Sequence record: ON568341.1
DNA: 64,000 nucleotides
Reading direction: 5' to 3' (one strand)
Origin: Escherichia phage UE-S1
Program-made: the position numbers and the translations under genes
Shown here: in pieces, positions 1 to 64,000 of the stretch
How positions within the stretch are numbered: the stretch's first letter is position 1
Layout: the number at the start of each line of letters is the position of its first letter
The notes under the pieces: model-generated
The model's input: the letters and a program-made list of their open reading frames with translations, nothing else
The model's database searches: none
Told to the model about the DNA's origin: nothing

Positions 1-27
1 ACGCACATGAAATGAATTTATTTTGAG

Positions 28-55
28 TTGACAAACACATTCAGTACTGTATAAT
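28..55 (+). promoter_or_regulatory. sigma70-like promoter
   Basis: TTGACA(28-33), 16 nt spacer, TGTATAAT(48-55); upstream of 103..657. Confidence 0.5.
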
Positions 56-102
56 GTTTATCAAGGGGATGAACTTCTCATCCCTACAATCGAGGAACGA
101 CC

Positions 103-657
103 ATGATTACTTTTAAGAAAACTGCTAACCACATCCATGAAATCTACATTAACGGTCACAAAGCTGGCCTTCTTCGTTTACTCAGCCATCATCCTGATGT
201 TACTGTATCTGATAATGAACCTAAAGATTGGCGTGTCTTTTTCTTTGGGAAGTACAGTGATTTTCAAGTATCAAACCTGAAGAACATTCGTTCAGTATGC
301 ACGTTAACTGAAATTAAAGAAAAGTTAGTAAAAGCATTGAAAACTAATCCAGATGCAGTTCTTCCACCAGATAATTTTGTAGAGAAAGGTTATGCCTTAG
401 CTCATTTCAAAGATGGCACTATTCAATCTATCAGTACTGCATATGAATATCAATGGACTGAGTACTTCACTTATGGCTCCCGTGAAACTTTGATGGCTTC
501 ACGTAGTAAATTGGAAGAAGTAATAACTATTATAAATGAACGTGAACGTCATTTATATGATAAACCTGAAATGTGGAGTTCAACTTACATTGACCGTATT
601 GACTATGTTATTATGTCTCCAATCTTTGACACTGCTTACTATGATTCTTTGAAATAA
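103..657 (+). CDS. hypothetical protein (184 aa)
   Basis: Long ORF, GAGGA SD-like upstream, promoter upstream. Confidence 0.6.
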   Translation: MITFKKTANHIHEIYINGHKAGLLRLLSHHPDVTVSDNEPKDWRVFFFGKYSDFQVSNLKNIRSVCTLTEIKEKLVKALKTNPDAVLPPDNFVEKGYALAHFKDGTIQSISTAYEYQWTEYFTYGSRETLMASRSKLEEVITIINERERHLYDKPEMWSSTYIDRIDYVIMSPIFDTAYYDSLK

Positions 658-668
658 GGATAACTTAT

Positions 669-845
669 ATGAAACTTCGTACTCGCAATCGTTTGATGGA
701 TGCACTGTACCACGAACAATGTACATTGAATGACACAAAGCGTCAGTTAATGTATACATATCAGTTACCAGCCCGTGCTGCGAAACAACGTGCCAAAGAA
801 TTACTAAAAGAAGCTATCGAGTACTGGGAATCTGATTCGTACTAA
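669..845 (+). CDS. small hypothetical protein (58 aa)
   Basis: ATG with AAGGA 8 nt upstream; fills intergenic gap; below ORF-track cutoff. Confidence 0.35.
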   Translation: MKLRTRNRLMDALYHEQCTLNDTKRQLMYTYQLPARAAKQRAKELLKEAIEYWESDSY

Positions 846-884
846 TATTACGTGAAATGTCACGTTAATTAATTGAGGCGATAA

Positions 885-1136
885 ATGAAAATTTTATTAG
901 TTCTAATACTACTAGTTGTTTTACCATTTACTTTAGTATCACCTGAACTTGCATGGAATGTGTTTGTGTACTTAGTATGTACTATTGTAGTAAATGGTAT
1001 CTTGTTCTTAGTTCTATTCATAAATGGAATAGGACACGGTGGAGGATGGACCAATACTGCTGATATTGTACATAAAACCACTATGTCTTTATTTGTTGTG
1101 TGGAATTTATTCTGGACTTGGTTTGTGTTCTTCTAA
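885..1136 (+). CDS. small hydrophobic membrane protein (83 aa)
   Basis: GAGG SD; strongly hydrophobic sequence (LLVLILLVVLPF...). Confidence 0.45.
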   Translation: MKILLVLILLVVLPFTLVSPELAWNVFVYLVCTIVVNGILFLVLFINGIGHGGGWTNTADIVHKTTMSLFVVWNLFWTWFVFF

Positions 1137-1145
1137 TTAAAAAAT

Positions 1146-1517
1146 ATGAATATAGATTTGAAAGGTGCAACCCGAACTGTTATTCTCATTGGGGAATACG
1201 CTATCAAGATTCCAACTTTCAAAAGCTGGAAGTTATTCTTAACGGGAATGATAGCTAACCTAAATGAACGTTCGTGGATGCAGTACTCCAATCGTAGTGA
1301 CAGTAGTATCTGTCCTACGTTGTGGTCATCATGTACTGGACTAGTAACTGTACAGAAACGTTGTAAGCCAATACATCATAGGGGTTTATTTTGGGTGGAG
1401 TTGTGTGCTTTAGCATTGAATTCAGAGTTAAGTGCTGACTTCTTCTATTCAGATGCGAAGCCAGAAAACTTTGGGTATCTGGGTGGTAAGTTAGTTAAAC
1501 TTGATTATGGAGATTAA
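1146..1517 (+). CDS. protein-kinase-like mini-protein
   Basis: Motifs YAIKIP (VAIK-like), SDAKPENFG (catalytic-loop-like), KLDYGD (DFG-like); too short for a full kinase. Confidence 0.5.
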   Translation: MNIDLKGATRTVILIGEYAIKIPTFKSWKLFLTGMIANLNERSWMQYSNRSDSSICPTLWSSCTGLVTVQKRCKPIHHRGLFWVELCALALNSELSADFFYSDAKPENFGYLGGKLVKLDYGD

Positions 1518-1518
1518 T

Positions 1519-1788
1519 ATGTACGCACTGTATAATAAAGAAAAGAAACAATTTGCTAAGGTTGAAATTTCGATTGATACATTTGATATGTTGGAGTACT
1601 GTATTGTAACGGACCCATATGCTAATTTGTATTACGTTCATGATGACACATCAGTACTGCAACGATTGCTTGAGAGTTCAAAAAGTCAATGTCAGGGAAT
1701 CCATGATGGTTCATCCTATGAAACTCCTGAGTGTTCATATGGCTGTCTGGATGGATATGAGATTGTTAAGTTGGGGATCGTTGAATAA
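1519..1788 (+). CDS. hypothetical protein (89 aa)
   Basis: GGAGA SD 7 nt before ATG 1519; ends just before terminator hairpin. Confidence 0.45.
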   Translation: MYALYNKEKKQFAKVEISIDTFDMLEYCIVTDPYANLYYVHDDTSVLQRLLESSKSQCQGIHDGSSYETPECSYGCLDGYEIVKLGIVE

Positions 1789-1795
1789 AGAAAAG

Positions 1796-1819
1796 GGTTG
1801 ACTTTGGTCAGCCCTTTTT
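1796..1819 (+). terminator. intrinsic terminator hairpin (overlaps promoter -35)
   Basis: GGGTTGAC-tttg-GTCAGCCC stem followed by TTTTT. Confidence 0.55.
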
Positions 1820-1827
1820 GTTATAAT
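1798..1827 (+). promoter_or_regulatory. sigma70-like promoter embedded in terminator
   Basis: TTGACT(1798-1803), 18 nt spacer, TATAAT(1822-1827); upstream of denV. Confidence 0.45.
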
Positions 1828-1855
1828 TTTTTCATCGAAACGTGAGGATGAATAC

Positions 1856-2371
1856 ATGACACGCATTAACTTAGTACACGTTAAAGAACTTGCAGACCAA
1901 CATCTGATGGCTGAATATCGTGAACTACCACGTGTATTTGGTGCTGTACGAAAACACGTTCACGCACGTAAGCGTGTACGTGATTTCAAAATTAACAGTA
2001 CTTATCTGTTAGGTTCAGGTCATGTGACCTTCTTTTACGACAAGTTGCTGTACTTACAGAAGCGTCATATCGATATTGTCAACGAATGTTTGCGTCGTGG
2101 GATGAAGATTCAAAATACTGAAGTAAACGACATTAGCAGCTTCCCTGCTGAGTTTTGTAATGACTATGTACCATCGGAGTCAGAGATTAAAATGTCTCGT
2201 GATCGTTTGATTGAGAAGCTCCAGATGAAGCCTACGTGGTATAAGTTTACTGACGTTGAACGTCCACAGTACGTTAAAGATATTCAGGACGTAAGTAGTA
2301 ATATAGAATCTAGTACGGATATGTTAGACGAAATTGAAGAACAAATCAAAAATGAAATGAATAATTATTAA
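1856..2371 (+). CDS. denV: pyrimidine-dimer DNA glycosylase / endonuclease V (T4 DenV-like)
   Basis: [52 protein letters not shown] matches T4 endonuclease V as recalled; GAGGA SD. Confidence 0.9.
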
Positions 2372-2409
2372 AGGAAAGGATTGACTTCGGTCACATAAAG
2401 GAACATAAC

Positions 2410-2604
2410 ATGTTATTAGTATATTCAAAGCGTTTCTGGATTTCTTTTATTGTACTATCGCTAATCGGCTTCGGTGTGAGTATGCTCTTTTCGTGGAATG
2501 AATTGGGCACATGGTATTATGAAGTCCCGTGGTACATGAAGATAGCTCCTTGTTACGCGGCTTTGTTCGTATCATTCCTTATTGTTGTCTTCAGCGAGGA
2601 TTAG
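2410..2604 (+). CDS. small membrane protein (64 aa)
   Basis: AAGGAA SD-like; two hydrophobic segments. Confidence 0.45.
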   Translation: MLLVYSKRFWISFIVLSLIGFGVSMLFSWNELGTWYYEVPWYMKIAPCYAALFVSFLIVVFSED

Positions 2605-2656
2605 TTGATGTAGTATGTTCTACATCAAAAGTATTTGGATATTTGAGATATAAACA

Positions 2657-2685
2657 TTGACACATGTTCTATCTTTCTGTATTAT
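2657..2685 (+). promoter_or_regulatory. sigma70-like promoter
   Basis: TTGACA(2657-2662), 17 nt spacer, TATTAT(2680-2685), then GTACATCA start region. Confidence 0.5.
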
Positions 2686-2711
2686 GTACATCACCAAATG
2701 AGGAATACAAC

Positions 2712-3071
2712 ATGGCATCTTTAAGTGAAATCGCGGAATACAATCCACTAACAATCTCAACAATTCAACGTACAAAAACTTTTTATTTCCGTCCTGTTGA
2801 TGGATGGAAACGTGGAATGAATAGTGACTATCGAGTACTGGAAGATTCACTCATCGAGCGTATCAACTCTGAACTACAGAAGTATGAAGGTGTTAAAGTT
2901 GTACGTTCAACTTCTCGTTATTTTGAGTACTATATTGAGTCTTTAACAGTAAATGAAAACTCATCATCATCTGTGGATAACACTGATATTCTTCGTAATG
3001 CAGTTGGTCTGTTATGCAACATTGCAGAAGAAATGGGATTAACTATCACAACAATGAGTGAAATAGAATAA
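2712..3071 (+). CDS. hypothetical protein (119 aa)
   Basis: ATG 2712 with TGAGGA SD; track ORF 2664 trimmed to SD-supported start. Confidence 0.55.
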   Translation: MASLSEIAEYNPLTISTIQRTKTFYFRPVDGWKRGMNSDYRVLEDSLIERINSELQKYEGVKVVRSTSRYFEYYIESLTVNENSSSSVDNTDILRNAVGLLCNIAEEMGLTITTMSEIE

Positions 3072-3078
3072 CAAAAAA

Positions 3079-3104
3079 GGGTTGACTTTAGTCAGCCCTT
3101 TTTG
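3079..3104 (+). terminator. intrinsic terminator hairpin with embedded promoter
   Basis: GGGTTGAC-ttta-GTCAGCCC + TTTTT; TTGACT(3082-3087) and TATAAT(3106-3111) overlap. Confidence 0.55.
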
Positions 3105-3139
3105 CTATAATCATTTCATCAACTGATGAGGATAACGAA

Positions 3140-3913
3140 ATGAACCGTACAGAGAAAGCACTCCAAATTGAAAAGAACTTCAACTCCATGATGGCAGCAC
3201 TGGAATGTCTTCTTGATACACAAACTAACTCGATCAACTCGCTGATCGTTTCTGGTAAAGGTGGTGTTGGTAAAACTTACAATGTTGACCAACGGTTACA
3301 GAAAGCTGATGACAACTTTGAAATCGACTACAAGAAAATCAGTGGTAAAGTAACTACTGTAGGTCTGTACGAAGCACTGTATCGTTCACGTCATGCTGCT
3401 TCAGTACTGTTACTTGACGACGTTGATATCTTCTCTGATGAAACGAATATTGATTTGCTTAAAGCTGTATTGGATACTTCTGAGAAGCGTGTAGTGTCTT
3501 ATGCTACATCTGCGAAGTACCTGGAACAGCAGGGTATCCCTAAACAGTTTGAATTCCGTGGTAAAGTAATCTTTCTGACTAACAAAAATCTGTCACAGAT
3601 TGCTAAAGGTAAAAGCAGTTTAGCACCACACATTGATGCACTGATTACTCGTAGTATCTTTGTTGACCTGCAACTGTTCACCAACGAAGAAGTTATGATT
3701 CACATTGAGAATATCATGAACAAAACTAACATCCTTGAGAACAATGGTGTTAACAAAAATGGTTGTAAAGCAATTTTGAACTGGATGTTGAGTAATGAAG
3801 ATCGTCTGCGTTCACCTTCACTGCGTATGCCAGTACTGATCGCTGGACTGTATAATAAATTCCCATATGATTGGGAGTCAATGGCAGAGAATATGTTCCT
3901 TGAGAAAATTTAA
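3140..3913 (+). CDS. P-loop NTPase
   Basis: Walker A SGKGGVGKT, Walker B-like VLLLDDVD; GAGGA SD. Confidence 0.6.
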   Translation: MNRTEKALQIEKNFNSMMAALECLLDTQTNSINSLIVSGKGGVGKTYNVDQRLQKADDNFEIDYKKISGKVTTVGLYEALYRSRHAASVLLLDDVDIFSDETNIDLLKAVLDTSEKRVVSYATSAKYLEQQGIPKQFEFRGKVIFLTNKNLSQIAKGKSSLAPHIDALITRSIFVDLQLFTNEEVMIHIENIMNKTNILENNGVNKNGCKAILNWMLSNEDRLRSPSLRMPVLIAGLYNKFPYDWESMAENMFLEKI

Positions 3914-3921
3914 TTTCCATA

Positions 3922-3950
3922 TTGACAGTACTAACAATGTGTAGTATTAT
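3922..3950 (+). promoter_or_regulatory. sigma70-like promoter for membrane-protein array
   Basis: TTGACA(3922-3927), 17 nt spacer, TATTAT(3945-3950). Confidence 0.5.
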
Positions 3951-3966
3951 ACACTGGAGACACCTG

Positions 3967-4308
3967 ATGCGTATATTTTTTGAATCTAATATAATGCTTG
4001 GTATTACACTGATATACATGTTTGTATTCTTGTTTTATCATTCAATTGTAATTAGTCTTTGGTATTTTAAAAGGAAAATGGTTTTTAAATTATATTCGTA
4101 TGATAATGTATTCTTAGTTGTATATAGTATCATACAAGGTGGATTTGTTCTATTTGGTGTTATGACGTATGTGATTTATAGATTACAAATTGATAACACA
4201 CCATACATTACACAGTATGTTGTGTTCACAGGACTAATCGTATGGTTGTTGGTGTGTATCATGTATTTCATAATTAAAGCTCGTGATAGAATTAAAGGGG
4301 AGTTCTAA
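3967..4308 (+). CDS. small polytopic membrane protein, tandem family member 1
   Basis: ATG 3967 with GGAGA SD; paralog of 4308..4646 (LGITLIYMFVFLFYH..WYFKRK). Confidence 0.55.
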   Translation: MRIFFESNIMLGITLIYMFVFLFYHSIVISLWYFKRKMVFKLYSYDNVFLVVYSIIQGGFVLFGVMTYVIYRLQIDNTPYITQYVVFTGLIVWLLVCIMYFIIKARDRIKGEF

Positions 4309-4646
4309 TGTTAGAATTTTTTAAATCAGATGTGATGCTTAGTATTACATTGATTTATATGTTTGGGTTTTTATTTTATCATATACTAGTTGTAGTTCTA
4401 TGGTATTTTAAAAAGAAAATAGTTTTCAAACTGTATCCACCTAGTAATATTTTATTGTTTCTTTACACACTTATTCAAGGTATGTTTGTGATTGTTGGTG
4501 TTATCACTCACTTAATTTATTGTACTAATCCACATTTAAACTCGATAACACAATATGTTGTTTTCTTTGGGTTGTTCATTTGGTTAGTTGTATACTTAAT
4601 CCATCTCATTATTCATGGTAGAGATAAAATTCGCGGAGACTTCTAA
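4308..4646 (+). CDS. small polytopic membrane protein, family member 2
   Basis: TAATG stop/start overlap; hydrophobic; C-term GRDKIRGDF parallels ARDRIKGEF of member 1. Confidence 0.55.
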   Translation: MLEFFKSDVMLSITLIYMFGFLFYHILVVVLWYFKKKIVFKLYPPSNILLFLYTLIQGMFVIVGVITHLIYCTNPHLNSITQYVVFFGLFIWLVVYLIHLIIHGRDKIRGDF

Positions 4647-4993
4647 TGTTTGAAGCTTATCTTGAGTTTTTAAGGAGTAGTCCAGTTGCACATTCACTTG
4701 CAGGGATTATTCTAACAACTTATGTAACATTTTGGGTAGTTATGTTTATAGGATGGTATTTTAAACGACAATTCTATAAACGTAATGTTGAAGATTTTAT
4801 GAATTCTGCAATTAATCAATCGTTGTTTGCATCAACATTTATTGCATGTATTGTAGCAACACTCACAGGAAAGGTACTACCAGCTTTTTCCGCAGTTTAC
4901 GGTACACTTGGGATGATATGTTTAACTTTTATATTGACCATTAAAATTTGTTGTGTTATGATTGAACTTCGAAACAAGATACCGGAGGAATGA
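4646..4993 (+). CDS. small polytopic membrane protein, family member 3
   Basis: TAATG overlap; WYFKRQ motif; hydrophobic. Confidence 0.5.
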   Translation: MFEAYLEFLRSSPVAHSLAGIILTTYVTFWVVMFIGWYFKRQFYKRNVEDFMNSAINQSLFASTFIACIVATLTGKVLPAFSAVYGTLGMICLTFILTIKICCVMIELRNKIPEE

Positions 4994-5328
4994 TGGAGTA
5001 CTTTATTGATTTACTACCGTGGTATATGAAAGTTAGTACTTTGTACTATATTATTAGTGCTGGATTCTATTTCCTGATGTGGTTCTTTAAACGACCAATT
5101 TCAGTATTCATCTCTGACAACCTACTGCAATTAAAATTACACGCATGGTTTGGTATGTCCATGATTATGCCAATTATTCATTACTCGATGATTAGTAATG
5201 GTTTTCGTTCTAGTGGTGAGCCAGTTGTAATTGTATTTTATTGGGGTTCAACTATAGTATATGTCGGTTTTCTATTGTTCCCGATCATTCATAAATTACG
5301 TGCTAAAGTTCCTGATGCGAGGTACTAA
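4990..5328 (+). CDS. small polytopic membrane protein, family member 4
   Basis: ATGA overlap; hydrophobic; WFFKRP motif. Confidence 0.5.
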   Translation: MMEYFIDLLPWYMKVSTLYYIISAGFYFLMWFFKRPISVFISDNLLQLKLHAWFGMSMIMPIIHYSMISNGFRSSGEPVVIVFYWGSTIVYVGFLLFPIIHKLRAKVPDARY

Positions 5329-5642
5329 TGGATATAGTAACATTGATTTACACGTTGTATTCATTCTATTTTATTATGTGTTGGGTTGGATTTGTATTTG
5401 TACTCAAGATGTTTGATTATGTTGAAAGACAGATAAAAGATTTTTGTATTCCTTTTATCGGTTCAACCATTATTAGTGTTTCTTGTGTGTATTTTTTGGT
5501 GTTTGATCCACCAGATAACACTGCGATGATTGACTTCATGTTACTACCAACCACTATTATTTTTTTATGTAGTCTGATGCCACCTATTAGTCGTGGATTG
5601 ACTGAATTTAGACGCAAACAAAAGCGTAAAAGAGGGATGTAA
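5328..5642 (+). CDS. small polytopic membrane protein, family member 5
   Basis: TAATG overlap; hydrophobic. Confidence 0.5.
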   Translation: MDIVTLIYTLYSFYFIMCWVGFVFVLKMFDYVERQIKDFCIPFIGSTIISVSCVYFLVFDPPDNTAMIDFMLLPTTIIFLCSLMPPISRGLTEFRRKQKRKRGM

Positions 5643-6010
5643 TGGAAATTGCTCTTATTATCTTAACTGCTATGCTGTTTATTAGTACTGTGGTTATAAT
5701 TGGTAAATTCTTTTGTGTATCATTTTTAGAAACGGTATACGATGAAATTGCTGATGATTATGAATTACAAGCCGGATTTTTTATTACGTATTGGCTTAGT
5801 TTATTTTGTCTAGTCATTGCTTGGATTTTGCATATCTTTAAATGGGGTATGGTAGATGGTGATCCTGTCATGGGAATTATTGTTCTAGTGTTTGGTATCC
5901 TTGGTGGTGCAGTGCATAATCTGATGGTTATCTGGCAAACTGTTCAATATGTTTTGGTTCCCTATTTTGAAAAGATGCACAGTACAATTAAAAAACGTAA
6001 ACGAGGTTAG
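5642..6010 (+). CDS. small polytopic membrane protein, family member 6
   Basis: TAATG overlap; hydrophobic. Confidence 0.5.
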   Translation: MEIALIILTAMLFISTVVIIGKFFCVSFLETVYDEIADDYELQAGFFITYWLSLFCLVIAWILHIFKWGMVDGDPVMGIIVLVFGILGGAVHNLMVIWQTVQYVLVPYFEKMHSTIKKRKRG

Positions 6011-6011
6011 T

Positions 6012-6374
6012 ATGAACGGGATAGAATTATCTTTCATTGGTCAATTACTAGTAATGGTGAATACTTTCATTTTCTCATTTATTGCATTGATGTGCATTGG
6101 AAAGTATTTCCACAAACGACCATTATCAAATTTATATGATGTAATAAAAAAGAAATATAGTCCAGCACACACTGTACTTATTAGTAGTTTCAATTTTGGG
6201 TTTGTTGTATTAATAATTGGATTGTTAACATCAACGTCGAATGTACTAATCTTCGGTCTTATGATTTGTTCATTGGTATTAGCAGCAATTATATGTTGTT
6301 TAGTACTGCACCTTGTAGTACTATTATATATAAAGCTCGTTGAAATCCATCAACGTTTAGGGATGAGGAAATAA
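6012..6374 (+). CDS. small polytopic membrane protein, family member 7
   Basis: ATG 6012 with GAGG SD; track ORF 5949 trimmed. Confidence 0.5.
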   Translation: MNGIELSFIGQLLVMVNTFIFSFIALMCIGKYFHKRPLSNLYDVIKKKYSPAHTVLISSFNFGFVVLIIGLLTSTSNVLIFGLMICSLVLAAIICCLVLHLVVLLYIKLVEIHQRLGMRK

Positions 6375-6375
6375 T

Positions 6376-6747
6376 ATGAGTTACCGTGAGATATTTTCCA
6401 TTATTTCAATTATTATGTTCAGTACTGGAACATTGGTGTGGGTATTATATTTTTTCTGTGTAGCACCAGTGTATAATATGTTATGTAATATTAAATCAAG
6501 TGCTGGATATATTACTTTTATGGTCTTTATGGGATATTATTGTCTAAGCATTTTAGGTGTTGTTTTGGTTGTTATATTAGATGTTGGACCGAATAGGGAT
6601 GGTCTGAAAATGTATGAGTTATTAACTATGTTTGGGTGTATGATACCAACAGCACTAATGTTTGTAGCTATTGGTGGTGGATGCATAAAGTTATACAATT
6701 ATTTAAAATCTATTCATCATTCCATTCACAATAAGCGTATGTCATAA
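6376..6747 (+). CDS. small polytopic membrane protein, family member 8
   Basis: GGAAA SD-like; hydrophobic. Confidence 0.5.
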   Translation: MSYREIFSIISIIMFSTGTLVWVLYFFCVAPVYNMLCNIKSSAGYITFMVFMGYYCLSILGVVLVVILDVGPNRDGLKMYELLTMFGCMIPTALMFVAIGGGCIKLYNYLKSIHHSIHNKRMS

Positions 6748-6788
6748 TAAAAATCCAGTACTGAATAGTACTGGACTAATAAGGAGTT

Positions 6789-7439
6789 ATGATGAAATCA
6801 AAATTAGGTTTGTTTTATGGAAACTACTTCATTAAACAGCGTAAATTCATAAAAAAATACTTCTCTACAGAGAAATCTAGTCCTCTAATTTTTAAAAGAC
6901 CAAAATATAATTTTTACTTAGCTGGTGCTAAACAGTCTAAGAAATTCATTACATTTTTAAATAAAAACAAAATTAAAGCTTCTTATGTTGAAACCAGAAA
7001 GAACTCATCAATAATTCCTGGTGATTTTATTGAATACGGATGTTTCAATATTAAGCACAATGATAACACATACTTTATGGATATTGATTGTAATACATCA
7101 AATCTTTTTAACATTGTAATAAATCCATCAAAACAATATAATGTTTATGGTGATTCAATTATCAAATTAATAAGAAACAAAGATTGGTTTGATTTTGAAA
7201 TAAATGTTTTAGATGAAAACTTTGATGAAGTTCCAGTTAATCCTGAAATATGTGATATATTAAACAGTTTAAAAGGTAGTAGCTACAATATACCATCTGA
7301 TTTAATGTTCCAGTACTCATTAATCCATAAAGATATTGAACAGTACATTATGTGTGCTAAAATCTTGAATTATCTGTATGATGAATTTAAAATGAGTTCT
7401 AAAATAACAGCATATACTCTTTATAATATTTCTATATAA
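6789..7439 (+). CDS. hypothetical protein (216 aa, Lys/Asn-rich)
   Basis: AAGGAG SD; long ORF ending at bidirectional terminator. Confidence 0.5.
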   Translation: MMKSKLGLFYGNYFIKQRKFIKKYFSTEKSSPLIFKRPKYNFYLAGAKQSKKFITFLNKNKIKASYVETRKNSSIIPGDFIEYGCFNIKHNDNTYFMDIDCNTSNLFNIVINPSKQYNVYGDSIIKLIRNKDWFDFEINVLDENFDEVPVNPEICDILNSLKGSSYNIPSDLMFQYSLIHKDIEQYIMCAKILNYLYDEFKMSSKITAYTLYNISI

Positions 7440-7450
7440 TTTAAAATATT

Positions 7451-7476
7451 AAAGCCAGCACAAGAGCACTGGCTTT
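7451..7476. terminator. bidirectional terminator hairpin between convergent genes
   Basis: AAAGCCAG-10 nt loop-CTGGCTTT flanked by A/T runs. Confidence 0.5.
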
Positions 7477-7480
7477 AATA

Positions 7481-8626
7481 TTATTTTTTCCAAGGAAGTA
7501 ACGAAGTTGGAATCTTGATAGGTATATTTGATGCAGCAACATCAGGAAAATTTGCATCTCCACAAACATACAAATTATCGATTTCGTCAATCAATAATGT
7601 ATAGTTGTAACTTCTACAAAAACCGCTTAAGCCTCTTCCCTCTAATGCAGATAAATTCATTTCAGTGAATTGAGTTATATATGTTTCATTTGAACCAACA
7701 CCACATTGACCATTAGCATTTATACCACAAGTAAGCAATTTATTATTGTTTTGAATTACACATGATGGTCCAGCAAGGTTCGTACCTAGTTCACCTACAA
7801 CATTAACTTCACCTTTTAATGATAAATTTTGGATCACTGTACTCATAGGGACACGCGATGTATTTCCAACACCTGCTTGTCCTGAGCCATTAGTGGATGC
7901 AACTTTAACAGTACCGTCATTAAGAAAAATATAAGATGTTTCGATGGTATTAACTGCTTGTGTAGCTGTTGTTATTGTCGTATCCTGCTTGAATTTAAGT
8001 ACATTTGTTGTTGTTGAACCAGATATAAATGTAGCACCTGCGTACCAATAGGTTCCATCTTGAAGTACTAAACCAGTACTTCTAATTGAACACCCTGCAC
8101 TGCGAACATTTTCTATATGACTATATGTAAAGGTTGATACGATTGAAGATTCACCATTACCGAACACCCCACCAGTACCTGCACCACAGAAAAACCATTT
8201 ACCGTTTTTCAAAAATACACGCATACAAGCAGAAATAACCACACTATCAATATCACTTGCAGCTACACCAAAATCGGTAAAGAAATGAGTTATATCAATC
8301 CAATTACCACCAGTATTTGATGGGAGATGGGGAATTACAACTCTAGTCCCTGTGTACCAGATTGTATCATCATCTTTAATAACAAGAGTACCTTGAACAC
8401 CACCCCAATACCTTGTTACATTTGTATTAACAAGCCTCCACTCAGTAGATGATTCAGTGGAGCCATTACCACCTTGACCATAAGATGATGAGCCGTGCCA
8501 GTATAAATTTCCATTTTTATCTAAATAAAATTTTGCATCAGCCGAACATTGCAATCTGTATTTGAATACGGTTTTTGGTGCTGGTGCAATATTTGCATAT
8601 TTTAGCATTCTACCAAAAGGTAACAT
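7481..8626 (-). CDS. RCC1-like beta-propeller protein with MLPFGRM tag (paralog 9)
   Basis: N-term MLPFGRMLKYANI; repeats such as CGINANGQCGVGSNET; AAGGAG SD. Confidence 0.7.
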   Translation of the reverse strand: MLPFGRMLKYANIAPAPKTVFKYRLQCSADAKFYLDKNGNLYWHGSSSYGQGGNGSTESSTEWRLVNTNVTRYWGGVQGTLVIKDDDTIWYTGTRVVIPHLPSNTGGNWIDITHFFTDFGVAASDIDSVVISACMRVFLKNGKWFFCGAGTGGVFGNGESSIVSTFTYSHIENVRSAGCSIRSTGLVLQDGTYWYAGATFISGSTTTNVLKFKQDTTITTATQAVNTIETSYIFLNDGTVKVASTNGSGQAGVGNTSRVPMSTVIQNLSLKGEVNVVGELGTNLAGPSCVIQNNNKLLTCGINANGQCGVGSNETYITQFTEMNLSALEGRGLSGFCRSYNYTLLIDEIDNLYVCGDANFPDVAASNIPIKIPTSLLPWKK

Positions 8627-8704
8627 AATTTTTCTCCTTCATTCATTATACTGTATTTAATCCAATTAAGAAAAGCTAGTATCAAGTACTGGCATTTAAA
8701 AGAA
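8627..8704 (-). promoter_or_regulatory. intergenic cassette: terminator hairpin + TAAATA..TATAAT promoter + SD
   Basis: minus strand reads GCCAGTACTTGATACTAGC hairpin ... TTAAATACAGTATAATGAATGAAGGAG-ATG. Confidence 0.5.
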
Positions 8705-9880
8705 TCAAATTGTCGGAAGTGGGAATTCTTTCATCACCGATGAACTGTTTGCTGCAATATTATCAGGAGATTTACCAGCGTAGTATAATTTATTATTAAT
8801 AAACATATATAGCGTTGCATCGTTCCCTGCTACAAGAGAATTACTTTTCTTAAAAATAACCCCTGGGGGTAAAATAGCTTCAACAAATGAACCTGATTCT
8901 CGTGTTGAATTGTTTGCCAATTGACCATTATTATTATAACCAGTACTATAAATTTTACCTGAACTATAATACACAAGACCACGTGTACTAATGTTTTCTA
9001 TACGAATGAATTCACTATCGTCCGGTACTGTAGTTGATAGAACTGGGTATAACTTATAAGCTGATGTTACATTATTATTACCCAATTGACCATAACCTTG
9101 AAAGCCTAGTGCATACATAGGACATGATTCTGGTGTACCTTTTGTTATAATACCAATATAATTCGAACTACAAAAAATATCCACTGCTTCTACAACATTT
9201 GTACCCTTATATTGAACCCAAGGAAATACATATGATTGTTGTTTGCCATTACCCAAAACACCGGAAGTTGTTGTACCTGTACGCCACATTGTATCATCAA
9301 GTTTAATAATCCAGTTAGCAGTTGTTATAGTTGAACAGAATTTTTTAACATTATCAACCAAGTATGTAAATTTATTATAATATGATGCAGTGTTTATTCC
9401 AAATTTAGCACCAGTATTGTCACCTAACAAATATAAACTATTATCTGTACCTAAAATCAAAACATAATCATGACCCACGTATATCTTTTTGATTTTTGAA
9501 ATACCAAATTGTGTAAAATAGCTGGTACATTCAGTGAATATTGTTACATGATTTGATGTATTATTACCTAGCCATTTATCTAAACCACTATAAAAGAACC
9601 TATCATCATTTGTGCGTATTAGACAAAAAGAATTATTTGTACTGCACCAGAAATCTTTGACATTACTATATATTTTTGTCCATTCAGTTACTTGATTAGT
9701 ATGACCTAAACCAAAAATTCCACCATTTTGTAGTCCCATAGCCCATATTGAACCATTTTTATCAAGAAGCATTGTGCATGTAAATGAATACCCACACGCT
9801 GGAGTAACTAATTTAACAAAATTGGGAATATATGGTAAAACTTTATTCCCATAATTCACCATTCTTCCAAAAGGTAACAT
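8705..9880 (-). CDS. RCC1-like beta-propeller protein with MLPFGRM tag (paralog 8)
   Basis: N-term MLPFGRMVNYGNK; STGYNNNGQLANN, LGFQGYGQLGNNN repeats. Confidence 0.7.
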   Translation of the reverse strand: MLPFGRMVNYGNKVLPYIPNFVKLVTPACGYSFTCTMLLDKNGSIWAMGLQNGGIFGLGHTNQVTEWTKIYSNVKDFWCSTNNSFCLIRTNDDRFFYSGLDKWLGNNTSNHVTIFTECTSYFTQFGISKIKKIYVGHDYVLILGTDNSLYLLGDNTGAKFGINTASYYNKFTYLVDNVKKFCSTITTANWIIKLDDTMWRTGTTTSGVLGNGKQQSYVFPWVQYKGTNVVEAVDIFCSSNYIGIITKGTPESCPMYALGFQGYGQLGNNNVTSAYKLYPVLSTTVPDDSEFIRIENISTRGLVYYSSGKIYSTGYNNNGQLANNSTRESGSFVEAILPPGVIFKKSNSLVAGNDATLYMFINNKLYYAGKSPDNIAANSSSVMKEFPLPTI

Positions 9881-9953
9881 ATTCTCTCCTTATTCATTAT
9901 AATATATATTTAATACAAATAATAATGCCAGTACTCAAATACTGGCATTATTA
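9881..9953 (-). promoter_or_regulatory. intergenic cassette: terminator hairpin + promoter + SD
   Basis: GCCAGTATTTGAGTACTGGC hairpin; GTATTAAATATATATTATAATGAATAAGGAG. Confidence 0.5.
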
Positions 9954-11144
9954 TTACAATTGTCTAGGTGTATCCAGAACATATCTATTTGTGCTAGGAC
10001 CGCCATCATCATAAGTTCCGGTTGAATATATATTTTTCATATCAGCAGTTAGAAATGTACGATACGAACCTCTATATATTTTTATTTTATCATACATATT
10101 ATATGTAATTTGTGCTGGCATTGGACATATAGTAAATCTTCCAATAGTCCCCACTGAACCTACCCCCAATGAGCCAGCATAACTACTCGCATTTAAACCA
10201 GTTGCATATACACCAGAACTCGTAACTAGTATACTAGATTGTGATGGGTATCCAGTATGAATTGAATACAAAGTTCCAGGTGGTAATGTCGTACTATTTC
10301 TCCCTAATACAGCAAGTGCCGAACTGGATGTGGTATTATTACCCCATGCACCATTACTTGCTAAACCACCAACTAGGAACTGACGTACACCCGTACTTGG
10401 ATTTTCCACCAAAGCACTGACTGAACCCATTGAGCATCCAGTGTATTGTAACGTTTTTGTGTATGTTGTACTTGGCTGATATAAAGTATATTCATTATAT
10501 AAAGTCCATGTAGTACTGGAACTTATACCGGATGTACCACCACCAATATATAAATTATTTTGTTTATCAAACAACATTACACAGTTATTTGTTGACATTA
10601 TTTGTGCAATATCAACATTAGGTGTTACTGCTTTTACAAATGAACCATCTGTTATTTGTTGAGTTTTTCCAGTACCATCAGCGAATTGTCTAGCCCCACT
10701 CCAACCAGTACTCCATATTGTATTATTATCCATTAAGAAAGTAAACCACGTAGTACCTGCATACATCTGTTTAATTGAAGTACTTGAACTTTGTTTGTAC
10801 AAATTTTCAATATATTGGTTATAACTTAAAAATGATGTAGTACTGGTTGGTAAACCAATATGACTACCAAATCCACAATAGAAATAATTTAAGTCATTAT
10901 CTTGAACTAACAAAGTTCCTTGTGTGATCCAGCAATCATTAACGTTTTCTCTAATTAATGTCCATGTTCTTAATGCAGTGTTGTTTCCTCTCCCAAACTG
11001 CCCAAAACTATTATTACCTCGTGCATATAGTTGACCATCAGTATAAAGTACAACAACATCAGTATCGGTTGTTAGTATTTTCTTAATTTGAAGTGGGATA
11101 GGTACAATATTCCCGTACTTAACCATTCTTGCAAAAGGTAACAT
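9954..11144 (-). CDS. RCC1-like beta-propeller protein with MLPFGRM tag (paralog 7)
   Basis: N-term MLPFARMVKYGNI; ARGNNSFGQFGRGNNT repeat. Confidence 0.7.
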   Translation of the reverse strand: MLPFARMVKYGNIVPIPLQIKKILTTDTDVVVLYTDGQLYARGNNSFGQFGRGNNTALRTWTLIRENVNDCWITQGTLLVQDNDLNYFYCGFGSHIGLPTSTTSFLSYNQYIENLYKQSSSTSIKQMYAGTTWFTFLMDNNTIWSTGWSGARQFADGTGKTQQITDGSFVKAVTPNVDIAQIMSTNNCVMLFDKQNNLYIGGGTSGISSSTTWTLYNEYTLYQPSTTYTKTLQYTGCSMGSVSALVENPSTGVRQFLVGGLASNGAWGNNTTSSSALAVLGRNSTTLPPGTLYSIHTGYPSQSSILVTSSGVYATGLNASSYAGSLGVGSVGTIGRFTICPMPAQITYNMYDKIKIYRGSYRTFLTADMKNIYSTGTYDDGGPSTNRYVLDTPRQL

Positions 11145-11215
11145 ATTTTCCTCCTTTATTCATTATACTATATTTAATCAAAAAGAAAAGCCAGTATCAA
11201 GTACTGGCCTATATT
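11145..11215 (-). promoter_or_regulatory. intergenic cassette: terminator hairpin + promoter + SD
   Basis: GCCAGTACTTGATACTGGC hairpin; GATTAAATATAGTATAATGAATAAAGGAGG. Confidence 0.5.
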
Positions 11216-11953
11216 TTAGACTGAATTGTTAGGATAATATCTCCCCCTTCCCCATATTATTCGCACAGCACCACCACCAGCAGCCGTATAAGAAGAATTA
11301 TCCCATATACTACCACCACCACCATACCTCTTACCAGCACCACCACTACCAGCACCACCATTATATGAACCACCGTAGCTACCACCAATACCATTAGCAC
11401 CTTGAACAATGATACCAGTACCACCACCCGTACCAATGAACGAGGTACTATAGAATGTACCACCCCCACCGCCGCCACCAGCACCATTTTCACCAGTGAT
11501 TGCATCTCCGTTACCACCTTTACCAGTGTAGCCACCAGCACCACCACCAATGACTGCACCACCACTTACACCAGTGTTGCCACCATTACCACCACCATCA
11601 TTAATAGCGTTAGCAGCTTTTCCACCTAGTCCACCAACCGTATATGCACCAGTGAAGCTAACACATAGTTTTTCAGTTCCACGATATAAACCGTTTTCAA
11701 CTGCTGTAGTAGTGTTGGGATGTGTAAGAGAAACACTTAAGTACTCACCACCAGAAACCGGAATATTATTACGCCACGATAAGCCGCCACCAGCACCACG
11801 TTGACCACCCGGCGAAATAACACATACTGATATTTCGGTAACGCCAGCAGGAACTGTAAATTGTGTTGTTCCTATTGTCGTGATTAATTGTTCACCATGT
11901 GGCTTATATTCAATTTTATTCCCGAACTTAACCATTCTTCCAAAAGGTAACAT
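11216..11953 (-). CDS. glycine-rich protein with MLPFGRM tag (paralog 6, non-propeller)
   Basis: N-term MLPFGRMVKFGNK; long GGxGG runs (..GGGNGGNTGVSGG..GAGGGGGGG..). Confidence 0.65.
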   Translation of the reverse strand: MLPFGRMVKFGNKIEYKPHGEQLITTIGTTQFTVPAGVTEISVCVISPGGQRGAGGGLSWRNNIPVSGGEYLSVSLTHPNTTTAVENGLYRGTEKLCVSFTGAYTVGGLGGKAANAINDGGGNGGNTGVSGGAVIGGGAGGYTGKGGNGDAITGENGAGGGGGGGTFYSTSFIGTGGGTGIIVQGANGIGGSYGGSYNGGAGSGGAGKRYGGGGSIWDNSSYTAAGGGAVRIIWGRGRYYPNNSV

Positions 11954-12024
11954 AATTCCCTCCTTTATTTGTTATACTATATTTAATACAAAAAGAAAAG
12001 CCAGTACTCAGTACTGGCATAATG
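11954..12024 (-). promoter_or_regulatory. intergenic cassette: terminator hairpin + promoter + SD
   Basis: GCCAGTACTGAGTACTGGC hairpin; GTATTAAATATAGTATAACAAATAAAGGAGGG. Confidence 0.5.
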
Positions 12025-13167
12025 TCAATAAGTATCCCAAGGTAATGGTGTCTTCCTAAATCCATACCTGGTTGTGCTCGCACCATCACCAGCAATGTAT
12101 CTACCTATACCACATTGGTATAACTCTGTACTACTACATATAGCACCACCTATAGTACCACTACTCCACTGAATTATATTAGAATATGTTATTGGTAAAT
12201 CACTACATTTAGTATATACAGCAACGGTAGAAGCACCACTAATACCACCAAACATACTTCGCTTAGCACCAGTGTAATATATACCATCTGGACTCATAAA
12301 TGCAGAGGTGTAAGTTGTACTGCAATCCACTGGACTTCTTATTGTATTAAGATCGCCTGGATATGTTCTGACACCAAAGGTGTATACATTACCATCAGTT
12401 GTAATACCATTACCTAACTGCCCACTGTTTTGTCCACCACATGTAAGCAACGATGCAGAACCAGAAACAATTGCAGTAGCATTATACGAAGTGCCCATTG
12501 CAATAGAAGCACCAGACAATAGTTTTGGAGTAACAATAGCTGTTGTATTACCCTGGCCTAATTCACCATTTGTGTTTCGTCCCCATGCGTATATGGAAGT
12601 AGTATCCAACCTACATAGTACTGAACCATAACTAAACGTATATCGCATGTCAATTACCGCAGAAGGCAAATTAACCTTAGTTGCAACACTAATAACACCA
12701 CCAGTAACACCACTGTTTGCGTTCATGTTACGACCATATGCATATAAAGAACCATCTGAAGTTTTAATATGCATCATACCATCTGTACAATATAATGCAT
12801 CTATACTCTCCACCGCAACCGGACCCATACTGGTAGTTATATCGGTCCACCCAAGAGTAGTAGTACTAGAAATTAAGTTATTTCCTGCGTATAGTATTCT
12901 ATTATTATTAGTAACTACAACTGTATATCTGGCAGTAACACCAATTAATCGAACATCAGTATATATCTTAGACCACGCACCTAATGAATTGGTGTTTGCA
13001 TCCAAAAAGCCCAACTGCCCATCTGTATTGTATCCAATGCCCCATACATCACCTGCACTGTCCAATAACACTTCATGTGAAAATCCAATCTTAAAATCTT
13101 TTATTGTAGGAACTACCGGATCTGGTGCAATATTCCCGTACTTAACCATTCTAGTAAAAGGTAACAT
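12025..13167 (-). CDS. RCC1-like beta-propeller protein with MLPFGRM tag (paralog 5)
   Basis: N-term MLPFTRMVKYGNI; WGIGYNTDGQLGF, WGRNTNGELGQGN, CGGQNSGQLGNG repeats. Confidence 0.7.
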   Translation of the reverse strand: MLPFTRMVKYGNIAPDPVVPTIKDFKIGFSHEVLLDSAGDVWGIGYNTDGQLGFLDANTNSLGAWSKIYTDVRLIGVTARYTVVVTNNNRILYAGNNLISSTTTLGWTDITTSMGPVAVESIDALYCTDGMMHIKTSDGSLYAYGRNMNANSGVTGGVISVATKVNLPSAVIDMRYTFSYGSVLCRLDTTSIYAWGRNTNGELGQGNTTAIVTPKLLSGASIAMGTSYNATAIVSGSASLLTCGGQNSGQLGNGITTDGNVYTFGVRTYPGDLNTIRSPVDCSTTYTSAFMSPDGIYYTGAKRSMFGGISGASTVAVYTKCSDLPITYSNIIQWSSGTIGGAICSSTELYQCGIGRYIAGDGASTTRYGFRKTPLPWDTY

Positions 13168-13240
13168 AATTCCCTCCCTTATTCATTATAATATATTTAA
13201 TACAAAAAAGAAAAGCCAGTACTTGAGTACTGGCATTATG
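13168..13240 (-). promoter_or_regulatory. intergenic cassette: terminator hairpin + promoter + SD
   Basis: GCCAGTACTTGAGTACTGGC(13215-13234); GTATTAAATATATTATAATGAATAAGGGAGG. Confidence 0.5.
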
Positions 13241-14350
13241 TTATTTTGGTAAATCAATTTTAGTAAAGACTGCAACATCCTCGCTTGCCCCAGGAATGGC
13301 GTAATACGATCCAGTACTATATACATCTCCGTCTTTGGTTAATATTGATGTTAAACCATCACTAAAAAGAACATCCCTAATCTCACTAACTTCAACGGGT
13401 AATTGTAAATTAGTAGCACTATATATTGCACCAGTTTGAGAATTGTTTAATCCCAAACCACGGTTCGCCCCAACACCCTTCTGATATGTACTAGTAATTA
13501 TCATTTGTGTAGCAGTATTTAAGGCAGGTGAATTCGTCATAAACAACGGAGAACTATTAGGCAAAGTACTTGCAGGAACTGCACGAAATGAAGTTGTATC
13601 TGAACTAAGAAAGTTTGGCGTTTGACCACATACGAAATATGATGTACCATTATAGTAATTAAATGCATTACCACCAATGACTGCATCGATTACACCAGAG
13701 CTACGTAATCCCCACGTGTTAATTTGTGTTCGGTTCCCCGTGCCATGCTGACCCCTGTCATTCCACCCAGAACTATATAACTTATTATCTAATGTAATAT
13801 ACATACTGTCATTTGCATTCGTCATTACTTTACGCACATTAGTAGCACATTGAGTTAATGTGTAAATTGATGATGAACCAATACCTAAAGCACCACGATA
13901 TCCATTAGCTCCTGCACCATAGAGTACTGAACTAGTGCTAAGTACAAATATTAAACCATACGAACATACAATATTAGCAATTTCACTCACTGGTATAGCA
14001 CTGGTAAACCAATTAGTTCTTTCAACTAATACTGTGCTGTAAGAAGTAGTTGTAGACGATGTGAACCAATATGTTTCCCCTGATGTCCATATAGTATTAT
14101 CATTTTTAATAATAACAAGTGCACGATCACCTACGAAAAAATTAGAAACATCTGCACTTACTAATATCCATGAAGATACCGTGTTTTTATTACCATTTCC
14201 AGATTCACCACCTTGATTTCTACCTATGTAATATAAATCATGTGAATCAGTTAATAAGAATTGACCCTGTGTAGATGCACCAACTTTAATTATATTTTTA
14301 GGACCAGGTACAATATTCCCATAATCAAACATTCTTACAAAAGGTAACAT
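13241..14350 (-). CDS. RCC1-like beta-propeller protein with MLPFGRM tag (paralog 4)
   Basis: Start set at conserved MLPFVRMFDYGNI (track ORF extends 5 codons upstream); SSGWNDRGQHGTGN repeat. Confidence 0.65.
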   Translation of the reverse strand: MLPFVRMFDYGNIVPGPKNIIKVGASTQGQFLLTDSHDLYYIGRNQGGESGNGNKNTVSSWILVSADVSNFFVGDRALVIIKNDNTIWTSGETYWFTSSTTTSYSTVLVERTNWFTSAIPVSEIANIVCSYGLIFVLSTSSVLYGAGANGYRGALGIGSSSIYTLTQCATNVRKVMTNANDSMYITLDNKLYSSGWNDRGQHGTGNRTQINTWGLRSSGVIDAVIGGNAFNYYNGTSYFVCGQTPNFLSSDTTSFRAVPASTLPNSSPLFMTNSPALNTATQMIITSTYQKGVGANRGLGLNNSQTGAIYSATNLQLPVEVSEIRDVLFSDGLTSILTKDGDVYSTGSYYAIPGASEDVAVFTKIDLPK

Positions 14351-14425
14351 AACTAAAATCTCCATATAATAATTATAATGTATTTACAAAAAAATACCAG
14401 CACATATTTCAGTACTGGTATAATG
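14351..14425 (-). promoter_or_regulatory. intergenic cassette: terminator hairpin + promoter + SD
   Basis: CCAGTACTGAAATATGTGCTGG hairpin; TGTAAATACATTATAAT...GGAG. Confidence 0.45.
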
Positions 14426-15607
14426 TTATGGTAAAATAATAGCTTGTAACGAACTCATACCCAATGTTGGAACACTCGCCTGTGGTGCTGGAGAATTCAA
14501 TTTTGGTGATGAAACCGCATATGACATTCCTGAACCCAAATCTGGATCAAAAACTACAGCACAATAATTCCCACTATATATAAGTCCATTCTTGTATCCT
14601 TGTGCACTTTGAATGCATTTCGTGAACGTACCAATATCTGTAGTGGCATTTATTAAGTTCCTCCCACGATAACCGCAGGTGTATATGAAATTATCATCGC
14701 CTATGTACATACTAGAATCCCCAGAAGAACTACATAGATACGACATATAAGCACGCATGTTTTTAGGAGCAACTGACAATGTACCTGCATAGAATTTATT
14801 ATTCGAACCCGTAATATTACCATCACCCAATGCACCAAAACTTCCCCAGCCAGTACCGTAATATCTCTTATCACTCAAAAATATAATACAGTTGTTATTA
14901 CACATCTTGATTTGATATATCAATGAAGGATCAATCCCAGGGAATGATTCAGTGAATGTTAGAACAGCCGGATCAGTACTAGCATTACATTGATGATATG
15001 TATTAGTACCAGCGGACAAGATTGTTCCATTAGCTAACAGAATTCTCGCAGTACCAGTACCAGCAGTACAAGCAACTGCACTTCCTGCACTTCCGGTGTA
15101 TATTTGTCTGAAAGTAAAGAAACCAACAGTTTTACTTCCCTGCCCACTCCAACCAGTATTATCAACTCCACACGCCCATACTGAACCATCTTGCATGATC
15201 ATCATTACACCAAAGCGTTCTATTGAAATATAAACAATCTTCGTTGTATCAACTGCACTAAATCTAGAAGTTATATCAGTCCATACCTTAACACTTACCG
15301 CCGTCGCACTGGAAGTAGGATCTTCACCAGCTATCATTATCCTCCCATTGTTAGTAAGATACATTGTCTGACTATAACCAGTACTACAAAACTTAACACT
15401 ATCAGTCTCTGGAACTTTTAACCACTCGTTGTAACGTGTTACGTTAGTGTTATTACCTAACTGATAATAGTTATTCATCCCAGATACATATAACACACCA
15501 TCCTTTATTAAACTATAAGTCGCACTATAGTCACTACAGGTATAACGTGTACCCACAGGTGGCTCAACGACGTTCCCGTACTTAACCATTCTCCCAAAAG
15601 GTAACAT
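14426..15607 (-). CDS. RCC1-like beta-propeller protein with MLPFGRM tag (paralog 3)
   Basis: N-term MLPFGRMVKYGNV; TGWGSFGALGDGN, MNNYYQLGNN repeats. Confidence 0.7.
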   Translation of the reverse strand: MLPFGRMVKYGNVVEPPVGTRYTCSDYSATYSLIKDGVLYVSGMNNYYQLGNNTNVTRYNEWLKVPETDSVKFCSTGYSQTMYLTNNGRIMIAGEDPTSSATAVSVKVWTDITSRFSAVDTTKIVYISIERFGVMMIMQDGSVWACGVDNTGWSGQGSKTVGFFTFRQIYTGSAGSAVACTAGTGTARILLANGTILSAGTNTYHQCNASTDPAVLTFTESFPGIDPSLIYQIKMCNNNCIIFLSDKRYYGTGWGSFGALGDGNITGSNNKFYAGTLSVAPKNMRAYMSYLCSSSGDSSMYIGDDNFIYTCGYRGRNLINATTDIGTFTKCIQSAQGYKNGLIYSGNYCAVVFDPDLGSGMSYAVSSPKLNSPAPQASVPTLGMSSLQAIILP

Positions 15608-15680
15608 AATAAAATCTCCGTAATTAAATTATATAGTATTTACAAAAAATACCAGTACATATTTCAGTACTGACCTATTA
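15608..15680 (-). promoter_or_regulatory. intergenic cassette: terminator hairpin + promoter + SD
   Basis: CAGTACTGAAATATGTACTGG hairpin; TGTAAATACTATATAAT...GGAG. Confidence 0.45.
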
Positions 15681-16802
15681 TTAAAAGGGCAACGGTAACT
15701 CAGTAAAAGTACTTACGTCCGGTAAACCATACATTAAATTAGCATCACCACAGTAATACCACTTCGTAGAATCATGTACCACCGATAAACGCTGTGCACA
15801 TAACACTTCCTGTATGTCATTAAACACCATCGGGACTAACTCATATGTATCTGCAAATGAAGATTCACTACCACTCGCATGAAAAGTATTTGTCCCAGCA
15901 TAAAATAACTGATTAGTGTTCTTACCCACAGCAAATGTTATCAAAACCCCATCATTCTCCCATAAAGAAGAAAACTTATCAACACTACCAGAAAGCTCTG
16001 TGTAAGTACTCGTAATGGCACTCGCCGCCGCCGCATTACCCATCTGTTTATTCAAGTTCTGTCCAGCAATAAAATATCTCGTTCGTGCACTAGAATCAGT
16101 ATATAATAACCCAGTGTTCGTAGTCATCATTCCAATGTCCTTAATCGTCATATCAGTCTGTGAATAACTTAGATACGAAGTTAAATTAACATTATTACCC
16201 AACGAACCGTTAGAACTCATGCCACAACGATGTAATATACCACTTGTATCAACGTAGATAGTACTAACTAAACTCGTATACAACTCTTGTACATTATTCG
16301 CAATAAACACAGCAGTCGCCTTATTACTAACCCCACCAAATGATAGGTTATTATCAAATCCCTTAGCGTATAATTGATTATTAGTAGTCAATAATCCAAT
16401 CGTGTAATAAGACATTTTCATATCCCTTACTGTACTCAAATCTACTGCCCCAAATTGATACGTAACATCTGTCCATTTGAAAATCTGTGCACTACCAACA
16501 CCACCCGTTTCAAACCATTTGTCACCACAGTACAATATGCGATTATCCTTAGTAAAGATAACTGTTAACAATCCACTACCACACGCAAACTTTACATCAC
16601 TTCTAACCTTCGTCCAATCAAGTACATAGGTAGTGGTGTTATTACCTATACCTAACTTGCCATAACGGTTATAACCACGCACCCATAAATCACCACTCTT
16701 AGTAATTAATAGTAATGCGTCTCCTGTACTTATTATTCGAAATCCCGAACTAGGATCAGGGGCAATATTCCCGTACTTAACCATTCTCCCAAAAGGTAAC
16801 AT
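15681..16802 (-). CDS. RCC1-like beta-propeller protein with MLPFGRM tag (paralog 2)
   Basis: N-term MLPFGRMVKYGNI; YNRYGKLGIGNNT, MSSNGSLGNN repeats. Confidence 0.7.
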   Translation of the reverse strand: MLPFGRMVKYGNIAPDPSSGFRIISTGDALLLITKSGDLWVRGYNRYGKLGIGNNTTTYVLDWTKVRSDVKFACGSGLLTVIFTKDNRILYCGDKWFETGGVGSAQIFKWTDVTYQFGAVDLSTVRDMKMSYYTIGLLTTNNQLYAKGFDNNLSFGGVSNKATAVFIANNVQELYTSLVSTIYVDTSGILHRCGMSSNGSLGNNVNLTSYLSYSQTDMTIKDIGMMTTNTGLLYTDSSARTRYFIAGQNLNKQMGNAAAASAITSTYTELSGSVDKFSSLWENDGVLITFAVGKNTNQLFYAGTNTFHASGSESSFADTYELVPMVFNDIQEVLCAQRLSVVHDSTKWYYCGDANLMYGLPDVSTFTELPLPF

Positions 16803-16875
16803 ATTTTCCTCCTTTATTCATTATACTATATTTAATACAAAAAGAAATGCCAGTATCAAGTACTGGCATATTAAT
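16803..16875 (-). promoter_or_regulatory. intergenic cassette: terminator hairpin + promoter + SD
   Basis: GCCAGTACTTGATACTGGC hairpin; GTATTAAATATAGTATAATGAATAAAGGAGG. Confidence 0.5.
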
Positions 16876-18024
16876 TCATTGTATAAATGACATATCTACT
16901 TCTGTATAATTAAGAACGTTCTGTCCAGAAATACCACCCATTACTACTATTGCAAGGCCACAATAATATAATTTTCCAGTATCCGTAAGTATAAGTGATC
17001 CAGATGGACTGCGTACCAAATCACACGAACTATTAAAAGAAGTATAAGAAGGAGTATAGGAGTACTGATTATTATTATTACCAACACCTAATTGCCCAAA
17101 CCCATTCGATCCAGAAGCATATAGAACTTCATCTGCTTTGACAATATGTGATGCCATGTTACCAACACAAGTATATAGAGTATAAACTCCTGAACTCAAT
17201 AATGTCGGAGTTTTATATTGTATATCTGTAGATGTAGAAGTACCACCTGTACCAAATTCGTTCCCATATTGTGCACCGAACTGTTTGCCACAAGCGTACA
17301 AATTATTATCCGATTTGATAAAAAATGTACTCTGATAACTTACATTAAAATCTATAACATCCGAAGAAATCATCGTCACCCCAGTAATAGAAGTTTGATT
17401 ACCCGTGCCCAACTGGTAGTAATAGTTAAAACCACAACCCCATAAAGTATTATCTTCTCGCAAATAAATGTTACCAACTGCCTTTTTAACCGAAGTTATA
17501 GTATCTACTCTTTTGAATGTGTTAAAAGAATTAATGTTTGTACCATCACCAAATGATGATATGTTCGATATATTGTTAACTCCACAACAATACAATGTAC
17601 CATCTTTTGTTATCAAATTCACCTTCATATCATAAAAACTACTCATGTATTTTATATCAGAAACATTAACACCACTTGATGTTATCCACGTAGTACAGTC
17701 CGTCCACAAAGTTTTTCTATCAGTTACACCAGTGAATGCCTTCGTGTTACCAGTGATAAAAACTTTTCCAGTACCTTTCTCTTCATACAATTGACAATCA
17801 CTACTGTTATCTTCCAATAGAACTCGTTTAACATTCTCCGCACAAAGAATAAATTTACTCGATGCTACACCTGTACCAGTACCCCAATTCGTCGCAGAAG
17901 ATGCATACAACTTATCAGTATAAGTATCATGAAGATACATAGAATCACTGGAATATATTTTAAAACGCCCTTCTTTCTCAGGTATAATATTCCCGTACTT
18001 AACCATTCTCCCAAAAGGTAACAT
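16876..18024 (-). CDS. RCC1-like beta-propeller protein with MLPFGRM tag (paralog 1)
   Basis: N-term MLPFGRMVKYGNI; GSNGFGQLGVGNNN, FNYYYQLGTGNQT repeats. Confidence 0.7.
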   Translation of the reverse strand: MLPFGRMVKYGNIIPEKEGRFKIYSSDSMYLHDTYTDKLYASSATNWGTGTGVASSKFILCAENVKRVLLEDNSSDCQLYEEKGTGKVFITGNTKAFTGVTDRKTLWTDCTTWITSSGVNVSDIKYMSSFYDMKVNLITKDGTLYCCGVNNISNISSFGDGTNINSFNTFKRVDTITSVKKAVGNIYLREDNTLWGCGFNYYYQLGTGNQTSITGVTMISSDVIDFNVSYQSTFFIKSDNNLYACGKQFGAQYGNEFGTGGTSTSTDIQYKTPTLLSSGVYTLYTCVGNMASHIVKADEVLYASGSNGFGQLGVGNNNNQYSYTPSYTSFNSSCDLVRSPSGSLILTDTGKLYYCGLAIVVMGGISGQNVLNYTEVDMSFIQ

Positions 18025-18060
18025 ATTCCCTCCTTATTCATTATATCATATTTACCCAAA
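18025..18060 (-). promoter_or_regulatory. promoter + SD of first array gene
   Basis: minus strand GGTAAATATGATATAATGAATAAGGAGGG-ATG. Confidence 0.45.
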
Positions 18061-18065
18061 AAACA

Positions 18066-18094
18066 CTTGACACCCTTTCAGTACTGTTGTACAA
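18066..18094 (+). promoter_or_regulatory. sigma70-like promoter (divergent from array)
   Basis: TTGACA(18066-18071), 17 nt spacer, TACAAT(18089-18094). Confidence 0.5.
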
Positions 18095-18120
18095 TAGAAG
18101 GAATATTAGGAGAACTACAT

Positions 18121-18348
18121 ATGACAAATACCCTTAAGTACTACCTCAATACTCTGCCCGACCTAGAGTACGGGAAGTTTCTCGCAGATAGTTCGTGGCT
18201 GATTGAGCTAAAAAAATATAATAGTCCCGGATGCACCCTTATGATGAACAATGCAATTGATACCCTTATAGTGAGTATTTTACATAGCAACATCTACGGG
18301 GATAACAATAAACAATTAACAAAAATCTTAGTACTGCTATCTCTATGA
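18121..18348 (+). CDS. small protein, MNNHKEYY...LLIYRY-type family (75 aa)
   Basis: ATG 18121 with AGGAG SD; C-term hydrophobic ..TKILVLLSL. Confidence 0.5.
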   Translation: MTNTLKYYLNTLPDLEYGKFLADSSWLIELKKYNSPGCTLMMNNAIDTLIVSILHSNIYGDNNKQLTKILVLLSL

Positions 18349-18557
18349 ACACTATGAGCACTGAACAGTTCTACATCAATGCACTACCAACTAAAAGTCT
18401 TCAAGAAAGCTTACTGTATACACAAAAGAATTTTAAAAACTTCAAACGTTGCCCTAAACTACTGAACTCGTACAGGAATAATATTATAAGAAATGTTTTA
18501 CAAGGAGAAGAAAGTATGCAATACTATCACATCCTTATACTTATATTGGAGTACTAA
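18345..18557 (+). CDS. small protein, tandem family
   Basis: ATGA overlap with previous gene; C-term ..YYHILILILEY. Confidence 0.5.
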   Translation: MNTMSTEQFYINALPTKSLQESLLYTQKNFKNFKRCPKLLNSYRNNIIRNVLQGEESMQYYHILILILEY

Positions 18558-18558
18558 T

Positions 18559-18768
18559 ATGAATACTGAACATAAAGAATTCTACACCAAATACCTCAGT
18601 AACGAAGAACAATTGTTTCTAAGAAGTGTATCACCGGTAAGTACCAATACTCAATTCGGTAGAGATTGCTTTAATAATTGTATACGTAGTACCCTAGAAG
18701 CAATCGAATATAATAACAAAAATATTATGTACTCAGGTTTAATAGGACTAATATTCTTCTATGAATAA
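18559..18768 (+). CDS. small protein, tandem family
   Basis: TAATATG junction; MNTEHKEFYTKYL..; C-term LIGLIFFYE. Confidence 0.5.
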   Translation: MNTEHKEFYTKYLSNEEQLFLRSVSPVSTNTQFGRDCFNNCIRSTLEAIEYNNKNIMYSGLIGLIFFYE

Positions 18769-18955
18769 TCATAAAGATTTCTATGGTAGTAAACTACACA
18801 AACATGAACAGCTATCATTCTCTTTAGCACCACCTATGAGAAAGGATAATCTATATTATAATTACGATTTCAGGATGGCGACACGTTATGCAATAGAACA
18901 TCAGTTCCCTGAAACTAAGTACCGCTCTATCCTGAACCTCATCTTTAAGTTCTAA
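18761..18955 (+). CDS. small protein, tandem family
   Basis: MNNHKDFY N-terminus; overlaps previous stop. Confidence 0.5.
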   Translation: MNNHKDFYGSKLHKHEQLSFSLAPPMRKDNLYYNYDFRMATRYAIEHQFPETKYRSILNLIFKF

Positions 18956-19002
18956 AAACAGCACCAGGGTCCGAGTACTTTAACATAGTAAGGCTAATTA
19001 CA

Positions 19003-19188
19003 ATGAATCATATACGCTACTATTACCAACAACTATCCGACAGGGACAAGTACAGCCACAATTCCCATGTATGGTACTACAAACGCGGCAGTATAAGAGA
19101 CAAACAACATTACTTCTGTATTTCTATTAAAGAAGCACTAACAACTAAGTACACGTACAGAGCAGTACTTAAACTAATCTCTATCTAA
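19003..19188 (+). CDS. small protein (61 aa)
   Basis: ORF in tightly packed array; MNHIRYYYQQL. Confidence 0.45.
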   Translation: MNHIRYYYQQLSDRDKYSHNSHVWYYKRGSIRDKQHYFCISIKEALTTKYTYRAVLKLISI

Positions 19189-19196
19189 GGAATACT

Positions 19197-19376
19197 ATGC
19201 AAGAATTCTATATAGAACATATAACCATAAAAGACCGTTTCATGTACCACACCTTCGTGAAATACTACAAACTGGGAACAAAAAGTACTAAAAATATTAA
19301 TCTCAATAGCTGCATTCATTCTGCACTAACAAAAGATAATCCCTTCAGGGAAATCCTCGCACTAGCATCTGTATAA
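19197..19376 (+). CDS. small protein (59 aa), tandem family
   Basis: AAGGAA SD; MQEFYIEHI..; not in ORF track (under 60 aa). Confidence 0.4.
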   Translation: MQEFYIEHITIKDRFMYHTFVKYYKLGTKSTKNINLNSCIHSALTKDNPFREILALASV

Positions 19377-19386
19377 AGGAAACCAA

Positions 19387-20046
19387 ATGAAACTTAATGC
19401 ACACAGCAAACAATACCTTAAGCACTTTAAGTACCTCAACAGTATTCAAGCAGAATCTTTTACACCAGCATATACGTATCACCCTAATGTACTAAAGAAA
19501 CGAAATAAAAAGAAAAAATCCAGAAATGTTCTCGTATCTAAGAACCTCAAATCGTACTTGAAGAAAAATAATATAGCTCTTGCTTTTATTAATATCTATA
19601 ATACTGATTTAAAAGTATTGAGTACTAATACCAGCACAAAAGCACTAAAGAATGCATCTATCTATATACACATGGATAATATCCCGTGCACTATAATTCT
19701 ATCTTCCGGGAATGTATACTTCTTCGGGAATTGTAATAGCACCCATGATATCAGTACTGCACAATTCCAAATCGGAGATATGTACTGCATGGGTTCAGAA
19801 AAAATACACGATAATATGCACTTCTTCCAAAAGCAACGTACTAACGAAACTGATACAGTACTGCAATTCCTCAAAGAACTAGAACACAAAGAATTATCCG
19901 AGGAAGAAGAATTCATGTACAGTACTGTAATCGATAATCCAGGACTCTATAAAAACGCGTACAAACTAACAAAACATGTACAGGAACTTATCAGTACTGA
20001 TAAGAAAATTCATCACCTCATTACGTATATTTCAAACTATGTATAA
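19387..20046 (+). CDS. hypothetical protein (219 aa)
   Basis: AAGGAAA SD; long ORF inside the small-protein array. Confidence 0.5.
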   Translation: MKLNAHSKQYLKHFKYLNSIQAESFTPAYTYHPNVLKKRNKKKKSRNVLVSKNLKSYLKKNNIALAFINIYNTDLKVLSTNTSTKALKNASIYIHMDNIPCTIILSSGNVYFFGNCNSTHDISTAQFQIGDMYCMGSEKIHDNMHFFQKQRTNETDTVLQFLKELEHKELSEEEEFMYSTVIDNPGLYKNAYKLTKHVQELISTDKKIHHLITYISNYV

Positions 20047-20221
20047 AGAATACTACATAGAGAAACTCCCAATGCATCTACAACACCATATACCAAACGT
20101 TGCATTGGGCATAACCGAGCACGCAAAGATAATGTTCCAACAATGTACTAAGTACACGCTCATATACGATGATAATCCATATATGCTGTACTACGTAGTA
20201 ATGCTAACATTCAGGTACTAA
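20039..20221 (+). CDS. small protein, tandem family
   Basis: MYKEYYIEKLPMHLQ..; C-term YYVVMLTFRY; overlaps previous stop. Confidence 0.5.
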   Translation: MYKEYYIEKLPMHLQHHIPNVALGITEHAKIMFQQCTKYTLIYDDNPYMLYYVVMLTFRY

Positions 20222-20222
20222 T

Positions 20223-20402
20223 ATGAATACTTATAAAGAATTCTACCTCTCGTACCTTAATTCCGATATAGTAACATCCAATACATTCAGTACTAAAATT
20301 ATCTATAATGAAGTAATGAAAGAATGTATTAAAGGTGCTATTAACCCTAAAGATACGTATGACTTGTACTATGCAGTACTAACCCTTGTTTTCACGAAAT
20401 AA
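20223..20402 (+). CDS. small protein (59 aa), tandem family
   Basis: TAATATG junction; MNTYKEFYLSYL..YAVLTLVFTK. Confidence 0.4.
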   Translation: MNTYKEFYLSYLNSDIVTSNTFSTKIIYNEVMKECIKGAINPKDTYDLYYAVLTLVFTK

Positions 20403-20410
20403 CACATAAT

Positions 20411-20602
20411 ATGAATAACCACAAAGAATACTACATAGAGAAACTCCCAATGTATCTCCAACACCTTCTACCAACAGAACCATTGCGTATAGAAAAAAAC
20501 TACGAAAAAGACTACTTCATTCAGTGCACTAAATCCTCGATATATATTGAAGACTATAATCGAGTACTGTATCACATCCTTTTACTAATATATAAGTACT
20601 AA
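20411..20602 (+). CDS. small protein, tandem family
   Basis: MNNHKEYYIEKLPMYLQ..YHILLLIYKY. Confidence 0.55.
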   Translation: MNNHKEYYIEKLPMYLQHLLPTEPLRIEKNYEKDYFIQCTKSSIYIEDYNRVLYHILLLIYKY

Positions 20603-20603
20603 T

Positions 20604-20792
20604 ATGAATAACCACAAAGAATACTACACACAATTTCTCCCCAGCATTTTGGAACAATACGCCAGATATAAAGTCCCCCTCGATAACGATTTGGCAGTAC
20701 TGGGATTCAATAACTGCATAGAACGAAGTATAGAAAATAGTAATAGCTATGAACAATTATATAACACTATCCTACTTATATTCAGGTACTAA
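20604..20792 (+). CDS. small protein, tandem family
   Basis: TAATATG junction; MNNHKEYYTQFL..YNTILLIFRY. Confidence 0.55.
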   Translation: MNNHKEYYTQFLPSILEQYARYKVPLDNDLAVLGFNNCIERSIENSNSYEQLYNTILLIFRY

Positions 20793-20793
20793 T

Positions 20794-20982
20794 ATGTATA
20801 AAGAATACTACGCAAAATATTTCCCAATGTATCTCAGAACTAATCTATTAGATAAACCTCGCGATATCAATGCACAAAACGATAAAGTGTACTTTATTAT
20901 GTGCACTAAAGCATGTATACTAGATCATGACAGCTACCATCGAGTACTGTATCATACACTGTACCTAGCTTTCGTATACTAA
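20794..20982 (+). CDS. small protein, tandem family
   Basis: TAATATG junction; MYKEYYAKYFPMYL..YHTLYLAFVY. Confidence 0.5.
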   Translation: MYKEYYAKYFPMYLRTNLLDKPRDINAQNDKVYFIMCTKACILDHDSYHRVLYHTLYLAFVY

Positions 20983-21017
20983 AATGTACTCCGGTTTAAT
21001 AGGACTAATATTCTTCT

Positions 21018-21197
21018 ATGAATAATCATAAAGATTTCTACATAAGCCATCTGGATATAAACTCCCAAATGCTTATACTACTAAACACAATAGATTTCAA
21101 GGATAAGAAAAAGATCCAACAATTCATTGACCATACGGACCGTGCTGTGAACCAAAATTATATGTACTACATTCTCGCCCTAATATACAGGTACTAA
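21018..21197 (+). CDS. small protein (59 aa), tandem family
   Basis: MNNHKDFYISHL..YYILALIYRY. Confidence 0.45.
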   Translation: MNNHKDFYISHLDINSQMLILLNTIDFKDKKKIQQFIDHTDRAVNQNYMYYILALIYRY

Positions 21198-21198
21198 T

Positions 21199-21384
21199 AT
21201 GCATAGAGAATACTATATACAATTTGTTAAAGAAAACTACAAACACGCCGTCCCCGTAAACCCTTTAAATTCTAATGACCCAAGTACTATATTCTTGTTC
21301 CATGACGCAATACGTACAGTACTCAATACTAAAGATGAACAAGTGCAGTACGTATTCTTACTTTTACTTATATACAGACACTAA
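21199..21384 (+). CDS. small protein, tandem family
   Basis: TAATATG junction; MHREYYIQF..FLLLLIYRH. Confidence 0.5.
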   Translation: MHREYYIQFVKENYKHAVPVNPLNSNDPSTIFLFHDAIRTVLNTKDEQVQYVFLLLLIYRH

Positions 21385-21397
21385 AGCACTAACTAAT

Positions 21398-21598
21398 ATG
21401 AATAAAGAATATAAAGACTTCTATATAAGTAAACTAAAAGAAAATGAACAAGCATGGATTCAACCACTAATAATACTTCCATTTAATAGATATTCATTGA
21501 ACCGATGTACCGAGATTGCTATAGACCCTTGTCCTATTAAAGAGAATGTACAATACAATCAGTACTACTATATCTTAATGCTTATATATAGGAAGTAA
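21398..21598 (+). CDS. small protein, tandem family
   Basis: ATG 21398 (TAATATG-type context); MNKEYKDFYISKL..YYILMLIYRK. Confidence 0.5.
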   Translation: MNKEYKDFYISKLKENEQAWIQPLIILPFNRYSLNRCTEIAIDPCPIKENVQYNQYYYILMLIYRK

Positions 21599-22700
21599 TT
21601 AAACACATATAGACAGGGGAAGCTCCGTAGTGGAAGCATTATACAGGCTTTAACATATGTTGCATATGTTAAAATTCAGCCTGGACAAATGCGATCACTA
21701 GGATTCTCCCCAGGCTAAACCCCGTAACTCTACAGAGAAGCCAATAGCTTCTCTTTGTCATAGGTAGTCATAAGTAATCATATATAAACATTTAAGTAAT
21801 CATTCATACGCACGGTAGTGATTAGTATTGAGTACTAGAGTACAGGAATGTTCACGTTTAATCAAGAACGTAGCAGTACTGCCCCAAAAGTATTCAGTAC
21901 TGAAGGTGTCGATATCCCACTAAGTAGGCAGAGGAAGTCTGCCGTACTTTGTAGTTTCCAAGCTCCTTTTCCATTTTTCAAATTACATCAAATGTATTCA
22001 AAAGTAATCACGTAATGATTAGTACTGAATTATTACTTTCACCTTAATTCCAAATACTCTTTTACCCTTCGGGGAAAATCCCATTACCCCTTGAGGCTCC
22101 AGCAAAAAGTTGGAAAGTACTCCATCGTAAATCTGGATCGTAAAAATTTTGGAGTACCTATGAAATAAAAGTTGGATCTTCGAAAGTTGAAATTTACGTT
22201 GGGACATATAGGATTGATGGGATATAATGAGTTTTGTAGAGATACAGATTATACGATTTCAGTACTGAATAATGAAAGAAAGCTATTGACTTTATGATTC
22301 AGTACTGTATAATGTTCTATATAGAGAGATGAGTTGCCGCAAACAATTCATTCACTCTACCTCCTGTCGTGAGACAGTACAGAAAAGATAGTTCCTCCTA
22401 TGGGTGGTACATCTTTTTATAACCTCTTTTTTCGTAATATAAACAGTACTGATATTAACAGAATGGTGTCAGTACTGATTTTAATCTAATACAATACACC
22501 CACCAGCTTGTGCTGGTGGATTATCCACTAACAGTATTCAGTACTACATGATAGTCTTCATCCTCCTAGGGTAACATAGTGAGGGCTATTGTGGGAGTAC
22601 TGAATACTCCTTTCACAAGATAGATCTATGGTATAGTACTGACGGATTTTGGGCGTAGTAAGCCTAGGTTAAATTTAGACGTAGAGATGTCTAGACCTCC

Positions 22701-22830
22701 AGATGGTTGGAAGTAAAGATGGCTATCCCTCTAGGCGGCTGGATGGCTAGATTTCTAGATGGCTGTACTGCTAGACGTTTGGACGGCTAAACGGCTAGAT
22801 GGTTACACGTCTGGAAGTATAGACGGCTAA
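22701..22830. repeat. iteron-like direct repeats (AGAYGGCT / AGATGGTT), CTAG-rich
   Basis: About 8 copies in 130 bp: agatggtt, agatggct, ggatggctag, agatggct, gacggcta, acggctagatggtt, gacggcta. Confidence 0.6.
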
Positions 22831-23452
22831 ATCAAAATTTTTATTCTGTTTTTTCCAATAGTTCCCCTACCGCGTGAGGATGTTTTTCCCCGCAGTATCT
22901 GGTGTTAGATTTTTCTGAATCTGGAATCATTATCTAATAAACTGGGGGCAATGTCAACGGCCTGGATGAATATTTTTAAAAAATAATCTAGTACTAAATT
23001 TTGGGCGTAACTATGCACCCGGTGGGCTTGAGTCTTTCTCGACTTGATGAAATAATTATATCAGTACTGGAAAAATAAAGCAATACCATGGAAGCAAAAA
23101 AGTTTTAATTAATTTGCTTGCTATCCTGGGCCGGACTATGGTACTATATTTCAGTACTGAGAAAGTGCGTTTACCTGCTAGGGTGCGGGAGTGTATCCTT
23201 TTTTTATATCTTGAATTTTGGGCGTAATTCCGCACCCTCTGGGGTTTCCGCTTTCTCGCGTCTATGTAGTAATTATACGCTTTTTTAGTACTGAGTCAAT
23301 AGCCAAAAACAAAATAATTGAAAATAATTTAACGCGTTTAAACGGCCTGTAAAGCCCTGAAATGATTAGAATGGTGCAAATGTATAGCTTAGGTGTATTA
23401 ATGCGTTAGAATGCGTCTGAGGCCGTTTTACGTGGTATAGGGATGATTTAGT

Positions 23453-23547
23453 GGATTGATTCAGTACTGAATAATAGTACTCCTATATAGAAAGATAGTT
23501 CCCCTGGATTGATTCAGTACTGAATAATAGTACTCCTATATAGAAAG
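23453..23547. repeat. tandem direct repeat (2 x 42 bp, 53-bp period)
   Basis: GGATTGATTCAGTACTGAATAATAGTACTCCTATATAGAAAGA at 23453 and 23506. Confidence 0.7.
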
Positions 23548-23579
23548 AAAACTATTTTAAAAGTATTTGTAGAAAGTAC

Positions 23580-23607
23580 TTGCACAGTACTGAAAAAAGC
23601 GTATAAT
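23580..23607 (+). promoter_or_regulatory. early sigma70-type promoter
   Basis: TTGCAC, 16 nt spacer, TATAAT(23602-23607); GTTTTACATC start region then 5' hairpin. Confidence 0.55.
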
Positions 23608-23661
23608 GTTTTACATCGAGAGCGGGAACACTTCCCTACTCACTTTTAAGAGATTAAAACG

Positions 23662-24024
23662 ATGGCGACTCAAATCACTAAAATCATTGCTAACCTGGTT
23701 AACTTCCGCGACGATATGAAAGATCTTCCGGCGGCAACGGTTAAAACTCACATTGACGCATACCGCGAACTGATTAAAATGTTGCCGCTTAAGCGTGAAC
23801 AATACGCCGCTAAACTGATGCTTGATGCGATGATCCATAAGATGATCGCCAGTGATTTGACGATGGTTTATCAGTATATGGGCGAAAATTTCGCGGTGTA
23901 TAGTAAACCAGTACCAGGAATGGAAAGTACAGAAGTATTACACGGTTTAAATTTAAAACAAGATGCATGGGATAATATGCCTCGTTTCCTGGTATGGGCT
24001 GACAGTGGCAAAATTTACGAATAA
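23662..24024 (+). CDS. hypothetical early protein (120 aa)
   Basis: ORF after promoter + leader hairpin; AAGAGA SD-like. Confidence 0.55.
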   Translation: MATQITKIIANLVNFRDDMKDLPAATVKTHIDAYRELIKMLPLKREQYAAKLMLDAMIHKMIASDLTMVYQYMGENFAVYSKPVPGMESTEVLHGLNLKQDAWDNMPRFLVWADSGKIYE

Positions 24025-24037
24025 GTTAAAAATTAGT

Positions 24038-24065
24038 TTGACAGTACTGAATAAAAGCGTATAAT
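24038..24065 (+). promoter_or_regulatory. early sigma70-type promoter
   Basis: TTGACA(24038-24043), 16 nt spacer, TATAAT(24060-24065). Confidence 0.55.
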
Positions 24066-24116
24066 GTTTTACATCAGGTGGGGAATAGTTCCCCACTATA
24101 TAAGAGGATTAAAAAA

Positions 24117-24356
24117 ATGGCTAAATCAAAAATGTTCTTAGGTCACAAAAACAAAACTCATTGGAATGTAAGCCTGTGGATTAATAACGATGAGGGATTG
24201 TATCGGTTGGCCCTGGACTTTATTGCCGCCCATACTAATCGCAATGATGCGGCCCGTCATATGATGTTATTTTTAGAACAGACTGGACAAGATAAAACAC
24301 CGGACGGATTCAAATATAGCACTACTGCGATCCGTGCGGCGATGGTTGGAATGTAA
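24117..24356 (+). CDS. hypothetical early protein (79 aa)
   Basis: ATG 24117 after AAGAGGA SD; paralog of 26157..26396 (KNKTHWNVSLWINN..TPDGFKYSTTAIRAAMVGM). Confidence 0.55.
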   Translation: MAKSKMFLGHKNKTHWNVSLWINNDEGLYRLALDFIAAHTNRNDAARHMMLFLEQTGQDKTPDGFKYSTTAIRAAMVGM

Positions 24357-24442
24357 TAGAATTTATTTAAAGTACTATCATTTTTTTGCGATAGTACTTT
24401 ATAATAGTGTTTTATTCATACACCAACGATAAGGGCAACAGC

Positions 24443-24709
24443 ATGAATATTAAGTATTTTGCGACGCGTGAACAAGCTCGGATCGCCGCACGCCAGGACG
24501 GGGCAACGTTTAAAGATATGGGCGTACAATCGGAACGTGGTAAACGTTGGGCCATTGTAAAGCGTAGTACCGCCAGATCATTACAGTACTGGTTAGCGGC
24601 CTTAAAAAGTCCCGATAGTGTATCGCGTCGAGTGGTAGAAATAAAGCTCGACCGAAAGGGCAACCGCGTGACTGTGTACCGTACTAAAAAGATTGCAGTA
24701 CTTGAATAA
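24443..24709 (+). CDS. hypothetical early protein (88 aa)
   Basis: ATG 24443; paralog of 36151..36546 (FATREQARIAARQ..DRKGNRVTVY). Confidence 0.5.
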   Translation: MNIKYFATREQARIAARQDGATFKDMGVQSERGKRWAIVKRSTARSLQYWLAALKSPDSVSRRVVEIKLDRKGNRVTVYRTKKIAVLE

Positions 24710-24716
24710 AAAGTAC

Positions 24717-24744
24717 TTGCAAACTATGTTTAAAGGCGTATAAT
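24717..24744 (+). promoter_or_regulatory. early sigma70-type promoter
   Basis: TTGCAA(24717-24722), 16 nt spacer, TATAAT(24739-24744); leader hairpin GCGGGAACTCTTCCCGC. Confidence 0.55.
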
Positions 24745-24796
24745 GTTTTACATCGAGAGCGGGAACTCTTCCCGCCTATAACCTGGAGTAATAAAA

Positions 24797-25027
24797 ATGA
24801 CTAATATGTATATGACTGAAGTTAAAACCGTAAAAGATACTACCACGAATAAAACTACTTACTTACAGCGGATCTGTGGTGTATGGCAACGTATCAGCAA
24901 ATCAAAGTACTTTAAATTAACATCATATGCAAACCGTTCGGATTCATTCAGTACTGAAATAAAAGGTAATAAAGTACACCAATACGGCACTTATTATTAT
25001 TACAGCCTGGACGCGATTGCAGTATAA
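24797..25027 (+). CDS. hypothetical early protein (76 aa)
   Basis: ORF after promoter/hairpin; GGAG SD. Confidence 0.5.
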   Translation: MTNMYMTEVKTVKDTTTNKTTYLQRICGVWQRISKSKYFKLTSYANRSDSFSTEIKGNKVHQYGTYYYYSLDAIAV

Positions 25028-25278
25028 TCATATTTTTTGAAAAATTTACAATTGCCGGTATTGACTTATTTTGTCAGTACTGGCATAATGTATTCATTGG
25101 CAGATAAGCCGTAGCCCATAGGGTGCGGGAGTGTATCTATAGAAAAATTAGTTTAGTATAGTTACAATTGTGCACCCGGTGGGTTAGCTGTTGTCATGGG
25201 GTATATTATGCCAGTACTTGATAATGCTGTCAATACTTTTTTTACTATTCAGTACTGAAAACTATTTTTAAAAAGTAC

Positions 25279-25306
25279 TTGCTAACTATGTTTAAAGGCG
25301 TATAAT
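25279..25306 (+). promoter_or_regulatory. early promoter (upstream of tandem promoter pair)
   Basis: TTGCTA, 16 nt spacer, TATAAT(25301-25306). Confidence 0.5.
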
Positions 25307-25400
25307 GTTTTACATCAGGACGGGGAACGAAATAAGTAACCCCGTTAAGTAGTCCAGGAGTAAGACATACGAAAAACTCCCCTGATAAAATAGTTTGACA
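25301..25400. repeat. 100-bp exact repeat (copy 1) carrying structured leader
   Basis: Appears identical by eye to 35214..35313. Confidence 0.7.
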
Positions 25401-25422
25401 AATGTTTTTAAAAGCGTATAAT
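25395..25422 (+). promoter_or_regulatory. early promoter (downstream of tandem promoter pair)
   Basis: TTGACA(25395-25400), 16 nt spacer, TATAAT(25417-25422). Confidence 0.5.
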
Positions 25423-25454
25423 ACTTACATCAACTACTGAATGAGGGTTACAAA

Positions 25455-26066
25455 ATGAAAACTATCACTACTACTACTTTTGTTATGGCTTTTTCTGAAC
25501 TGAACGCAGAACAAAAAACGGCGGCTATCGAACTGGTTCGGGATCGTGAGCGTTCATGTGAGGATAATTTCTTTGCTGAGGGCGTTATCGAGTACTATAA
25601 AGAAACAGTACTACCAGAATACGGCATAGATGAAGCTGAATTGCAATACAGTGGTTTTTGGTCGCAAGGTGACGGTGCATCAATCAGTACTGACAGCGTG
25701 GACGCGGAGAAGTTTTTACGCAAGATTAAAGCGTTAACGAAATATCGTTCTATCCGTCACTTGTTGAATGAAGATGATTTGGCAATGAGTGTAGAACGTT
25801 CACACTCTCGCTACGCACACGAAAACACGGTAAGCGGTTGCGTTGATACTCGCTACACTGATTTAACTGTAAAACAAGCGGCACTTGCTGATGACCTGGA
25901 AAACTTACTGACTGATGCGATCCGTGAATTATCTCGTAAGTTGTACCGTGATTTAGAGAATGCATATGAGGATCAATTCACTACTGAAAACATTACTGCA
26001 CTGATTGAGGGTAACGAATATCAATTCAATGTTATTGATGGCGTAGTGGAATCAATCGAATATTAA
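25455..26066 (+). CDS. hypothetical early protein (203 aa)
   Basis: ORF after dual promoters; GAGGG SD. Confidence 0.55.
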   Translation: MKTITTTTFVMAFSELNAEQKTAAIELVRDRERSCEDNFFAEGVIEYYKETVLPEYGIDEAELQYSGFWSQGDGASISTDSVDAEKFLRKIKALTKYRSIRHLLNEDDLAMSVERSHSRYAHENTVSGCVDTRYTDLTVKQAALADDLENLLTDAIRELSRKLYRDLENAYEDQFTTENITALIEGNEYQFNVIDGVVESIEY

Positions 26067-26078
26067 TTCAAAAAGTAC

Positions 26079-26106
26079 TTGTAAACTAAGTTTAAAAGCG
26101 TATAAT
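26079..26106 (+). promoter_or_regulatory. early sigma70-type promoter
   Basis: TTGTAA, 16 nt spacer, TATAAT(26101-26106); hairpin GCGGGGAGTGGTTCCCCGC. Confidence 0.5.
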
Positions 26107-26156
26107 ACTTTACATCAAGGCGGGGAGTGGTTCCCCGCTCAAACGAGGATTTAAAA

Positions 26157-26396
26157 ATGGCTAGTACTAAAACTTACAACGGACACAAAAACAAAACTCA
26201 TTGGAATGTAAGCCTTTGGATTAATAACGGTGAGTCATTGTATCGGCTTGCACAAAGTTGCATCGCACAAAGTAGAACTAAAGATATTGCTGCGGAATGT
26301 ATGTACCGCAGATTAAAAGCCAACGGTACTACTACAACACCGGACGGATTCAAATATAGCACTACTGCGATCCGTGCTGCAATGGTTGGAATGTAA
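26157..26396 (+). CDS. hypothetical early protein (79 aa)
   Basis: ATG 26157 after ACGAGGA SD; paralog of 24117..24356. Confidence 0.55.
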   Translation: MASTKTYNGHKNKTHWNVSLWINNGESLYRLAQSCIAQSRTKDIAAECMYRRLKANGTTTTPDGFKYSTTAIRAAMVGM

Positions 26397-26453
26397 TATT
26401 CAGTACTGAGATAATGGCGGGTAATAGTTCCCGCCTTTACTGAGGGTTATCTA

Positions 26454-26714
26454 ATGAGTAAAGTAATTAGCTATACAGCACTAAGCAAGACATTATCTAT
26501 TAGCCAGTGCACCGATGGTTATTGGCTATTTGATGAAACGCGTGGCATGAATTTAGCCATGCGTGCAAAAACTGCTGAGGCGGCGTATCTTGAAGCATTG
26601 GAATACTACCAGGAACGTTTAAAGGAAGTAGAAGAAGATTATAAAAGCCTCAAAGCGAAAGTAGATCATTTCGTCGGTCAATTCATCGAGGAAGACGACG
26701 ACAAACAATATTGA
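26454..26714 (+). CDS. hypothetical early protein (86 aa)
   Basis: ORF with GAGGG SD. Confidence 0.5.
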   Translation: MSKVISYTALSKTLSISQCTDGYWLFDETRGMNLAMRAKTAEAAYLEALEYYQERLKEVEEDYKSLKAKVDHFVGQFIEEDDDKQY

Positions 26715-26722
26715 AAAAGTAC

Positions 26723-26750
26723 TTGCAATTAGTTTTCAGTACTGTATAAT
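26723..26750 (+). promoter_or_regulatory. early sigma70-type promoter
   Basis: TTGCAA(26723-26728), 16 nt spacer, TGTATAAT(26743-26750). Confidence 0.55.
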
Positions 26751-26800
26751 GGTTTACATCAAAGGGAGAAATGGTTCTCCCTGGTAATGAGGAAAATAAA

Positions 26801-27022
26801 ATGGCTAATATCACTACTCTTTCCCAACTGGAAGCACTGGTGAAATCTATGCGGGAACATGCCGACAAAATCGGCGTACAAGATCCAGCCGTTTGCTTCT
26901 GCGACGAATTGAATGATGATACACTGGTAATAGCAGAAGTCCAGGACGTTTCTAACTATTCCTCGCGTTACACTGGCGGCGTAGCAAATAAAGGCGACTT
27001 CTGTTTATACCTTACAAAATAA
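26801..27022 (+). CDS. hypothetical early protein (73 aa)
   Basis: ATG 26801 after TGAGGAAA SD and leader hairpin GGGAGAAATGGTTCTCCC. Confidence 0.5.
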   Translation: MANITTLSQLEALVKSMREHADKIGVQDPAVCFCDELNDDTLVIAEVQDVSNYSSRYTGGVANKGDFCLYLTK

Positions 27023-27190
27023 CAACGCGGGGAGATAATAACTCCCCGTTACTTTTTCAGTACTGAATCATTTAATAGACGGATCTCGGCACCCGGTGGG
27101 TTAGTGACTGTTTCGTCTTGATGTAGTAATTATGCCAGTACTGGATGCACTTGTCAACAACTATTTTTCAAATACTTTTTATTAAAATAC

Positions 27191-27218
27191 TTGCAATTAG
27201 TTTTTAAACGCGTATAAT
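27191..27218 (+). promoter_or_regulatory. early sigma70-type promoter
   Basis: TTGCAA(27191-27196), 16 nt spacer, TATAAT(27213-27218). Confidence 0.55.
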
Positions 27219-27265
27219 GTTTTGCATAGGGGGAGCGGTTCCCCTGGTAACTAAGGAATAAGAAA

Positions 27266-27502
27266 ATGCTCGAACAAATCAAATCAACGTCTGCGAATGT
27301 AACGGGAACTGTATCACACTTTACTAGTGATGAATCGCGTGGTGTTCCTTATTGTGCTGTACATGTAAACACTGATGGCAACTACTGGTTTACGGTTTAC
27401 GGATCATATTCATTTGGTCGGCCAGGACATCAAAAAATCCTGGATAAAGTACAGCCAACGGGTAAAAATATCACTGCTGAAATGTTTTATAAAAAATCAT
27501 AA
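27266..27502 (+). CDS. hypothetical early protein (78 aa)
   Basis: ORF after leader hairpin GGGGGAGCGGTTCCCC; AAGGAA SD. Confidence 0.5.
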   Translation: MLEQIKSTSANVTGTVSHFTSDESRGVPYCAVHVNTDGNYWFTVYGSYSFGRPGHQKILDKVQPTGKNITAEMFYKKS

Positions 27503-27507
27503 AGTAC

Positions 27508-27535
27508 TTGATAATAGTTTTTAGTACTGTATAAT
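27508..27535 (+). promoter_or_regulatory. early sigma70-type promoter
   Basis: TTGATA, 16 nt spacer, TGTATAAT(27528-27535). Confidence 0.5.
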
Positions 27536-27586
27536 ATTTTACATCGCAAGGGGGAGCGGTTCCCCCTGGTAACTAAGGATAATAAA

Positions 27587-27886
27587 ATGAAAATTGCAAT
27601 CATCGCCCTGGCTTTATCTGTTTCCTCTTTCGCTGTTAATGCGTCATTAGATGTAAGTAGTGAAAAATTCATTCAGTGCACTGTTGCAATGACCGATGAA
27701 AGTACTGGCGAGATTGTATTAAAGGATTTAGAGATCCAGCCGGAAGCATTTAAAAACGGCCCGTTCCATGAAGAAGACGAAAACGGTAGCACATCAATTT
27801 ATTATGATGCCAGTACTAAACGCGGTTCGGTCACTGTAATGGATACTGAGAAAGTAACGCATACCGGCGTTATTAATTGCCGTTGA
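27587..27886 (+). CDS. small secreted/periplasmic protein (signal peptide)
   Basis: N-term MKIAIIALALSVSSFAVNA-S resembles Sec signal peptide with AxA cleavage site. Confidence 0.5.
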   Translation: MKIAIIALALSVSSFAVNASLDVSSEKFIQCTVAMTDESTGEIVLKDLEIQPEAFKNGPFHEEDENGSTSIYYDASTKRGSVTVMDTEKVTHTGVINCR

Positions 27887-27907
27887 TAGATACTACGGGG
27901 TAACATC

Positions 27908-28138
27908 ATGACTAAGCGAATTGTTTTACTTAACGAAAGCAGTACTACACAACTACTTAACGCCGTGCATTATGATATTGAAACGAGCGTTAATCTTATC
28001 AGTACTGTAGTACTGTTGGACACTGGAAAGGTCGCCAATGATAAAGCGATTGCAGGTATATTAACGGATCTTGAGCCTGGTAGCAGTGCACCAATAACGT
28101 TAAATGGTAAAGTGTTTAATATTTTACTCACTGATTAA
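27908..28138 (+). CDS. hypothetical early protein (76 aa)
   Basis: ORF with GGGG SD-like; followed by terminator. Confidence 0.45.
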   Translation: MTKRIVLLNESSTTQLLNAVHYDIETSVNLISTVVLLDTGKVANDKAIAGILTDLEPGSSAPITLNGKVFNILLTD

Positions 28139-28144
28139 GTACAT

Positions 28145-28166
28145 AGCCCACCTGGTGGGCTTTTTT
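28145..28166 (+). terminator. intrinsic terminator
   Basis: AGCCCACCTGGTGGGCT hairpin + TTTTTT. Confidence 0.6.
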
Positions 28167-28220
28167 GTTTTTGTAGTATCGTAGTACTGAGATACTTTGA
28201 AAATAGTTTTAAGAAAGTAG

Positions 28221-28248
28221 TTGACATTACCGCAGAAAAGCGTAGAAT
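28221..28248 (+). promoter_or_regulatory. early sigma70-type promoter
   Basis: TTGACA(28221-28226), 16 nt spacer, TAGAAT; followed by ~120 nt structured leader. Confidence 0.45.
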
Positions 28249-28371
28249 GTATTACATCAAGACGGGGAGCACTAAGTAGACCGCCAGTAAGTCGAACGAA
28301 AAACTGGACACGTCGAGAAAACTTTGATACACTAATAAACGTAAACTAAACTTTAATTGAGGATTTATAAA

Positions 28372-28854
28372 ATGGCTAATGTAAAATCATTTCTGAAAGC
28401 ACTGATTTCTAACGACACTGCTATTGCGGCTGAATTGCTGGCGGATCTGGATAGCGATACCATGAAAGCAGTACGCAACAATTTTAACATTGCGTACAGT
28501 GAAGCTAAAGAACTGCAAGCCAAAAAGATAGCAGAACTGGAAGAACAGAAAAAAGCCCGTGAAGAAGAACTACAAGCAACGATTGAAAGTATTCAGGCGG
28601 CGGTTGCAGGGTTGGATCTGGAAGTAGTTATTGAAATGGCACATAAAGCACTGGCAGTTAAGTACGGGGAAGATAAGCCAGTAACTAAACCTAAAAAATG
28701 GATTCAGGAACGCGTAACGGTTGTTCTTGATAATGGCGAGGAACATTTAATTCCCGTGCGTGGTAACTGCATTGCGGTAGTTCTGGATGCTATCAAAGAA
28801 AGCGGATTGACTCGCGAGGAATGGATCGAAGCTCACCGCAAAATTGAAGCATAA
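28372..28854 (+). CDS. hypothetical early protein (160 aa)
   Basis: ATG 28372 after TGAGGA SD; track ORF 28357 trimmed. Confidence 0.5.
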   Translation: MANVKSFLKALISNDTAIAAELLADLDSDTMKAVRNNFNIAYSEAKELQAKKIAELEEQKKAREEELQATIESIQAAVAGLDLEVVIEMAHKALAVKYGEDKPVTKPKKWIQERVTVVLDNGEEHLIPVRGNCIAVVLDAIKESGLTREEWIEAHRKIEA

Positions 28855-28875
28855 CAATTAAAGTACTGAATCACT

Positions 28876-28902
28876 AGCCCACTTCTTATAGTGGGCTTTT
28901 TT
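28876..28902 (+). terminator. intrinsic terminator
   Basis: AGCCCAC-ttcttata-GTGGGCT hairpin + TTTTTT. Confidence 0.6.
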
Positions 28903-29129
28903 GTGTTTATCGTTTACCAGTCCACTAGCACCGCCTAGAATCGATTCTAACGCATTAAACTGATTATCTGATGAATAGCCCTAGCTGGTGGCGTTAATGC
29001 CGTTAGAAAGCGATTGAGGACGTTTAAAGTATTTTGCAAAAAGTAATAAAAAGTACTTGCACGATTAAGAGATTAGAGTATAATTAATTACATCAAGACA
29101 AGACACCTTAACTAACTGAGGATATAAAG

Positions 29130-29282
29130 ATGAATACTTATGAACTGGATTGTTTCACTTTACAAGTAATGTCAGTATGCAGTAAAAAAGATTGGTCATC
29201 AAAGGAATTTAAAGCAGTTATTGCGTGTGCAAAACACGGCAAGACTATCAATGAAACGGCATCAATCATTGATAAACTTTAA
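29130..29282 (+). CDS. small early protein (50 aa)
   Basis: TGAGGA SD; preceded by TTGCAC..TATAAT promoter; under ORF-track cutoff. Confidence 0.4.
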   Translation: MNTYELDCFTLQVMSVCSKKDWSSKEFKAVIACAKHGKTINETASIIDKL

Positions 29283-29290
29283 AAAATAGT

Positions 29291-29319
29291 TTGACAATAG
29301 TTTTAAGTACTGCGATAAT
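29291..29319 (+). promoter_or_regulatory. early sigma70-type promoter
   Basis: TTGACA(29291-29296), 17 nt spacer, GATAAT. Confidence 0.45.
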
Positions 29320-29354
29320 ACATACATCAACTACTGAATAGGAATAAAAAAACA

Positions 29355-29582
29355 ATGGCTATCATCATTACTTACGTATCTGGTACTACTGGCACTGCTT
29401 CAACTGTTGCTGTAATTACTAATAAGAAAGGAGCGGAATTACATTTTGCAATGGATAATTGGGCCGTGAAGGAGTTCGGACCGTGGGCAAGTGTAGCATA
29501 CATTGAAACCTATCAAGTGCCATCGATTAGCTTAACTGATTTAGGTGTAGATCGAATCTTATGCCTGGATGAATTAATTTAA
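29355..29582 (+). CDS. hypothetical early protein (75 aa)
   Basis: ORF downstream of promoter; weak SD. Confidence 0.45.
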   Translation: MAIIITYVSGTTGTASTVAVITNKKGAELHFAMDNWAVKEFGPWASVAYIETYQVPSISLTDLGVDRILCLDELI

Positions 29583-29668
29583 AAAAGTACTTGCAAAGTA
29601 AATCGAATAAAGTATAATACATTACATCAAGGGGAGAAAATGGTTCTCCCCACTAAGAGGAAACTAAT

Positions 29669-29812
29669 ATGAAAACTTGTCAATGTGGTAAAAAATCTAT
29701 TACTGGTTTGAAACGGGGCGTTGCACTTTGCCAGTACCATTATAATTTACAAGTATGGGGTAAAGAATGGGCCGATCAAGTGGAAGCAATTAAGAAAGCA
29801 AAAAGTAAGTAA
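29669..29812 (+). CDS. small Cys-containing early protein (47 aa)
   Basis: AGAGGAAA SD after leader hairpin GGGGAGAAAATGGTTCTCCCC; CxC..C pattern. Confidence 0.4.
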   Translation: MKTCQCGKKSITGLKRGVALCQYHYNLQVWGKEWADQVEAIKKAKSK

Positions 29813-29893
29813 AAATATTATCACAGTACTATTGACATAGATTGATAGTACTGGCATAATAGATTTTATCAAGACAACTAAGAGGAAATTAAA

Positions 29894-30238
29894 ATGGCTA
29901 ACATCAATACTATAGCAGCACAAAATATTAACCTGTCTTCTGTTGAAGTTGTACACATTGCCGCCCGGCGTTGGTTCCAGGCGTCTTATGGTAATACTTA
30001 TTTCTCTTTAACGGTAGATGTTGAAATCAATGGCGAATTTATTGAAGTAGTAAACGTGCCGTTCCAATATGGCTACGGGGATCATTTTGACACTGTAGCA
30101 ATGGAAGAATTTAGCAAGGTTATTAATATGGAAGGTAAAGAGTTTTTACGCGGTTCTTATCTTTCCCGTTTTTGCCGTGATAATAATATTACTGTTTATA
30201 GTTCTGTTAGTGATGTTAAACGCAAAAAAGATCTTTAA
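29894..30238 (+). CDS. hypothetical early protein (114 aa)
   Basis: AGAGGAAA SD; paralog of 35732..36055 (shared ..YGYG.. and C-terminal DVKRKKD). Confidence 0.55.
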   Translation: MANINTIAAQNINLSSVEVVHIAARRWFQASYGNTYFSLTVDVEINGEFIEVVNVPFQYGYGDHFDTVAMEEFSKVINMEGKEFLRGSYLSRFCRDNNITVYSSVSDVKRKKDL

Positions 30239-30318
30239 TTAGCTTTACTTTATGCAGATACTTTGATATAGTGTCTGCATAGGGGAAAGAAATTAAATCA
30301 ACTTAAGAGGATAGTAAA

Positions 30319-30588
30319 ATGAAAAATATCAGTACTTTAATCGATGCAGGCACACATGTTCGTCGGTCTATGGTTGCAACCAGTTCTACAAAACAAGTAG
30401 CGAGCGGTTATCTTGTATTTGTGCACGATGGAAAACTCCTGGAACGTTCAATCAATTTTGATGTTAAAAACAATTGCCGTTTTATTATCTTTAAGCGTGA
30501 GCAATATAAAATTGATTTACCAGCAAAGCCCATTAGTGGGGCGTACAACGTGCAATCATTGTTTGAGCGTCAACCATACACCTATTAA
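30319..30588 (+). CDS. hypothetical early protein (89 aa)
   Basis: AAGAGGA SD. Confidence 0.5.
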   Translation: MKNISTLIDAGTHVRRSMVATSSTKQVASGYLVFVHDGKLLERSINFDVKNNCRFIIFKREQYKIDLPAKPISGAYNVQSLFERQPYTY

Positions 30589-30639
30589 TCAAAACAACGT
30601 TAGCGGTCGATTTAGGCCGCTTATACTGGGGATTATATA

Positions 30640-30810
30640 ATGAATACTAATCAAGTACTGAACGAGATTGAAAGCATCATTAAACCGATGAAGCGTACTG
30701 ATGCAATGTTAACACCGGAAGAATGCCGCTTATATGAGCGTTACAGCGTCGAACAAGTCCAGGCAATGGCCCGTATCCGTCCGGTTGCCAGTACTGATAA
30801 GGCGGCGTAA
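30640..30810 (+). CDS. small early protein (56 aa)
   Basis: GGGG SD-like; TAATATG coupling to next gene. Confidence 0.4.
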   Translation: MNTNQVLNEIESIIKPMKRTDAMLTPEECRLYERYSVEQVQAMARIRPVASTDKAA

Positions 30811-30811
30811 T

Positions 30812-31021
30812 ATGCTTACTGTACAGGATAAGATCGACATCTTAAAGGTTAATATGTATGTGATTGATGCCGTACCTGGTAAAGTATTTGCATACGATGA
30901 CACCACTGTAAGCAATTTCTACTATAGCCAGGACGTGGGGGATCTTTCTGTACAGTCGGTTATTGAAAATGTAGTTAATGCAGCGTATGAGCATTTACTT
31001 TCAAATAGTACTTGCAATTAG
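30812..31021 (+). CDS. hypothetical early protein (69 aa)
   Basis: ATG 30812 immediately after upstream stop; track ORF 30734 trimmed. Confidence 0.45.
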   Translation: MLTVQDKIDILKVNMYVIDAVPGKVFAYDDTTVSNFYYSQDVGDLSVQSVIENVVNAAYEHLLSNSTCN

Positions 31022-31090
31022 TTTTCAGTACTGTATAATGTTTTACATGAAGGGGAGAAATAGTACTCCCCACTAATTAAGGAATATGAA

Positions 31091-31237
31091 ATGAAAGCAT
31101 CAAAAAAGAGTAATACTAAGAAAGCATGTTCACCTTTCGCTGGGGTATTCCCTTTACGTTTCGTTGATGAAGTGGTTTCCTACCCGCCGGGCCTTACTCC
31201 TGAGATGGTAGAAAGTTTGCGTAAATCTAAAAAATAA
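31091..31237 (+). CDS. small early protein (48 aa)
   Basis: AAGGAA SD after promoter TTGCAA..TGTATAAT and leader hairpin. Confidence 0.4.
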   Translation: MKASKKSNTKKACSPFAGVFPLRFVDEVVSYPPGLTPEMVESLRKSKK

Positions 31238-31318
31238 TACTTGCAATTAGTTTTTAGTACTGTATAATGTTTTACATGAAGGGGAGAAATGATTCTCCCC
31301 AAGAACAGGAGAAACAAA

Positions 31319-31471
31319 ATGAAACAATACAACGCTCGGTTTGATGTTACTATCGGCAACGGCAAAGGTCAATTCTCTTTCAGTACTCGTAAGAGTTATA
31401 CAGAAAACTTCTTGCGTAATTGTGCACTGACCGCCGCACAAATTAAACATTATTTTCAGGCTAAAAAATGA
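31319..31471 (+). CDS. small early protein (50 aa)
   Basis: ATG 31319 after CAGGAGAAA SD and leader hairpin GGGGAGAAATGATTCTCCCC. Confidence 0.45.
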   Translation: MKQYNARFDVTIGNGKGQFSFSTRKSYTENFLRNCALTAAQIKHYFQAKK

Positions 31472-31706
31472 AATCATTAGCTTATTATAGTTCGGCCCTG
31501 GTCGGTGCATTGATCGCGGCATTGTTAGTAGCTTATCTATTCTTTATGGTGATTTAAATGAATCCTAACGGTATAATTTACAGTACTCCTAAAACGAAAG
31601 CAGATAAAGCTAAAGCACGTAAAGCGAAAGTAAAGGAATACATCAAGCAAGGCATGACACGAAAGGCGGCGATTCTAAAAGCTAAAAATAAATGAAAAAA
31701 GTGGTT

Positions 31707-31744
31707 GACTTCGGTCAGCCATTTTGCTATTATATAATCATTGA
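31707..31744 (+). terminator. terminator hairpin with embedded promoter (composite element)
   Basis: GTGGTTGACTTCGGTCAGCCA + TTTTGCTATTATATAATC; TTGACT inside stem. Confidence 0.5.
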
Positions 31745-31837
31745 GAGATAGCTCACTAGCCCACGGGGTGCGGGAGTGTATCTATTATATAAGCATTGAG
31801 TACTGAAAACTATTTTAAAAGTATTTGCAGAAAGTAC

Positions 31838-31865
31838 TTGCAAACTATCTCAATTGGCGTATAAT
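31838..31865 (+). promoter_or_regulatory. early sigma70-type promoter
   Basis: TTGCAA(31838-31843), 16 nt spacer, TATAAT(31860-31865). Confidence 0.55.
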
Positions 31866-31916
31866 GTTTTACATCGCAAGGGGAAACGGTTTCCCCTAGT
31901 AATAAGGAATAAAATC

Positions 31917-32258
31917 ATGACTATTGCAATTGTACAATCTAACTTTGAAAATGAAATCATCGCCCAAGCACTGCGTTTAAATGATGGTCGGGCCGAAATT
32001 AATTACGGTTTCAATTCAGGCGGTTGTGAAAAATATCAGTACTTTATAACTGCTGATGGCGGTGTCCTGGGTATTAATACAGTTATTGTAAACATTCAGA
32101 AAATTAATTTCAATGATCCAGACGATAGCCAGTTTTACATTATAGGCGTAGACGTGAACTATGAGGATGACTCACTAACTGATGATTACACTGGCGAGAA
32201 GTTAGAAAGTGCATACGGTGAAGATGATTATCAGTCAGTACCAGAAGATTTCGAATAA
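31917..32258 (+). CDS. hypothetical early acidic protein (113 aa)
   Basis: ATG 31917 after TAAGGAAT SD and leader hairpin GGGGAAACGGTTTCCCC. Confidence 0.55.
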   Translation: MTIAIVQSNFENEIIAQALRLNDGRAEINYGFNSGGCEKYQYFITADGGVLGINTVIVNIQKINFNDPDDSQFYIIGVDVNYEDDSLTDDYTGEKLESAYGEDDYQSVPEDFE

Positions 32259-32358
32259 TATTAAAAAATAGTTTGACAATAGATTATAGTACTGTATAAT
32301 AGTTTACATCAAGAAACGGGAAGTAACAGTACTTCCCTACTAACAGAGAGAAAACAAA

Positions 32359-32571
32359 ATGGCTGATATCCGCACTTTACTGAAAAATGCAAAACGAGTT
32401 TTATTTTCTGATCACGAACATTTAAACAAGGATATTACTGGCGTTCGGAATATCAAAGATGTAAAACGTGTTATGGGTATCTATTGCAATATGAAACGTG
32501 TTGGCACGTTCGGTAATAAATTTCTATACCAGGCGGGGGATTACAATTTTACACTGACTATCATTAACTAA
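32359..32571 (+). CDS. hypothetical early protein (70 aa)
   Basis: AGAGAGAAA SD after hairpin; promoter TTGACA..TGTATAAT upstream. Confidence 0.5.
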   Translation: MADIRTLLKNAKRVLFSDHEHLNKDITGVRNIKDVKRVMGIYCNMKRVGTFGNKFLYQAGDYNFTLTIIN

Positions 32572-32653
32572 AAATATTATCACAGTACTATTGACATAGT
32601 TTGATAGTACTGGCATAATAGATTTTATCAACTACACTACTAAGGAATTAAAA

Positions 32654-32833
32654 ATGGCTATCATCGCAAAAACTGAAATCATCGGCCTGGATTCTATCAT
32701 CATGACGTTTGAAGATCAAAAAGGTATGTATGTAGTTTCCTATGGTGATTATGTTCGGGAGTATGAAACAGTAGACGAAGCCTTTGAAAGTTACATTCGC
32801 CAGGTGAATAAAGCATACGACGATTACCGCTAA
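32654..32833 (+). CDS. small early protein (59 aa)
   Basis: TAAGGAAT SD; promoter TTGACA..GGCATAAT upstream. Confidence 0.45.
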   Translation: MAIIAKTEIIGLDSIIMTFEDQKGMYVVSYGDYVREYETVDEAFESYIRQVNKAYDDYR

Positions 32834-32946
32834 AATATATTACCAGTACTATTAAAGATATTGACAACGTTTGATAGTACTGGCATAATAAGTTTTATAA
32901 ACAGTAGTCAAATAGTAGTTAACTTAACAAAAGAGAGAGAAACAAA

Positions 32947-33090
32947 ATGATCGCACTGGATTCATTCATCGATGCAGTTCTGGCAAAAACTGGCGAGGAT
33001 CTGACCGCAGAACAATACGCAATGATCGAGCAATGCCAGCAAGACGGTAAATCGGTGAAAGATACTGTTAAGATTATCCGCAAGATGTAA
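32947..33090 (+). CDS. small early protein (47 aa)
   Basis: AGAGAGAGAAA SD-like; followed by hairpin AGCCCAT..GGTGGGCT. Confidence 0.4.
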   Translation: MIALDSFIDAVLAKTGEDLTAEQYAMIEQCQQDGKSVKDTVKIIRKM

Positions 33091-33196
33091 GATTATAAGC
33101 CCATTAGTTAACGCTGGTGGGCTTTAATCATTTACCCTATACAATGCCAGTACTAAACCGTTTATCTCATTAGAATGCATTACAGGACGTTTAACA

Positions 33197-33394
33197 ATGA
33201 TTAGCATGAAATCAGTACAAAAACAAATAGAAACATTATCAAAAATTAAACGTAAACAGTACTCATTAGAATATAATATCAATGGTAACTATCATCTAAT
33301 GAAAGAGAATAATTTTATCGTCATTGATGAATCATTGCAAATTATTAGTATAGTACTGAAAGCATTAATTAATGATAGAAAAAGGTTAAAATAA
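33197..33394 (+). CDS. hypothetical protein (65 aa)
   Basis: ORF; TAATG coupling to zinc-finger gene. Confidence 0.45.
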   Translation: MISMKSVQKQIETLSKIKRKQYSLEYNINGNYHLMKENNFIVIDESLQIISIVLKALINDRKRLK

Positions 33395-33651
33395 TGGCAG
33401 TAGGATTCGCGAAAGATGGAGCCGAGCAAGATGAGATTAACGCAGTTATTCAAGCCGCCGTTAACCACGCTAGAAAGCAAATTAACGCACAAATAGAATC
33501 ACTGATACATTGCCTCGACTGCGGCGATAAAATCCCTGAGAATCGCCGACAGGCTGTTAAGGGATGTAAGTACTGCATTAATTGCCAAGTGGATCATGAT
33601 AGTACTTTTAAAAGAGATCCGCGTAATTGTTGGCATAGATCTATGAGATAA
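33394..33651 (+). CDS. C4 zinc-finger protein (DksA/TraR-like)
   Basis: C-x2-C (HCLDCGD) ... C-x2-C (KYCINC) spacing typical of DksA/TraR-type zinc fingers. Confidence 0.55.
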   Translation: MAVGFAKDGAEQDEINAVIQAAVNHARKQINAQIESLIHCLDCGDKIPENRRQAVKGCKYCINCQVDHDSTFKRDPRNCWHRSMR

Positions 33652-33715
33652 AAAGTAATTGACAGTACTGAAAGATAGTGTATAATGTTTTATATCTTAA
33701 CTGAGGATAGAAATC

Positions 33716-34072
33716 ATGGGAATACAACATATCACGCGGACCACTGACAATGGCGAGATCACTGGTTATCAAGTACAGGGCAAAGTAGCACAATTGCAGT
33801 ACTGGTTTGTTAAACGTGGAATCATTGCACCGGATCTTGATTATGACCGTGTAGCGTTTATTGATTCTCTTTATGTTGATCCTGATAGTCGGGGCAATGG
33901 TGAAGGTAACGAATTAATGAATGCCTTTATCGATGCCGCCGATGATTCAGATTGTATCATCTTAGAATGCGATACGGGAGAAGATAACGCCTTTAATCTT
34001 AAAGAATGGTACGAAGGATTCGGATTCGAGGTACTGATCGATAGTGAATATCCTATCATGATTTTATCATAG
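33716..34072 (+). CDS. GNAT-family acetyltransferase-like protein
   Basis: LYVDPDSRGNGEGNELMNAF resembles GNAT motif A (R/Q-x-x-G-x-G/A); promoter TTGACA..TGTATAAT upstream. Confidence 0.5.
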   Translation: MGIQHITRTTDNGEITGYQVQGKVAQLQYWFVKRGIIAPDLDYDRVAFIDSLYVDPDSRGNGEGNELMNAFIDAADDSDCIILECDTGEDNAFNLKEWYEGFGFEVLIDSEYPIMILS

Positions 34073-34150
34073 TACTTGCATTTAGTTTTCAGTACTGTTA
34101 TAGTACTTGCATCAAGGGGAAACATCTTCCCCTACTAAGAGGAAATAAAA

Positions 34151-34339
34151 ATGGAAAACTTATCAAGTATTTTAGTACAAGATGATTTCGGTAATCCTGG
34201 AAGTGCTATCATTGTTCGGGGCAATAAAGCAACGTTTGTTATTGCTGGTGGACCCGTACAGCGTAGCATTAAAAATAATGCTGTTACCATTAATAATGTA
34301 CGCTATCGCTTAGATAAAGAATTAATTCATAAACTGTAA
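34151..34339 (+). CDS. hypothetical early protein (62 aa)
   Basis: AAGAGGAAA SD after leader hairpin. Confidence 0.5.
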   Translation: MENLSSILVQDDFGNPGSAIIVRGNKATFVIAGGPVQRSIKNNAVTINNVRYRLDKELIHKL

Positions 34340-34424
34340 AAAAGTACTGGACAATAGATTATAGTACTGTATAATAGTTTACATGAAGGGGAGAAATGAT
34401 TCTCCCCACTAAGAGGAAAGAAAA

Positions 34425-34637
34425 ATGCAAGGTCAACTAATCGTTCGTAAATGGTCTGATACTAACGAAAAACCGTGGGATGTACAATACATCGCCCCAA
34501 ATGGTGAATCCAGATATCAACCAGGTGTAACGCATAGTACTGAGCAATTCGCCGCCGCTCATCGCGAACGTCTGTTACAATCAATGCAGCACGGTTCCGG
34601 TGAAAAATTCATTCAGGATCATTGGCTGAAAGATTAA
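34425..34637 (+). CDS. hypothetical early protein (70 aa)
   Basis: AAGAGGAAA SD after hairpin GGGGAGAAATGATTCTCCCC. Confidence 0.5.
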   Translation: MQGQLIVRKWSDTNEKPWDVQYIAPNGESRYQPGVTHSTEQFAAAHRERLLQSMQHGSGEKFIQDHWLKD

Positions 34638-34723
34638 AAAGTACTTGCACAGTACTGAATAAAGTGTATAATGTTTTATATCGGAAGGGGAATAGTTCCC
34701 CTCCTAACAAAGAGGAAAGTATA

Positions 34724-34897
34724 ATGGTCCAGGTAGAATTAACAGTACTGAAAGATCTGTTTTATCGGATTGGTACTACTGGCGAATATCCGAAGGGTGA
34801 TAATGCAAAACTTTACGTATCACTCGACTTATGGCAACGCGAACAATTAGCAACGGCCTGGCGTAAAGGCAAAGCAGATAGCGAGGTGAAAGCATGA
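34724..34897 (+). CDS. hypothetical early protein (57 aa)
   Basis: ATG 34724 after AGAGGAAA SD; track ORF 34622 trimmed. Confidence 0.45.
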   Translation: MVQVELTVLKDLFYRIGTTGEYPKGDNAKLYVSLDLWQREQLATAWRKGKADSEVKA

Positions 34898-35057
34898 AAG
34901 AATTCTTATTTGAAGTAGTGTTTCAAGGTGTCGGTAATAACCAACTGATTCGAACAAGTGGTTATAATGTTAACCAGGCATGGAATAACATTAAACAAAT
35001 GTACCCGAACGCTATCACATATCGCAACCCGAAAGAAGTTTAAAAATAATTGAAAAA

Positions 35058-35095
35058 GGGATTGACTCCGGTCAGTCCCTTTGCTATTATATACG
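35058..35095 (+). terminator. terminator hairpin with embedded promoter (composite element)
   Basis: AAAAAGGGATTGACTCCGGTCAGTCCCTTTGCTATTATATA. Confidence 0.55.
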
Positions 35096-35191
35096 CATAG
35101 AAACAAATTAGCCCACCGGGTGCATAAATGTATCTATTGTTTGCTGGTGGCTAGTACTATCAAGTACTGAAAACTATTTTTAAAAAAGTAC

Positions 35192-35219
35192 TTGCAAAGT
35201 ATCACGATAAGCGTATAAT
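35192..35219 (+). promoter_or_regulatory. early promoter (upstream of tandem pair)
   Basis: TTGCAA(35192-35197), 16 nt spacer, TATAAT(35214-35219). Confidence 0.55.
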
Positions 35220-35313
35220 GTTTTACATCAGGACGGGGAACGAAATAAGTAACCCCGTTAAGTAGTCCAGGAGTAAGACATACGAAAAACTCCCCTGATA
35301 AAATAGTTTGACA
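35214..35313. repeat. 100-bp exact repeat (copy 2)
   Basis: Appears identical by eye to 25301..25400. Confidence 0.7.
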
Positions 35314-35335
35314 ATAGAAAGTAAACGAGTATAAT
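35308..35335 (+). promoter_or_regulatory. early promoter (downstream of tandem pair)
   Basis: TTGACA(35308-35313), 16 nt spacer, TATAAT(35330-35335). Confidence 0.5.
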
Positions 35336-35368
35336 ACTTACATCAACCACTGATAAGGAAACATTAAA

Positions 35369-35644
35369 ATGCGGACTTTACTTACAGCTAACGAAATCGA
35401 GCAAGTACTGACTACTAATCTGGAACAATGGAAACGTGAAGCAGATATCCAGGCGGTTCAATGCCTTAACGATAAGTTAACGCCAGATGACTTAAGCACG
35501 ATTGTTGATCCACAATTTTATGAAGATATTCACGACACGTCTTTAAGCGTCGAGGATGTACTTGATAAGCACTACATTGATACTGATTTACATGTTTACG
35601 GTCGTAAAAACTTTATCACTATTCACGACATTTACAATACTTAA
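35369..35644 (+). CDS. hypothetical early protein (91 aa)
   Basis: ORF after dual promoters; AAGGAAA SD. Confidence 0.55.
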   Translation: MRTLLTANEIEQVLTTNLEQWKREADIQAVQCLNDKLTPDDLSTIVDPQFYEDIHDTSLSVEDVLDKHYIDTDLHVYGRKNFITIHDIYNT

Positions 35645-35731
35645 GTATTGACAAAGTATCTTAGTACTGTATAATAGTTTACATCAAGCGAGGGGAATGG
35701 TTCCCCTCCTAACAAAGAGAGAGAAATAAAA

Positions 35732-36055
35732 ATGGCTATGATCCTTACCCAGAAAGTAGAACTGAAAATTGTAACCTCCTTTGACATTAAAGTTAATCGG
35801 TGGACTGATAGCCACGGCAATACTTACCACTCCTGCTACGTGTCCGCATTGATTGGTGATCGCTGGGAAGACCTGGGACACGAAACCTTTACATACGGTT
35901 ACGGCACACAAGGCGAGTACACGGGTTTAGAAATCATTAAGGAAACTGTAATAGGTTTCAACCCGAAAGAGAAAGTACTACACAGAATTGAGAAAGAGAT
36001 CAACAAAGAAATTACAGTTCGCTACTACGATGTAAAACGTAAGAAAGACATGTAA
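35732..36055 (+). CDS. hypothetical early protein (107 aa)
   Basis: AGAGAGAGAAA SD after hairpin; paralog of 29894..30238. Confidence 0.55.
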   Translation: MAMILTQKVELKIVTSFDIKVNRWTDSHGNTYHSCYVSALIGDRWEDLGHETFTYGYGTQGEYTGLEIIKETVIGFNPKEKVLHRIEKEINKEITVRYYDVKRKKDM

Positions 36056-36150
36056 TAGAATCCATTTAAAGTACTATTTGACATTGCCCAGATAGTACTT
36101 TATAATAGACTCTAACTTGTAGTACTAACTCAACTAATAGGATGTATACC

Positions 36151-36546
36151 ATGATTACTAAATTCTACGCTACCCGTGAAGCTGCCCGTATTGTTGCACG
36201 CGAGGAAGGAGCAGCATTTAAAGACATGGGCAAAGATGCAACGAAAGGTCAACGCTGGGCCGTACAGTTCAAAGAAATCTCTGATATTGTGAATTCACCT
36301 GAGCCAGTACTGACAGCAGCAGAACTAAAACGAGCGGATATGCTGGCGGCAATACTTGACGCACAAGATGAGTTTATCGCTGACTCTGATATCAAAGTAC
36401 AGGTAAACCACACCGCATGGACTCACGCGGATCACCTGGCAAACCTTAAGCGTCCAAGTGAACTGATTCGCAACCAGAAAGAGATCCGACATGATCGTAA
36501 GGGTAATCGTGTAACAGTATACAGTAAACGCCGCCAGGTTATCTAA
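36151..36546 (+). CDS. hypothetical early protein (131 aa)
   Basis: ATG 36151 after AGGA; paralog of 24443..24709; followed by hairpin GGCGGGA..TCCCGCC + T-run. Confidence 0.55.
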   Translation: MITKFYATREAARIVAREEGAAFKDMGKDATKGQRWAVQFKEISDIVNSPEPVLTAAELKRADMLAAILDAQDEFIADSDIKVQVNHTAWTHADHLANLKRPSELIRNQKEIRHDRKGNRVTVYSKRRQVI

Positions 36547-36607
36547 TAACTTGCAGTACTAACAACACGGCGGGATCAGTTCCCGCCTTTTTTATAGGAC
36601 AAACAAA

Positions 36608-36862
36608 ATGATTAAGGTTCAACTATATAAAGATAACATCTTACGGGTACACTATAAAGCACCTCAGAGAATCATCACAAAGGCCGTACAGCTTGCTAAT
36701 GAGTTTATTAATGGTAACCTATTACCTAGGAAGTTAAGCAACGGAAAACTGCGTGTAATCGACGTGGACACTAACAACAGGATAGTAATCGAGAACACAG
36801 GAAAAATAAACCTATATGAACACCAACAATACAATAAGAAAATAAAACTAATATCACGTTGA
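36608..36862 (+). CDS. hypothetical early protein (84 aa)
   Basis: ORF with AGGA SD-like. Confidence 0.45.
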   Translation: MIKVQLYKDNILRVHYKAPQRIITKAVQLANEFINGNLLPRKLSNGKLRVIDVDTNNRIVIENTGKINLYEHQQYNKKIKLISR

Positions 36863-36915
36863 CAGTACTCAAATGTTTTAGTATTATGTACACATACCAA
36901 CACGGGAGAAACAAA

Positions 36916-37134
36916 ATGAAATTATCTAAAATCGAAAAGAAAACTATTGATGAAGCAGTTAAGCACGGTTATACCTTTCGTAATGATTCACATTTTACCA
37001 ATTTTCAACAGGGGTATCGTACTATTAAAAAACTAATTGACAAAGGTTTATTAGTTGAAGTCAATAATGGGAACGGTATCGAGTATCAGCCAACCCAAGA
37101 CGCATTATCTTTAAAGAAATATAATATTATCTAA
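36916..37134 (+). CDS. hypothetical early protein (72 aa)
   Basis: ATG 36916 after GGGAGAAA; promoter TTGACA(36860)..TATTAT upstream. Confidence 0.5.
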   Translation: MKLSKIEKKTIDEAVKHGYTFRNDSHFTNFQQGYRTIKKLIDKGLLVEVNNGNGIEYQPTQDALSLKKYNII

Positions 37135-37191
37135 TTGACAGTACTCAAATGTTTTAGTACTATATGTACATACCAACACGGGGGAAACAAA

Positions 37192-37434
37192 ATGATTACT
37201 TTAGAAAAACGTATCAAAGAAACTACATCGCTGGTGGAACTGTTAACAGTACTCAAATGTAAAACAACACCATTTAGCACGCCGGACTTTATTAATATGG
37301 TTGATGTTAATGGTCGCTATCGTATCACGGTCGAACAAGGAGCGGCGAAAGTATTCAGTACTAAAAACACGAAGGAAGTGATCCACGCCGTTAATGTTAA
37401 AAAAGTAGTTGCCATTGATAGTAAAGTACTGTAA
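37192..37434 (+). CDS. hypothetical early protein (80 aa)
   Basis: ATG 37192 after GGGGGAAA; promoter/leader duplicated from 36859-36915. Confidence 0.5.
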   Translation: MITLEKRIKETTSLVELLTVLKCKTTPFSTPDFINMVDVNGRYRITVEQGAAKVFSTKNTKEVIHAVNVKKVVAIDSKVL

Positions 37435-37465
37435 TATAGTTTCATTAACTCAAGGAGAACATGCA

Positions 37466-38050
37466 ATGCGTAATTATACTAAATTCATCCGTACACTGTC
37501 AGAAATGGAAACCAACAAAGAGATCCTTTCAGCTTGTCGGTTAGCTGGCCTGGAGATCATCGGTGCTGGTTCTTCCCGTATAGTTTTCGCTTTAAATGAT
37601 CGGTTAGTGATTAAGGTCGCGAATTGTGATGCGGGTGTAGAACAAAATGAAACTGAATGTAAGGTATGGAATTTTTTAGACTATGACCGCCCTCAGTTGA
37701 AACAGTACTTTGCAAAGGTGCATATGCATTTATGCGATCCTGATAATATGTTTATCGTTATGGATCGGTTGAGTACTGCAAGCAAAGGTAGTGTGAAGCA
37801 CGTAAACGCGTGCAATGAATTAAAGTACAATATTAAACGTAATGCAATCGAACGCCATCACCGCTTTGCTGATGCACTACAACACGTCGATGATACATTA
37901 TCAACACTAACGATAAGAGATATCAGAAAACAGAATATCGGCCAGGATCGTAATGGCCTTATTAAAGTACTTGATTACGGTTTAACCTGCAATATCTGGA
38001 ATCAGTACTATAAAAAGCGTGATGTGGCAGCAAGTAAGGTAACACGATAA
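37466..38050 (+). CDS. protein-kinase-like protein (194 aa)
   Basis: G-loop-like GAGSSRIVF, VIKVA lysine motif, RDIRKQNIG catalytic-loop-like, KVLDYG DFG-like; AAGGAGAA SD. Confidence 0.55.
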   Translation: MRNYTKFIRTLSEMETNKEILSACRLAGLEIIGAGSSRIVFALNDRLVIKVANCDAGVEQNETECKVWNFLDYDRPQLKQYFAKVHMHLCDPDNMFIVMDRLSTASKGSVKHVNACNELKYNIKRNAIERHHRFADALQHVDDTLSTLTIRDIRKQNIGQDRNGLIKVLDYGLTCNIWNQYYKKRDVAASKVTR

Positions 38051-38067
38051 AAAAGATTAAAAAAGGG

Positions 38068-38105
38068 ATTGACTCCGGTCAGTCCCTTTGCTATTATATA
38101 TCCAT
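38068..38105 (+). terminator. terminator hairpin with embedded promoter (composite element)
   Basis: AAAAAAGGGATTGACTCCGGTCAGTCCCTTTGCTATTATATA. Confidence 0.55.
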
Positions 38106-38191
38106 TGAGAGATAACTCACTGACCCATAGGGTGCGGAAGTGTATCTATTATATAAGTATTCAGTACTGAAAACTATTTTTAAAAAAGTAC

Positions 38192-38219
38192 TTGCAAACT
38201 ATCTCAATGAGCGTATAAT
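38192..38219 (+). promoter_or_regulatory. early sigma70-type promoter
   Basis: TTGCAA(38192-38197), 16 nt spacer, TATAAT(38214-38219). Confidence 0.55.
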
Positions 38220-38274
38220 GTTTTATATCGAGAGGGGGAAATGGTTCTCCCTAGTACTAAAAGGAATCAAGACG

Positions 38275-38496
38275 ATGACTACTATGACCTGCGTTCACGC
38301 TTCAAATCTTCTGAATGATGCAGCATTTAAAGCAGGTGAAGAATATCAATGCTATCGGGATGAAAATAAAAAAGTTTTTGTAGTTGATAATAATGGTTTC
38401 CATATTGAATTACAATCCGGCTTCACTGGTTTAAATGGTAAATCAGTATGGGGCGTACAGGATGATAAAGGTACATATCATTTTAAACGTAATTAA
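38275..38496 (+). CDS. hypothetical early protein (73 aa)
   Basis: ATG 38275 after AAAAGGAAT SD and leader hairpin GGGGGAAATGGTTCTCCC. Confidence 0.5.
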   Translation: MTTMTCVHASNLLNDAAFKAGEEYQCYRDENKKVFVVDNNGFHIELQSGFTGLNGKSVWGVQDDKGTYHFKRN

Positions 38497-38577
38497 GTAT
38501 TGACAAAGTATATCAGTACTGTATAATAGTTTACATCAAGGGGAGAATGGTTCTCCCCACTAAAAGGAAACAAAATT

Positions 38578-38850
38578 ATGTCCAGCTACTCCGCTACTAT
38601 GATCATTAAAGATATGAACGGTAATCCTACTTCTGCTGGTGGATCATTTGGAAACATTAATTTAGATGGTCGGTTATCCATGCAATCAGCCATCGATGCA
38701 GCGAAAGAAGTTTTTAAGAATGAATGTACTGTTAGTAAGCTGGATTATATGGGTTTCGCTATCGAGAAAACTACTCGTTTTGTGAACTACAAAAATCCAC
38801 TGATGATTGATACTAACCTGAAAGCTAACGAAGTGGGGTACTTATTATGA
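38578..38850 (+). CDS. hypothetical early protein (90 aa)
   Basis: AAAAGGAAA SD after hairpin; promoter TTGACA..TGTATAAT. Confidence 0.55.
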   Translation: MSSYSATMIIKDMNGNPTSAGGSFGNINLDGRLSMQSAIDAAKEVFKNECTVSKLDYMGFAIEKTTRFVNYKNPLMIDTNLKANEVGYLL

Positions 38851-39038
38851 CAGTAGAAGAAGTAAAAAAAGTACTGGCAGTACTACGATATCATAATCAT
38901 TGCAAGGTGAAGAATGATCCTGATTATCTTGATTCATCCCTGGAGGAAGACACCTTGAACGCTATAAGCCATATGCAGACATTAGCAAAGCGTATGACTG
39001 AAAAGAACATGCCGGACTATATCGGAAATAAAATTTAA
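38847..39038 (+). CDS. hypothetical early protein (63 aa)
   Basis: ATGA overlap with previous gene. Confidence 0.45.
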   Translation: MTVEEVKKVLAVLRYHNHCKVKNDPDYLDSSLEEDTLNAISHMQTLAKRMTEKNMPDYIGNKI

Positions 39039-39124
39039 AAAGTACTTGCATTGTAGTTAGATTAACGTATAATGTTTTATATCGAGAGGGGAAATGGTTT
39101 CCCCTCAAGTCCAGGAGATACACC

Positions 39125-39388
39125 ATGAACACTATCGAAATCACTATCAATGCACACGTATACGACAACGTAGTACTGCAAACTACTATGACCGCCAATG
39201 ATACCAGTACTTTGCGGAATACTGTTATTAGTGCTGTATGTGCCGCTATCGGTGATGTATCCCTGGAAAATTCAGAACACATCAACAACGGTTTCACTAT
39301 GTGCAAACGTGATAACGCAAAACATATCATCGTGGAAGGTTACGGCGGTGTAGAATTTAATGTTTATATGAAAAAAGTACTTGCATAA
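39125..39388 (+). CDS. hypothetical early protein (87 aa)
   Basis: CAGGAGA SD after hairpin GGGGAAATGGTTTCCCC. Confidence 0.5.
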   Translation: MNTIEITINAHVYDNVVLQTTMTANDTSTLRNTVISAVCAAIGDVSLENSEHINNGFTMCKRDNAKHIIVEGYGGVEFNVYMKKVLA

Positions 39389-39455
39389 TAACTAAAACAA
39401 AGTATAATGTTTTGCATAGGGGGAGATATCCTCCCCCACTAAAAGGAGTAATAAA

Positions 39456-39680
39456 ATGGCTAACTTTGATGAACTGATGCGGGAAGTAGCTTACCTGGCA
39501 GAAGAGAAGAAATCATTCGATTCTATCTATAACACCGCTCACCGTGATTCAGTACTGGCATGTAACCAGGATCAAAAAGATGAACTAATCGCCACCTATC
39601 ATGAAGCATGGAAGTACTACCGACAATGGGAGAAAGAAGAAAGTGAGTCTACCATTGACGGCCTCAATAATCTAATCTAA
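39456..39680 (+). CDS. hypothetical early protein (74 aa)
   Basis: AAAAGGAG SD after hairpin GGGGGAGATATCCTCCCCC. Confidence 0.5.
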   Translation: MANFDELMREVAYLAEEKKSFDSIYNTAHRDSVLACNQDQKDELIATYHEAWKYYRQWEKEESESTIDGLNNLI

Positions 39681-39756
39681 AAGTTTTATTTCAGTACTAT
39701 TGACATAGCTTGATAGTACTGATGTAATAACTTTACTAACTACAAGGGGAAACATA

Positions 39757-40014
39757 ATGGATCAATTCACACAATATCGGGTAAATCCTCAAGCTATGGC
39801 CTACGTAGAAGACCATAAAACGTTACCAGTACTGCAACCAGTTAAAGGCCGTATCTATCGTGGCCTTGCCTGGGATACGGCCCAGGATGGATATAAAACC
39901 GTCGCCGTGGGTATGTATTGCGGTGATGGTGAATGGTTTGATCCAAATAATCCGGTATCCATTGACAGTACTGAAAAAATGAAATGGGCCGACTACATCG
40001 AAGATATTTCATAA
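39757..40014 (+). CDS. hypothetical early protein (85 aa)
   Basis: AAGGGGAAA SD; promoter TTGACA..GATGTAAT. Confidence 0.5.
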   Translation: MDQFTQYRVNPQAMAYVEDHKTLPVLQPVKGRIYRGLAWDTAQDGYKTVAVGMYCGDGEWFDPNNPVSIDSTEKMKWADYIEDIS

Positions 40015-40104
40015 AAACTATTTGACAGTACTAACCAGTAATGTATAATGTTTTACATAGAGCGGGGGAATAGTTCTCCCGCCAATAGTTTGGAGTAAAA
40101 CATT

Positions 40105-40305
40105 ATGTCTATCGCTATCGCCCTGGTTGAAGTACTGAAAGAAGCTAAAGCCAACCTTATCGACGTAAAGATCCAGGAACTACAAAACGGCTTAATCGGC
40201 TGTACTTGTACCGCTGGTGGAGCGGCAGACTATCGAGAACACGAATCACTCGAATCACTGGTTCGGTATCTTACCATGATCGTTGATGATTGGAGAATCA
40301 TCTAA
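40105..40305 (+). CDS. hypothetical early protein (66 aa)
   Basis: TGGAG SD after hairpin GCGGGGGAATAGTTCTCCCGC. Confidence 0.5.
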   Translation: MSIAIALVEVLKEAKANLIDVKIQELQNGLIGCTCTAGGAADYREHESLESLVRYLTMIVDDWRII

Positions 40306-40322
40306 CAAAAAAGAATAAAAAA

Positions 40323-40360
40323 AGGGATTGACTCCGGTCAGTCCCTTTGCTATTATATAC
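40323..40360 (+). terminator. terminator hairpin with embedded promoter (composite element)
   Basis: AAAAAAAGGGATTGACTCCGGTCAGTCCCTTTGCTATTATATA. Confidence 0.55.
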
Positions 40361-40550
40361 GCATAGACAAAAACTAGCCCACAGGGTGCATAGGTGTATC
40401 CAAAATATATAGTTAATAACGGTGAGTAACTATCTGCTGGTGGAACTAAAACTATTAATAAAAAAGTATTGACAAAGTATATCAGTACTGCAATAATGTA
40501 TCTCGTAGGGCGGCAATGGTGCGACGGCCCACAAAGTTAGGAGATTCACC

Positions 40551-40883
40551 ATGAGTACTTCAATCGCTATCGTTAAAGCTTTCATCCGTACTAATGTTTC
40601 CTCTGTATTCATCGACGGCCTCGACCGTAACGTAGAATACTCAATCATTATCGCACAAACGGCAAACGGTTCTCGGTACATCCTGAATGATAGTGAAGCA
40701 AATCACTACTACTTCACTAAAGCCACTGGCTTTAAACGCATCGATGCTGATGTAGTATACGCTAAGATGAATAAGCTGGTAGACAAGATTAACGCGAAAG
40801 GTACTATCGATTTACAGTACTGGACCGAAACCGATCCAGAATATGGATCTCACCGCTACCTGAATCCAGGTATCAAAATGTAA
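40551..40883 (+). CDS. hypothetical early protein (110 aa)
   Basis: TAGGAGA SD; promoter TTGACA(40470)..TGCAATAAT. Confidence 0.5.
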   Translation: MSTSIAIVKAFIRTNVSSVFIDGLDRNVEYSIIIAQTANGSRYILNDSEANHYYFTKATGFKRIDADVVYAKMNKLVDKINAKGTIDLQYWTETDPEYGSHRYLNPGIKM

Positions 40884-40972
40884 AAAGTACTTGCATAGTA
40901 CTTAGATTCATGTATAATGTTTTACATAGAGAGGGGGAAATGGTTCTCCCTCCTAAATTAAGGAGTTTTATC

Positions 40973-41374
40973 ATGACCTTCTCAATCACTTCCTTCGCTG
41001 ACGTTTTAGTACTGGCCCGGACTTTTGGTAAAGCTGGCCTTGAGCACGCTGTAAGTAATGGTCATATGCACCCTGAATATTGCCGCATCATCGGTAGCTG
41101 CAAACGTTGGGCCGTGTCCCGTAACATTGAGATTGAAAACTTCAATGACGGCAACAACGAATATACAGTTGATGCAGTATTCGAAGCCGTTGATCTCGGC
41201 GGTATCTATAACACTAACCTGAATGATGTGCGTATCGTTCGCACGGGGTTCGGTGCTTATGATGTATCTATCCGTGAAGCTATGGACAAGGGATACATTA
41301 GCAAGGACCAGTTAGCTTACATCATGCAGCAAACTAAGGAACGTAACGAAGCACGTACTATCTTAGGGTTGTAA
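40973..41374 (+). CDS. hypothetical early protein (133 aa)
   Basis: ATG 40973 after TAAGGAG SD and hairpin GAGGGGGAAATGGTTCTCCCTCC. Confidence 0.55.
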   Translation: MTFSITSFADVLVLARTFGKAGLEHAVSNGHMHPEYCRIIGSCKRWAVSRNIEIENFNDGNNEYTVDAVFEAVDLGGIYNTNLNDVRIVRTGFGAYDVSIREAMDKGYISKDQLAYIMQQTKERNEARTILGL

Positions 41375-41442
41375 GCGTTACACATCACCAAACATCATAG
41401 GCCGCCTTGTAGCGGCCTTAACTATATCAGGAGTTCATACAC

Positions 41443-41652
41443 ATGAACTATACAGTATACAGCGTTCTAGGCACTATTGCAGGCGTACATGATAACGTCG
41501 ATGGTGCTATGCGTACAGTACTGCAACAGGTTCCACTAAAGCCTAAGACCATTAAGCAGATGACAGCACGACTAACCAGGGCGACGGCTGGCGTGGAAGT
41601 ATGGCAGGACTATGGGGATACACAGATAATCGTAAGCGTAACGAAGGATTAA
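41443..41652 (+). CDS. hypothetical protein (69 aa)
   Basis: CAGGAG SD; last gene of higher-GC block. Confidence 0.5.
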   Translation: MNYTVYSVLGTIAGVHDNVDGAMRTVLQQVPLKPKTIKQMTARLTRATAGVEVWQDYGDTQIIVSVTKD

Positions 41653-41680
41653 TGCGTAAAAGGATTTAGTACTGATTCAG

Positions 41681-41747
41681 AAAAAAGTCAAGGCGTTTTT
41701 TAAATTATGCGTTAAAAAAATGCATAGGTAATCCCTTGACTTTTTTG
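41681..41747. promoter_or_regulatory. large inverted repeat between early block and LGTNYQE array
   Basis: AAAAAAGTCAAGG (41681-41693) vs CCTTGACTTTTTT (41734-41747); AATGCGTA-like motif three times nearby. Confidence 0.4.
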
Positions 41748-41871
41748 AAATAAAAGGGATTGGACTATGGCAAAATGCGTAGGGGGCTAAAGGGCGGGTA
41801 ACCTTAGCGACTTCGTTAAAGGGGTATTACGAATAAAATGTTATTGACTTTTTATATAAATCGTATAAAAT

Positions 41872-42099
41872 ATGATTGATAATAATTTTAAGGGAGTCCC
41901 TGTGCGTATTTTAACTCAAGCAGAACACCACGAAAGACTTATCAATAACATGGCTATGATAATGTATAAGTCCCATGACCGTGGTATTGCATATAAGCGT
42001 GAATTAGTACTGGAACTATTCATTGGGACTAACTATCAGGAAAGGTATGTCAACGATTGGATTTGGTATTTAATTGAAGATATAACGAGTAAACTATGA
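41872..42099 (+). CDS. LGTNYQE-family small protein (first of tandem array)
   Basis: Motif FIGTNYQERYV; ATG is only 2 nt after TATAAA, so start may be leaderless or internal. Confidence 0.45.
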   Translation: MIDNNFKGVPVRILTQAEHHERLINNMAMIMYKSHDRGIAYKRELVLELFIGTNYQERYVNDWIWYLIEDITSKL

Positions 42100-42290
42100 T
42101 AATTTTAACTAAAGAAGAATATCAATCACTGTTACGTAAAAACTACGTAAAGATTTACAATACAGCCACACACGTAGAACGAATGGAGTTATACCTTTTG
42201 ATTACATTGGGAACTAACTATCAGGAAAGATGGGTGATTCAATATATGGATACATTGAAAAATAAAATATTGTCCACGAGGAAACAATGA
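42096..42290 (+). CDS. LGTNYQE-family small protein
   Basis: ATGA overlap; motif LGTNYQERWV. Confidence 0.55.
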   Translation: MIILTKEEYQSLLRKNYVKIYNTATHVERMELYLLITLGTNYQERWVIQYMDTLKNKILSTRKQ

Positions 42291-42496
42291 AAATCATAAC
42301 ACACAGACAAGCATTGAGTCGTATGGTGAAGTATCTTGAATTGATGGTGTCTATACCAAAGAGCTTACCAAAAACTGAAAGAGAGATACATTCAGCAGAG
42401 TATCGTCTATTAGCAGTACTGAATACTAACTACCAAGATGAATATGTTGACGATTGGATTCTATCATTAATAGAAGATATAAAGAGTAAACTATGA
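42287..42496 (+). CDS. LGTNYQE-family small protein
   Basis: ATGA overlap; motif LNTNYQDEYV. Confidence 0.55.
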   Translation: MKIITHRQALSRMVKYLELMVSIPKSLPKTEREIHSAEYRLLAVLNTNYQDEYVDDWILSLIEDIKSKL

Positions 42497-42708
42497 ATAT
42501 CATTGCGAACTCACATCAATATACCGAACGCGTCGCTGCCAGACAACTTGAAATCCTCATAATATACGAAGAAACTTCTGATTTAAACTTAGCTGAGGTA
42601 TTGGAAAATGAAATACTTTTGGGTGCATTCTTGGGAACAGACTATCAGGAGTATTATGAGGAAAAGTATTTGTCATCTCTTGAGAAATACATCAGGAGTA
42701 AACAATGA
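42493..42708 (+). CDS. LGTNYQE-family small protein
   Basis: ATGA overlap; motif LGTDYQEYYE. Confidence 0.55.
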   Translation: MNIIANSHQYTERVAARQLEILIIYEETSDLNLAEVLENEILLGAFLGTDYQEYYEEKYLSSLEKYIRSKQ

Positions 42709-42932
42709 AACATTTAAGTATAAGAGAGAAGAATAAAATTATCATCAATGTCATGAACCGATATAATCAACTATTGGATAGAGAATACTCAAGTTCATAT
42801 GTGCACAGGATAAACACTACGGATGTACGCATGATGGCTGTACTGGGGACAAACTATCAGGAAAGTTATGTTCATGAGCACATAGTTGCACTCACTAATT
42901 ACATAATGGACAAATGTAATGAACATCATTAA
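42705..42932 (+). CDS. LGTNYQE-family small protein
   Basis: ATGA overlap; motif LGTNYQESYV. Confidence 0.55.
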   Translation: MKHLSIREKNKIIINVMNRYNQLLDREYSSSYVHRINTTDVRMMAVLGTNYQESYVHEHIVALTNYIMDKCNEHH

Positions 42933-43143
42933 TAACTTTGAATACGAGGCCCGTGTTAAGAGTGCCAGAGAAAAAGAGAACACCATTTACTTCACTATGA
43001 TGTACTTACAATGGACTGAAATTGAAGAAAAGGTTGCTGAAGTATGGATGTTGGAATTCATGGGGACGCAGTATCAGAATATGTTTGCGGGTGAGTATAT
43101 CAATGTTCTTATGAAACAAATAGAAAGGAAGGAAAAGAACTAA
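42919..43143 (+). CDS. LGTNYQE-family small protein
   Basis: motif MGTQYQNMFA. Confidence 0.55.
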   Translation: MNIINNFEYEARVKSAREKENTIYFTMMYLQWTEIEEKVAEVWMLEFMGTQYQNMFAGEYINVLMKQIERKEKN

Positions 43144-43179
43144 TGGAGGGATGCTGTACTTTATTTGAACTTTTATATA

Positions 43180-43228
43180 TTCATGAACACATAGTTGCCC
43201 TCACAAATCTAATAAAGGATAAATGTAA
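43180..43228 (+). pseudogene. remnant 3' fragment of an LGTNYQE-family gene
   Basis: ~85% identical by eye to 3' end of 42705..42932 (..HEHIVALTN..DKC..); no start codon. Confidence 0.45.
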
Positions 43229-43486
43229 ATGAAACACTTGACTGATGATGAACATGAAACTATAATTCGTAAACTAACCCCCATCACAAGGATAGTATAC
43301 GGTGATCCCAGCCTTACATGGAACCAAATGCAAGCTAAAGTTAATGAGCTATGGTTGCTGTACTTTATGGGGACTCAATATCAAGATAAGTTTTGCACAG
43401 AATATATCGAACAATTAACGAATGTTATACAGGATAAACTAAATGAACGAATTGTGGAAAAATATGAAAACTTTATCAAGCATTGA
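43229..43486 (+). CDS. LGTNYQE-family small protein
   Basis: motif MGTQYQDKFC; AAAGGA SD. Confidence 0.55.
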   Translation: MKHLTDDEHETIIRKLTPITRIVYGDPSLTWNQMQAKVNELWLLYFMGTQYQDKFCTEYIEQLTNVIQDKLNERIVEKYENFIKH

Positions 43487-43715
43487 GTATCAGACTGCCC
43501 TCTTCTCTCTTCTAAATACCCTCCGCACGAACAATAAACTTTATAATTCCCGTGAAGCTGATATTGTCAACGCTGATGTATATCTTAATAAATTCATTGG
43601 GACTAACTATCAAGAACTGTTTGTTTTACGATATATCTCTGCACTAAGAAACGAAATATCAGATAAAACCCGACAAGCCAGAAGAGAATGGAAGAAACAA
43701 TGCGACACAGACTAA
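43443..43715 (+). CDS. LGTNYQE-family small protein
   Basis: motif IGTNYQELFV; overlaps previous gene end. Confidence 0.5.
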   Translation: MNELWKNMKTLSSIEYQTALFSLLNTLRTNNKLYNSREADIVNADVYLNKFIGTNYQELFVLRYISALRNEISDKTRQARREWKKQCDTD

Positions 43716-43951
43716 ATCACAAAATGTATTGTAAACTATTACAGGAACTGACACAGAAACACTATAATACAATATCTTCCATATTACCCTATGATATCAT
43801 GCGTTTAATTCATAGTGAGGCAGAGATGTTAGTACTGATGACCGGTACTGATAAAATAGCAATCACCAGATCGATAGAGCAATATATTGATGCACACTGT
43901 CAATGTATTAGAACTGAGATATGGAGGCGAGTAAATGAAAGTACTGAATGA
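43688..43951 (+). CDS. LGTNYQE-family small protein (divergent)
   Basis: motif MTGTDKIAITR. Confidence 0.45.
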   Translation: MEETMRHRLNHKMYCKLLQELTQKHYNTISSILPYDIMRLIHSEAEMLVLMTGTDKIAITRSIEQYIDAHCQCIRTEIWRRVNESTE

Positions 43952-44150
43952 GTATCAGTATCATTGGAGGTTACAAACTATAAGAGGGAAAGTTGTTAGT
44001 ATTTCTTTAGACAAGTCTATTGCACAAGAGGACAAATGTGTTATAATAGCTGAAATGAAGTTGGGTGTATTTGTAGGAACAAACTATCAAAACATCTACA
44101 CTGACGTATTATTAAGTGCCTTACGCAACAAGGTGTTATCCAGAGAATGA
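43935..44150 (+). CDS. LGTNYQE-family small protein
   Basis: motif VGTNYQNIYT. Confidence 0.55.
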   Translation: MKVLNEYQYHWRLQTIRGKVVSISLDKSIAQEDKCVIIAEMKLGVFVGTNYQNIYTDVLLSALRNKVLSRE

Positions 44151-44365
44151 GAAAATTAATAGGTTACGAATATGTTAAGCTTCTGAAAACCTGTAGTATT
44201 AGCAGGGTAAAGATTCAATCTGATAAGAGTATTCCTGTTGAACTAAAGTACGCAATGATGGCTGAACTTTATGTAGGTGCACTATTGGGGACAAACTATC
44301 AACAAATGTATGTAGACCTATGGGTTGACGCTCTACAGAAAGAGGTCCAAAGTAAATGCAAATGA
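44147..44365 (+). CDS. LGTNYQE-family small protein
   Basis: ATGA overlap; motif LGTNYQQMYV. Confidence 0.55.
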   Translation: MRKLIGYEYVKLLKTCSISRVKIQSDKSIPVELKYAMMAELYVGALLGTNYQQMYVDLWVDALQKEVQSKCK

Positions 44366-44577
44366 TTCATTTATCTTACTATGAATATCAAAAACGTTTA
44401 AATGCATCAAGAGGTATAAGGATTCAAATCTTCAATAACAAAAGATTGAAATCTGAAGCCAAAAAAATCAAAATCATAGAAGCAGAGTTGTGCAACTTTC
44501 TAGGGACGAACTATCAGGAAGGTAAGATAAAAAACTATCTTAGAGAACTAATGATTAGTATCAAGAGTAAATGTTAG
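44356..44577 (+). CDS. LGTNYQE-family small protein
   Basis: motif LGTNYQEGKI. Confidence 0.55.
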   Translation: MQMIHLSYYEYQKRLNASRGIRIQIFNNKRLKSEAKKIKIIEAELCNFLGTNYQEGKIKNYLRELMISIKSKC

Positions 44578-44581
44578 GCAG

Positions 44582-44839
44582 ATGTACATGAAAATGATTA
44601 AATTATCTCAAGCAAAATATAAAGAACGCCTGGAAAAAATTACACCTAAACTTAATGAAATCCATCACGGAGAAGTCATTAAACACGGAAATAAGATGAT
44701 TATGAAACTTGAGTTAAAGGTGGGTGCATTCATAGGAACAAACTATCAGGAGTATTATGTAGATGAATACATAATCGCACTTAAGAGATACATTGGAAGA
44801 AAACTATATCTACAAACTAAAGAATTGTATTGCAAATAA
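44582..44839 (+). CDS. LGTNYQE-family small protein
   Basis: motif IGTNYQEYYV; true start may be ATG 44588. Confidence 0.5.
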   Translation: MYMKMIKLSQAKYKERLEKITPKLNEIHHGEVIKHGNKMIMKLELKVGAFIGTNYQEYYVDEYIIALKRYIGRKLYLQTKELYCK

Positions 44840-45120
44840 ATGTGAGGTTGATGAACATGCAAATGATTAATTTAAGTAAAGATGAATATACCGAGCGTAT
44901 GACAAAAATTACGCACAAACGTAATACAATCTATCACAACCCAGAAATTCAACACAGTAAGAAAATGATTATGATGCGTGAGTTAAAGATGGGTGTATTC
45001 TTAGGAACAAACTATCAAGATACAGAAGTAAATCGCTTAATCGCGGAGTTACTACTGGAAATCAGAGGTAAGCTGTACTTTCATCAAATGACCCAACCAC
45101 TGAGGTGTACTAAGAAATGA
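44830..45120 (+). CDS. LGTNYQE-family small protein
   Basis: motif LGTNYQDTEV; true start may be an internal ATG near 44857. Confidence 0.5.
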   Translation: MQINVRLMNMQMINLSKDEYTERMTKITHKRNTIYHNPEIQHSKKMIMMRELKMGVFLGTNYQDTEVNRLIAELLLEIRGKLYFHQMTQPLRCTKK

Positions 45121-45332
45121 TCAACATCACATTGCAAGAAAGATTCATCCGAATCAACTATGCAATTACCAAATTAGATGCTACTATAGGATTCCAAAGT
45201 CTACCGTTCCAAACAAGAATGATATTAGAGTGCGAAGCTAAATTGGGTGTACTGTTAGGAACGCAACACCAACAACGATATGTGGAAATCTGGATTGATC
45301 TTTTAACCCAAAATGTACATGAGAAAATGTAA
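45117..45332 (+). CDS. LGTNYQE-family small protein
   Basis: ATGA overlap; motif LGTQHQQRYV. Confidence 0.55.
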   Translation: MINITLQERFIRINYAITKLDATIGFQSLPFQTRMILECEAKLGVLLGTQHQQRYVEIWIDLLTQNVHEKM

Positions 45333-45569
45333 ATGAAAAATGAAATGATATACTTAACGAATGAAGAGTTTCAAGAGAAGATGTTAAAAATCTATGATAA
45401 TACTCTTGAGTACGTTCCAAATCAATCAATATATGAAGTGTCTGCGAATGTATTATTTCAGAAGCTACCATACGTTCTTGGTACTGATAAACAAGAATTT
45501 ATGGTCAAAAATATGATTGAACATCTTATGATGAGTATTAAGGAAAAAGTAAATGCAAAAACAAAATAA
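45333..45569 (+). CDS. LGTNYQE-family small protein
   Basis: TAAATG junction; motif LGTDKQEFMV. Confidence 0.55.
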   Translation: MKNEMIYLTNEEFQEKMLKIYDNTLEYVPNQSIYEVSANVLFQKLPYVLGTDKQEFMVKNMIEHLMMSIKEKVNAKTK

Positions 45570-45816
45570 AATGATATACTTAACACCTGCTGAGTTAACA
45601 GAAAGACTAGTTAAATCCAGAAGATATACAAATCAACTTCCTCACAACCCAAATCAAAGCCCAGCGGAAAGGAGTGCAGAAGTTTTATTCCAATCACTAC
45701 CATACCTTCTTGGAACTAATAGACAAGAGTATCATATCGAACGTATAATTAAATATCTTAAAATTACTATTAAGGAAAAGATACATGCTCAAGAATTTAA
45801 AAATCCTAACAGCTAA
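45553..45816 (+). CDS. LGTNYQE-family small protein
   Basis: motif LGTNRQEYHI. Confidence 0.55.
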   Translation: MQKQNKMIYLTPAELTERLVKSRRYTNQLPHNPNQSPAERSAEVLFQSLPYLLGTNRQEYHIERIIKYLKITIKEKIHAQEFKNPNS

Positions 45817-46027
45817 TGAATATCATAAGATTGTAATGACGACTAATAGTGCAATTTCTAAAAAATCAAATCCCAAATACATACTGGAACACACATTTGA
45901 AGAACGACAATTAACTTTAGTTGAAGCAAAACTTCTTGCACTCCTAGGAACAAACTATCAAGAAGAGTACGTTAGAAAACTAATATACCTTTTAACTAAA
46001 CATATTAGAAAAAAGAAAAACGCATGA
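45785..46027 (+). CDS. LGTNYQE-family small protein
   Basis: motif LGTNYQEEYV. Confidence 0.55.
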   Translation: MLKNLKILTANEYHKIVMTTNSAISKKSNPKYILEHTFEERQLTLVEAKLLALLGTNYQEEYVRKLIYLLTKHIRKKKNA

Positions 46028-46254
46028 AACACTTGACAGATGATGAACATGGGCTTATAGTAATGGATGTAATCAACATCGAATACAAAAAGTTGATACG
46101 CTACCGTTGTTATGAAGATAAGCAACTCGTTCTAGAAGAACAGAAGTTGTTTCGACTCTTAAACACAAACTACCAAGCACAATACGAAGAATCGTATATG
46201 TACCTTTTGGCGAGGAAAGCAAAAAGAGATTATGAAAATTTTAAGCGAAGGTGA
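46024..46254 (+). CDS. LGTNYQE-family small protein
   Basis: ATGA overlap; motif LNTNYQAQYE. Confidence 0.55.
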   Translation: MKHLTDDEHGLIVMDVINIEYKKLIRYRCYEDKQLVLEEQKLFRLLNTNYQAQYEESYMYLLARKAKRDYENFKRR

Positions 46255-46447
46255 TGCAGTAATATTACTTATCGAGAATTCACGTAAATTCGTAAACATA
46301 ACACTGTCTGATATAGATGAAGATGACAAAGAAGTACTGAGAGCAGATTTAAGAGTACTGTTACATCTCGGAACAAACCTACAAGAAAGATATGTAGAGT
46401 TCTACATTGATGAACTTAAAGAATCAGTACTGAAAAGATGCAAATGA
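46232..46447 (+). CDS. LGTNYQE-family small protein
   Basis: motif LGTNLQERYV. Confidence 0.55.
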   Translation: MKILSEGDAVILLIENSRKFVNITLSDIDEDDKEVLRADLRVLLHLGTNLQERYVEFYIDELKESVLKRCK

Positions 46448-46665
46448 AAATCATTACTGACGAAGAATACCTAACAATCATAAATGGACTGTTTTTGAAG
46501 CTATATGCTATTAACATATCAAACCTACCAGATATGGATAAAATTATTAAGAGAAATGAAATCTATGTTCTAGCTACCCTGGGAACTAACTATCAAGAAT
46601 ACGATATTAATGATTATATTAAGACACTTAAACGAGCGATTGAACTAAAATGCCAAAACCACTAG
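46438..46665 (+). CDS. LGTNYQE-family small protein
   Basis: motif LGTNYQEYDI. Confidence 0.55.
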   Translation: MQMKIITDEEYLTIINGLFLKLYAINISNLPDMDKIIKRNEIYVLATLGTNYQEYDINDYIKTLKRAIELKCQNH

Positions 46666-46865
46666 GAACAGCAGAATACATTGAACTCATGGGATTACAC
46701 TTCTCATCCTTTCAGAAACTTATGCGAGAATCAAAGAATGATTTAGAATATACCATCAGAGGTTCAGATTTAAGAATGCTTCTCACCCTAGACACAGATT
46801 CCCAAGAGCGATTTGTCAATGAGCACATTAGAGCACTTTTAATGGAAATTCAAAGTAAACTATGA
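46650..46865 (+). CDS. LGTNYQE-family small protein (divergent)
   Basis: motif LDTDSQERFV. Confidence 0.5.
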   Translation: MPKPLGTAEYIELMGLHFSSFQKLMRESKNDLEYTIRGSDLRMLLTLDTDSQERFVNEHIRALLMEIQSKL

Positions 46866-47077
46866 AGGAAATATCAAACCAAGAGTACTTGGCACTATTC
46901 AGAAAGAATAATCATAAATTTATGGCACTTGATACAAGAACTGATATAGGGGAACTTGAAAAAAATCTTTTGCGTTCAGAGATGATAGTACTGACACTTT
47001 TAGGAACACAGCATCAAGAGAGAACTGTTAATTCATATATTGAGATTCTTACGAAGCTTATACAGGAAAAACTATGA
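46862..47077 (+). CDS. LGTNYQE-family small protein
   Basis: ATGA overlap; motif LGTQHQERTV. Confidence 0.55.
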   Translation: MKEISNQEYLALFRKNNHKFMALDTRTDIGELEKNLLRSEMIVLTLLGTQHQERTVNSYIEILTKLIQEKL

Positions 47078-47295
47078 GAATCATAACACAAACAGACATA
47101 TTTAAGTTAGCAAGAGAACATACATCTGAAATTGATGCTATAGTATCAAAAAGTTACAATGACCCTTATACACAAGATGTACACTACAATGAATTATGGG
47201 TGTATATACTTTTAGGTACAAATTATCAAGAGCAAGCAGTACAGAAGTATTTGACAGCCTTAAGTACTGCTATTGCTAATGGAATAGGTGTTTAA
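47074..47295 (+). CDS. LGTNYQE-family small protein
   Basis: ATGA overlap; motif LGTNYQEQAV. Confidence 0.55.
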   Translation: MRIITQTDIFKLAREHTSEIDAIVSKSYNDPYTQDVHYNELWVYILLGTNYQEQAVQKYLTALSTAIANGIGV

Positions 47296-47539
47296 AATGC
47301 TAGTACTGACAGAACTAGAAATGTATCATAGATTTAACAAGTACTATCATTTACTTAAGCCTATACAGAGGATTAAATGTCCATTTGAAGAGAAACAGGT
47401 ATTAATTTATGAGCATAAGTTATTTGTATCATTAGGTACGAATGAACAAGAGTATTATTTGAAGTTGTACTTAATTACTTTAATTGAATTGATTAATCAC
47501 AAAACTCAGAAAGCTAAGAAATCTAAAAATGAAAACTAA
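47288..47539 (+). CDS. LGTNYQE-family small protein
   Basis: motif LGTNEQEYYL. Confidence 0.55.
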   Translation: MFKMLVLTELEMYHRFNKYYHLLKPIQRIKCPFEEKQVLIYEHKLFVSLGTNEQEYYLKLYLITLIELINHKTQKAKKSKNEN

Positions 47540-47867
47540 TATTCAACTCAAGGTATACATATCTTATGAATCTATATACATCAAATGCAGTCTATGTAAA
47601 GATGTAATGGATTATAAAGGTAAGCCATTCACAATTACTTACAGTCTAACAGGAGGTTTTTATATATCTTTTGTTGATTACGAAAATAAAATATACAAGC
47701 ACATTGATATTAAAGATTTAAGTACCTTGTCAGATGAGGAATACTTTCAAGAATCATTAGTATGGGATTTAGAGTTTCCTATGACATTAGTACACAAAAT
47801 GATAGTTCTAATGAAAGAAACTAAACCTGAGCCGAGTGGTTATGAAGAATTCATTATTGAGTATTAA
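47529..47867 (+). CDS. FQxSLVxD-family protein (first member, interleaved with LGTNYQE array)
   Basis: motif EEYFQESLVWDLEFPM. Confidence 0.55.
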   Translation: MKTNIQLKVYISYESIYIKCSLCKDVMDYKGKPFTITYSLTGGFYISFVDYENKIYKHIDIKDLSTLSDEEYFQESLVWDLEFPMTLVHKMIVLMKETKPEPSGYEEFIIEY

Positions 47868-47879
47868 GAGTACTGATAT

Positions 47880-48095
47880 ATGAAAATATTATCATACAAA
47901 GATTATAGTAAGCTTATCAGTGCTTTGCAACCAGAAATTAGGAGAATTAATTCTCTTCCTGTATCTAATGCAGAATGTACAGTACTGAAAAAAGAGTTAA
48001 TATTAAAACGCACAGTAGGTACTAACTATCAGGATAATAGTGTTCGAGATTTAATTAGAGGGTTAATGAACACAATAAAGGCCAAGTGCCATTGA
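47880..48095 (+). CDS. LGTNYQE-family small protein
   Basis: motif VGTNYQDNSV. Confidence 0.55.
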   Translation: MKILSYKDYSKLISALQPEIRRINSLPVSNAECTVLKKELILKRTVGTNYQDNSVRDLIRGLMNTIKAKCH

Positions 48096-48159
48096 CAGTA
48101 CTTGACGGAGCTTTTCATTACTGATATAGTACACAAACGTTAATCATAGGGTAGAAATT

Positions 48160-48405
48160 ATGTTAAAATTTTTAAATTTCCTTATCGTCTTGTGTATTGT
48201 TCTTGGGATTGCACCGTTTGTACTGGTGTATATGGATTCAGATGAAATGCAAAAGATGAATTGCACAAAGACGGGACAGAGTAGAGAAGAGACGATTCTT
48301 ATGCCTGTTACCGTTATTGTTAATAATATGCCCATTACAAACATGGTCCCTAACCTAACGACAACGTACCAGTACTCTTGTACAGACGGGGAGAGGTGGA
48401 GATGA
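48160..48405 (+). CDS. small membrane protein (81 aa)
   Basis: Hydrophobic N-terminus FLNFLIVLCIVLGIAPFVLV; promoter-like TTGACG-17-TATAGT upstream. Confidence 0.45.
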   Translation: MLKFLNFLIVLCIVLGIAPFVLVYMDSDEMQKMNCTKTGQSREETILMPVTVIVNNMPITNMVPNLTTTYQYSCTDGERWR

Positions 48406-48722
48406 AATTTAATATAGCAAAAACATCGAATGTATGTATATTTGGTTATGCAGATGAGTTAGGTGATCTTGACATTCTTTTGTACAAAAAGGATGGTGTT
48501 ATGCATTTCAAGTACCAGGATGAAGAGGCAGACAATTATCCTTTACCTAATTTAGTACAAATGCAGGAAGAGGAATTATTCCAGTACAGCTTAGTATATG
48601 ACATTGATATTTGCACGATGCCAGTACTAATTAATATTCAAAAAGTGATGCTCGATGTGTTTGATAGGCTAATACAAGGCACACAAGGAAGAACCATATA
48701 TGTCAATGTACAAGACAATTAA
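48402..48722 (+). CDS. FQxSLVxD-family protein
   Basis: ATG 48402 after GGAGAGGTGGAG SD; motif EEELFQYSLVYDIDICTMP. Confidence 0.55.
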   Translation: MKFNIAKTSNVCIFGYADELGDLDILLYKKDGVMHFKYQDEEADNYPLPNLVQMQEEELFQYSLVYDIDICTMPVLINIQKVMLDVFDRLIQGTQGRTIYVNVQDN

Positions 48723-48915
48723 TCAAGAATGGAAGACCCAAAAATACAGAGAATTCAATAGGAATTTTACAAAAGACGAATTGAATATAAAAACAACAGA
48801 ATTTGATATGTTTATTTTTCTCGGAACACGTTCACAGGAGCAATTTGTTCATTATTATATAAATTCGTTGCGAACGGAGATAGTATGCAAAACAAAGGGT
48901 ATTATAAAAAGGTAA
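48700..48915 (+). CDS. LGTNYQE-like small protein (divergent)
   Basis: motif LGTRSQEQFV. Confidence 0.5.
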   Translation: MSMYKTINQEWKTQKYREFNRNFTKDELNIKTTEFDMFIFLGTRSQEQFVHYYINSLRTEIVCKTKGIIKR

Positions 48916-49151
48916 ACCAACATTTGTACGCTACAAAGTACAGGGATTTTTGTTTAAAGGGTGGTGATGAAGATTTTTCTTTGCGATTATCAGAATTTAA
49001 TCTGTTATTTTATCTTGGTACATCGGAACAAGAAGAAATGGCACAGAAATTTATCAAGCACCTTGTACAAAAAATTAATATGCAAATTTTGATGCTTAAG
49101 TTACAGAATGAGATAAATGAATATGAACCCAACAATAGTACTGGATCTTAA
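48885..49151 (+). CDS. LGTNYQE-like small protein (divergent)
   Basis: motif LGTSEQEEMA. Confidence 0.5.
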   Translation: MQNKGYYKKVNQHLYATKYRDFCLKGGDEDFSLRLSEFNLLFYLGTSEQEEMAQKFIKHLVQKINMQILMLKLQNEINEYEPNNSTGS

Positions 49152-49506
49152 AAAAGTAATATTTCTATTGAATGCCAGAAGTGAATTGTATACAGAGTTA
49201 AAAGAGATTAATGCATTTTATCAGAATTTTGTAATCCAAGAGTTCAGTGATTTAATTACAGATGCATTATTTGAATTCTCGGAGAAATACAAAGGAGCCG
49301 AGTTCAGTGTTAAGAATGTATTACGTCCTTTATCTAAGCGTATAATAAAATTGGATCATTTTAAATTTGACAATAAAGATTTATTCAGCTATAATCCTAA
49401 TACAGCTTTATATTTTATTCCTGATTCAGACAAAGATCACCCAATTCATTACGGATGGATTCTGTCGTACATAGAACAAGGAAAGGAGTATCCTATTAAA
49501 TGGTAA
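49117..49506 (+). CDS. hypothetical protein (129 aa)
   Basis: ORF in array; no family motif recognised. Confidence 0.45.
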   Translation: MNMNPTIVLDLKKVIFLLNARSELYTELKEINAFYQNFVIQEFSDLITDALFEFSEKYKGAEFSVKNVLRPLSKRIIKLDHFKFDNKDLFSYNPNTALYFIPDSDKDHPIHYGWILSYIEQGKEYPIKW

Positions 49507-49660
49507 GATTATGGCGTTTAGATTATTACACAATTAATGTAAATTATTTGCTGAGTAATATAAAATCCGATTACAAAATATGGATAAAGAACAGAGATAG
49601 TATGTGTTATGAATTTTATTTAGATTATGCTATCAAACGATTTTTAAGAGAAGAACATTA

Positions 49661-49864
49661 GTGCAAAATAGTAATACGATAACATTAAATGCATTACAGG
49701 ATTCATTATTAGATAGTATTAAGATGTATTACAATATACATTTGAGGGGTGGCATTGATGATTATAATTATTATTTGAGTTTAATTGTAATTGAGCACCT
49801 TTCAGTACAGGACAGGATTTTACATCCTACAAATCCTATGTATCCATCAATAGGTAAATTATGA
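49661..49864 (+). CDS. hypothetical protein (67 aa)
   Basis: ORF; ATGA coupling to next gene. Confidence 0.4.
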   Translation: MQNSNTITLNALQDSLLDSIKMYYNIHLRGGIDDYNYYLSLIVIEHLSVQDRILHPTNPMYPSIGKL

Positions 49865-50418
49865 ATGAGATAGAGTTATTAGCACACAAGATAAGTACAA
49901 TAATGCTTATCCTCAATAACAACCATCCTATATCGCAGATAGATGGAATCCTGAGTCAGAGGACAGGTGGTAGTTTATATTTGTCCATAAACGCAAATAT
50001 CGCAAGGAAATACATTGACATTGGTGATGTTGATGCTGAAATCGAATGTGATACAACTGGAATTGTTGATGTAGGTGCATTAATCAGTTCAAATCCTGTA
50101 TCAGTATCCCCATTGACCAAAGGTGTTAGTACAGGATTCGAAGGATATTTGTGGTATAATGCTAATGATAATTATTTTATATATCAGCATTCCAATACAA
50201 ATTATGATGAAGATAAATTTGAGTTCATTGACCCTTATGATGAAGCTGGAGTATTTCAACAATCATTAATCACAAAACCACATCAAATGATGTATCTAAT
50301 GTTATTCAGTACAATGAATTTGAATCCATTAATTAATGGTTTAAAGTTTTATATTCAATTGAATCTGGTTCATATAGTTTATGATTTATTAATGCAAGGA
50401 TATAGTTATGAAGTATAA
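49861..50418 (+). CDS. FQxSLVxD-family protein (185 aa)
   Basis: motif DEAGVFQQSLITKPHQ. Confidence 0.5.
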   Translation: MNEIELLAHKISTIMLILNNNHPISQIDGILSQRTGGSLYLSINANIARKYIDIGDVDAEIECDTTGIVDVGALISSNPVSVSPLTKGVSTGFEGYLWYNANDNYFIYQHSNTNYDEDKFEFIDPYDEAGVFQQSLITKPHQMMYLMLFSTMNLNPLINGLKFYIQLNLVHIVYDLLMQGYSYEV

Positions 50419-50710
50419 AATGATGTATACTCCAGATATGATTTATGTTGAATTAGAAGACGATGACGACGGGTGGAATTTGATTTATTCAATTAGTTCA
50501 GGTTGGTACATGGCACATTTAAATGATAACAAAGTTACAGATTATTTTGTAGATTTCAACACCTTATCCGATGAAGAATTGTTTCAACAACAATTAGTGA
50601 TTGATACAGGTGGTTATGATGTGTTATTATTAAAAAAGATACAGAAAGCTGTTATTGATTTTAAGCCCAATATGTTGCAAAGGAAATATTATGACATCGA
50701 AGTACAATAA
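50408..50710 (+). CDS. FQxSLVxD-family protein
   Basis: motif DEELFQQQLVIDTGGYD. Confidence 0.55.
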   Translation: MKYKMMYTPDMIYVELEDDDDGWNLIYSISSGWYMAHLNDNKVTDYFVDFNTLSDEELFQQQLVIDTGGYDVLLLKKIQKAVIDFKPNMLQRKYYDIEVQ

Positions 50711-51044
50711 TGTATTTGATATTAAGAAATTAAAAGAATGGGTTTATAGTATTGAAATTGAAGCAATTCCTTATCATAGATACAAACAATATGATTTATG
50801 TAATATAGATATTCGTGAGTTGTACGCATATTATCAGAGTGCATTAGAGATGCATAAGATATTTTTGAGTTCAAATTACATGACACGTTGTAATGATGCT
50901 TTTAAAGAATTTAATAATTATAATTTAGTACAAAAATATGTAGTATCAAAGTACATGTACAATCAAGGAATTAAAGGTTGTATTGAATTCAATTCGGTCT
51001 TTGCTTTAGTTGAGATAATTTTATGCAGTACATGTCTGATTTAG
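50691..51044 (+). CDS. hypothetical protein (117 aa)
   Basis: ATG 50691 after AGGAAA; track ORF 50655 trimmed. Confidence 0.45.
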   Translation: MTSKYNNVFDIKKLKEWVYSIEIEAIPYHRYKQYDLCNIDIRELYAYYQSALEMHKIFLSSNYMTRCNDAFKEFNNYNLVQKYVVSKYMYNQGIKGCIEFNSVFALVEIILCSTCLI

Positions 51045-51520
51045 AGTTTAGTTTAGATGCTGCTTTTAAATTTGTACACAAGATAGAAACAATATATCGT
51101 ACATTATGTGCAATACGATTAGTAACATCTGAACTTGATGTTGGTAAAAGGTATCAGGTATGGAATAACACATTTCTAGACAAAGAGCGTTGTTCAACTG
51201 GGTTTAATATTTTATCATTTAATCCAAGTAATTGTTACCCAGAGAAGCATGAGCGTTATCCGAATGATGACATGTGGTTTGAGTACAAAGAAGATGGTGA
51301 TATGTCGTTCATTGAAGTTCCTGATGATTTTAATGCACAAGATTTAACTGAAGAATGGTGGTTCCAGCAGAATTTAGTCCACGATGATATTGATTTATTT
51401 TTTTATGTAGTATTTAAAATGCTTTATCATAACAAGATAGTACAAGATAGTGTATTTTTTTCATGTCTATATATTGATGATTTGTACAATGAAATTCAAA
51501 TCAACATGCCTGTATCGTAA
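51023..51520 (+). CDS. FQxSLVxD-family protein
   Basis: motif EEWWFQQNLVHDDIDLF. Confidence 0.55.
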   Translation: MQYMSDLEFSLDAAFKFVHKIETIYRTLCAIRLVTSELDVGKRYQVWNNTFLDKERCSTGFNILSFNPSNCYPEKHERYPNDDMWFEYKEDGDMSFIEVPDDFNAQDLTEEWWFQQNLVHDDIDLFFYVVFKMLYHNKIVQDSVFFSCLYIDDLYNEIQINMPVS

Positions 51521-51600
51521 GATATGGGCTTTTTTTGTTTTGGTATTGACATAGAAGTACAAAACTGTTATCATGGGTAATCATTTTAAAGGAGGAATTT

Positions 51601-52134
51601 ATGGCGAGTTTTATGGTTCCAAGTACATACGAAGATGCATCAAGTGCAGTGCATAAGGTTCATCATATTTTTAATTTAATTATTAATGCATCAAAAAATA
51701 AAATGTATGCACCTCTAGTGAAATTTAATAAAAATGAGGAAATTTTTGTTAGTACAGAACAAACGATTTTTCCATATTTCAATAAAGATAGATTATGGTT
51801 CATGCATTCAGTCGCATTACAAAGATATAATATAACAAGATCCAACGAAAATCATAATCCAAGATATTTGCATATATCGTTATACCATCCCGATATTGGA
51901 GAGGATGAATATTTTCAGTACAGCACAGTACACCACCATGAAGATATCTTTGCTGCTATGCTTATTGCTAAATTGAACACCGTTGATTTGGAGAAGCACA
52001 AATACAATAATAAATCATGTAAGATCATAATCCCTGCATTCATAGCTCTTTATGATTATGTGGTGCATAACAAAAAAGATGATACATATGCTTTCAATGA
52101 AGAGTATTTGAATTTTTTTAAGGAGAACATATGA
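51601..52134 (+). CDS. FQxSLVxD-family protein
   Basis: AAGGAGGA SD; motif EDEYFQYSTVHHHEDIF; promoter-like TTGACA-17-TATCAT upstream. Confidence 0.55.
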   Translation: MASFMVPSTYEDASSAVHKVHHIFNLIINASKNKMYAPLVKFNKNEEIFVSTEQTIFPYFNKDRLWFMHSVALQRYNITRSNENHNPRYLHISLYHPDIGEDEYFQYSTVHHHEDIFAAMLIAKLNTVDLEKHKYNNKSCKIIIPAFIALYDYVVHNKKDDTYAFNEEYLNFFKENI

Positions 52135-52661
52135 GCAGTACAACAGTACAGAAAGCAATGACATTCAATGAAATTGGTACATTTAAAGATAAGATCATTG
52201 ATTGCCTTGAATACATGATTTGTAGTAATATTGAGAGTATCGAAATATTTAACAAGAGAAATCGCTCTTACCATATGATGTACACTGCAAAAAATACTGG
52301 TATCATTCCATTTATTTCGGATAGCACAATATGGTACGCATGTGATACGAAAAAATACACAGCAGGTTCGTATAGCGTAGGGTCACATACGGAATTGATT
52401 ATTCCTGAGCATTGTATACAAGAAGAAGAATATTTTCAAATGCAATGTGTACATTCACCATTAGAGTTGTTTAGTTTATATATGATACCGTATATTTCTA
52501 AATGTGTTCATGAGAATAAAGCTCCGTGGAATCATGAATTTGTATCGTTGAAGTTATTGTATAATGTATTAGTAGAATATTATGATTACAGGCACAATGG
52601 TACAATCAGTGATGTATGGGATTTTGAATCGCTAAGGGTGAAAACATACACAGGTGAATGA
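52131..52661 (+). CDS. FQxSLVxD-family protein
   Basis: ATGA overlap; motif EEEYFQMQCVHSPLELF. Confidence 0.55.
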   Translation: MSSTTVQKAMTFNEIGTFKDKIIDCLEYMICSNIESIEIFNKRNRSYHMMYTAKNTGIIPFISDSTIWYACDTKKYTAGSYSVGSHTELIIPEHCIQEEEYFQMQCVHSPLELFSLYMIPYISKCVHENKAPWNHEFVSLKLLYNVLVEYYDYRHNGTISDVWDFESLRVKTYTGE

Positions 52662-53277
52662 TATGACCAGAATTAAAATGTATGATTTGATGCAGTACAG
52701 TAAAATTGCAATTCCAGTACTTAATAAAGTGCTGGATGCATTCATTGCCAAATACCCTGAGAATTCAGAGTTACGCATTCCATTTCGTGTACCAGATAAA
52801 GATGATATATTCCAAGTGAATGTCAGTACACGTGGTATTACATTGCAGCAGAAATACATGGATACAGAATATTATGGAATAAAGTTGGATTCAGTTCAGG
52901 GTTCGAAATCAGCCTATGATTTTTTTGTTCCTAATAATATAGAGTCATGGGAAACAAACATTTCAAAGAAAGATGAAAATGATGTTCCTATTAGCGGTGA
53001 ATTAAACAATAAAGTTTTTTATTATTACGAAACTGATAAATTCCCTGAAGAGTTATATTACAATTCAGAAATGAGTGAAGATGTAGATGCATTTATGTTT
53101 CAATTATCTTTAGTACATGATATCATCGACGTTCAAGAGTTAAGAGCAGAAATCAATTTAGCTAAAGAGTTGTCGGACATGTTGCCACCGTTTAGTATGA
53201 TTTTTTGTGAAGGAGGTTATTTTACAAAAGAAGTGTTTGAACATTTCGTAGATGTTGTAAAAGGGTTGGATATATAG
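52654..53277 (+). CDS. FQxSLVxD-family protein
   Basis: motif DAFMFQLSLVHDIIDV. Confidence 0.55.
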   Translation: MNDMTRIKMYDLMQYSKIAIPVLNKVLDAFIAKYPENSELRIPFRVPDKDDIFQVNVSTRGITLQQKYMDTEYYGIKLDSVQGSKSAYDFFVPNNIESWETNISKKDENDVPISGELNNKVFYYYETDKFPEELYYNSEMSEDVDAFMFQLSLVHDIIDVQELRAEINLAKELSDMLPPFSMIFCEGGYFTKEVFEHFVDVVKGLDI

Positions 53278-53278
53278 T

Positions 53279-53473
53279 ATGCTTACTGATGATATTAAAC
53301 AAAAATACCGTAAGTTTGATTGGTTCACCGACAGTTTCCAGCTTGAATTACTGCATTTGAATATAAGTGAGACATTATGTGCAGAAACACAAGATGAATT
53401 TGATGACAGAGTTCTTAACATAGTAATGCTTTCTTGCTTTAAACATTTTGGTTATTTTTTCGAACAGGATTAA
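53279..53473 (+). CDS. hypothetical protein (64 aa)
   Basis: ORF tightly following previous gene. Confidence 0.4.
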   Translation: MLTDDIKQKYRKFDWFTDSFQLELLHLNISETLCAETQDEFDDRVLNIVMLSCFKHFGYFFEQD

Positions 53474-53481
53474 GGTACAAA

Positions 53482-53997
53482 ATGCATCAACACAAGCATC
53501 ATTCATATGATTTTGCAATTAACATTATGAAGTTCATTCGAGCGTTGGAGGATGGGAAGCTTAGTCATAAGTACAGGAAAGAGGGTAACAATTGGTTCAG
53601 AAATGATTCCGAGTTCAGGAGTCATAACATCGTGTATAGCAATCAGTACAGTGCCAATTACCTACAAGATGTAGTGATGTGTTTTGAATATGTATTGCAG
53701 TTCAGGGGTACAATCCAGAATGAATTAATGGATCACATGTACATCCGATACCTTCCAATGCATAAAGATGAAAATGCATTATTAGGTTCAATATACCAAC
53801 GAGTAAGGGAAATTGAGTGCAGGGATATATTAGATACAGAAGAATCGTATTTCCAGCAATCTCTTATTACTGCACCTGATTCATTACAGGCACATAATTT
53901 GTTTAATACATTACGTCAGAACATCAGTACAGACATATTTTTGTCATTATTGGATTATGATACATTTGTCAAAGATTTAGAGGAAATAGGTTTATGA
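53482..53997 (+). CDS. FQxSLVxD-family protein
   Basis: motif EESYFQQSLITAPDSL. Confidence 0.55.
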   Translation: MHQHKHHSYDFAINIMKFIRALEDGKLSHKYRKEGNNWFRNDSEFRSHNIVYSNQYSANYLQDVVMCFEYVLQFRGTIQNELMDHMYIRYLPMHKDENALLGSIYQRVREIECRDILDTEESYFQQSLITAPDSLQAHNLFNTLRQNISTDIFLSLLDYDTFVKDLEEIGL

Positions 53998-54350
53998 GTA
54001 TATTTTCGGTTTGTGTGGTAAACATAAAAAGTGATGGTAGTTTAATTGAATTTGAACTAGTTGATGACGATTATAATGCATATGGTATTAAAGTACAGGG
54101 CAATGATGTACAGTTCAGTGCAAGAACAGATTATGAAAATCCAGTCCATGTTCCTAATTTCATAGAAGATGAAGCAACCCGATTCCAATACGAAACGGTA
54201 TATGACAATGTACATATGCATATTGTTATGCAACAAAGTTTAGTTCAATTAGTTCCTTTGTTCAGACAAAATATATATGTACACGAGATAACGATTGGTG
54301 GCATAAGTAAATCCGTGTTATTCCGTACAATTGATTCCTATGATATGTAA
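53994..54350 (+). CDS. FQxSLVxD-family protein
   Basis: ATGA overlap; motif EATRFQYETVYDNVHMH. Confidence 0.5.
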   Translation: MSIFSVCVVNIKSDGSLIEFELVDDDYNAYGIKVQGNDVQFSARTDYENPVHVPNFIEDEATRFQYETVYDNVHMHIVMQQSLVQLVPLFRQNIYVHEITIGGISKSVLFRTIDSYDM

Positions 54351-54359
54351 GGAAGTACA

Positions 54360-54908
54360 ATGAGTTTATTAGATACATTAGAAAAAGACAGAAGTGCAAT
54401 TAAGCGTTTAAAAGAGCAAGTACAAAAGATTGTATACAACGTTGATAAGTTTGAGGTTCCCGGAAGATTTGGTGATATTTCCCATACGGAGATCAAATCC
54501 CTGAAGTCAGATTTGTTGATTAAAAATAAAAATGAGTTGATTTTAGTTTTGAGTTCAGATATGATGGGGGCAAGATATGGTTTTAATTCAATATCAGTAC
54601 ATCCTAAGAGTGAAGGGTTATATCTATCACAGGGTTTCAATAGCAACGAGCAGAAGTGTTTTTGTGATGCCGTGCATGATCCTATGAAGTTCAGGAGAAG
54701 TGAAGCCCAAGCGTTATTAGAGCTATCAGACGAAAGTTTGTTTCAGTACAGTACAATATACGACAATGACAAGCTTCGTTGTATGTACGCAGTGAAGCAT
54801 TATGCACATGAGTTCTCTGGATTTGAATACCTTTTAGTCAGAACCAATACAATGTATCTTGATATGTTAGAAGAATACATCGATAAAGTTGTCAATGAGT
54901 ATTACTAA
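54360..54908 (+). CDS. FQxSLVxD-family protein
   Basis: AAGGAAG SD; motif DESLFQYSTIYDNDKL. Confidence 0.55.
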   Translation: MSLLDTLEKDRSAIKRLKEQVQKIVYNVDKFEVPGRFGDISHTEIKSLKSDLLIKNKNELILVLSSDMMGARYGFNSISVHPKSEGLYLSQGFNSNEQKCFCDAVHDPMKFRRSEAQALLELSDESLFQYSTIYDNDKLRCMYAVKHYAHEFSGFEYLLVRTNTMYLDMLEEYIDKVVNEYY

Positions 54909-55069
54909 TGAAAGAGTTATTTGAAGATCAGTTCAATACCTATGTGGATAATATTCTTTATTCCAGTCGTGACAGTCAACGAGGGAATCGTGCTTACAAT
55001 ATTGATTACCTATTAGTGGTACTGAGTTCACAGTACACACACGCTGTACAGAGGATGTATTATGAATAG
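54908..55069 (+). CDS. small hypothetical protein (53 aa)
   Basis: TAATG coupling; under ORF-track cutoff. Confidence 0.3.
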   Translation: MKELFEDQFNTYVDNILYSSRDSQRGNRAYNIDYLLVVLSSQYTHAVQRMYYE

Positions 55070-55265
55070 TTATCACGATATTGCAAAGGAGAAGTTGGAG
55101 TGCAGTTTAGATTACGGTTTAAATGATTTTCTTACATGCACAATGTACAGGAATGATGATTATGAGCAATCCGTAATTTCGTTGCACAGATATTTCGAAA
55201 TAATTTACGCAAGATATCTTAGAAGGTTAGAGGGAATAGGGGATTGGAATTATGATTACGTTTGA
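55062..55265 (+). CDS. hypothetical protein (67 aa)
   Basis: ORF with GAGGA SD-like. Confidence 0.4.
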   Translation: MNSYHDIAKEKLECSLDYGLNDFLTCTMYRNDDYEQSVISLHRYFEIIYARYLRRLEGIGDWNYDYV

Positions 55266-55497
55266 AGAGCCGGAAACAATGAGTCCATATACGATGAAAG
55301 GTTTTGAATTCATGATGGATTCGATTTTGAAGAGTTCGTGTTTAGTACACAATCCTGGATGTGCTACAGTGAGGGAATATCAGGACAATGCATTGCATCG
55401 TGTAATGAATATGTACAGGAATACGAGCCGTAAGCTTTGTGCGATTAAAAGGATTAAAGAAATCAAGGCTTCTAAGATGAATAAAATCAATCCGTGA
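55252..55497 (+). CDS. hypothetical protein (81 aa)
   Basis: ORF overlapping previous stop. Confidence 0.4.
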   Translation: MITFEEPETMSPYTMKGFEFMMDSILKSSCLVHNPGCATVREYQDNALHRVMNMYRNTSRKLCAIKRIKEIKASKMNKINP

Positions 55498-55542
55498 GAT
55501 TTTTGAAATCTTCGTATTCATATATCATAAGGTTTAATAAAA

Positions 55543-56271
55543 ATGAAATATAAAGAATTTTGTATAAAAACATGGATGTACACTGGTGAATTGCTTACGT
55601 GTTGTAATTTGTACAAGCGTGATGTAAACTTCACAAAGGACAAAGTTATCAAGTATGAAAATTCTCAATTTTATTTGATGGATTTTAGTACTGGGTTTCA
55701 TGGTAAATCAACCGAGATGCTGGATTATACATTAATGGATGAGGCGGCACTATTTCAAGAATCATTAGTATTTGATAAGAAGTACATCTGTACATTAGAA
55801 GAGATGATTGAAATTCAGAATAAAATTAAATGTGTTCACAGGGAATGTATTGATAAATGGTGTAAAACTGGTGAAACTGATTTTAGTAATCATTTTAATC
55901 TAGGAGAAAGAGTGATGGAATTTGATTTTTTAATATCAGTGCATACATTCAAGAATACACATCAGTACTTTTGTAATTTAAACAAAGGTGATTTAATGCA
56001 CAGTGCGAATGAGTATATTCATTTTATGGATGGTAAATTCACATTCATTGATTACAGTTCATTACAATATCCACATCAAGATATGCCGGACTATACAATA
56101 ATGAATGAGGCTGAACTATTTCAAGCTTCATTAGTATTTGACAAGAAGTACATCTGTACATTTGAAGAAGTAATTACTATACAAAATGAAATGAAGGAGT
56201 ATGCATCTTTGAATAAACCCAATGAAGGTATTAATCAAGAATACAAATTCAATATAGAGATTCCAAAATGA
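55543..56271 (+). CDS. FQxSLVxD-family protein with internally duplicated domain (242 aa)
   Basis: Two copies: TLMDEAALFQESLVFDKKYICTLEEMIEIQNKIK and TIMNEAELFQASLVFDKKYICTFEEVITIQNEMK. Confidence 0.6.
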   Translation: MKYKEFCIKTWMYTGELLTCCNLYKRDVNFTKDKVIKYENSQFYLMDFSTGFHGKSTEMLDYTLMDEAALFQESLVFDKKYICTLEEMIEIQNKIKCVHRECIDKWCKTGETDFSNHFNLGERVMEFDFLISVHTFKNTHQYFCNLNKGDLMHSANEYIHFMDGKFTFIDYSSLQYPHQDMPDYTIMNEAELFQASLVFDKKYICTFEEVITIQNEMKEYASLNKPNEGINQEYKFNIEIPK

Positions 56272-56627
56272 CATATGATTACTCTATGTACTATTATAAG
56301 TTACCTAAAGGATGGGACTTGTGCTGTAATCTTATTAAGGGAGACTCGGAACATGAGTTGAATTTATATATGCACTACAAAGATTCTTGTTTTAAATTTA
56401 TTCATGTATCACATGATGACTATGACTATGAATCTGAGAGTCTTATAGATTATACAGTACTGGACGATGGCGAACTATTTCAGGAAGCATTAGTGTTTGA
56501 TAAGAATAAGTACTCCTGTACATTTGAAGAAATGGTTTCTTTGCAAACTGAAATGAAGAGATTTGAAAAAGAAAACGTATTTAATCCATCCCCATCAAGA
56601 ACGAATAATTATTATTTCAATATATGA
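56268..56627 (+). CDS. FQxSLVxD-family protein
   Basis: ATGA overlap; motif DGELFQEALVFDKNKYSCTFEE. Confidence 0.55.
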   Translation: MTYDYSMYYYKLPKGWDLCCNLIKGDSEHELNLYMHYKDSCFKFIHVSHDDYDYESESLIDYTVLDDGELFQEALVFDKNKYSCTFEEMVSLQTEMKRFEKENVFNPSPSRTNNYYFNI

Positions 56628-56636
56628 GATTATAAA

Positions 56637-57110
56637 ATGACATTACAGAGTTCATTGGAAAAAGCAAAGAAGATCCATGAGTACATGAATATGGCAAAAG
56701 AAGGTTCAGTTTACGGTGTTTTCAAAGACACAAGTACTCAATATTATGTGCCGGATAACCTCCTTTATAATGACTACTCAGATACAGAAACGTGCGTACT
56801 GGATACCGACCCTAAAGATTATGAATGTTTCATTGATATGCATTATGAGTACATGGTCTATATTAATGATGCAGATATTACCATCTACAGTACTGACAGC
56901 GATTCCGATGACATTATAATTCCGAGTGAAGTTCTGGAAGGTCCGTGGGATAGTGAAGAGTATTACTTCCAACAAAGTACTGTGTATGATGAAGAAGTTT
57001 TAGATGTTATTGTAATTATGTGGTATTTTAAAAGTATTGGTTCTGGGAACTTCTATTTCGATTACAAATACGTAAAGAAAACTGTAGATAACGGTATTAA
57101 CAGGGGTTGA
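56637..57110 (+). CDS. FQxSLVxD-family protein (MSLQSxLEKAK subfamily)
   Basis: motif EEYYFQQSTVYDEEVLDVIVIMWYFKSIG. Confidence 0.6.
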   Translation: MTLQSSLEKAKKIHEYMNMAKEGSVYGVFKDTSTQYYVPDNLLYNDYSDTETCVLDTDPKDYECFIDMHYEYMVYINDADITIYSTDSDSDDIIIPSEVLEGPWDSEEYYFQQSTVYDEEVLDVIVIMWYFKSIGSGNFYFDYKYVKKTVDNGINRG

Positions 57111-57111
57111 A

Positions 57112-57582
57112 ATGAGTTTAGAAAGAGCATTAGAGATTGCGAAGTTAATTGATTTATGCAGCAAAGAAATTGTATCAAATTGTCTCAATGGATATCTATT
57201 CAAGGAAGGTAAATCATATTGTCGAATGAGATACGATGACAGTAGTGAGTATATTCACATGTATGAAGAAGACCTTGATGATTCCGAAATAACACTGAAT
57301 GGGTGTGATGTTAATCTGGAAGATAATTACATTTACTTCAGTCGTGGTGCTGATATTTTAATACAAGAAACATCAATTCAACATGTGAATCCAGATGTAT
57401 ATCTTCCATATTCAGTACTGGATAATGACTGGGGAAGTGAAGAGGTTTACTTTCAGCATAATACTATCTATGATGAAGATGTGCTTGACAAGCTTGTCAT
57501 TCTGTGGTACTTTAAGAACACTGATACTCCCAACTTCTATATGGATTTGGATCTACTACGAGTTATAAAAGAGGATATATGA
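57112..57582 (+). CDS. FQxSLVxD-family protein (MSL subfamily)
   Basis: motif EEVYFQHNTIYDEDVLDKLVILWYFKNT. Confidence 0.6.
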   Translation: MSLERALEIAKLIDLCSKEIVSNCLNGYLFKEGKSYCRMRYDDSSEYIHMYEEDLDDSEITLNGCDVNLEDNYIYFSRGADILIQETSIQHVNPDVYLPYSVLDNDWGSEEVYFQHNTIYDEDVLDKLVILWYFKNTDTPNFYMDLDLLRVIKEDI

Positions 57583-58022
57583 GTTTAGCAAGTGCACTTA
57601 AACTGGCACACAAAATACATCACTTCCACGATAACATAAAAAGTGGGTTTTATGGTGATAAAGTACATACATATGGAAATGAATATTATCTATCAGGTGT
57701 GACAAGATACTCTAATGATATTTTACTTATGGGATGTGATAAAGATAACTTCATGCAGTACACGTCATGTAGCTTATACACTAATTTTATTGTATATATG
57801 CCTGGTGCTAATATTACATTTGACACATCAAATACCTCGGTAGATTTTGGAATACTGGATGGGCCGTGGGGGACTGAAGAGTATTACTTCCAACAGAGTT
57901 TTATTTTCAGCCAAGAAATGCTTGATTCCTTGGTTGTTTTGTGGTACTTTAAGGAATTAGATATAGAACCCTTCTTTATGGACTGGGGGGCGTGTGAGTA
58001 TTTAGAGACAGAGGTATATTAA
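57579..58022 (+). CDS. FQxSLVxD-family protein (MSL subfamily)
   Basis: ATGA overlap; motif EEYYFQQSFIFSQEMLDSLVVLWYFKEL. Confidence 0.6.
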   Translation: MSLASALKLAHKIHHFHDNIKSGFYGDKVHTYGNEYYLSGVTRYSNDILLMGCDKDNFMQYTSCSLYTNFIVYMPGANITFDTSNTSVDFGILDGPWGTEEYYFQQSFIFSQEMLDSLVVLWYFKELDIEPFFMDWGACEYLETEVY

Positions 58023-58510
58023 TGTCATTGCAGAGTGCATTAAAAGAGGCAAAGAAGATTCATGAGTACATGATTATGGTACAGGAAGGTTTAGTGCCTG
58101 GTGTATACAAAACATCAGATACGGAATTCTTTGTTCTGGACAGGGATGATTATGATGAGTCCGAGGTACATGCTGAAACATTAGTTCTGCACACTGATAC
58201 TGGTGATAGTGACAACTGTGAATATCATATGTACAATCAATACATTAGTTATTGCCGTAATGAAGATATTACCATCTACAACACAGATATTGATGCTGAT
58301 GACACTATCATTCCATATTCAGTTCTGGAAGGTCCGTGGGATAGTGAAGAGTATTACTTTCAGAATAGTACTATCTACAGTGAAGAAGAACTGGATGTTA
58401 TTGTGATTATGTGGTACTTTAAAAGTATTGACTCCAGTAGTTTCTATTTTGATTATGAATATGTAGAGAATACAGTAGGAGAAGGTAATGTCATTACAAA
58501 GTGCTCTTGA
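58022..58510 (+). CDS. FQxSLVxD-family protein (MSL subfamily)
   Basis: TAATG overlap; motif EEYYFQNSTIYSEEELDVIVIMWYFKSI. Confidence 0.6.
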   Translation: MSLQSALKEAKKIHEYMIMVQEGLVPGVYKTSDTEFFVLDRDDYDESEVHAETLVLHTDTGDSDNCEYHMYNQYISYCRNEDITIYNTDIDADDTIIPYSVLEGPWDSEEYYFQNSTIYSEEELDVIVIMWYFKSIDSSSFYFDYEYVENTVGEGNVITKCS

Positions 58511-58934
58511 AAAAGCAAAAGAACTACATGGATACTTTGAAGATATAAAGGCAGGAAAGTTCAAAGAAGTATACAAAACCGAGAACGGTAACTACTACAA
58601 AGATGAAATATATAATAATTCCGTTGGTGTAAGGGTTATTCTTGGGTTGAATTCCAATAGTCCTGTGTCGTTTTCTGAATACAATAGAGATGCAGAATTC
58701 ATTAGTTATGTTGAAAATGGTAGCATTCGTTTTATTAATAGACAAAAACCATTAATTTTGAATTATGAAGTTCTGGATGGTCAGTGGAATAATGAAGAGT
58801 ATTACTTCCAAAACAGTACTGTATACGACGATGAAGTACTTGAAGCATTAGTTATTATGTGGTACTTCAAGAGTATTAACTGTCCTCGATTTTATTTGGA
58901 TTTCGAAGAACTTGGTAAAGATCCAGAGGTATAG
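58488..58934 (+). CDS. FQxSLVxD-family protein (MSL subfamily)
   Basis: motif EEYYFQNSTVYDDEVLEALVIMWYFKSI. Confidence 0.6.
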   Translation: MSLQSALEKAKELHGYFEDIKAGKFKEVYKTENGNYYKDEIYNNSVGVRVILGLNSNSPVSFSEYNRDAEFISYVENGSIRFINRQKPLILNYEVLDGQWNNEEYYFQNSTVYDDEVLEALVIMWYFKSINCPRFYLDFEELGKDPEV

Positions 58935-58935
58935 A

Positions 58936-59250
58936 ATGAAAAACTTATTCAGTGTTCAGTACGTTCCAGGTGAAATTAGTTTATTGTATCTCTTTGACCA
59001 TGATAATTCATTATTACTAGTAGTGAAGAAATGCCAAGCTAGTTCGTTTGTTGAATACATTCACGATAATGAATATATACCTGATTTTTTAGAGTGTGAT
59101 TATCACGATGAACATGAATCATTTATTTTCCAGGAATCGCTAGTATGGGATAAGTCGATTAACTTTTTTACGTTAATTGAATTACAAAAGCAGGTGAAAT
59201 ATCATTGGGATTACTTAATTACCCAAGACTACATAGAGATAGAAATATAA
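58936..59250 (+). CDS. FQxSLVxD-family protein
   Basis: ATG 58936; motif SFIFQESLVWDKSINFF. Confidence 0.5.
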   Translation: MKNLFSVQYVPGEISLLYLFDHDNSLLLVVKKCQASSFVEYIHDNEYIPDFLECDYHDEHESFIFQESLVWDKSINFFTLIELQKQVKYHWDYLITQDYIEIEI

Positions 59251-59558
59251 TGACTAAAAATGAATTTGATTCACTTTGTACGGTTTATAATTCATTGACA
59301 GCAATACCTGACTTTATTAATTATATTTCAGCTTTAAATCACATTATGCATAGTTTTGAACAATCATTTGAAGAGAAATATGCTGGAAGAAAAGTTCTAT
59401 GTCATATGACAATGTACTTAGGAGATGGTGAGCCTTACACTACAAGTACTACATGTGAAATAAAAAAATATAATATATTATTGGGAACTATAGAATTCAC
59501 AGTATCCAATGGCGGTAGTTATATGTACTTTAGAGATGGAGTGGTTGAATTATTATGA
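59250..59558 (+). CDS. hypothetical protein (102 aa)
   Basis: TAATG coupling; no family motif. Confidence 0.45.
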   Translation: MTKNEFDSLCTVYNSLTAIPDFINYISALNHIMHSFEQSFEEKYAGRKVLCHMTMYLGDGEPYTTSTTCEIKKYNILLGTIEFTVSNGGSYMYFRDGVVELL

Positions 59559-60004
59559 GTTACGAAAGTGCAATCAAGAAAGCAAATGATATTCTACGCG
59601 TCGTTCAATTCTTCAAAGAAAATCCTGAATACGTAGATGATAAAAACCAAGAGAACGATGAGAGATTGAGACGAAAAATTATCTCTTTATTTGACACTAA
59701 TAAAGATAATTGGAGTCTATGTGAGTTAGCATACGATTATATTTCATTGAACCGAAATGATGATGTAGTTAAGATAGAAAGGCATGAATCAGAAGAATCT
59801 TTTAAAATTTCAGATATTTTATCCCTGAGTACTGAAGAAGGGTACTTCCAGGGTAGCACTCTTTATAATGAAGAAACACTTGACAATCTATGCACATTCA
59901 GTGTAATATATCAGAAATCTGTACTAGATATATTTTATCTTGACACTGCTGAACTGCATACCCTAACCAATTTTGTTACTACCGAAGAGGCTACATTCGA
60001 GTGA
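59555..60004 (+). CDS. FQxSLVxD-family protein
   Basis: ATGA overlap; N-term MSYESAIKKAN; motif EEGYFQGSTLYNEETLDNL. Confidence 0.55.
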   Translation: MSYESAIKKANDILRVVQFFKENPEYVDDKNQENDERLRRKIISLFDTNKDNWSLCELAYDYISLNRNDDVVKIERHESEESFKISDILSLSTEEGYFQGSTLYNEETLDNLCTFSVIYQKSVLDIFYLDTAELHTLTNFVTTEEATFE

Positions 60005-60537
60005 TGAAAGTTAACATTAATGACTTTGATGCATTACAAGATTTATCAAAAAAGATTCGCACCATCGTACCAGTACTTAAAAAATGCAGTACTGGTTTAA
60101 TCGATCCTAGTACTGTTGTTAATGAGAAGTACAATTTTCATCGTGTATTACAGGGGACAGGTGCATTTCAGAAGTGTGAGGTACGTGAGAAACATGTAAT
60201 TGATACATCGTTGTTTTCTATTGGTGCACCTGTGTCAAACAATACTATTTTCCTGGATGCCTCTGGAAATATTCAACAATTAACATTTAAGAAAAGGAAA
60301 AAGAATAATAACATTGGTGTGTACGCGATGAAGTGGGGACAGCCAGCGTTGATGCGTGACATTCACATTCCTAAGTACAATTTCAATGCATTTGAAGAAC
60401 AGTGTTTTCAACTTTCTTGTACTGACCCTGACTATGCTATCATTCAATTCTATATGGAATTGCAGATTGCATTTAATAGTAATTTGTATATTAACTTATT
60501 GGCAATGAACATAGATGAAGTATTCAAAAACATTTAA
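60001..60537 (+). CDS. FQxSLVxD-like protein (divergent)
   Basis: ATGA overlap; motif EEQCFQLSCTDPDYA. Confidence 0.5.
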   Translation: MMKVNINDFDALQDLSKKIRTIVPVLKKCSTGLIDPSTVVNEKYNFHRVLQGTGAFQKCEVREKHVIDTSLFSIGAPVSNNTIFLDASGNIQQLTFKKRKKNNNIGVYAMKWGQPALMRDIHIPKYNFNAFEEQCFQLSCTDPDYAIIQFYMELQIAFNSNLYINLLAMNIDEVFKNI

Positions 60538-60733
60538 TCGAATTGAATACATGAGAACTGTGAGAGCGGTGTGGAATATATGGTACACTACTAAACCAAA
60601 AATGGATTACCATGATTTTAAGCTCTTGTTCTTTGTTGGCTCTAACAAACAGGATGTTGCAATGAAGGGTTATATTCAGCACTTACAGGAACTAATCCAG
60701 AAGAGAATATATGAAAATAATAGACCAAAATGA
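60515..60733 (+). CDS. LGTNYQE-like small protein
   Basis: motif FVGSNKQDVAMKGYIQHL. Confidence 0.5.
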   Translation: MKYSKTFNRIEYMRTVRAVWNIWYTTKPKMDYHDFKLLFFVGSNKQDVAMKGYIQHLQELIQKRIYENNRPK

Positions 60734-60902
60734 CATTGCTAAACTATTCAATATATATTCTACTAGAATGATGCAAACAGATTCATATAGTACTAAATTC
60801 AAAGAGTTGAAAGTACTGATGTACTTGGGAACACAATATCAGGAACAAGTTATTTTAGAATATATTAATTCATTAAAGAAGGATATCCGTGATGTACGAT
60901 GA
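60711..60902 (+). CDS. LGTNYQE-family small protein
   Basis: motif LGTQYQEQVILEYINSL. Confidence 0.55.
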   Translation: MKIIDQNDIAKLFNIYSTRMMQTDSYSTKFKELKVLMYLGTQYQEQVILEYINSLKKDIRDVR

Positions 60903-61452
60903 TTTAGATCTTGCGTTTGAACGCATGAAAATTTTAATGCAATGCAATGAAATGCATGAGACAATCCGTCGCACCAAAGGGATTGAATATACAAGTAAAC
61001 TATTCTCATACGAAAGTCGTCGAGGGATGGATCATTTTTACTGCACTGATTGTTCAAAGTTTTCAGTACTGAAATATTATCATCCTACTGTTTCCAATAA
61101 TAGTTTAATATCCACATATGACGGTGATCTGTTTAGTGTAATGTATGACACATTACATCCATCAATTTCAATATATAAAGATTGCGATAGTAGTCTATCG
61201 TATATAATTGAAGATTACTTATCTCCTAATACTGAAGAGAATATATTTCAAAACAGTGTATTGCATGATGAATTAAGTATAAAATGCATCTATATGTTCA
61301 ATAAGTTAAAAGAATACGTTGATAATAATTACTTAATTGATGAGTTAGCTGTGTTTTCGGTTTCAGTTTTCAATACAAATGATGTTGATATGAAATACTA
61401 TAATGAAATTTGTAAAGTACATAACATGTATAAGGAACTCTTATGCTACTAA
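60889..61452 (+). CDS. FQxSLVxD-family protein
   Basis: motif EENIFQNSVLHDELSIKCIYMF. Confidence 0.55.
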   Translation: MMYDDLDLAFERMKILMQCNEMHETIRRTKGIEYTSKLFSYESRRGMDHFYCTDCSKFSVLKYYHPTVSNNSLISTYDGDLFSVMYDTLHPSISIYKDCDSSLSYIIEDYLSPNTEENIFQNSVLHDELSIKCIYMFNKLKEYVDNNYLIDELAVFSVSVFNTNDVDMKYYNEICKVHNMYKELLCY

Positions 61453-62045
61453 ATGCCAATAAATGTTGTAGTGCAGATGTGCATTTGTTTTTTAAGAAAT
61501 TGGCAAATGATATTATATATATGCAGGAAATGATTTACCACAAACGAACAGATTTAGAAAAAGCATTAGTACAGTTCTCCTTTATGCTTGATGGTGATAT
61601 ATTTCTACATGGTGATACATTGCGAACAGTACTGGACGGAAATTCAAATAGAAGTTTCATTTGTACAAATAATAAATTTTCTTCCACGATGTGCCGTACT
61701 TTTTATAATCCTGATTCGGACTTATATCAAGTGTCGTATTCTAAAGGTGCAGTTGAATCATCATATTGTGATAGTTCAGCTTTAGGTAAAAGTCGTCCAT
61801 ATATGCAATCATTTGAAATTGAACTCATCAGTACTGATGAAGATGCAATGTTCACAAATGATATAACGATGGATCGTGAATCGGCAATGATATATATTAC
61901 AAATTCTATGCATACATTCTTTCAACGATTAGAATTTGATAATGTATATATATCAAATGTAAATATTTTCAATGATCTGTGTCAGTACTTGAAAAGTGTT
62001 TGTGATTTTGATGAAAGCTATTGTAAGCTTTATACTGAGGTATAA
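61443..62045 (+). CDS. hypothetical protein (200 aa), possibly divergent family member
   Basis: Degenerate motif DEDAMFTNDITMD. Confidence 0.45.
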   Translation: MLLNANKCCSADVHLFFKKLANDIIYMQEMIYHKRTDLEKALVQFSFMLDGDIFLHGDTLRTVLDGNSNRSFICTNNKFSSTMCRTFYNPDSDLYQVSYSKGAVESSYCDSSALGKSRPYMQSFEIELISTDEDAMFTNDITMDRESAMIYITNSMHTFFQRLEFDNVYISNVNIFNDLCQYLKSVCDFDESYCKLYTEV

Positions 62046-62050
62046 AACAA

Positions 62051-62413
62051 ATGAACACATTAAGTATTACATACTATACAACTAAAAAATTAATTACTTG
62101 TTTAATATCATTGAAGTCAAAAAATGATGATATGTTTGATATGGCTGCATATGAATTAGAATTATCAGAAGATGGTTTCAAGATCTATGAAGTATATAGC
62201 TATGTTCGTGAAGATGTAATTGACACTACACTAATGCAAGAGGATGAGTTATTCCAAGAAAGTTTAGTATGGGATAATAAGTACGATTGTAACTTTGATT
62301 TCTTATGTTTAATCCAAAAAGAAATGAAAAGAATCTTTGATAATTATCCAATCAAACGTTTCAGTACTGCACCTGAGCAATATAAAAGGATTATATTCAC
62401 CTATGAAGATTGA
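62051..62413 (+). CDS. FQxSLVxD-family protein
   Basis: motif EDELFQESLVWDNKYDCNFDF. Confidence 0.55.
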   Translation: MNTLSITYYTTKKLITCLISLKSKNDDMFDMAAYELELSEDGFKIYEVYSYVREDVIDTTLMQEDELFQESLVWDNKYDCNFDFLCLIQKEMKRIFDNYPIKRFSTAPEQYKRIIFTYED

Positions 62414-62780
62414 ATTTGAAGTTATTACATATAGTATAGGTGATGGTATCCGTTGCTACGTACAAGCAAGGCATATTGTTCCTGATGATAAACTGTCACC
62501 CAAAAGTTTCCTTATTACACAAGAACTCTTAGATATTAACAGAGAGAACAAGTATACATATTATCTCACTAAGGGTTATTGTGGTTCGCGTGGATTTAAT
62601 ATTGTAGCTGTTTCTAGAGATGAAATTGATGATTTAACTGAGTACGGTGAAGAAGAGATGTTCCAGTACAGTACTGTTTTTAATGAACTGGATGTGTTTC
62701 TGTTACGAAAAATACAACACATTATGAAAGAATGTTTGCATCATAAGAGAGGTATTGTATGCGACGTGAATCTGAATTAG
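62403..62780 (+). CDS. FQxSLVxD-family protein
   Basis: ATG 62403; motif EEEMFQYSTVFNELDVF. Confidence 0.55.
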   Translation: MKIEFEVITYSIGDGIRCYVQARHIVPDDKLSPKSFLITQELLDINRENKYTYYLTKGYCGSRGFNIVAVSRDEIDDLTEYGEEEMFQYSTVFNELDVFLLRKIQHIMKECLHHKRGIVCDVNLN

Positions 62781-63100
62781 TTAAAGTAATGTACGCTACT
62801 CATATTAAACTACTACTTGTGAAATTTGATTATAATATAAAACATAATAATTTCTATACGTTGATTCGTGATGAAAATTCATTCTCATTGCGATGCAACA
62901 ATATACAGTGGACGATAAGTGATTTTACTTCACTTGACGAGGGTGAATTATTTCAAGAATCATTAGTTTTTAATAGTAATATAAAAGTTGATATAGAAGC
63001 AATTAAACAGTATCAAATATTATTAAACAAAATTATGGATTGTTATCCATGTGAAATAGGTGGTCATATGCAGTTCAAATCAAAAATGTACGAGTTATGA
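62759..63100 (+). CDS. FQxSLVxD-family protein
   Basis: motif EGELFQESLVFNSNIKV. Confidence 0.55.
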   Translation: MRRESELVKVMYATHIKLLLVKFDYNIKHNNFYTLIRDENSFSLRCNNIQWTISDFTSLDEGELFQESLVFNSNIKVDIEAIKQYQILLNKIMDCYPCEIGGHMQFKSKMYEL

Positions 63101-63107
63101 GGTCTTT

Positions 63108-63644
63108 ATGTTAGATAAAAAAATGAACACTGGAACTCTATACAATCATCTTAAGTTGGATACTTTCGAATCAGCTATCAGTACTGCACAAGATATTATC
63201 GATATTATTAAGTACATTAAAGAAAATAAGTTAAAATGTGTGAAAACACCCGAACGTACAATGTATAAAGATGACTGTATTCACGTATCTGTTGTTAATC
63301 CAAAAGATAAGGATGGTAATAGAGATTTCTATAATAACAGTGAGCAGTTCGAATGTGAATATGATCCAGAATTCAGAGGTGGTTTCATGTGTTACAGTAT
63401 GAAGGATACCTCACACATTGAGATACGTTCATCTAAAGGTGGCATACGTACATTAGAGTTCATTGATATAGTTTTAAATCAGGAATACTACTTTCAACTA
63501 TCATTATTGTTTCCTGCATACGATTTAGGAGTTCTATTCATGTATAAGTACTTTCATGAGCACTGGAATGAAGACTTCTATCTGGACTTAGAAGATTACC
63601 AATTAGTTTGGGAAGAAATGGTAGAACTTCGCAACCACTCTTGA
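63108..63644 (+). CDS. FQxSLVxD-family protein
   Basis: ATG 63108; motif QEYYFQLSLLFPAYDLG. Confidence 0.55.
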   Translation: MLDKKMNTGTLYNHLKLDTFESAISTAQDIIDIIKYIKENKLKCVKTPERTMYKDDCIHVSVVNPKDKDGNRDFYNNSEQFECEYDPEFRGGFMCYSMKDTSHIEIRSSKGGIRTLEFIDIVLNQEYYFQLSLLFPAYDLGVLFMYKYFHEHWNEDFYLDLEDYQLVWEEMVELRNHS

Positions 63645-63670
63645 CACCCACCGATTTTTTGTGATATAAT
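63641..63670 (+). promoter_or_regulatory. sigma70-like promoter
   Basis: TTGACA(63641-63646), 18 nt spacer, TATAAT(63665-63670); hairpin CCCTTTA..TAAAGGG follows. Confidence 0.5.
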
Positions 63671-63703
63671 CCCTTTATATTAATTTTAAAGGGTTATAAC
63701 ACA

Positions 63704-64000
63704 ATGTCCAACGAACTCACATTCACCAATGCACAAAAAATAGCAAAAGACATTATCAGGGTTTATAAATTCCTTGCGAATGTTACTGAAGATTTTTTAA
63801 TTGATAAAAATAAAGTTATTAAGCGAAATGGATACCTTTCCTTTATGGATGGGTTGCTCTATAGTTCAGATGAGTCAGCTTGTAGTATTAGAGTACTTGA
63901 TACTGTACCAAGTGGTGATTTTATTTCATACCATTTTCCAAGTTCAGATAAGTTCAAATACTACAATAGTATTCTCATAGCAGAAGACTTTGATACGATT
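63704..64000 (+). CDS. hypothetical protein (partial, runs off window end)
   Basis: ATG 63704 downstream of promoter; ORF open to window end. Confidence 0.45.
   Translation, partial: MSNELTFTNAQKIAKDIIRVYKFLANVTEDFLIDKNKVIKRNGYLSFMDGLLYSSDESACSIRVLDTVPSGDFISYHFPSSDKFKYYNSILIAEDFDTI

Follow-up and report, generated by a model that had tools for sequence, protein, structure and literature searches.

The window analysed here is a stretch of 64,000 nucleotides from Escherichia phage UE-S1 (ON568341.1), approximately 94–96% identical to the Asteriusvirus jumbo coliphages 121Q, G17, PBECO4, Sharanji and ph0011. It carries two short genes, ORF1 at 1146–1517 and ORF2 at 37466–38050, which lie, like every other feature discussed below, on the + strand. 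ORF1 starts with an ATG and encodes a mini kinase-fold protein of 123 aa in which an N-lobe, helix alphaE, a catalytic loop and a D-Y-G motif are followed by the stop. The glycine-loop equivalent is K6-G7-A-T9-R10-T-V12 (1161–1181), the beta3 lysine expected to anchor ATP lies in A19-I-K21 (1200–1208), and the glutamate of helix alphaC, E41 (1266–1268), is part of the family motif N38-x-x-E41. The catalytic loop D103-A-K105-P-E-N108-F-G110 (1452–1475) is of the Ser/Thr-kinase type D-x-K-x-x-N, and L119-D120-Y-G122-D123 with the TAA stop (1500–1517) provides D120, the equivalent of the Mg-binding aspartate of DFG, and ends the protein. The orthologues of ORF1 include 121Q gp215, Sharanji gp134 (WNN14422.1) and G17_00098, every one of which is annotated "hypothetical".

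ORF2 is a compact kinase-fold protein of 194 aa with an N-terminal extension of two helices absent from ORF1, a kinase core and a 22-aa tail past D-Y-G. The mechanical reading frame opens at TTG 37409 and the 194 aa are counted from ATG 37466, which is the correct start since an AAGGAG Shine-Dalgarno sequence lies upstream of it, 12 of 12 homologues begin there and ph0011 has the same 585-nt CDS. Its landmarks are the glycine loop G33-A-G35-S-S-R38-I-V-F41 (37562–37588), the beta3 lysine in V48-I-K50-V51 (37607–37618), the alphaC glutamate E64 (37655–37657) in the motif N61-x-x-E64, the catalytic loop R151-D152-I-R-K155-Q-N157-I-G159 (37916–37942) and the DFG equivalent L169-D170-Y-G172 (37970–37981). 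K50, E64 and D170 are invariant in the ORF2 family, whose alignment keeps G33, G35, K50, E64, D152, (N157), D170 and G172. Orthologues are Sharanji gp063 (WNN14351.1), WAE76904.1 of ph0011 and 121Q gp308. A sequence-only reading of the window had pointed to both frames and their motifs, with the first ending right after its DFG-like motif, and the sequence and ORF coordinates agree with it; a single residue, D123, follows D-Y-G in ORF1.

The landmarks are separated by gaps of 20, 62 and 17 residues in ORF1 (K21-E41-D103-D120) and of 14, 88 and 18 in ORF2 (K50-E64-D152-D170). In PKA the corresponding gaps are 19, 75 and 18 (K72-E91-D166-D184), and by this comparison both proteins match the spacing of a canonical kinase core. 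Against 121Q, Sharanji and ph0011, dN/dS is 0.06–0.19 for ORF1 and 0.04–0.19 for both ORFs together, and the protein lengths are kept among homologues down to 41–44% identity. By these measures both are real genes under strong purifying selection.

Both proteins match the same phage PHROG, phrog_4301, which is without functional annotation (ORF1, E 2.5e-43, profile positions 40–167 of 225; ORF2, E 1.9e-41, positions 13–185). Pairwise BLAST aligned only the catalytic-loop/DFG stretch of the two and shallow profiles gave a weak alignment (E 0.0027), but a deep ORF1 profile of 135 members was aligned by hhalign to the ORF2 profile over 122 columns in register, from the glycine loop to DYG (probability 95.7%, E 8.6e-9). 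The two families have derived motifs in common, namely G-x-[ST]-R-x-V in the glycine loop, N-x-x-E in alphaC and D-Y-G. On sequence grounds, ORF1 and ORF2 are paralogues within a single phage-specific family whose protein-kinase-like members are extremely reduced, and the kinase-fold assignment of phrog_4301 and its split into forms of ~120 aa and ~195 aa are new from the present analysis. The 64-kb window was searched for further paralogues and none was found.

The two size classes are distributed differently. An exhaustive profile search for the ORF1 family returned 1,213 cluster representatives (clustering at 50% identity), 632 of them at E<=1e-10; among the 160 representatives inspected the median length is 123 aa. 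Members are found on viral contigs of 22–348 kb; one adjoins the terminase of a phage whose portal is of the SU10 type, and Salmonella lambdoid prophages carry a solitary copy between Rz and Nu1. Contig profile scans of the GTDB representative genomes gave no relatives. The ORF2 family (191–212 aa) is restricted, among isolated phages, to the Rak2-like jumbo clade, including Asteriusvirus, RaK2/K64-1, CBB, fHe-Yen9-04 and XbC2. Neither Pfam nor NCBIfam has a model covering ORF1 or ORF2 (NCBIfam matches were zero), and longer members of the ORF1 family, in which fused domains were sought, had no Pfam match. No description of the ~120-aa type was found in Pfam, NCBIfam, PADLOC, the PHROG annotations or the literature, and it appears to be a large, undescribed phage family. 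Given the phrog_4301 matches, the coincidence of the motif residues with invariant alignment columns and the 1,213 cluster representatives, the resemblance to kinase motifs is far beyond chance.

Conservation within the ORF1 family is concentrated on the residues expected to bind ATP and metal. In 135 ORF1-type members, 28–54% identical to ORF1, no substitution occurs at G7, R10, K21, E41 or D120; the acidic residue of the catalytic loop is kept as D or E in 154/156, the lysine at +2 is present in 137/157 and the Mg-ligand position holds N or S in 154. These counts bear on the possibility that the proteins are non-catalytic pseudokinases which act by binding, as an ATP-binding switch, scaffold, decoy or nucleotide sponge. 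The extreme reduction of the fold speaks for such a role, as a catalytic spine normally cannot assemble once alphaF is lost, and small phage proteins often work by binding or sequestration. In a pseudokinase, however, one or more of the lysine, the catalytic aspartate and the DFG aspartate is typically gone, whereas here K21, E41 and D120 never vary and the loop acid, Lys and Asn/Ser are near-invariant across 135–160 members, with the ORF2 family behaving likewise. We therefore regard a purely binding role as very unlikely.

The structure of ORF1 was represented by a single AlphaFold2 model of high confidence, computed from a shallow 15-sequence alignment (pLDDT 90.2, pTM 0.80). It has strands at residues 2–4, 10–15, 18–23 (holding K21), 58–61, 68–71, 109–112 and 115–118, helices at 28–43 (alphaC, holding E41) and 79–92 (alphaE), and a catalytic loop at 103–108, and it reaches the C-terminus directly after D120-Y-G. 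As modelled, ORF1 has a kinase N-lobe but, of the C-lobe, no more than the part that forms the catalytic core. In a Foldseek search of the PDB the top matches were all kinases, including TTK/MPS1, Legionella Lpg2603 and WbdD (probability ~1.0, query TM 0.5–0.63, E ~1e-3). The closest structures in BFVD were small uncharacterised phage proteins of 117–210 aa, two of which belong to Pectobacterium phage CBB; another, of 194 aa and from RaK2, is in all likelihood gp179, the homologue of ORF2. The model of ORF2 was poor (pLDDT 55), being reliable for residues 1–70 only, and was left out of the fold search.

At the sequence level, the links to canonical kinases are stronger for ORF2 than for ORF1. 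The ORF2 family profile matched MKK4/7, DYRK1A, PKC and others among PDB sequences in register from the glycine loop to DFG (best E 1.5e-4), and Pfam Pkinase matched ORF2 with 17.4 bits (E 0.003), under the 31.7-bit cut-off. ORF1 had no match to Pfam Pkinase, and 135 members of its family gave only three isolated sub-threshold matches to kinase-type models. The shallow ORF1 profile retrieved nothing from the PDB sequences; the deep one retrieved only TTK, weakly (E 0.02–0.08), with vDaKPeNFG...iDYG aligned to SDLKPANF...IDFG. The catalytic loops are thereby paired with DLKPAN of TTK for the ORF1 family and with DVKPSN of MKK7 for the ORF2 family. ORF1 and ORF2 are kinase-fold proteins, with weak sequence links to canonical kinases. 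This is what the sequence-only reading had proposed, and the family alignments, the ORF2 profile against the PDB, the ORF1 model and the Foldseek matches uphold it: the motifs are true equivalents of the glycine loop, beta3 lysine, catalytic loop and DFG, they do not stand in isolation, and at 123 and 194 aa both proteins are far shorter than a canonical kinase, as had been remarked.

Hanks-type kinases (TTK/MPS1, MKK4/7) are the best matches by sequence and by Foldseek, and a comparison with them defines what has been kept and what is missing. The core features present are an antiparallel beta-sheet N-lobe, alphaC, alphaE, the catalytic loop, beta7–beta8 and the Mg-binding loop, together with the beta3 Lys/alphaC Glu pair (K21/E41 in ORF1; K50/E64 in ORF2), the D-x-K-x-x-N loop and the DFG-type aspartate; D-[LA]-K-P-x-N-F and I-D-[FY]-G are in register and the spacing agrees. 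In contrast, Hanks-type domains are ~250–300 aa long with an activation segment, APE and alphaF–alphaI, whereas these subdomains, VIII–XI, are absent from both ORF1 and ORF2, which have a family signature of their own in the arginine of the glycine loop and the N-x-x-E of alphaC. Neither family has a conserved arginine at the residue before the catalytic aspartate, and the missing RD arginine makes sense in proteins without an activation loop to phosphorylate. At ~120 aa, ORF1 is ~50 residues under the smallest solved kinase-fold chains matched, OspG (169 aa) and Ark1 (173 aa).

It is important to separate a naturally short protein from a damaged or recoded one. The ORF1 stop (1515–1517) comes one residue past DYG, and the ATG of an 89-aa gene (1519–1788; 121Q gp216) follows 1 nt later in the +1 frame, an arrangement that could be expected if ORF1 were the 5′ half of a broken kinase or were joined to the next frame by programmed frameshifting, and a frameshift uniting 1146–1517 with 1519–1788 had indeed been suggested for checking. 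The downstream gene is not a kinase C-terminus but a separate, complete member of another family, phrog_8563 (profile positions 2–97 of 97). The length of ~120 aa and the stop right after D-x-G are kept at 21/22 ORF1-family loci and in most of 160 representatives (the end falls 0–1 residue past the last D-x-G in 106 of ~140, ~75%), under a dN/dS of 0.06–0.19, and the downstream genes differ by lineage with no common neighbour. The number of residues past D-Y-G, one in ORF1 and 22 in ORF2, is conserved across both families, and ORF2 and the T7 kinase type themselves end 19–24 residues past the motif. A fusion or frameshift is thus effectively ruled out, and we give the remnant reading virtually no credence. 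The two genes are probably translationally coupled, GGAG at 1509–1512 within the last codons of ORF1 doubling as the Shine-Dalgarno sequence of the 89-aa gene.

Another explanation for the short chain is that the mini-core by itself lacks activity or stability, and that a host or phage protein docks in the place of alphaF–alphaI and doubles as target or specificity factor. There is a precedent in OspG, a minimal effector kinase that is activated by binding of E2~ubiquitin. To look for a partner encoded nearby, the upstream and downstream ORFs at 22 ORF1-family loci were clustered by BLASTP; no neighbour was common to different phage lineages and sharing was seen only within close relatives. 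The proteins encoded downstream are unrelated to each other, and in the prophages the gene stands alone with no close downstream gene, so that a split kinase with a conserved neighbour is ruled out. Given the complete phrog_8563 neighbour, the lack of a cross-lineage neighbour and the unrelated downstream proteins, the truncation is native and the gene autonomous. An obligate partner is further disfavoured by the outer face of alphaE, which is charged and variable family-wide and forms no conserved hydrophobic interface: in the ORF1 type the helix is amphipathic throughout, with hydrophobic residues at 84, 86, 89 and 90 and E, D or K dominating at 85, 87, 88, 91 and 92. Although the alignment is gappy there, this pattern suggests that the face normally buried under alphaF/alphaH has been resurfaced for solubility. 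Dependence on an obligate partner accordingly seems to us rather unlikely.

The substrate could also be something other than a protein, such as a metabolite, a signalling nucleotide or an RNA/DNA hydroxyl, as for APH, choline kinases or the archaeal Ark1 RNA kinases. APH and choline kinases have an H-x-D-x-x-x-x-N loop with no lysine at +2 and a C-terminal helical subdomain that binds substrate. ORF1 and ORF2 show neither: the loop is of the Ser/Thr protein-kinase type D-x-K-P-x-N, with the +2 lysine in the 137/157 members counted above, and the helical substrate-binding subdomains of such enzymes are also absent here. The catalytic loops of RIO1/RIO2, Bud32 and archaeal Ark1/TkArkI likewise have no +2 lysine. 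These are proteins of 173–290 aa that keep helices past their DFG-like motif and serve in cellular housekeeping (ribosome and tRNA biogenesis), and no sequence match to any of them was found for ORF1 or ORF2; for the minimal effector kinases OspG of Shigella and NleH of EPEC, neither a sequence nor a closest-structure relationship to OspG was seen. Matches at the sequence level were to protein kinases only (TTK, MKK4/7, DYRK1A). A small-molecule, nucleotide or nucleic-acid kinase is, in our view, distinctly unlikely.

Distant homologues of the T7 gp0.7 kinase (T7K) have been reported in jumbo phages including G17 (2026 Nature, PMC13645617). When purified, the kinase domain of T7K shows hyperpromiscuous activity, phosphorylating Ser, Thr and Tyr without motif preference, by which defence systems are disarmed (PMC13645617). 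Neither ORF1 nor ORF2 is the published G17 homologue, which is a third gene, Sharanji gp144 (WNN14432.1), of 224 aa, matching phrog_15752 at E 1e-97 and phrog_2828 at E 7e-16 and ending 19 residues past DPL. A gene of the gp144 type lies ~3.5 kb beyond the left edge of the window, and within the 64 kb there is no T7K-like sequence. The published criterion for the T7K family (Pfam PF27024) is E<=1e-10 to the kinase part of PHROG 2828 (PMC13645617), and PHROGs 2828 and 15752 gave no match to ORF1 or ORF2 even at E<=1, with T7K as positive control at 1.6e-169. Comparison by hhalign with the T7K family, whose alignment is shallow (>=68% identity), gave E 0.0012 and a probability of 20% over 139 columns in register for the ORF2 family and E 0.35–0.43 for the ORF1 family. 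T7K and gp144 resemble ORF1 and ORF2 in having a compact phage kinase fold with a glycine loop, a lysine (VIK in T7K), a catalytic loop and a DFG-equivalent aspartate, and a domain that ends ~19–30 residues past that aspartate without the canonical alphaF–alphaI lobe. They differ in that ORF1 and ORF2 have D-Y-G instead of DPV (T7K 213–215) or DPL (gp144), an ePK-type lysine in the catalytic loop, which is D-x-x-x-x-N in T7K, and no shutoff domain, and ORF1 is ~100 residues shorter than the T7K-type homologue. As judged by the PHROG searches and the motifs, ORF1 and ORF2 belong to a different family and are probably not T7 kinase homologues, the hhalign alignment being marginal for the ORF2 family and absent for the ORF1 family.

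T7K is transcribed early from host promoters, and the signals around the two genes described here, all of which are consensus matches only, are also of host type. A perfect sigma70 consensus promoter, TTGACA-16-TATAAT, at 28–55 heads a five-gene unit (103–1788), of which ORF1 is the fourth gene by consensus scan; the unit is closed by a terminator-like hairpin at 1790–1819, within which the −35 box of the following promoter also lies. Directly upstream of ORF2 is a sigma70-like promoter, TTGCCA-17-TAATAT (37409–37437; 9 of 12 positions), weaker than that at 28–55, and a terminator-like hairpin (38062–38089) begins 12 nt past the stop, for which reason ORF2 looks monocistronic. In Sharanji the ORF2 orthologue (20026–20610) falls within the 20,668-bp direct terminal repeat, and in other records it is annotated under terminal repeats and present twice. 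From the host-type sigma70 promoters and the terminal-repeat location of ORF2 in relatives, ORF1 and ORF2 are probably made early in infection. The ORF1 family as a whole is not tied to early takeover, since the prophage copies sit in the late region with no evident promoter of their own; the Salmonella prophage copy was also considered as a moron, and this was rejected for want of a convincing promoter of its own. All genes neighbouring ORF1 and ORF2 belong to PHROGs of unknown function.

Taking these observations together, we lean, with modest assurance, toward ORF1 and ORF2 being active minimal phosphotransferases, encoded by stand-alone phage genes and made early, that modify host or phage proteins. 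Mg-ATP would be bound via the glycine loop, the Lys-Glu pair and the DYG aspartate, and the D-x-K-x-x-N loop would transfer the phosphate. The lysine at +2 of that loop suggests protein-kinase chemistry of Ser/Thr or dual specificity. Constitutive activity would be expected of proteins that lack both an activation loop and a conserved RD arginine, and low intrinsic substrate selectivity of proteins with no peptide-binding or substrate-docking lobe. Host or phage proteins may then be modified early, in a manner analogous to T7 gp0.7. A bolder proposal, which we hold to be possible though doubtful, is that the ~120-residue ORF1 type is a self-sufficient active kinase, the smallest kinase-fold enzyme known, with which phages of various kinds (jumbo, podo-like and lambdoid prophages) would modify host proteins constitutively and with low specificity, for instance to disarm defence systems in the way of T7K. 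In a variant of this proposal the C-lobe would be completed by docking onto the target, with the substrate supplying the half that the enzyme lacks.

The protein kinase fold is one of the most thoroughly studied among enzymes, and a C-lobe anchored by alphaF is considered indispensable for the stability and activity of a kinase. In the present family, ~1,200 sequence clusters, invisible to Pfam and NCBIfam, hold the kinase catalytic residues in only ~120 residues that end at the DFG motif. If the ORF1 type is self-sufficient, then phosphotransfer requires no more than an N-lobe with catalytic and Mg loops and can dispense with that C-lobe. Activity would define the minimal catalytic unit of the kinase fold, which would help both the study of how kinases evolved and protein engineering. 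The emerging picture of phages using stripped-down promiscuous kinases against host defences, as established for T7 gp0.7, would be broadened as well, and this jumbo-phage lineage would have three such enzymes (224, 194 and 123 aa), raising the question of a division of labour. If inactive, the proteins would represent a new class of ATP-binding mini-domain, and in both cases a structural assignment becomes available for many phage proteins now called "hypothetical".

ORF2 adds a member to a group that has so far been recognised only loosely. Its orthologues are mostly annotated "hypothetical", several automated annotations call them protein kinase, and the Sharanji paper gives the orthologue one sentence, as "another protein kinase ... 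function unknown" (PMC11895373). In PADLOC, ORF2 is weakly similar to the PD-T4-6 kinase (E 0.002).

Beside the 123-aa mini kinase-fold protein ORF1 (1146-1517, + strand) and the 194-aa compact kinase-fold protein ORF2 (37466-38050, + strand), the phage lineage carries a third compact kinase, a 224-aa homologue of the phage T7 gp0.7 kinase (T7K), which matches phrog_15752 (E 1e-97) and has its C-terminal end 19 residues past the DPL motif. This gene is located ~3.5 kb upstream of position 1, at 66182-66856 in the related jumbo coliphage Sharanji (OR545507.1) and at 2883-3557, - strand, in locus L035. The jumbo-phage T7K homologue of the literature (PMC13645617) is this phrog_15752 protein. The identification of ORF1 or ORF2 as the published homologue was rejected, since the published protein is a separate gene outside the window.

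The exhaustive search with the ORF1 profile also returned a 1,073-aa protein (P0049) consisting of tandem ~66-aa repeats, with an E value of 7e-27. That score came from 16 partial alignments, each weak, within profile positions 45-100, and kinase motifs are absent from its sequence. The match is probably spurious and driven by the repeats.

The orthologue of ORF2 in Sharanji occupies 20026-20610, within a 20,668-bp direct terminal repeat (DTR). The long DTR of related phages (Sharanji, vB_Ec-M-J and fENko-Kae01) contains this orthologue, and records carrying both repeats have two copies of it. Packaged virion DNA would accordingly hold the gene in diploid state, near a genome end. In the window, ~35000-39500 (+ strand) holds families of repeated sigma70-type promoter cassettes, detected as consensus matches, 5′ of many small genes; putative examples are AAAAAGTACTTGCAAA...TATAAT and TTGACAAAGTAT...TATAAT. 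A 71-nt duplication (36849-36919 and 37125-37195) spans promoter, leader and start region. As judged from sequence, this arrangement fits an early region dense in promoters, lying beside or inside the terminal repeat.

A conserved hairpin with a terminator-like stem, AAGGGATTGACTCCGGTCAGTCCCTT, occurs four times on the + strand (1792-1817, 35056-35081, 38063-38088 and 40322-40347), against 0 copies expected from shuffles. Because a TTGACT -35 box is embedded within the hairpin and TATTAT or TATAAT follows ~17 nt further on, the element may be a combined terminator/promoter cassette separating transcription units. The gene directly 3′ of the ORF1 unit (1856-2371, + strand) is homologous to denV, which encodes the pyrimidine-dimer DNA glycosylase endonuclease V of T4, and is so annotated in relatives. 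Further along, 3140-3913 (+ strand) encodes a 257-aa protein with a Walker-A-like GKGGVGKT motif, a member of phrog_1250, which is a PHROG without assigned function.

The 80-aa gene 5′ of ORF2 in the window (37192-37434) had no PHROG match. Among distant loci of the ORF2 family, a small ParE_like gene (PF24732) is found directly 5′ of the kinase, with a 4-nt gap, in L008 (3745-3996) and L009 (3654-3905), and a few genes 5′ of it in L010 (2351-2599).

Follow-up and report, generated by a model that had tools for sequence, protein, structure and literature searches.

A 64,000-nucleotide stretch of Escherichia phage UE-S1 (ON568341.1; hereafter the window), an Asteriusvirus of the 121Q/UE-S1-like jumbo coliphages, carries eight contiguous genes at 3967-6747 on the + strand that form one operon of ~2.8 kb. 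Judged by their sequences, the encoded proteins of 104-123 aa all belong to a single family, made up of seven old paralogue lineages (A-G) and one recent duplicate (G1/G2). As far as genomes and contigs were detected, this family appears restricted to the RaK2-like jumbo-phage clade. The reading favoured here, with a probability of roughly 0.4, is that the array supplies inner-membrane proteins whose genes are expressed early and coupled in translation, and that these proteins probably assemble with one another, turn a conserved face to the cytoplasm, and alter the membrane and/or dock a neighbouring NTPase.

The genes, G1 to G8, all lie on the + strand and each is predicted to encode a three-transmembrane (3-TM) protein. 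G1 (3967-4308, 113 aa; phrog_19454, E=5.7e-48) and G2 (4308-4646, 112 aa; WYFKKK box, tail GRDKIRGDF) make up orthogroup A, G1 being the recent duplicate of G2, which has orthologues in A4, L009 and Muenster. Orthogroup B is represented by G3 (4646-4993, 115 aa; GWYFKR, tail LRNKIPEE; phrog_19046) and orthogroup C by G4 (4990-5328, 112 aa; MWFFKRP, tail LRAKVPDARY), which has a double-Met start and measures 111 aa from the second ATG. These are followed by G5 (5328-5642, 104 aa; orthogroup D; tail FRRKQKRKRGM; phrog_33258), G6 (5642-6010, 122 aa; orthogroup E; IGKFFCV...VYDE, tail KKRKRG), G7 (6012-6374, 120 aa; orthogroup F; IGKYFHKRP, tail IHQRLGMRK), which has no significant PHROG family, and G8 (6376-6747, 123 aa; orthogroup G; MSYREIFSI..., tail IHNKRMS; phrog_27618). 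Two of the proteins are identical to database entries, G4 to UE-S1_198 (P0010) and G7 to P0011.

A GGAG/GAGG-type ribosome-binding site lies 5-9 nt 5' of all eight genes. Neighbouring genes overlap at five of the seven junctions, through TAATG at G1/G2, G2/G3, G4/G5 and G5/G6 and through ATGA at G3/G4, and a 1-nt spacer separates G6 from G7 (TAGtATG) and G7 from G8 (TAAtATG). The first-pass annotation described eight adjacent small-protein genes at 3967-6747, which the open reading frames, ribosome-binding sites, selection and synteny bear out. However, its statement that all of them overlap by ATGA or TAATG applies to five junctions and fails at G6/G7 and G7/G8. Its size range of 104-128 aa is correct at the lower end; the value of 128 aa stems from a TTG-started ORF (3922-4308), which was discounted because it would start within the -35 box and because the annotation of phage G17 places the start at ATG 3967. 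Chance ORFs were rejected as an explanation on the basis of dN/dS values of 0.09-0.47 against G17 across all eight genes, together with synteny of the array in more than 30 phage genomes.

A sigma70-type (early-type) promoter, TTGACA-17-TATTAT, is located at 3922..3950 on the + strand, 16 nt 5' of the G1 start codon, and matches 11 of 12 consensus positions. Including this one, the window contains 16 TTGACA-N16-18-TAWWAT sites, every one of them on the + strand, where 0.78 would be expected by chance. The promoter is conserved in G17, and the earlier proposal of one promoter for the whole array is supported. In the related phage CBB, RpoD-like promoters occur in the presumed early, host-takeover region, and the late motif described for the clade is ATAAATA (PMC5259590). 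By its consensus alone, the array promoter is of the sigma70 early type and not of this late type, from which we infer that the array is expressed early in infection. At its other end, the operon is closed by a GC-poor hairpin, TCCAGTACT-GAAT-AGTACTGGA (6752..6777; MFE -16 kcal/mol, z=-3.6), with a T-run on the - strand side only. The equivalent site in G17 is annotated as a terminator.

G1 and G2 had already been picked out as clear paralogues, in line with their 55% identity over 110 aa (E=1.6e-44), and sequence comparison indicates that paralogy reaches beyond this pair to all eight genes. Profile-profile searches link lineages A-B (1.4e-5), B-C (4e-9), B-D (1e-6), C-E (1.4e-4), E-F (2.8e-5) and E-G (2e-5). 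In total, nine of the 21 lineage pairs reach E<=1.6e-3, compared with 0.0098 for the best of 42 reversed-sequence controls, and cross-lineage HMM matches concur with these links. When the family HMM was run against the whole 64-kb window, only G1-G8 matched (E 1e-22 to 1e-27), the next best hit scoring 0.18.

The family members also share an architecture. Each of the eight proteins has three hydrophobic segments (Kyte-Doolittle; GRAVY 0.65-1.17), and AlphaFold2 models place three helices in G3 (13-38, 55-73 and 81-111; pLDDT 72.5) and in G8 (3-38, 42-67 and 79-122; pLDDT 75.3). For five of the eight Muenster orthologues, the depositors' TMHMM annotation reads '3 TMDs; N-out, C-in'. Where the first-pass annotation allowed three to four transmembrane segments, these data therefore point to three and not four; its description of small polytopic membrane proteins with basic C-terminal tails is supported by hydropathy and charge bias. 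Summed over seven window proteins, one representative per lineage, loop 1 and the C-tail hold 52 K+R residues versus 8 in the N-terminus and loop 2, and an N-out/C-in topology is predicted from this basic loop and tail. The common plan, as shown or predicted, begins with a short periplasmic N-terminus and a TM1 ending in an aromatic-F-(K/C)(R/K) box. A basic cytoplasmic loop 1 carrying a short interfacial helix would lead into TM2, a short periplasmic turn and TM3, and the protein would end in a basic cytoplasmic tail that opens with (R/H)-x-(K/R)-(I/L). The F box and the R/H-x-K-I motif are common to the family in an alignment of 45 sequences.

Conservation is unevenly distributed over this plan. 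Mean pairwise identity is 0.38 in cytoplasmic segments versus 0.26 in periplasmic ones (Mann-Whitney p=7e-4), and is higher in TM1 (0.38) than in TM3 (0.18). The conserved basic residues may, however, serve only as topogenic signals and not form a binding surface. In close relatives, variability is highest in TM2 and periplasmic loop 2, and a region-specific substitution test on these relatives found a fairly even, non-significant spread (Fisher p=0.29). Between the window and A4, the array proteins share 29-45% identity, compared with 59% for the neighbouring NTPase; the exception is lineage C, in which G4, the most conserved paralogue, shares 65% identity with the orthologue in A4. Against G17, the identities form a mosaic (G3 96%, G6 98%, G7 80%, G2 83%), which suggests recombinational shuffling. 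By the dN/dS estimates, all eight genes are under purifying selection.

Arrays of four to eight family genes occur in Asteriusvirus, Alcyoneusvirus (RaK2/Muenster), Salmonella phage Munch and Eneladusvirus (Serratia BF). Copy number varies between them, with seven genes in A4, six in metagenome contig L007, seven in L009, eight in Muenster/RaK2, four in Munch and five in Serratia BF. The order C-D-E is constant in every phage lineage assigned by HMM, and the full order A-B-C-D-E-F-G is retained in E. coli phages; a G6 orthologue (gp530) is still recognisable in Munch. Lineage-specific changes include gains (G1/G2; Muenster gp554/555), the loss of lineage A from L007, the absence of G1 from the PBECO4/slurp01/vB_Ec-M-J lineage, and order changes in Klebsiella-type phages (B before A, G before X). 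Neither word-indexed searches of 5.8 billion proteins nor an exhaustive HMM search covering 1.84 billion representatives turned up a homologue in bacteria or elsewhere outside the RaK2-like group. Just 20 clusters came out of the exhaustive search, and those inspected were family members.

In every lineage examined (window, A4, Muenster, L007, L009, Munch and BF), the upstream neighbour of the array is a gene for a T4 NrdC.10-like P-loop NTPase, located in the window at 3140..3913 on the + strand (tblastn 40-42% identity to T-even nrdC.10; weak AAA_16 match). The NTPase gene adjoins or overlaps the array in L007, L009 and Serratia BF and lies 10 nt from it in Munch. Two small soluble ORFs intervene in Muenster and one small 2-TM ORF in A4. 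In the window, the gap between the NTPase gene and G1 is 53 nt, and no hairpin was found within it. The NTPase itself is widespread, with more than 1,000 phages, T4-like and others, carrying it. RB14, whose region was the only T-even one examined, has no array beside nrdC.10, and nrdC.9, nrdC.8 and nrdC.7 are not family members. The adjacency could reflect inherited synteny. Other neighbours of the array are a denV-like gene, a 216-aa unknown ORF and RCC1-like genes; the flanks hold no lysozyme or spanin gene and no annotated toxin gene.

Homology searches did not point to a function, and none of the roles put forward in the first-pass annotation (superinfection exclusion, lysis timing or defence against membrane-acting host systems) found backing in them. 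When the eight proteins were scanned against Pfam, NCBIfam and PADLOC, only sub-threshold noise was returned, the best PADLOC matches being insignificant (PycTM E=0.059, PDC-M18B E=0.044). Seven of the eight genes match PHROGs (phrog_19454, 19046, 27396, 33258, 26405 and 27618) at E values of about 1e-48 to 1e-68, in families of 'unknown function' and one named 'membrane protein'. PDB and fold searches yielded nothing specific, the structural matches being generic helical bundles. The same proteins or their orthologues are present in databases as 121Q gp224-232, UE-S1_198, RaK2_00310, CPT_Muenster_554-561 and Serratia BF gp384-389, and the Muenster and BF annotators label them '(putative) membrane protein'. 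However, these records list them as unrelated hypotheticals, in contrast to the one family in a four- to eight-gene, NTPase-linked array described here. The literature on 121Q, RaK2, CBB, UE-S1, fEgEco12 and phAPEC6 and a comparative review of jumbo phages do not describe the array, and no paper found states that its proteins form one family or a conserved NTPase-linked array. Nor does the literature found, including that on nrdC.10, give an account of NrdC.10 function.

A role as virion components was considered and rejected. The phAPEC6 virion proteome runs from gp003-010 to gp035c with none between, and the array genes are estimated by position, with gp numbers unmapped, to fall in this interval. 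By this estimate none of them is listed in the proteome, although proteins so small and hydrophobic can easily escape mass spectrometry.

Under the favoured reading, host RNA polymerase would transcribe the operon soon after infection, and overlapping stop and start codons would couple translation so that the paralogues are produced together. Once in the host inner membrane, the proteins would most probably pack as a hetero-oligomeric assembly, with its constrained surface (TM1, loop 1 and C-tail) turned to the cytoplasm. Such an assembly may alter the membrane for the phage, either by barring secondary phage DNA entry or by stabilising the membrane, and/or dock the ever-adjacent NTPase. Membrane takeover, superinfection immunity and NTPase docking are the candidate roles. 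Against this reading, the variable copy number (4-8), gains, loss and order changes argue against a machine of fixed stoichiometry. A stricter version, in which four to eight paralogous 3-TM subunits build a virus-specific hetero-oligomeric inner-membrane machine that works with the NTPase (for example, an ATP-driven complex controlling crossing or docking at the host inner membrane early in infection), is distinctly unlikely. If it were true, this NTPase-linked membrane machine would be without counterpart among described phage or bacterial systems.

A narrower form of the favoured reading would make the array the membrane anchor or regulator of the NTPase, with the cytoplasmic tails recruiting the ATPase. 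The invariable upstream position of the NTPase gene, the hairpin-free 53-nt gap before G1 and the conservation of the cytoplasmic face with its R-x-K-I-P tail motif are consistent with this. However, the NTPase is present in over a thousand phages, is unaccompanied by an array in RB14, and 121Q-type arrays have their own promoter, which makes this sub-case fairly unlikely. Alternatively, the paralogues may not form a complex at all, being instead stand-alone early membrane proteins with different targets, an arms-race gene family directed, for example, against the different routes by which competing phages enter through the inner membrane (Sie/Imm-like) or against different host defence effectors that act on membranes. 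The lineage-specific duplications and losses behind the four to eight copies fit such a family, as do the faster divergence than that of the NTPase outside lineage C, the mosaic identity to G17 and the variability of TM2 and periplasmic loop 2 among close relatives. By contrast, orthologous lineages are retained with C, D and E in constant order, dN/dS stays below 0.5 in every gene, and the best-conserved parts are cytoplasmic rather than periplasmic. Tight translational coupling is also more typical of co-made subunits, and neither PADLOC nor the other searches gave a defence-related match. Independent action seems possible, if on balance doubtful. Small inner-membrane proteins such as T4 Imm, P22 SieA and HK97 gp15 are used by phages against secondary infection, but each of these exclusion proteins is encoded by one gene, and two TMDs are present in Imm. 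Their likeness to the array is a functional analogy proposed in the first-pass annotation, and no homology to Sie-type families was found (Pfam, PHROG, NCBIfam, exhaustive HMM search). Colicin and microcin immunity proteins of the E1/Ia type are likewise of ~100-115 aa with 3 TM, and their genes tend toward tandem arrays. They resemble the array proteins in size, TM count and enterobacterial setting, but the published topology of ImmE1 is N-in/C-out, opposite to that predicted here; no Pfam match to them was found at E<1, and no toxin gene is annotated in the array flanks.

Lysis provides a further comparison. Class I holins such as lambda S105 are proteins of ~100-130 aa with three TMDs, an N-out/C-in topology and a short, very basic cytoplasmic C-tail. 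The array proteins are alike in size, number of TMDs, predicted topology and basic tail, and might on this design act as holins, antiholins or pinholins controlling lysis timing. The double-Met start of G4 would fit, as would the N-terminal TM (SAR-like) domain of the clade's endolysin, identified as 121Q gp532, and the report of no holin in CBB (PMC5259590). However, unlike class I holins, the array comprises eight paralogues rather than one gene, has a longer structured loop 1 and lies outside a lysis cassette, 121Q gp224-232 being distant from the endolysin gene. No Pfam (E<1) or PHROG (E<0.1) holin family was matched, the sole Foldseek 'Holin' match had E=4.2 and a probability of 0.07, and eight holins made early would be expected to kill the host prematurely. 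With its promoter of the early sigma70 type and its position away from gp532, lysis timing is disfavoured as the least likely of the functions suggested in the first-pass annotation, and we regard it as highly improbable. Also quite improbable is a viroporin-like ion channel, whether homo- or hetero-oligomeric, through which membrane potential or ion content would be modulated in early infection, as structural matches are all to generic helical bundles and Pfam and fold/PDB searches gave no channel signature or homology.

RaK2/121Q-like jumbo phages are under development for therapy, although over 80% of their genes still lack an assigned function. Against this background, the array stands out as conserved, selected and probably early-expressed; it is present in each of the four RaK2-like lineages examined, and no other genome carrying it was detected. 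As a single operon of ~2.8 kb, it is a defined and tractable target for understanding how the inner membrane of the host is remodelled or protected by these phages, and it offers a route to the role of the widespread, uncharacterised T4 NrdC.10-type NTPase. If the paralogues form a complex, they would represent an unusual viral membrane assembly that arose through gene duplication; acting separately, they would constitute a family of exclusion or anti-defence factors.

On sequence evidence, the array is real and conserved, and its small inner-membrane proteins form a multigene family specific to this clade. Both the ORF listing and a direct reading of the sequence give eight contiguous plus-strand genes: G1 (3967-4308, 113 aa), G2 (4308-4646, 112 aa), G3 (4646-4993, 115 aa), G4 (4990-5328, 112 aa), G5 (5328-5642, 104 aa), G6 (5642-6010, 122 aa), G7 (6012-6374, 120 aa) and G8 (6376-6747, 123 aa). 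The operon of eight back-to-back genes proposed in the first-pass annotation is real, with minor corrections. Its lower size limit of 104 aa held, but the upper limit of 128 aa came from a TTG-started ORF that would begin within the promoter; G1 starts at ATG 3967 in the annotation of the related jumbo coliphage G17, and the longest product has 123 aa. Overlaps, claimed for every gene, occur at five junctions (TAATG four times, ATGA once), while the last two have one spacer base each. A GGAG/GAGG-type ribosome-binding site precedes all eight start codons. Some public assemblies (P0023) use a longer, 141-aa G7 from ATG 5949 (5949-6374, +), overlapping G6 by 62 nt; ATG 6012 is the more likely start, given its GAGG ribosome-binding site and agreement with the G17 annotation. 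The coding strand is T-rich (AT skew -0.19 across the array), as expected from hydrophobic codons.

The promoter placed at 3922-3950 (+) is present as a sequence match (TTGACA-17-TATTAT) and is kept in G17. Sites of the form TTGACA-N16-18-TAWWAT number 16 in the window, all on the plus strand, against 0.78 expected. Downstream of G8, a stable hairpin at 6752-6777 (dG -16 kcal/mol, z=-3.6) has an annotated terminator as its G17 counterpart. At the sequence level, the array genes show signals of co-transcription together with translational coupling. G3 contains a second promoter-like site (4934-4962, +; TTGACC-17-TATGAT, extended TG, 10/12 consensus positions), which lies 28 nt ahead of the G4 start codon and may either act as an internal promoter or have arisen by chance. 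Across the window there are 68 copies of the palindrome CAGTACTG, where base composition predicts ~0.7, and 257 of AGTACT against ~22 expected. Examples of this palindrome type lie at 3926-3932, 6420 and 6756, with dense occurrence between ~19.7 and 42.4 kb. Many of the 16 consensus promoters contain the palindrome in their spacers, and it makes the stems of ten AGTACT-N3-8-AGTACT hairpins, including the one closing the array; a regulatory or recognition role specific to the phage is possible.

Common ancestry of the eight genes is shown by sequence comparison. G1 and G2, already recognised as paralogs, are 55% identical (E=1.6e-44) and together form lineage A, while G3 to G8 represent lineages B to G in order; these paralogue lineages were defined by comparing the window with the divergent Asteriusvirus phage A4, Klebsiella phage Muenster (Alcyoneusvirus) and two metagenome contigs. 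In profile-profile comparison, lineages A-G form one connected graph (B-C, E=4e-9; B-D, 1e-6; A-B, 1.4e-5; E-G, 2e-5; E-F, 2.8e-5; C-E, 1.4e-4; three further pairs at E<=1.6e-3), against a best value of 0.0098 in 42 reversed-sequence control comparisons. An alignment of 45 sequences from seven phage lineages has two anchors: an aromatic-F-(K/C) box where TM1 reaches the cytoplasm and an (R/H)-x-(K/R)-(I/L) motif at the start of the basic tail, which reads R-x-K-I-P-(D/E) in lineages B and C. Within the window, the family HMM matches only G1-G8. Values of dN/dS against G17 are 0.09-0.47 for all eight genes, showing purifying selection in these comparisons.

All eight proteins are very hydrophobic (GRAVY 0.65-1.17), each with three hydropathy peaks. 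Summed over one window representative for each of the seven lineages, loop 1 and the C-tail hold 52 Lys/Arg versus 8 in the N-terminus and loop 2, which by the positive-inside rule predicts three TM helices with N-out/C-in topology. AlphaFold2 models of G3 (pLDDT 72.5; helices 13-38, 55-73 and 81-111, with additional short ones at the N-terminus and in the loop) and G8 (pLDDT 75.3; helices 3-38, 42-67 and 79-122) agree with this topology, and five of the eight orthologous Muenster genes carry the depositors' note 'TMHMM: 3 TMDs; N-out, C-in'. Of the three to four TM segments first suggested, these lines of evidence favour three and not four. Predicted cytoplasmic parts are more conserved than periplasmic ones (mean pairwise identity 0.38 vs 0.26, p=7e-4), and TM1 more than TM3; among close relatives, no significant regional bias of substitutions was found.

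Conservation in related genomes, whose absence would have counted against the first-pass annotation, was found: relatives carry arrays of four to eight genes. Window positions 3900-6800 share 90-92% DNA identity with Asteriusvirus jumbo coliphages (UB, 121Q, G17, Sharanji and others) and ~82% with a second subgroup (vB_Ec-M-J, fEgEco12); G4 and G7 are each identical to a database protein, one being UE-S1_198, which assigns the window to UE-S1 or a very close relative. The order is A A' B C D E F G in the window, 121Q and G17 (eight genes, A' being a recent A duplicate), the same without A' in PBECO4, slurp01 and vB_Ec-M-J (seven), A B C D E F G in A4 (seven), B C D E F G in contig L007 (six), B A C D E G X in contig L009 (seven) and B B' A C D E G X in Muenster/RaK2 (eight). 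Salmonella phage Munch has four genes, with recognisable E and X types among them, and Serratia phage BF (Eneladusvirus) has five, with lineages not assigned. These comparisons show distinct paralogue lineages kept long-term with a constant C-D-E order. Two word-indexed homologue searches gave 29 and 17 matches, and 20 came from exhaustive HMM searching of 1.84 billion representative proteins; among those whose source or contig was examined, none came from other genome types. The region is also a recombination mosaic: the NTPase gene upstream (3140-3913) is 99% identical to phage ph0011 and only 60% to G17/121Q (dS 1.7), and array identity to G17 is 96-98% for G3 and G6 and 80-83% for G2 and G7.

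Convergent RCC1-like genes usually lie downstream. In the window, nine paralogous minus-strand genes (7481-18024, ~245-396 aa) run from one at 7481-8626 that matches the RCC1-like repeat family; the counterparts in G17 and vB_Ec-M-J are annotated likewise. Related records label such genes 'DNA condensation protein', and the phAPEC6 virion proteome includes entries of that name (gp003-010); these are no DNA-condensation factors and may be fibre or hair components. Between the array hairpin and these genes lies a 216-aa ORF (6789-7439, +) with no match in Pfam, NCBIfam or PADLOC. Since vB_Ec-M-J has an RCC1-like gene directly 3' of G8, this ORF looks like an insertion that stranded a minus-strand-oriented terminator. 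A DUF1190 (E. coli YgiB-like) lipoprotein gene (Pfam E=4e-32) follows the array in A4 (7465-8016 of L002), Muenster (4603-5190 of L005, then a ClpP-like gene) and L007 (5417-6001), and none occurs anywhere in the window. Further upstream, between a denV-like gene and the next promoter, a 64-aa ORF (2365-2601, +) whose product has two hydrophobic stretches does not match the family HMM (E=0.27); in A4, a different 72-aa 2-TM ORF, mis-annotated 'endonuclease V', separates NTPase and array.

Pfam, NCBIfam and PADLOC scans of the array proteins returned nothing significant, seven of the eight fall in PHROGs families of unknown function, and database labels read 'hypothetical' or 'membrane protein'. 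No description of the array appears in the literature searched; its entries are already in databases, and none of the papers found recognises either the single family or the conserved NTPase-linked array. In the phAPEC6 virion proteome, no entry falls between gp010 and gp035c, where the array is placed by an estimate from genome position, gp numbers not being mapped.

A tentative model, to which we give a probability of roughly 40%, is that of co-assembling early membrane proteins. Host RNA polymerase would express the operon early, and the paralogues would enter the inner membrane together, co-assemble and work via their cytoplasmic face, either modifying the membrane or protecting it (from entry of secondary DNA, for instance), or docking the adjacent NTPase. 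Copy number varies, duplications and losses are lineage-specific, and gene order changes; these observations count against a rigid complex and fit independently acting, fast-evolving paralogues serving as exclusion or anti-defence factors, a possible but less probable reading. The upstream neighbour is in every case a 255-264-aa P-loop NTPase, ~40% identical to T4 NrdC.10, whose gene frequently adjoins or overlaps the first array gene; T-even phages carry nrdC.10, without such an array in the region examined (phage RB14). Anchoring this NTPase, taken as a separate explanation, is unlikely. Fold and PDB searches found only generic helical bundles, and formation of a channel appears improbable. 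Least probable of all is a holin role: three TMDs, N-out/C-in topology and a basic tail resemble class I holins, but the proteins have no holin-family match and the array (gp224-232) lies outside any lysis cassette, away from the clade's SAR-type endolysin (121Q gp532). A third, more doubtful difference is the early-type promoter, as against the clade's described late motif ATAAATA; RpoD-like promoters mark the presumed early region.

What the first reader, a model, noticed from the sequence alone, without database searches (positions are those of the whole stretch)
7481..18024. Nine tandem paralogs sharing a 13-aa N-terminal tag (MLPFGRMVKYGNI), eight of them RCC1-like beta-propellers
Nine consecutive minus-strand genes (245-396 aa) all start with nearly the same peptide, MLPFGRMVKYGNI(A/V)P. 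Eight then diverge into bodies full of G-x-N-x-x-GQLG-x-G type repeats (e.g. WGIGYNTDGQLGF, ARGNNSFGQFGRGNNT), the signature of RCC1-like 7-bladed propellers. A short conserved leader peptide on hypervariable bodies suggests a targeting or anchoring signal, perhaps for virion incorporation or attachment to a common adaptor, with the variable propellers acting as binding modules. T4 internal proteins with a shared capsid-targeting sequence map next to denV, and denV lies 5 kb away here, but the tag is not T4-like. I do not recognise this family.
Basis: partly seen in the sequence, partly recalled or inferred. Interest (0 to 1): 0.85.

Follow-up and report, generated by a model that had tools for sequence, protein, structure and literature searches.

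The report
Shared docking tag on phage adhesins
Nine neighbouring genes of a giant E. coli phage encode small binding proteins that all begin with the same 12-residue peptide; this peptide also heads unrelated virion proteins in related giant phages and most likely plugs interchangeable binding modules onto the virus particle.

Summary
Nine minus-strand genes (7481-18024) all start M-L-P-F-x-R-M-x-x-(Y/F)-(G/A)-N. Eight are RCC1-like seven-bladed propellers. The ninth is a TNF-like plus glycine-rich, adhesin-like protein. The window comes from an Asteriusvirus-type jumbo coliphage (PBECO4/121Q/phAPEC6 group).

The RCC1 array was already annotated, and its products were found in phAPEC6 virions by mass spectrometry. 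The tag itself appears not to have been described.

- It is the only invariant part across 72 paralogs.
- It always sits at the N-terminus.
- It occurs in at least 94 protein clusters.
- In other genera (CBB, GAP32, Serratia, Erwinia and Yersinia jumbo phages) it heads Kelch propellers, ConA-like lectin domains and other bodies. There it uses different codons and different upstream DNA, so the constraint acts on the protein.

Published CBB virion peptides include tag residues 7-20, so the tag is not cleaved off as the T4 capsid-targeting sequence is. Within Asteriusvirus a hairpin, promoter, ribosome-binding site and tag cassette is also kept uniform at the nucleotide level, and tag variants are swapped between orthologs.

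Best reading, inferred rather than shown: an uncleaved docking peptide that displays interchangeable adhesin modules on the virion, possibly on its hair-like fibres.

The parts
16876..18024 (-). g9, 382 aa: MLPFGRMVKYGNI tag plus RCC1-like propeller
   Evidence: orthologs 92-96% identical in 121Q, SHEFM2K, WPEC5 and JP4
15681..16802 (-). g8, 373 aa: tag plus RCC1-like propeller
   Evidence: 97% ortholog in phage ph0011; no ortholog above 27% identity in the five arrays compared
14426..15607 (-). g7, 393 aa: tag plus RCC1-like propeller
   Evidence: ortholog only in WPEC5 among the five arrays compared, 97% identical but carrying a different tag variant (VRMFDYGN)
13241..14350 (-). g6, 369 aa: MLPFVRMFDYGNI tag variant plus RCC1-like propeller (true start 14350, not 14365)
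12025..13167 (-). g5, 380 aa: tag plus RCC1-like propeller; counterpart of phAPEC6 gp005 (84% identical body), which was detected in virions
   Evidence: (model and fold)
11216..11953 (-). g4, 245 aa: MLPFGRMVKFGNK tag plus beta-sandwich plus glycine-rich domain (PF21722-like relatives; weak fold match to the cyanophage Pam3 tail fibre)
9954..11144 (-). g3, 396 aa: tag plus RCC1-like propeller
8705..9880 (-). g2, 391 aa: tag plus RCC1-like propeller
7481..8626 (-). g1, 381 aa: MLPFGRMLKYANI tag plus RCC1-like propeller
18040..18054 (-). Promoter-like motif TAAATAYNNTATAAT upstream of g9. The same motif lies at 16820-16834, 15628-15642, 14372-14386, 13185-13199, 11971-11985, 11162-11176, 9896-9912 and 8645-8659. 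It is present before all nine genes and nowhere else in the window.
   Evidence: TAAATA core shared with upstream regions of phAPEC6 structural genes
16847..16869 (-). Terminator-like hairpin GCCAGTACT-loop-AGTACTGGC plus T-run between g9 and g8. Equivalent hairpins lie at 15651-15674, 14394-14421, 13215-13234, 12000-12018, 11188-11210, 9928-9945 and about 8675-8693.

Best explanation
The nine genes are separately transcribed virion-protein genes of an Asteriusvirus-type jumbo coliphage. Each has its own upstream terminator hairpin, a promoter-like motif with a TAAATA core, and a ribosome-binding site. Each encodes one compact ligand-binding module: eight seven-bladed RCC1-like propellers and one beta-sandwich plus glycine-rich, adhesin-like domain.

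In front of each module sits a 12-residue N-terminal peptide, M-(L/I)-P-F-x-(R/Q/I)-(M/L/I)-phi-x-Y-(G/A)-N, where phi is a hydrophobic residue. A hydrophobic residue and usually a proline follow it.

Inferred function: the peptide is not cleaved and works as a common docking element, probably a short capped amphipathic helix that folds on binding. It would attach any of these modules to one kind of site on the particle. That would give the virion a mixed, exchangeable set of adhesins.

The most plausible sites are the hair-like fibres seen on phAPEC6 and CBB. In CBB these hairs end in tiny globular structures.

The array diversifies by duplication and by gain and loss of genes. It also diversifies by homologous recombination within the conserved 5' cassette (hairpin, promoter, RBS, tag), which moves bodies and tag variants around.

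Shown: the fold, the virion association of relatives, retention of the tag in CBB virions, protein-level constraint, and recombination signatures. Inferred: the docking function, the docking site, and the adhesin role.
For: 1. The tag is the only invariant part. Across 72 RCC1-like paralogs at about 20-25% identity, the invariant columns are M1 L2 P3 F4 Y10 N12 plus one Gly.

2. The tag alone is significant and is always N-terminal. A 33-position profile against 1.84 billion representatives gave 100 hits at E<=1e-3. Of these, 94 are real tags, and 90 lie at annotated residue 1.

3. The same tag sits on unrelated bodies. In Pectobacterium phage CBB, gp425-431, gp442, gp443 and gp247 all start MLPF..., with Kelch propeller, Laminin_G_3 or other bodies. 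BLAST clustering gives about 10 body families.

4. The constraint is at protein level. Outside Asteriusvirus the codons vary: Pro CCA/CCT/CCC/CCG, Leu TTA/TTG/CTA/CTT, Tyr TAC/TAT and all four Gly codons. Upstream DNA there is unrelated.

5. The proteins are in virions. phAPEC6 gp003, 005, 006, 007 and 009 were detected by mass spectrometry, their masses match, and all start MLPF. CBB_247, 536, 537, 548, 549, 551, 552 and 553 were also detected.

6. The tag is retained in mature CBB virions. The peptides LFEYANVIIPPNYK and YANVIVEYATK cover tag residues 7-20 and 10-20.

7. The tag is predicted to be a flexible extension in two different folds. pLDDT is 56 for residues 1-10 of g5, with a short helix at 4-10, and below 50 for residues 1-7 of g4. 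The bodies score above 90.

8. The bodies look like external binding modules.
- The best PDB fold match of g4 is the Pam3 tail fibre gp24, which is built of docking helices, a TNF-like domain and a glycine-rich receptor-binding domain.
- The CBB ConA-like bodies match C-terminal parts of proteins over 1000 aa long annotated as virion structural proteins.
- Composition is poor in charged residues (K+R 6-8%, D+E 4-8%) and rich in S/T/N/G/Q (39-53%). Other window ORFs have 10%, 13.7% and 27%.

9. CBB hairs were measured 'incl. tiny terminal globular structures'. phAPEC6 has hairs on both tail and capsid.

10. A lineage-specific leader on shared bodies. In rV5-like phages, homologs of the ConA-like and glycine-rich bodies lack MLPF and instead start M-x-E-(M/L)-(L/M).

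11. A TAAATA core lies upstream of all nine genes, as it does upstream of most phAPEC6 structural genes examined.
Against: - No docking partner has been identified, and no structure shows the tag bound to anything.
- The link to the hairs is circumstantial. GAP32 carries at least two tagged genes (its ConA-like homologs are listed), and the CBB paper leaves open whether GAP32 has hairs.
- Mass-spectrometry coverage of the phAPEC6 array proteins is low (3-17%). They could be minor or loosely associated components.
- The g4-Pam3 fold match is weak (TM 0.29, E 1.6e-3).
- Tag retention was shown for CBB proteins only, not for the Asteriusvirus proteins.
- The promoter class is inferred from a motif only. 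The array uses T/G-TAAATA rather than the canonical ATAAATA, and it also carries a TATAAT.
- A 12-residue anchor is unusually short for a phage fibre or adhesin.
Confidence: 0.5

Rival explanations
1. Uncleaved capsid-targeting signal. The tag directs the proteins into the prohead, for example by binding the scaffold. They would then be internal or ejected proteins, or inner-body components, as the phAPEC6 authors speculated for the RCC1-like proteins.
For: A short shared N-terminal leader on diverse bodies is the logic of the T4 internal proteins (from memory of the T4 literature). These phages have a T4-type prohead protease and scaffold, and phAPEC6 has an inner body. The proteins are virion-associated at low coverage. 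The tag has helical propensity.
Against: Tag residues 7-20 persist in mature CBB virions, unlike the T4 capsid-targeting sequence, which is cleaved off. There is no similarity to the T4 sequence. Position 9 is E, Q, K, D or N, so there is no consistent (L/I)-x-E site. The bodies are propellers, ConA-like lectin folds and an adhesin-like glycine-rich domain. They are low in charge, unlike DNA-associated internal proteins. Coverage is too low for a 91 x 18 nm inner body.
Confidence: 0.15
2. The tag is a recognition element for something other than the virion. Examples are a phage-encoded folding or assembly chaperone, or a regulatory factor. Virion association would then be mediated by the bodies.
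For: Fibre and adhesin proteins often need dedicated chaperones; Pam3 gp24 needs gp25. The tag is flexible and exposed in both models.
Against: The bodies belong to about 10 unrelated families, so a common body-mediated attachment is unlikely. Known fibre chaperones bind the distal (C-terminal) parts, not the N-terminus. The tag stays on the mature protein.
Confidence: 0.12
3. The conservation is only nucleotide-level. A duplicated regulatory or recombination cassette (hairpin, promoter, RBS, first codons) is kept uniform by gene conversion, or selected for expression, and the peptide has no function.
For: Conservation runs from about -75 to +40 around the ATG. In 74 Asteriusvirus genes, codons 2 and 3 are always TTA and CCT, although the bodies use them only 46% and 31% of the time. 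Gly11 is GGG or GGA, although the bodies prefer GGT at 63%. Tag variants are swapped between orthologs: 0.084 differences per nt in the tag against 0.037 in the next 300 nt.
Against: Array genes without the upstream cassette keep the tag. CBB and other genera keep the amino acids with different codons and unrelated upstream DNA. A protein-only profile retrieves 94 N-terminal tags. At conserved positions nearly all variation is synonymous; the only exception is Gly to Ala at position 11.
Confidence: 0.03
4. The proteins act like eukaryotic RCC1, as 'chromosome condensation regulators' or DNA-condensation proteins, as many database annotations say.
For: Only the name of the fold family and the annotations.
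Against: RCC1-like propellers are generic interaction scaffolds. The same tag sits on Kelch, ConA-like lectin and glycine-rich bodies. The composition is low in charge. No Ran-like partner is known in bacteria (general knowledge).
Confidence: 0.03

Closest known systems
T4 internal proteins (IPI, IPII, IPIII, Alt) with the 10-residue capsid-targeting sequence (from memory of the T4 literature)
   Same: A short, shared N-terminal leader on otherwise unrelated proteins. Both sets end up in the virion, are encoded in variable loci, and have their own promoters.
   Different: There is no sequence similarity and no (L/I)-x-E cleavage site. The tag is retained in mature CBB virions. The bodies are binding-type folds with low charge rather than small, highly charged internal proteins.
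Adenovirus fibre tail motif (FNPVYPY) docking into the penton base; lambda gpD N-terminal arm (from memory)
   Same: A short conserved N-terminal peptide, disordered on its own, anchors a variable or globular protein to a fixed capsid site.
   Different: Those systems use one protein per site rather than 9-16 alternative proteins. The viruses are unrelated and the motifs differ. Binding has not been demonstrated here.
Tail-fibre adhesins with a glycine-rich receptor-binding domain: Pam3 gp24 and S16/T2 gp38 (PMC9608196)
   Same: g4 has a beta-sandwich followed by GGGGxGG-type glycine-rich motifs, and its best PDB fold match is Pam3 gp24. Both are small proteins with an N-terminal attachment element followed by a distal binding domain.
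   Different: The fold match is weak (TM 0.29). The N-terminal helical docking or attachment domain is replaced by the 12-residue tag. No adjacent chaperone gene was identified.
Multi-tailspike or branched receptor-binding systems (CBA120 TSP1-4, G7C, PhiK64-1, PhiKp24, RaK2) (from memory)
   Same: Many alternative receptor-binding proteins on one virion, with conserved N-terminal attachment parts and variable distal parts.
   Different: There the anchors are whole domains (tens to hundreds of residues) and the bodies are trimeric beta-helix depolymerases. Here the anchor is a 12-residue peptide on small propeller, lectin or glycine-rich modules. No multi-copy tag hit came from a contig of RaK2 or K64-1 size in the viral-contig scans, but whether those two genomes are in that collection was not checked.
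PeSL cassettes (promoter-early stem-loops) of T4-type phages (Arbiol et al. 2010, from memory)
   Same: A repeated stem-loop plus promoter unit lies between genes of a plastic region and serves as a substrate for modular shuffling.
   Different: The promoter here has a late-type TAAATA core plus TATAAT rather than an early sigma-70 promoter. The repeated unit also extends into the coding sequence (the tag).
phAPEC6 'RCC1-like / DNA condensation' proteins (PMC7247149)
   Same: The same gene family and array. Eleven copies were noted and eight were detected in virions.
   Different: That paper does not mention the shared N-terminal peptide ('N-terminal' occurs 0 times). It proposed a DNA-organising inner-body role, which the present evidence does not favour.

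Membership tests
RCC1-like domain (seven-bladed beta-propeller; Pfam PF00415, PF13540, PF25390) | RCC1 repeat signatures in the sequence | tested here: met
   Eight of nine proteins hit RCC1, RCC1_2 or WD40_RLD at E 1e-14 to 1e-24. Seven have at least one repeat model above its gathering score, but WD40_RLD stays below its cut-off of 150 bits.
RCC1-like domain (seven-bladed beta-propeller; Pfam PF00415, PF13540, PF25390) | Seven-bladed propeller fold | tested here: met
   AF2 model of g5: pLDDT 87.6. Foldseek top hits are UVR8, RPGR, HERC2 and RCC1, TM 0.65-0.77. Modelled for one member only.
RCC1-like domain (seven-bladed beta-propeller; Pfam PF00415, PF13540, PF25390) | Ran-GEF or chromatin-binding activity of RCC1 proper | not testable with these tools
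   There is no reason to expect it. Identity to the eukaryotic proteins is 13-20%.
T4-type capsid-targeting sequence / internal proteins | Shared short N-terminal leader on unrelated bodies that end up in the virion | tested here: met
   leader; virion
T4-type capsid-targeting sequence / internal proteins | Leader removed by the prohead protease at an (L/I)-x-E site | tested here: not met
   Position 9 is variable (E, Q, K, D, N). Tag residues 7-20 and 10-20 are found in CBB virion peptides.
T4-type capsid-targeting sequence / internal proteins | Location inside the head | not testable with these tools
   Only whole-virion mass spectrometry is available.
Glycine-rich tail-fibre adhesins (Pam3 gp24 / S16 gp38 type) | TNF-like beta-sandwich followed by stacked glycine-rich motifs | tested here: inconclusive
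   For g4 only. The sequence has GGGGxGG-type runs and PF21722-bearing relatives. The AF2 model has pLDDT 93.4. The Foldseek top hit is 7ypx (Pam3 fibre) at probability 0.96 but TM 0.29, followed by the ALK glycine-rich domain. A profile search of PDB sequences found nothing.
Glycine-rich tail-fibre adhesins (Pam3 gp24 / S16 gp38 type) | N-terminal helical or attachment domain and a dedicated chaperone gene | tested here: not met
   Residues 1-19 of g4 are only the tag plus a linker. Its neighbours are RCC1-like genes.
PeSL-like mobile regulatory cassettes | Repeated stem-loop plus promoter between genes of a plastic region, associated with shuffling | tested here: met
   Hairpin plus promoter-like motif before the array genes. 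Array content and order differ between phages, and tags are swapped between orthologs.
PeSL-like mobile regulatory cassettes | Early sigma-70 promoter | tested here: not met
   There is no good -35 element. The motif shares its TAAATA core with upstream regions of structural genes.

The most novel reading that the evidence does not exclude
A cohesin-dockerin-like display system in giant phages. One kind of receptor site on the virion, for example the tips of the hair-like fibres on tail and capsid, would accept any protein carrying the 12-residue MLPF...YGN peptide. Each particle would then carry a stochastic mixture drawn from 9-16 interchangeable propeller, lectin or glycine-rich adhesins. 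This would be a built-in bet-hedging repertoire for surface recognition that evolves by cassette exchange. A parallel system with a different leader (M-x-E-M/L-L/M) would exist in rV5-like phages.
Probability: 0.3. Interest if true: 0.85.

Novelty: new variant of a known kind. Interest (0 to 1): 0.62.

Why it matters
It would name the components and the assembly rule for the unexplained 'hairy' appendages of Rak2-like jumbo phages. Two structural papers could not assign these appendages to gene products.

It would show that a peptide of only 12 residues can address proteins of any fold to a phage particle. That makes a practical handle for displaying foreign proteins on jumbo phages or for re-targeting them.

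It corrects a widespread annotation ('regulator of chromosome condensation / DNA condensation protein') on hundreds of phage genes.

It also gives a concrete and easily tested hypothesis: tag-GFP incorporation, peptide pull-down, and cryo-EM of the fibre tips.

Tried and rejected
1. T4-like cleaved capsid-targeting sequence. Rejected: there is no (L/I)-x-E site, and tag peptides are present in mature CBB virions.

2. The tag as the 'velcro' strand that closes the propeller. Rejected: the same tag sits on non-propeller bodies, and it is low-confidence and not integrated in both AF2 models.

3. Nucleotide-only cassette homology. Rejected as the sole cause. Kept as the mechanism by which the array evolves.

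4. Looking for the tag on other proteins in the window: none beyond the nine.

5. Looking for the tag or the g4 body among solved structures: nothing by sequence.

6. Literature searches:
- 'MLPF' together with 'phage' found nothing relevant.
- The jumbo-phage comparative review does not mention RCC1 or Kelch.
- The Sharanji paper contains none of the searched terms.
- No supplementary files are held for the phAPEC6 paper, so tag retention could not be checked for Asteriusvirus.

7. The two 216-219-aa plus-strand ORFs flanking the array are not paralogs.

8. The PVP-SE1 Laminin_G protein next to its glycine-rich gene does not share the M-x-E-M-L leader.

9. A 548-aa 'MLPFYSVKDYAN' protein in two small contigs (L034, L035) has a different body, possibly baseplate-hub-like by eye. 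It was judged a chance pattern match; that scan was estimated by hand to give a few chance hits.

10. No docking partner could be identified. There was no multimer prediction tool, and a full proteome comparison was beyond the budget.

Full report
**1. The observation**

Nine complete minus-strand ORFs of 245-396 aa fill 7481-18024 with roughly 60-80 nt between them. All begin MLPF.RM..(Y/F)(G/A)N.

The DNA pattern ATGTTACCTTTTNNNAGAATG occurs nine times in the window, only at these starts. Chance expectation is 0.02.

The fourth gene's real start is the MLPF ATG at 14350. The upstream ATG overlaps the GGAG ribosome-binding site.

Eight proteins match Pfam RCC1, RCC1_2 or WD40_RLD. The 245-aa glycine-rich protein matches nothing in Pfam.

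An AlphaFold2 model of the 12025-13167 protein was built on an alignment of 72 paralogs. It has pLDDT 87.6 and pTM 0.86. It superposes on the seven-bladed propellers UVR8, RPGR, HERC2 and RCC1 at TM about 0.65-0.77.

**2. Where the window comes from and what was already known**

The region matches E. coli and Salmonella jumbo phages of the PBECO4/121Q/phAPEC6 group (Asteriusvirus, about 350 kb). Identity is 87-98% but patchy.

The phAPEC6 paper (PMC7247149) already noted 'eleven similar RCC1-like proteins'. It listed gp003, 005, 006, 007, 009, 010, 549 and 551 in the virion proteome, with 3-17% coverage. It speculated that they organise DNA in the inner body.

I checked the phAPEC6 record. gp003, 005, 006, 007 and 009 have the published masses and all start MLPF. 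gp005 is the phAPEC6 counterpart of the window's 12025-13167 gene, with an 84% identical body.

So the array and its virion association are known. The paper never mentions the N-terminus. A full-text search for 'MLPF' together with 'phage' found nothing relevant.

**3. The tag is a protein-level feature that extends well beyond this array**

Across 72 RCC1-like paralogs at about 20-25% identity, the invariant columns are M1 L2 P3 F4 Y10 N12 plus one glycine.

Degenerate-codon scans of viral and metagenomic contigs found multi-copy hits only in jumbo-phage contigs of 348-378 kb. These include 121Q, GAP32, CBB, Serratia phage BF and Yersinia phage fHe-Yen9-04 (identified by matching contig and record lengths), plus several uncultured relatives.

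In Pectobacterium phage CBB (Mimasvirus), the syntenic minus-strand cluster next to the terminal repeat is gp425-431. Together with gp442, gp443 and gp247, all of these start MLPF(P/S/A/T)(R/I)...Y(G/A)N. Their bodies are Kelch propellers, Laminin_G_3/ConA-like domains and other families.

BLAST clustering of all tagged proteins gives about ten body families.

A profile of only the first 33 positions was searched against 1.84 billion representative proteins. It returned 100 hits at E<=1e-3. Of these, 94 are genuine tags, and 90 lie at the annotated first residue.

The logo is M1 (L/I)2 P3 F4 x5 (R/I/Q)6 (M/I/L)7 phi8 x9 Y10 G11 N12 (I/V/T)13 x14 P15, where phi is a hydrophobic residue.

Outside Asteriusvirus the conserved residues are written with varied codons:
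- Pro3: CCA 26, CCT 6, CCC 4, CCG 1
- Tyr10: TAC 21, TAT 16
- Gly11: all four Gly codons

First and second codon positions stay fixed. Upstream DNA there is unrelated.

One caveat: the loci were found by the motif itself. However, within each array every neighbouring gene carries the tag, including those that the search pattern missed.

It is therefore not met.

**4. A real nucleotide-level layer also exists**

Conservation runs from about -75 to +40 around each ATG. It covers a GCCAGTACT-loop-AGTACTGGC hairpin with a T-run, a TAAATAYNNTATAAT motif, an AGGAGG site and the first codons.

In 74 Asteriusvirus genes, codons 2 and 3 are always TTA and CCT, although the bodies use those codons 46% and 31% of the time. 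Gly11 is GGG or GGA, although the bodies prefer GGT at 63%.

Orthologs whose bodies are at least 90% identical differ more in the 39-nt tag (0.084 per nt) than in the next 300 nt (0.037). Discrete tag variants recur on different bodies: GRMVKYGN, VRMFDYGN, ARMVKYGN and VRMMNYGN.

Array size (9-15 genes), content and order differ among the six genomes compared.

Some array genes lack the upstream cassette yet keep the tag.

I read this as gene conversion or recombination in the 5' cassette driving array evolution, on top of purifying selection on the peptide.

**5. Expression class**

The composite motif occurs before all nine genes and nowhere else in the window. Across all fetched loci, nearly every match lies just upstream of a tag-gene start, and there is none in 45 kb of the phAPEC6 structural module.

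Its TAAATA core also lies 25-60 nt upstream of most phAPEC6 structural genes examined. These include the major capsid protein, scaffold, protease, baseplate wedge and the giant gp245. Most of them carry ATAAATA or TATAAATA. CBB's authors proposed ATAAATA as the late promoter.

The array uses T/G-TAAATA. Late transcription is therefore plausible but inferred.

**6. Is the tag cleaved, and are the proteins inside or outside?**

The CBB supplementary peptide table lists LFEYANVIIPPNYK, which is residues 7-20 of CBB_536/gp443 and is preceded by R. It also lists YANVIVEYATK, residues 10-20 of CBB_548/gp431. The tag is therefore present in mature virions. The T4 capsid-targeting sequence, by contrast, is cleaved off.

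Position 9 is E, Q, K, D or N, so there is no conserved Glu site for a T4-type protease.

In the AF2 models of two different folds the tag is a low-confidence extension. In g5, residues 1-10 have pLDDT 56 with a short helix at 4-10. In g4, residues 1-7 are below 50 while the whole model averages 93.4.

The g4 model's best PDB match is the cyanophage Pam3 tail fibre gp24 (probability 0.96, but TM 0.29), followed by the ALK glycine-rich domain. Pam3 gp24 consists of N-terminal docking helices, a TNF-like domain and a glycine-rich receptor-binding domain, like the S16 gp38 adhesin.

CBB's ConA-like bodies match the C-terminal parts of proteins over 1000 aa long annotated as virion structural proteins in PHROGs.

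The nine proteins are poor in charged residues and rich in S/T/N/G/Q compared with other window ORFs.

CBB's tail hairs were measured 'incl. tiny terminal globular structures'. Five of its six mass-spectrometry-detected structural proteins that are absent from GAP32 (CBB_247, 536, 537, 551, 552) carry the tag.

phAPEC6 has similar hairs on its tail and capsid, and their proteins are unassigned.

Together this favours externally displayed binding modules over DNA-associated internal proteins. No direct localisation exists.

**7. An independent parallel**

Homologs of the ConA-like body in rV5-like phages (PBES02, 4MG and others) are annotated as virion structural proteins in some of those records. 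They align only from residue about 16-21 onward. They start MNEMLMLG or MEEMLLVG.

Many homologs of the glycine-rich body likewise start M-(L/I/F)-E-(L/M/T)-(L/M). These include PVP-SE1 gp19 and proteins on phage-sized contigs of about 150 kb.

The same two body families therefore carry a different short leader in another phage lineage. That is what one expects if the leader is matched to a lineage-specific partner. Only a few sequences were examined.

**8. Verdict**

The most likely mechanism is an uncleaved N-terminal docking peptide that mounts interchangeable adhesin-type modules on the virion, with the array evolving by cassette recombination (confidence about 0.5).

Rival explanations:
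- an uncleaved capsid-targeting signal for internal proteins (0.15)
- a tag for a chaperone or another non-virion partner (0.12)
- a nucleotide-only artefact (0.03)
- an RCC1-like 'chromosome condensation' role (0.03)

The array itself is already known. The tag, its spread across folds and genera, and its retention in virions appear to be new.

Noticed in passing
window, whole 64 kb, both strands: The heptamer ATAAATA, which matches the late-promoter core proposed for CBB and seen upstream of phAPEC6 structural genes, occurs 0 times. Dinucleotide-preserving shuffles predict 47.4 +/- 7.5. TATAAATA also occurs 0 times. This suggests strong avoidance of the late-promoter word in this mostly small-ORF (probably early) region.
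   Followed up: partly
window 3922-6747 (+): A tandem run of eight small (104-141 aa), very hydrophobic, membrane-protein-like ORFs lies just upstream of the array. Their translations show similar N-terminal halves in several. The syntenic genes in CBB and GAP32 are annotated as membrane proteins.
   Followed up: no
proteins P0010-P0068 and others; L072:1456-2106; L073:1465-2115: In rV5-like and other phages, the homologs of the glycine-rich and ConA-like bodies carry a different shared N-terminal leader, M-x-E-(M/L)-(L/M). This may be a second, lineage-specific tag system on the same two body families.
   Followed up: partly
L036 (phAPEC6 MK817115) 7325-8059 (+): The glycine-rich tagged gene is not annotated in the phAPEC6 record. 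An ORF within the same span (gp004, 'VVQSLVVV...') is annotated instead. The tagged ORFs at 3-1145, 2434-3543 and 6063-7253 are also unannotated, and gp002 is called with an over-long start.
   Followed up: partly
window 6755-6774 and 60070-60095: The same CCAGTACT...AGTACTGG hairpin that separates the array genes also occurs at two places outside the array. It looks like a general terminator or palindrome of this phage rather than something specific to the array.
   Followed up: no
L015:11752-13824 and L030:6413-8416: Some uncultured relatives have double-length (667-690 aa) tagged proteins that begin like the RCC1-like members. The C-terminal half was not examined.
   Followed up: no
window 18000-64000: Apart from the array, no ORF in this part of the window exceeds about 250 aa. 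In close relatives (SHEFM2K, WPEC5, JP4) the syntenic region is annotated as long runs of 60-70-aa paralogs (PHROG 11711). The array is thus an island of larger virion-protein genes on the opposite strand.
   Followed up: no
L006 (phage CMSTMSU, MH494197): This 'UNVERIFIED' record has many truncated or frameshifted copies of the array genes, with tag ORFs of 19-190 aa. This is probably due to sequence quality. It was excluded from the statistics.
   Followed up: no
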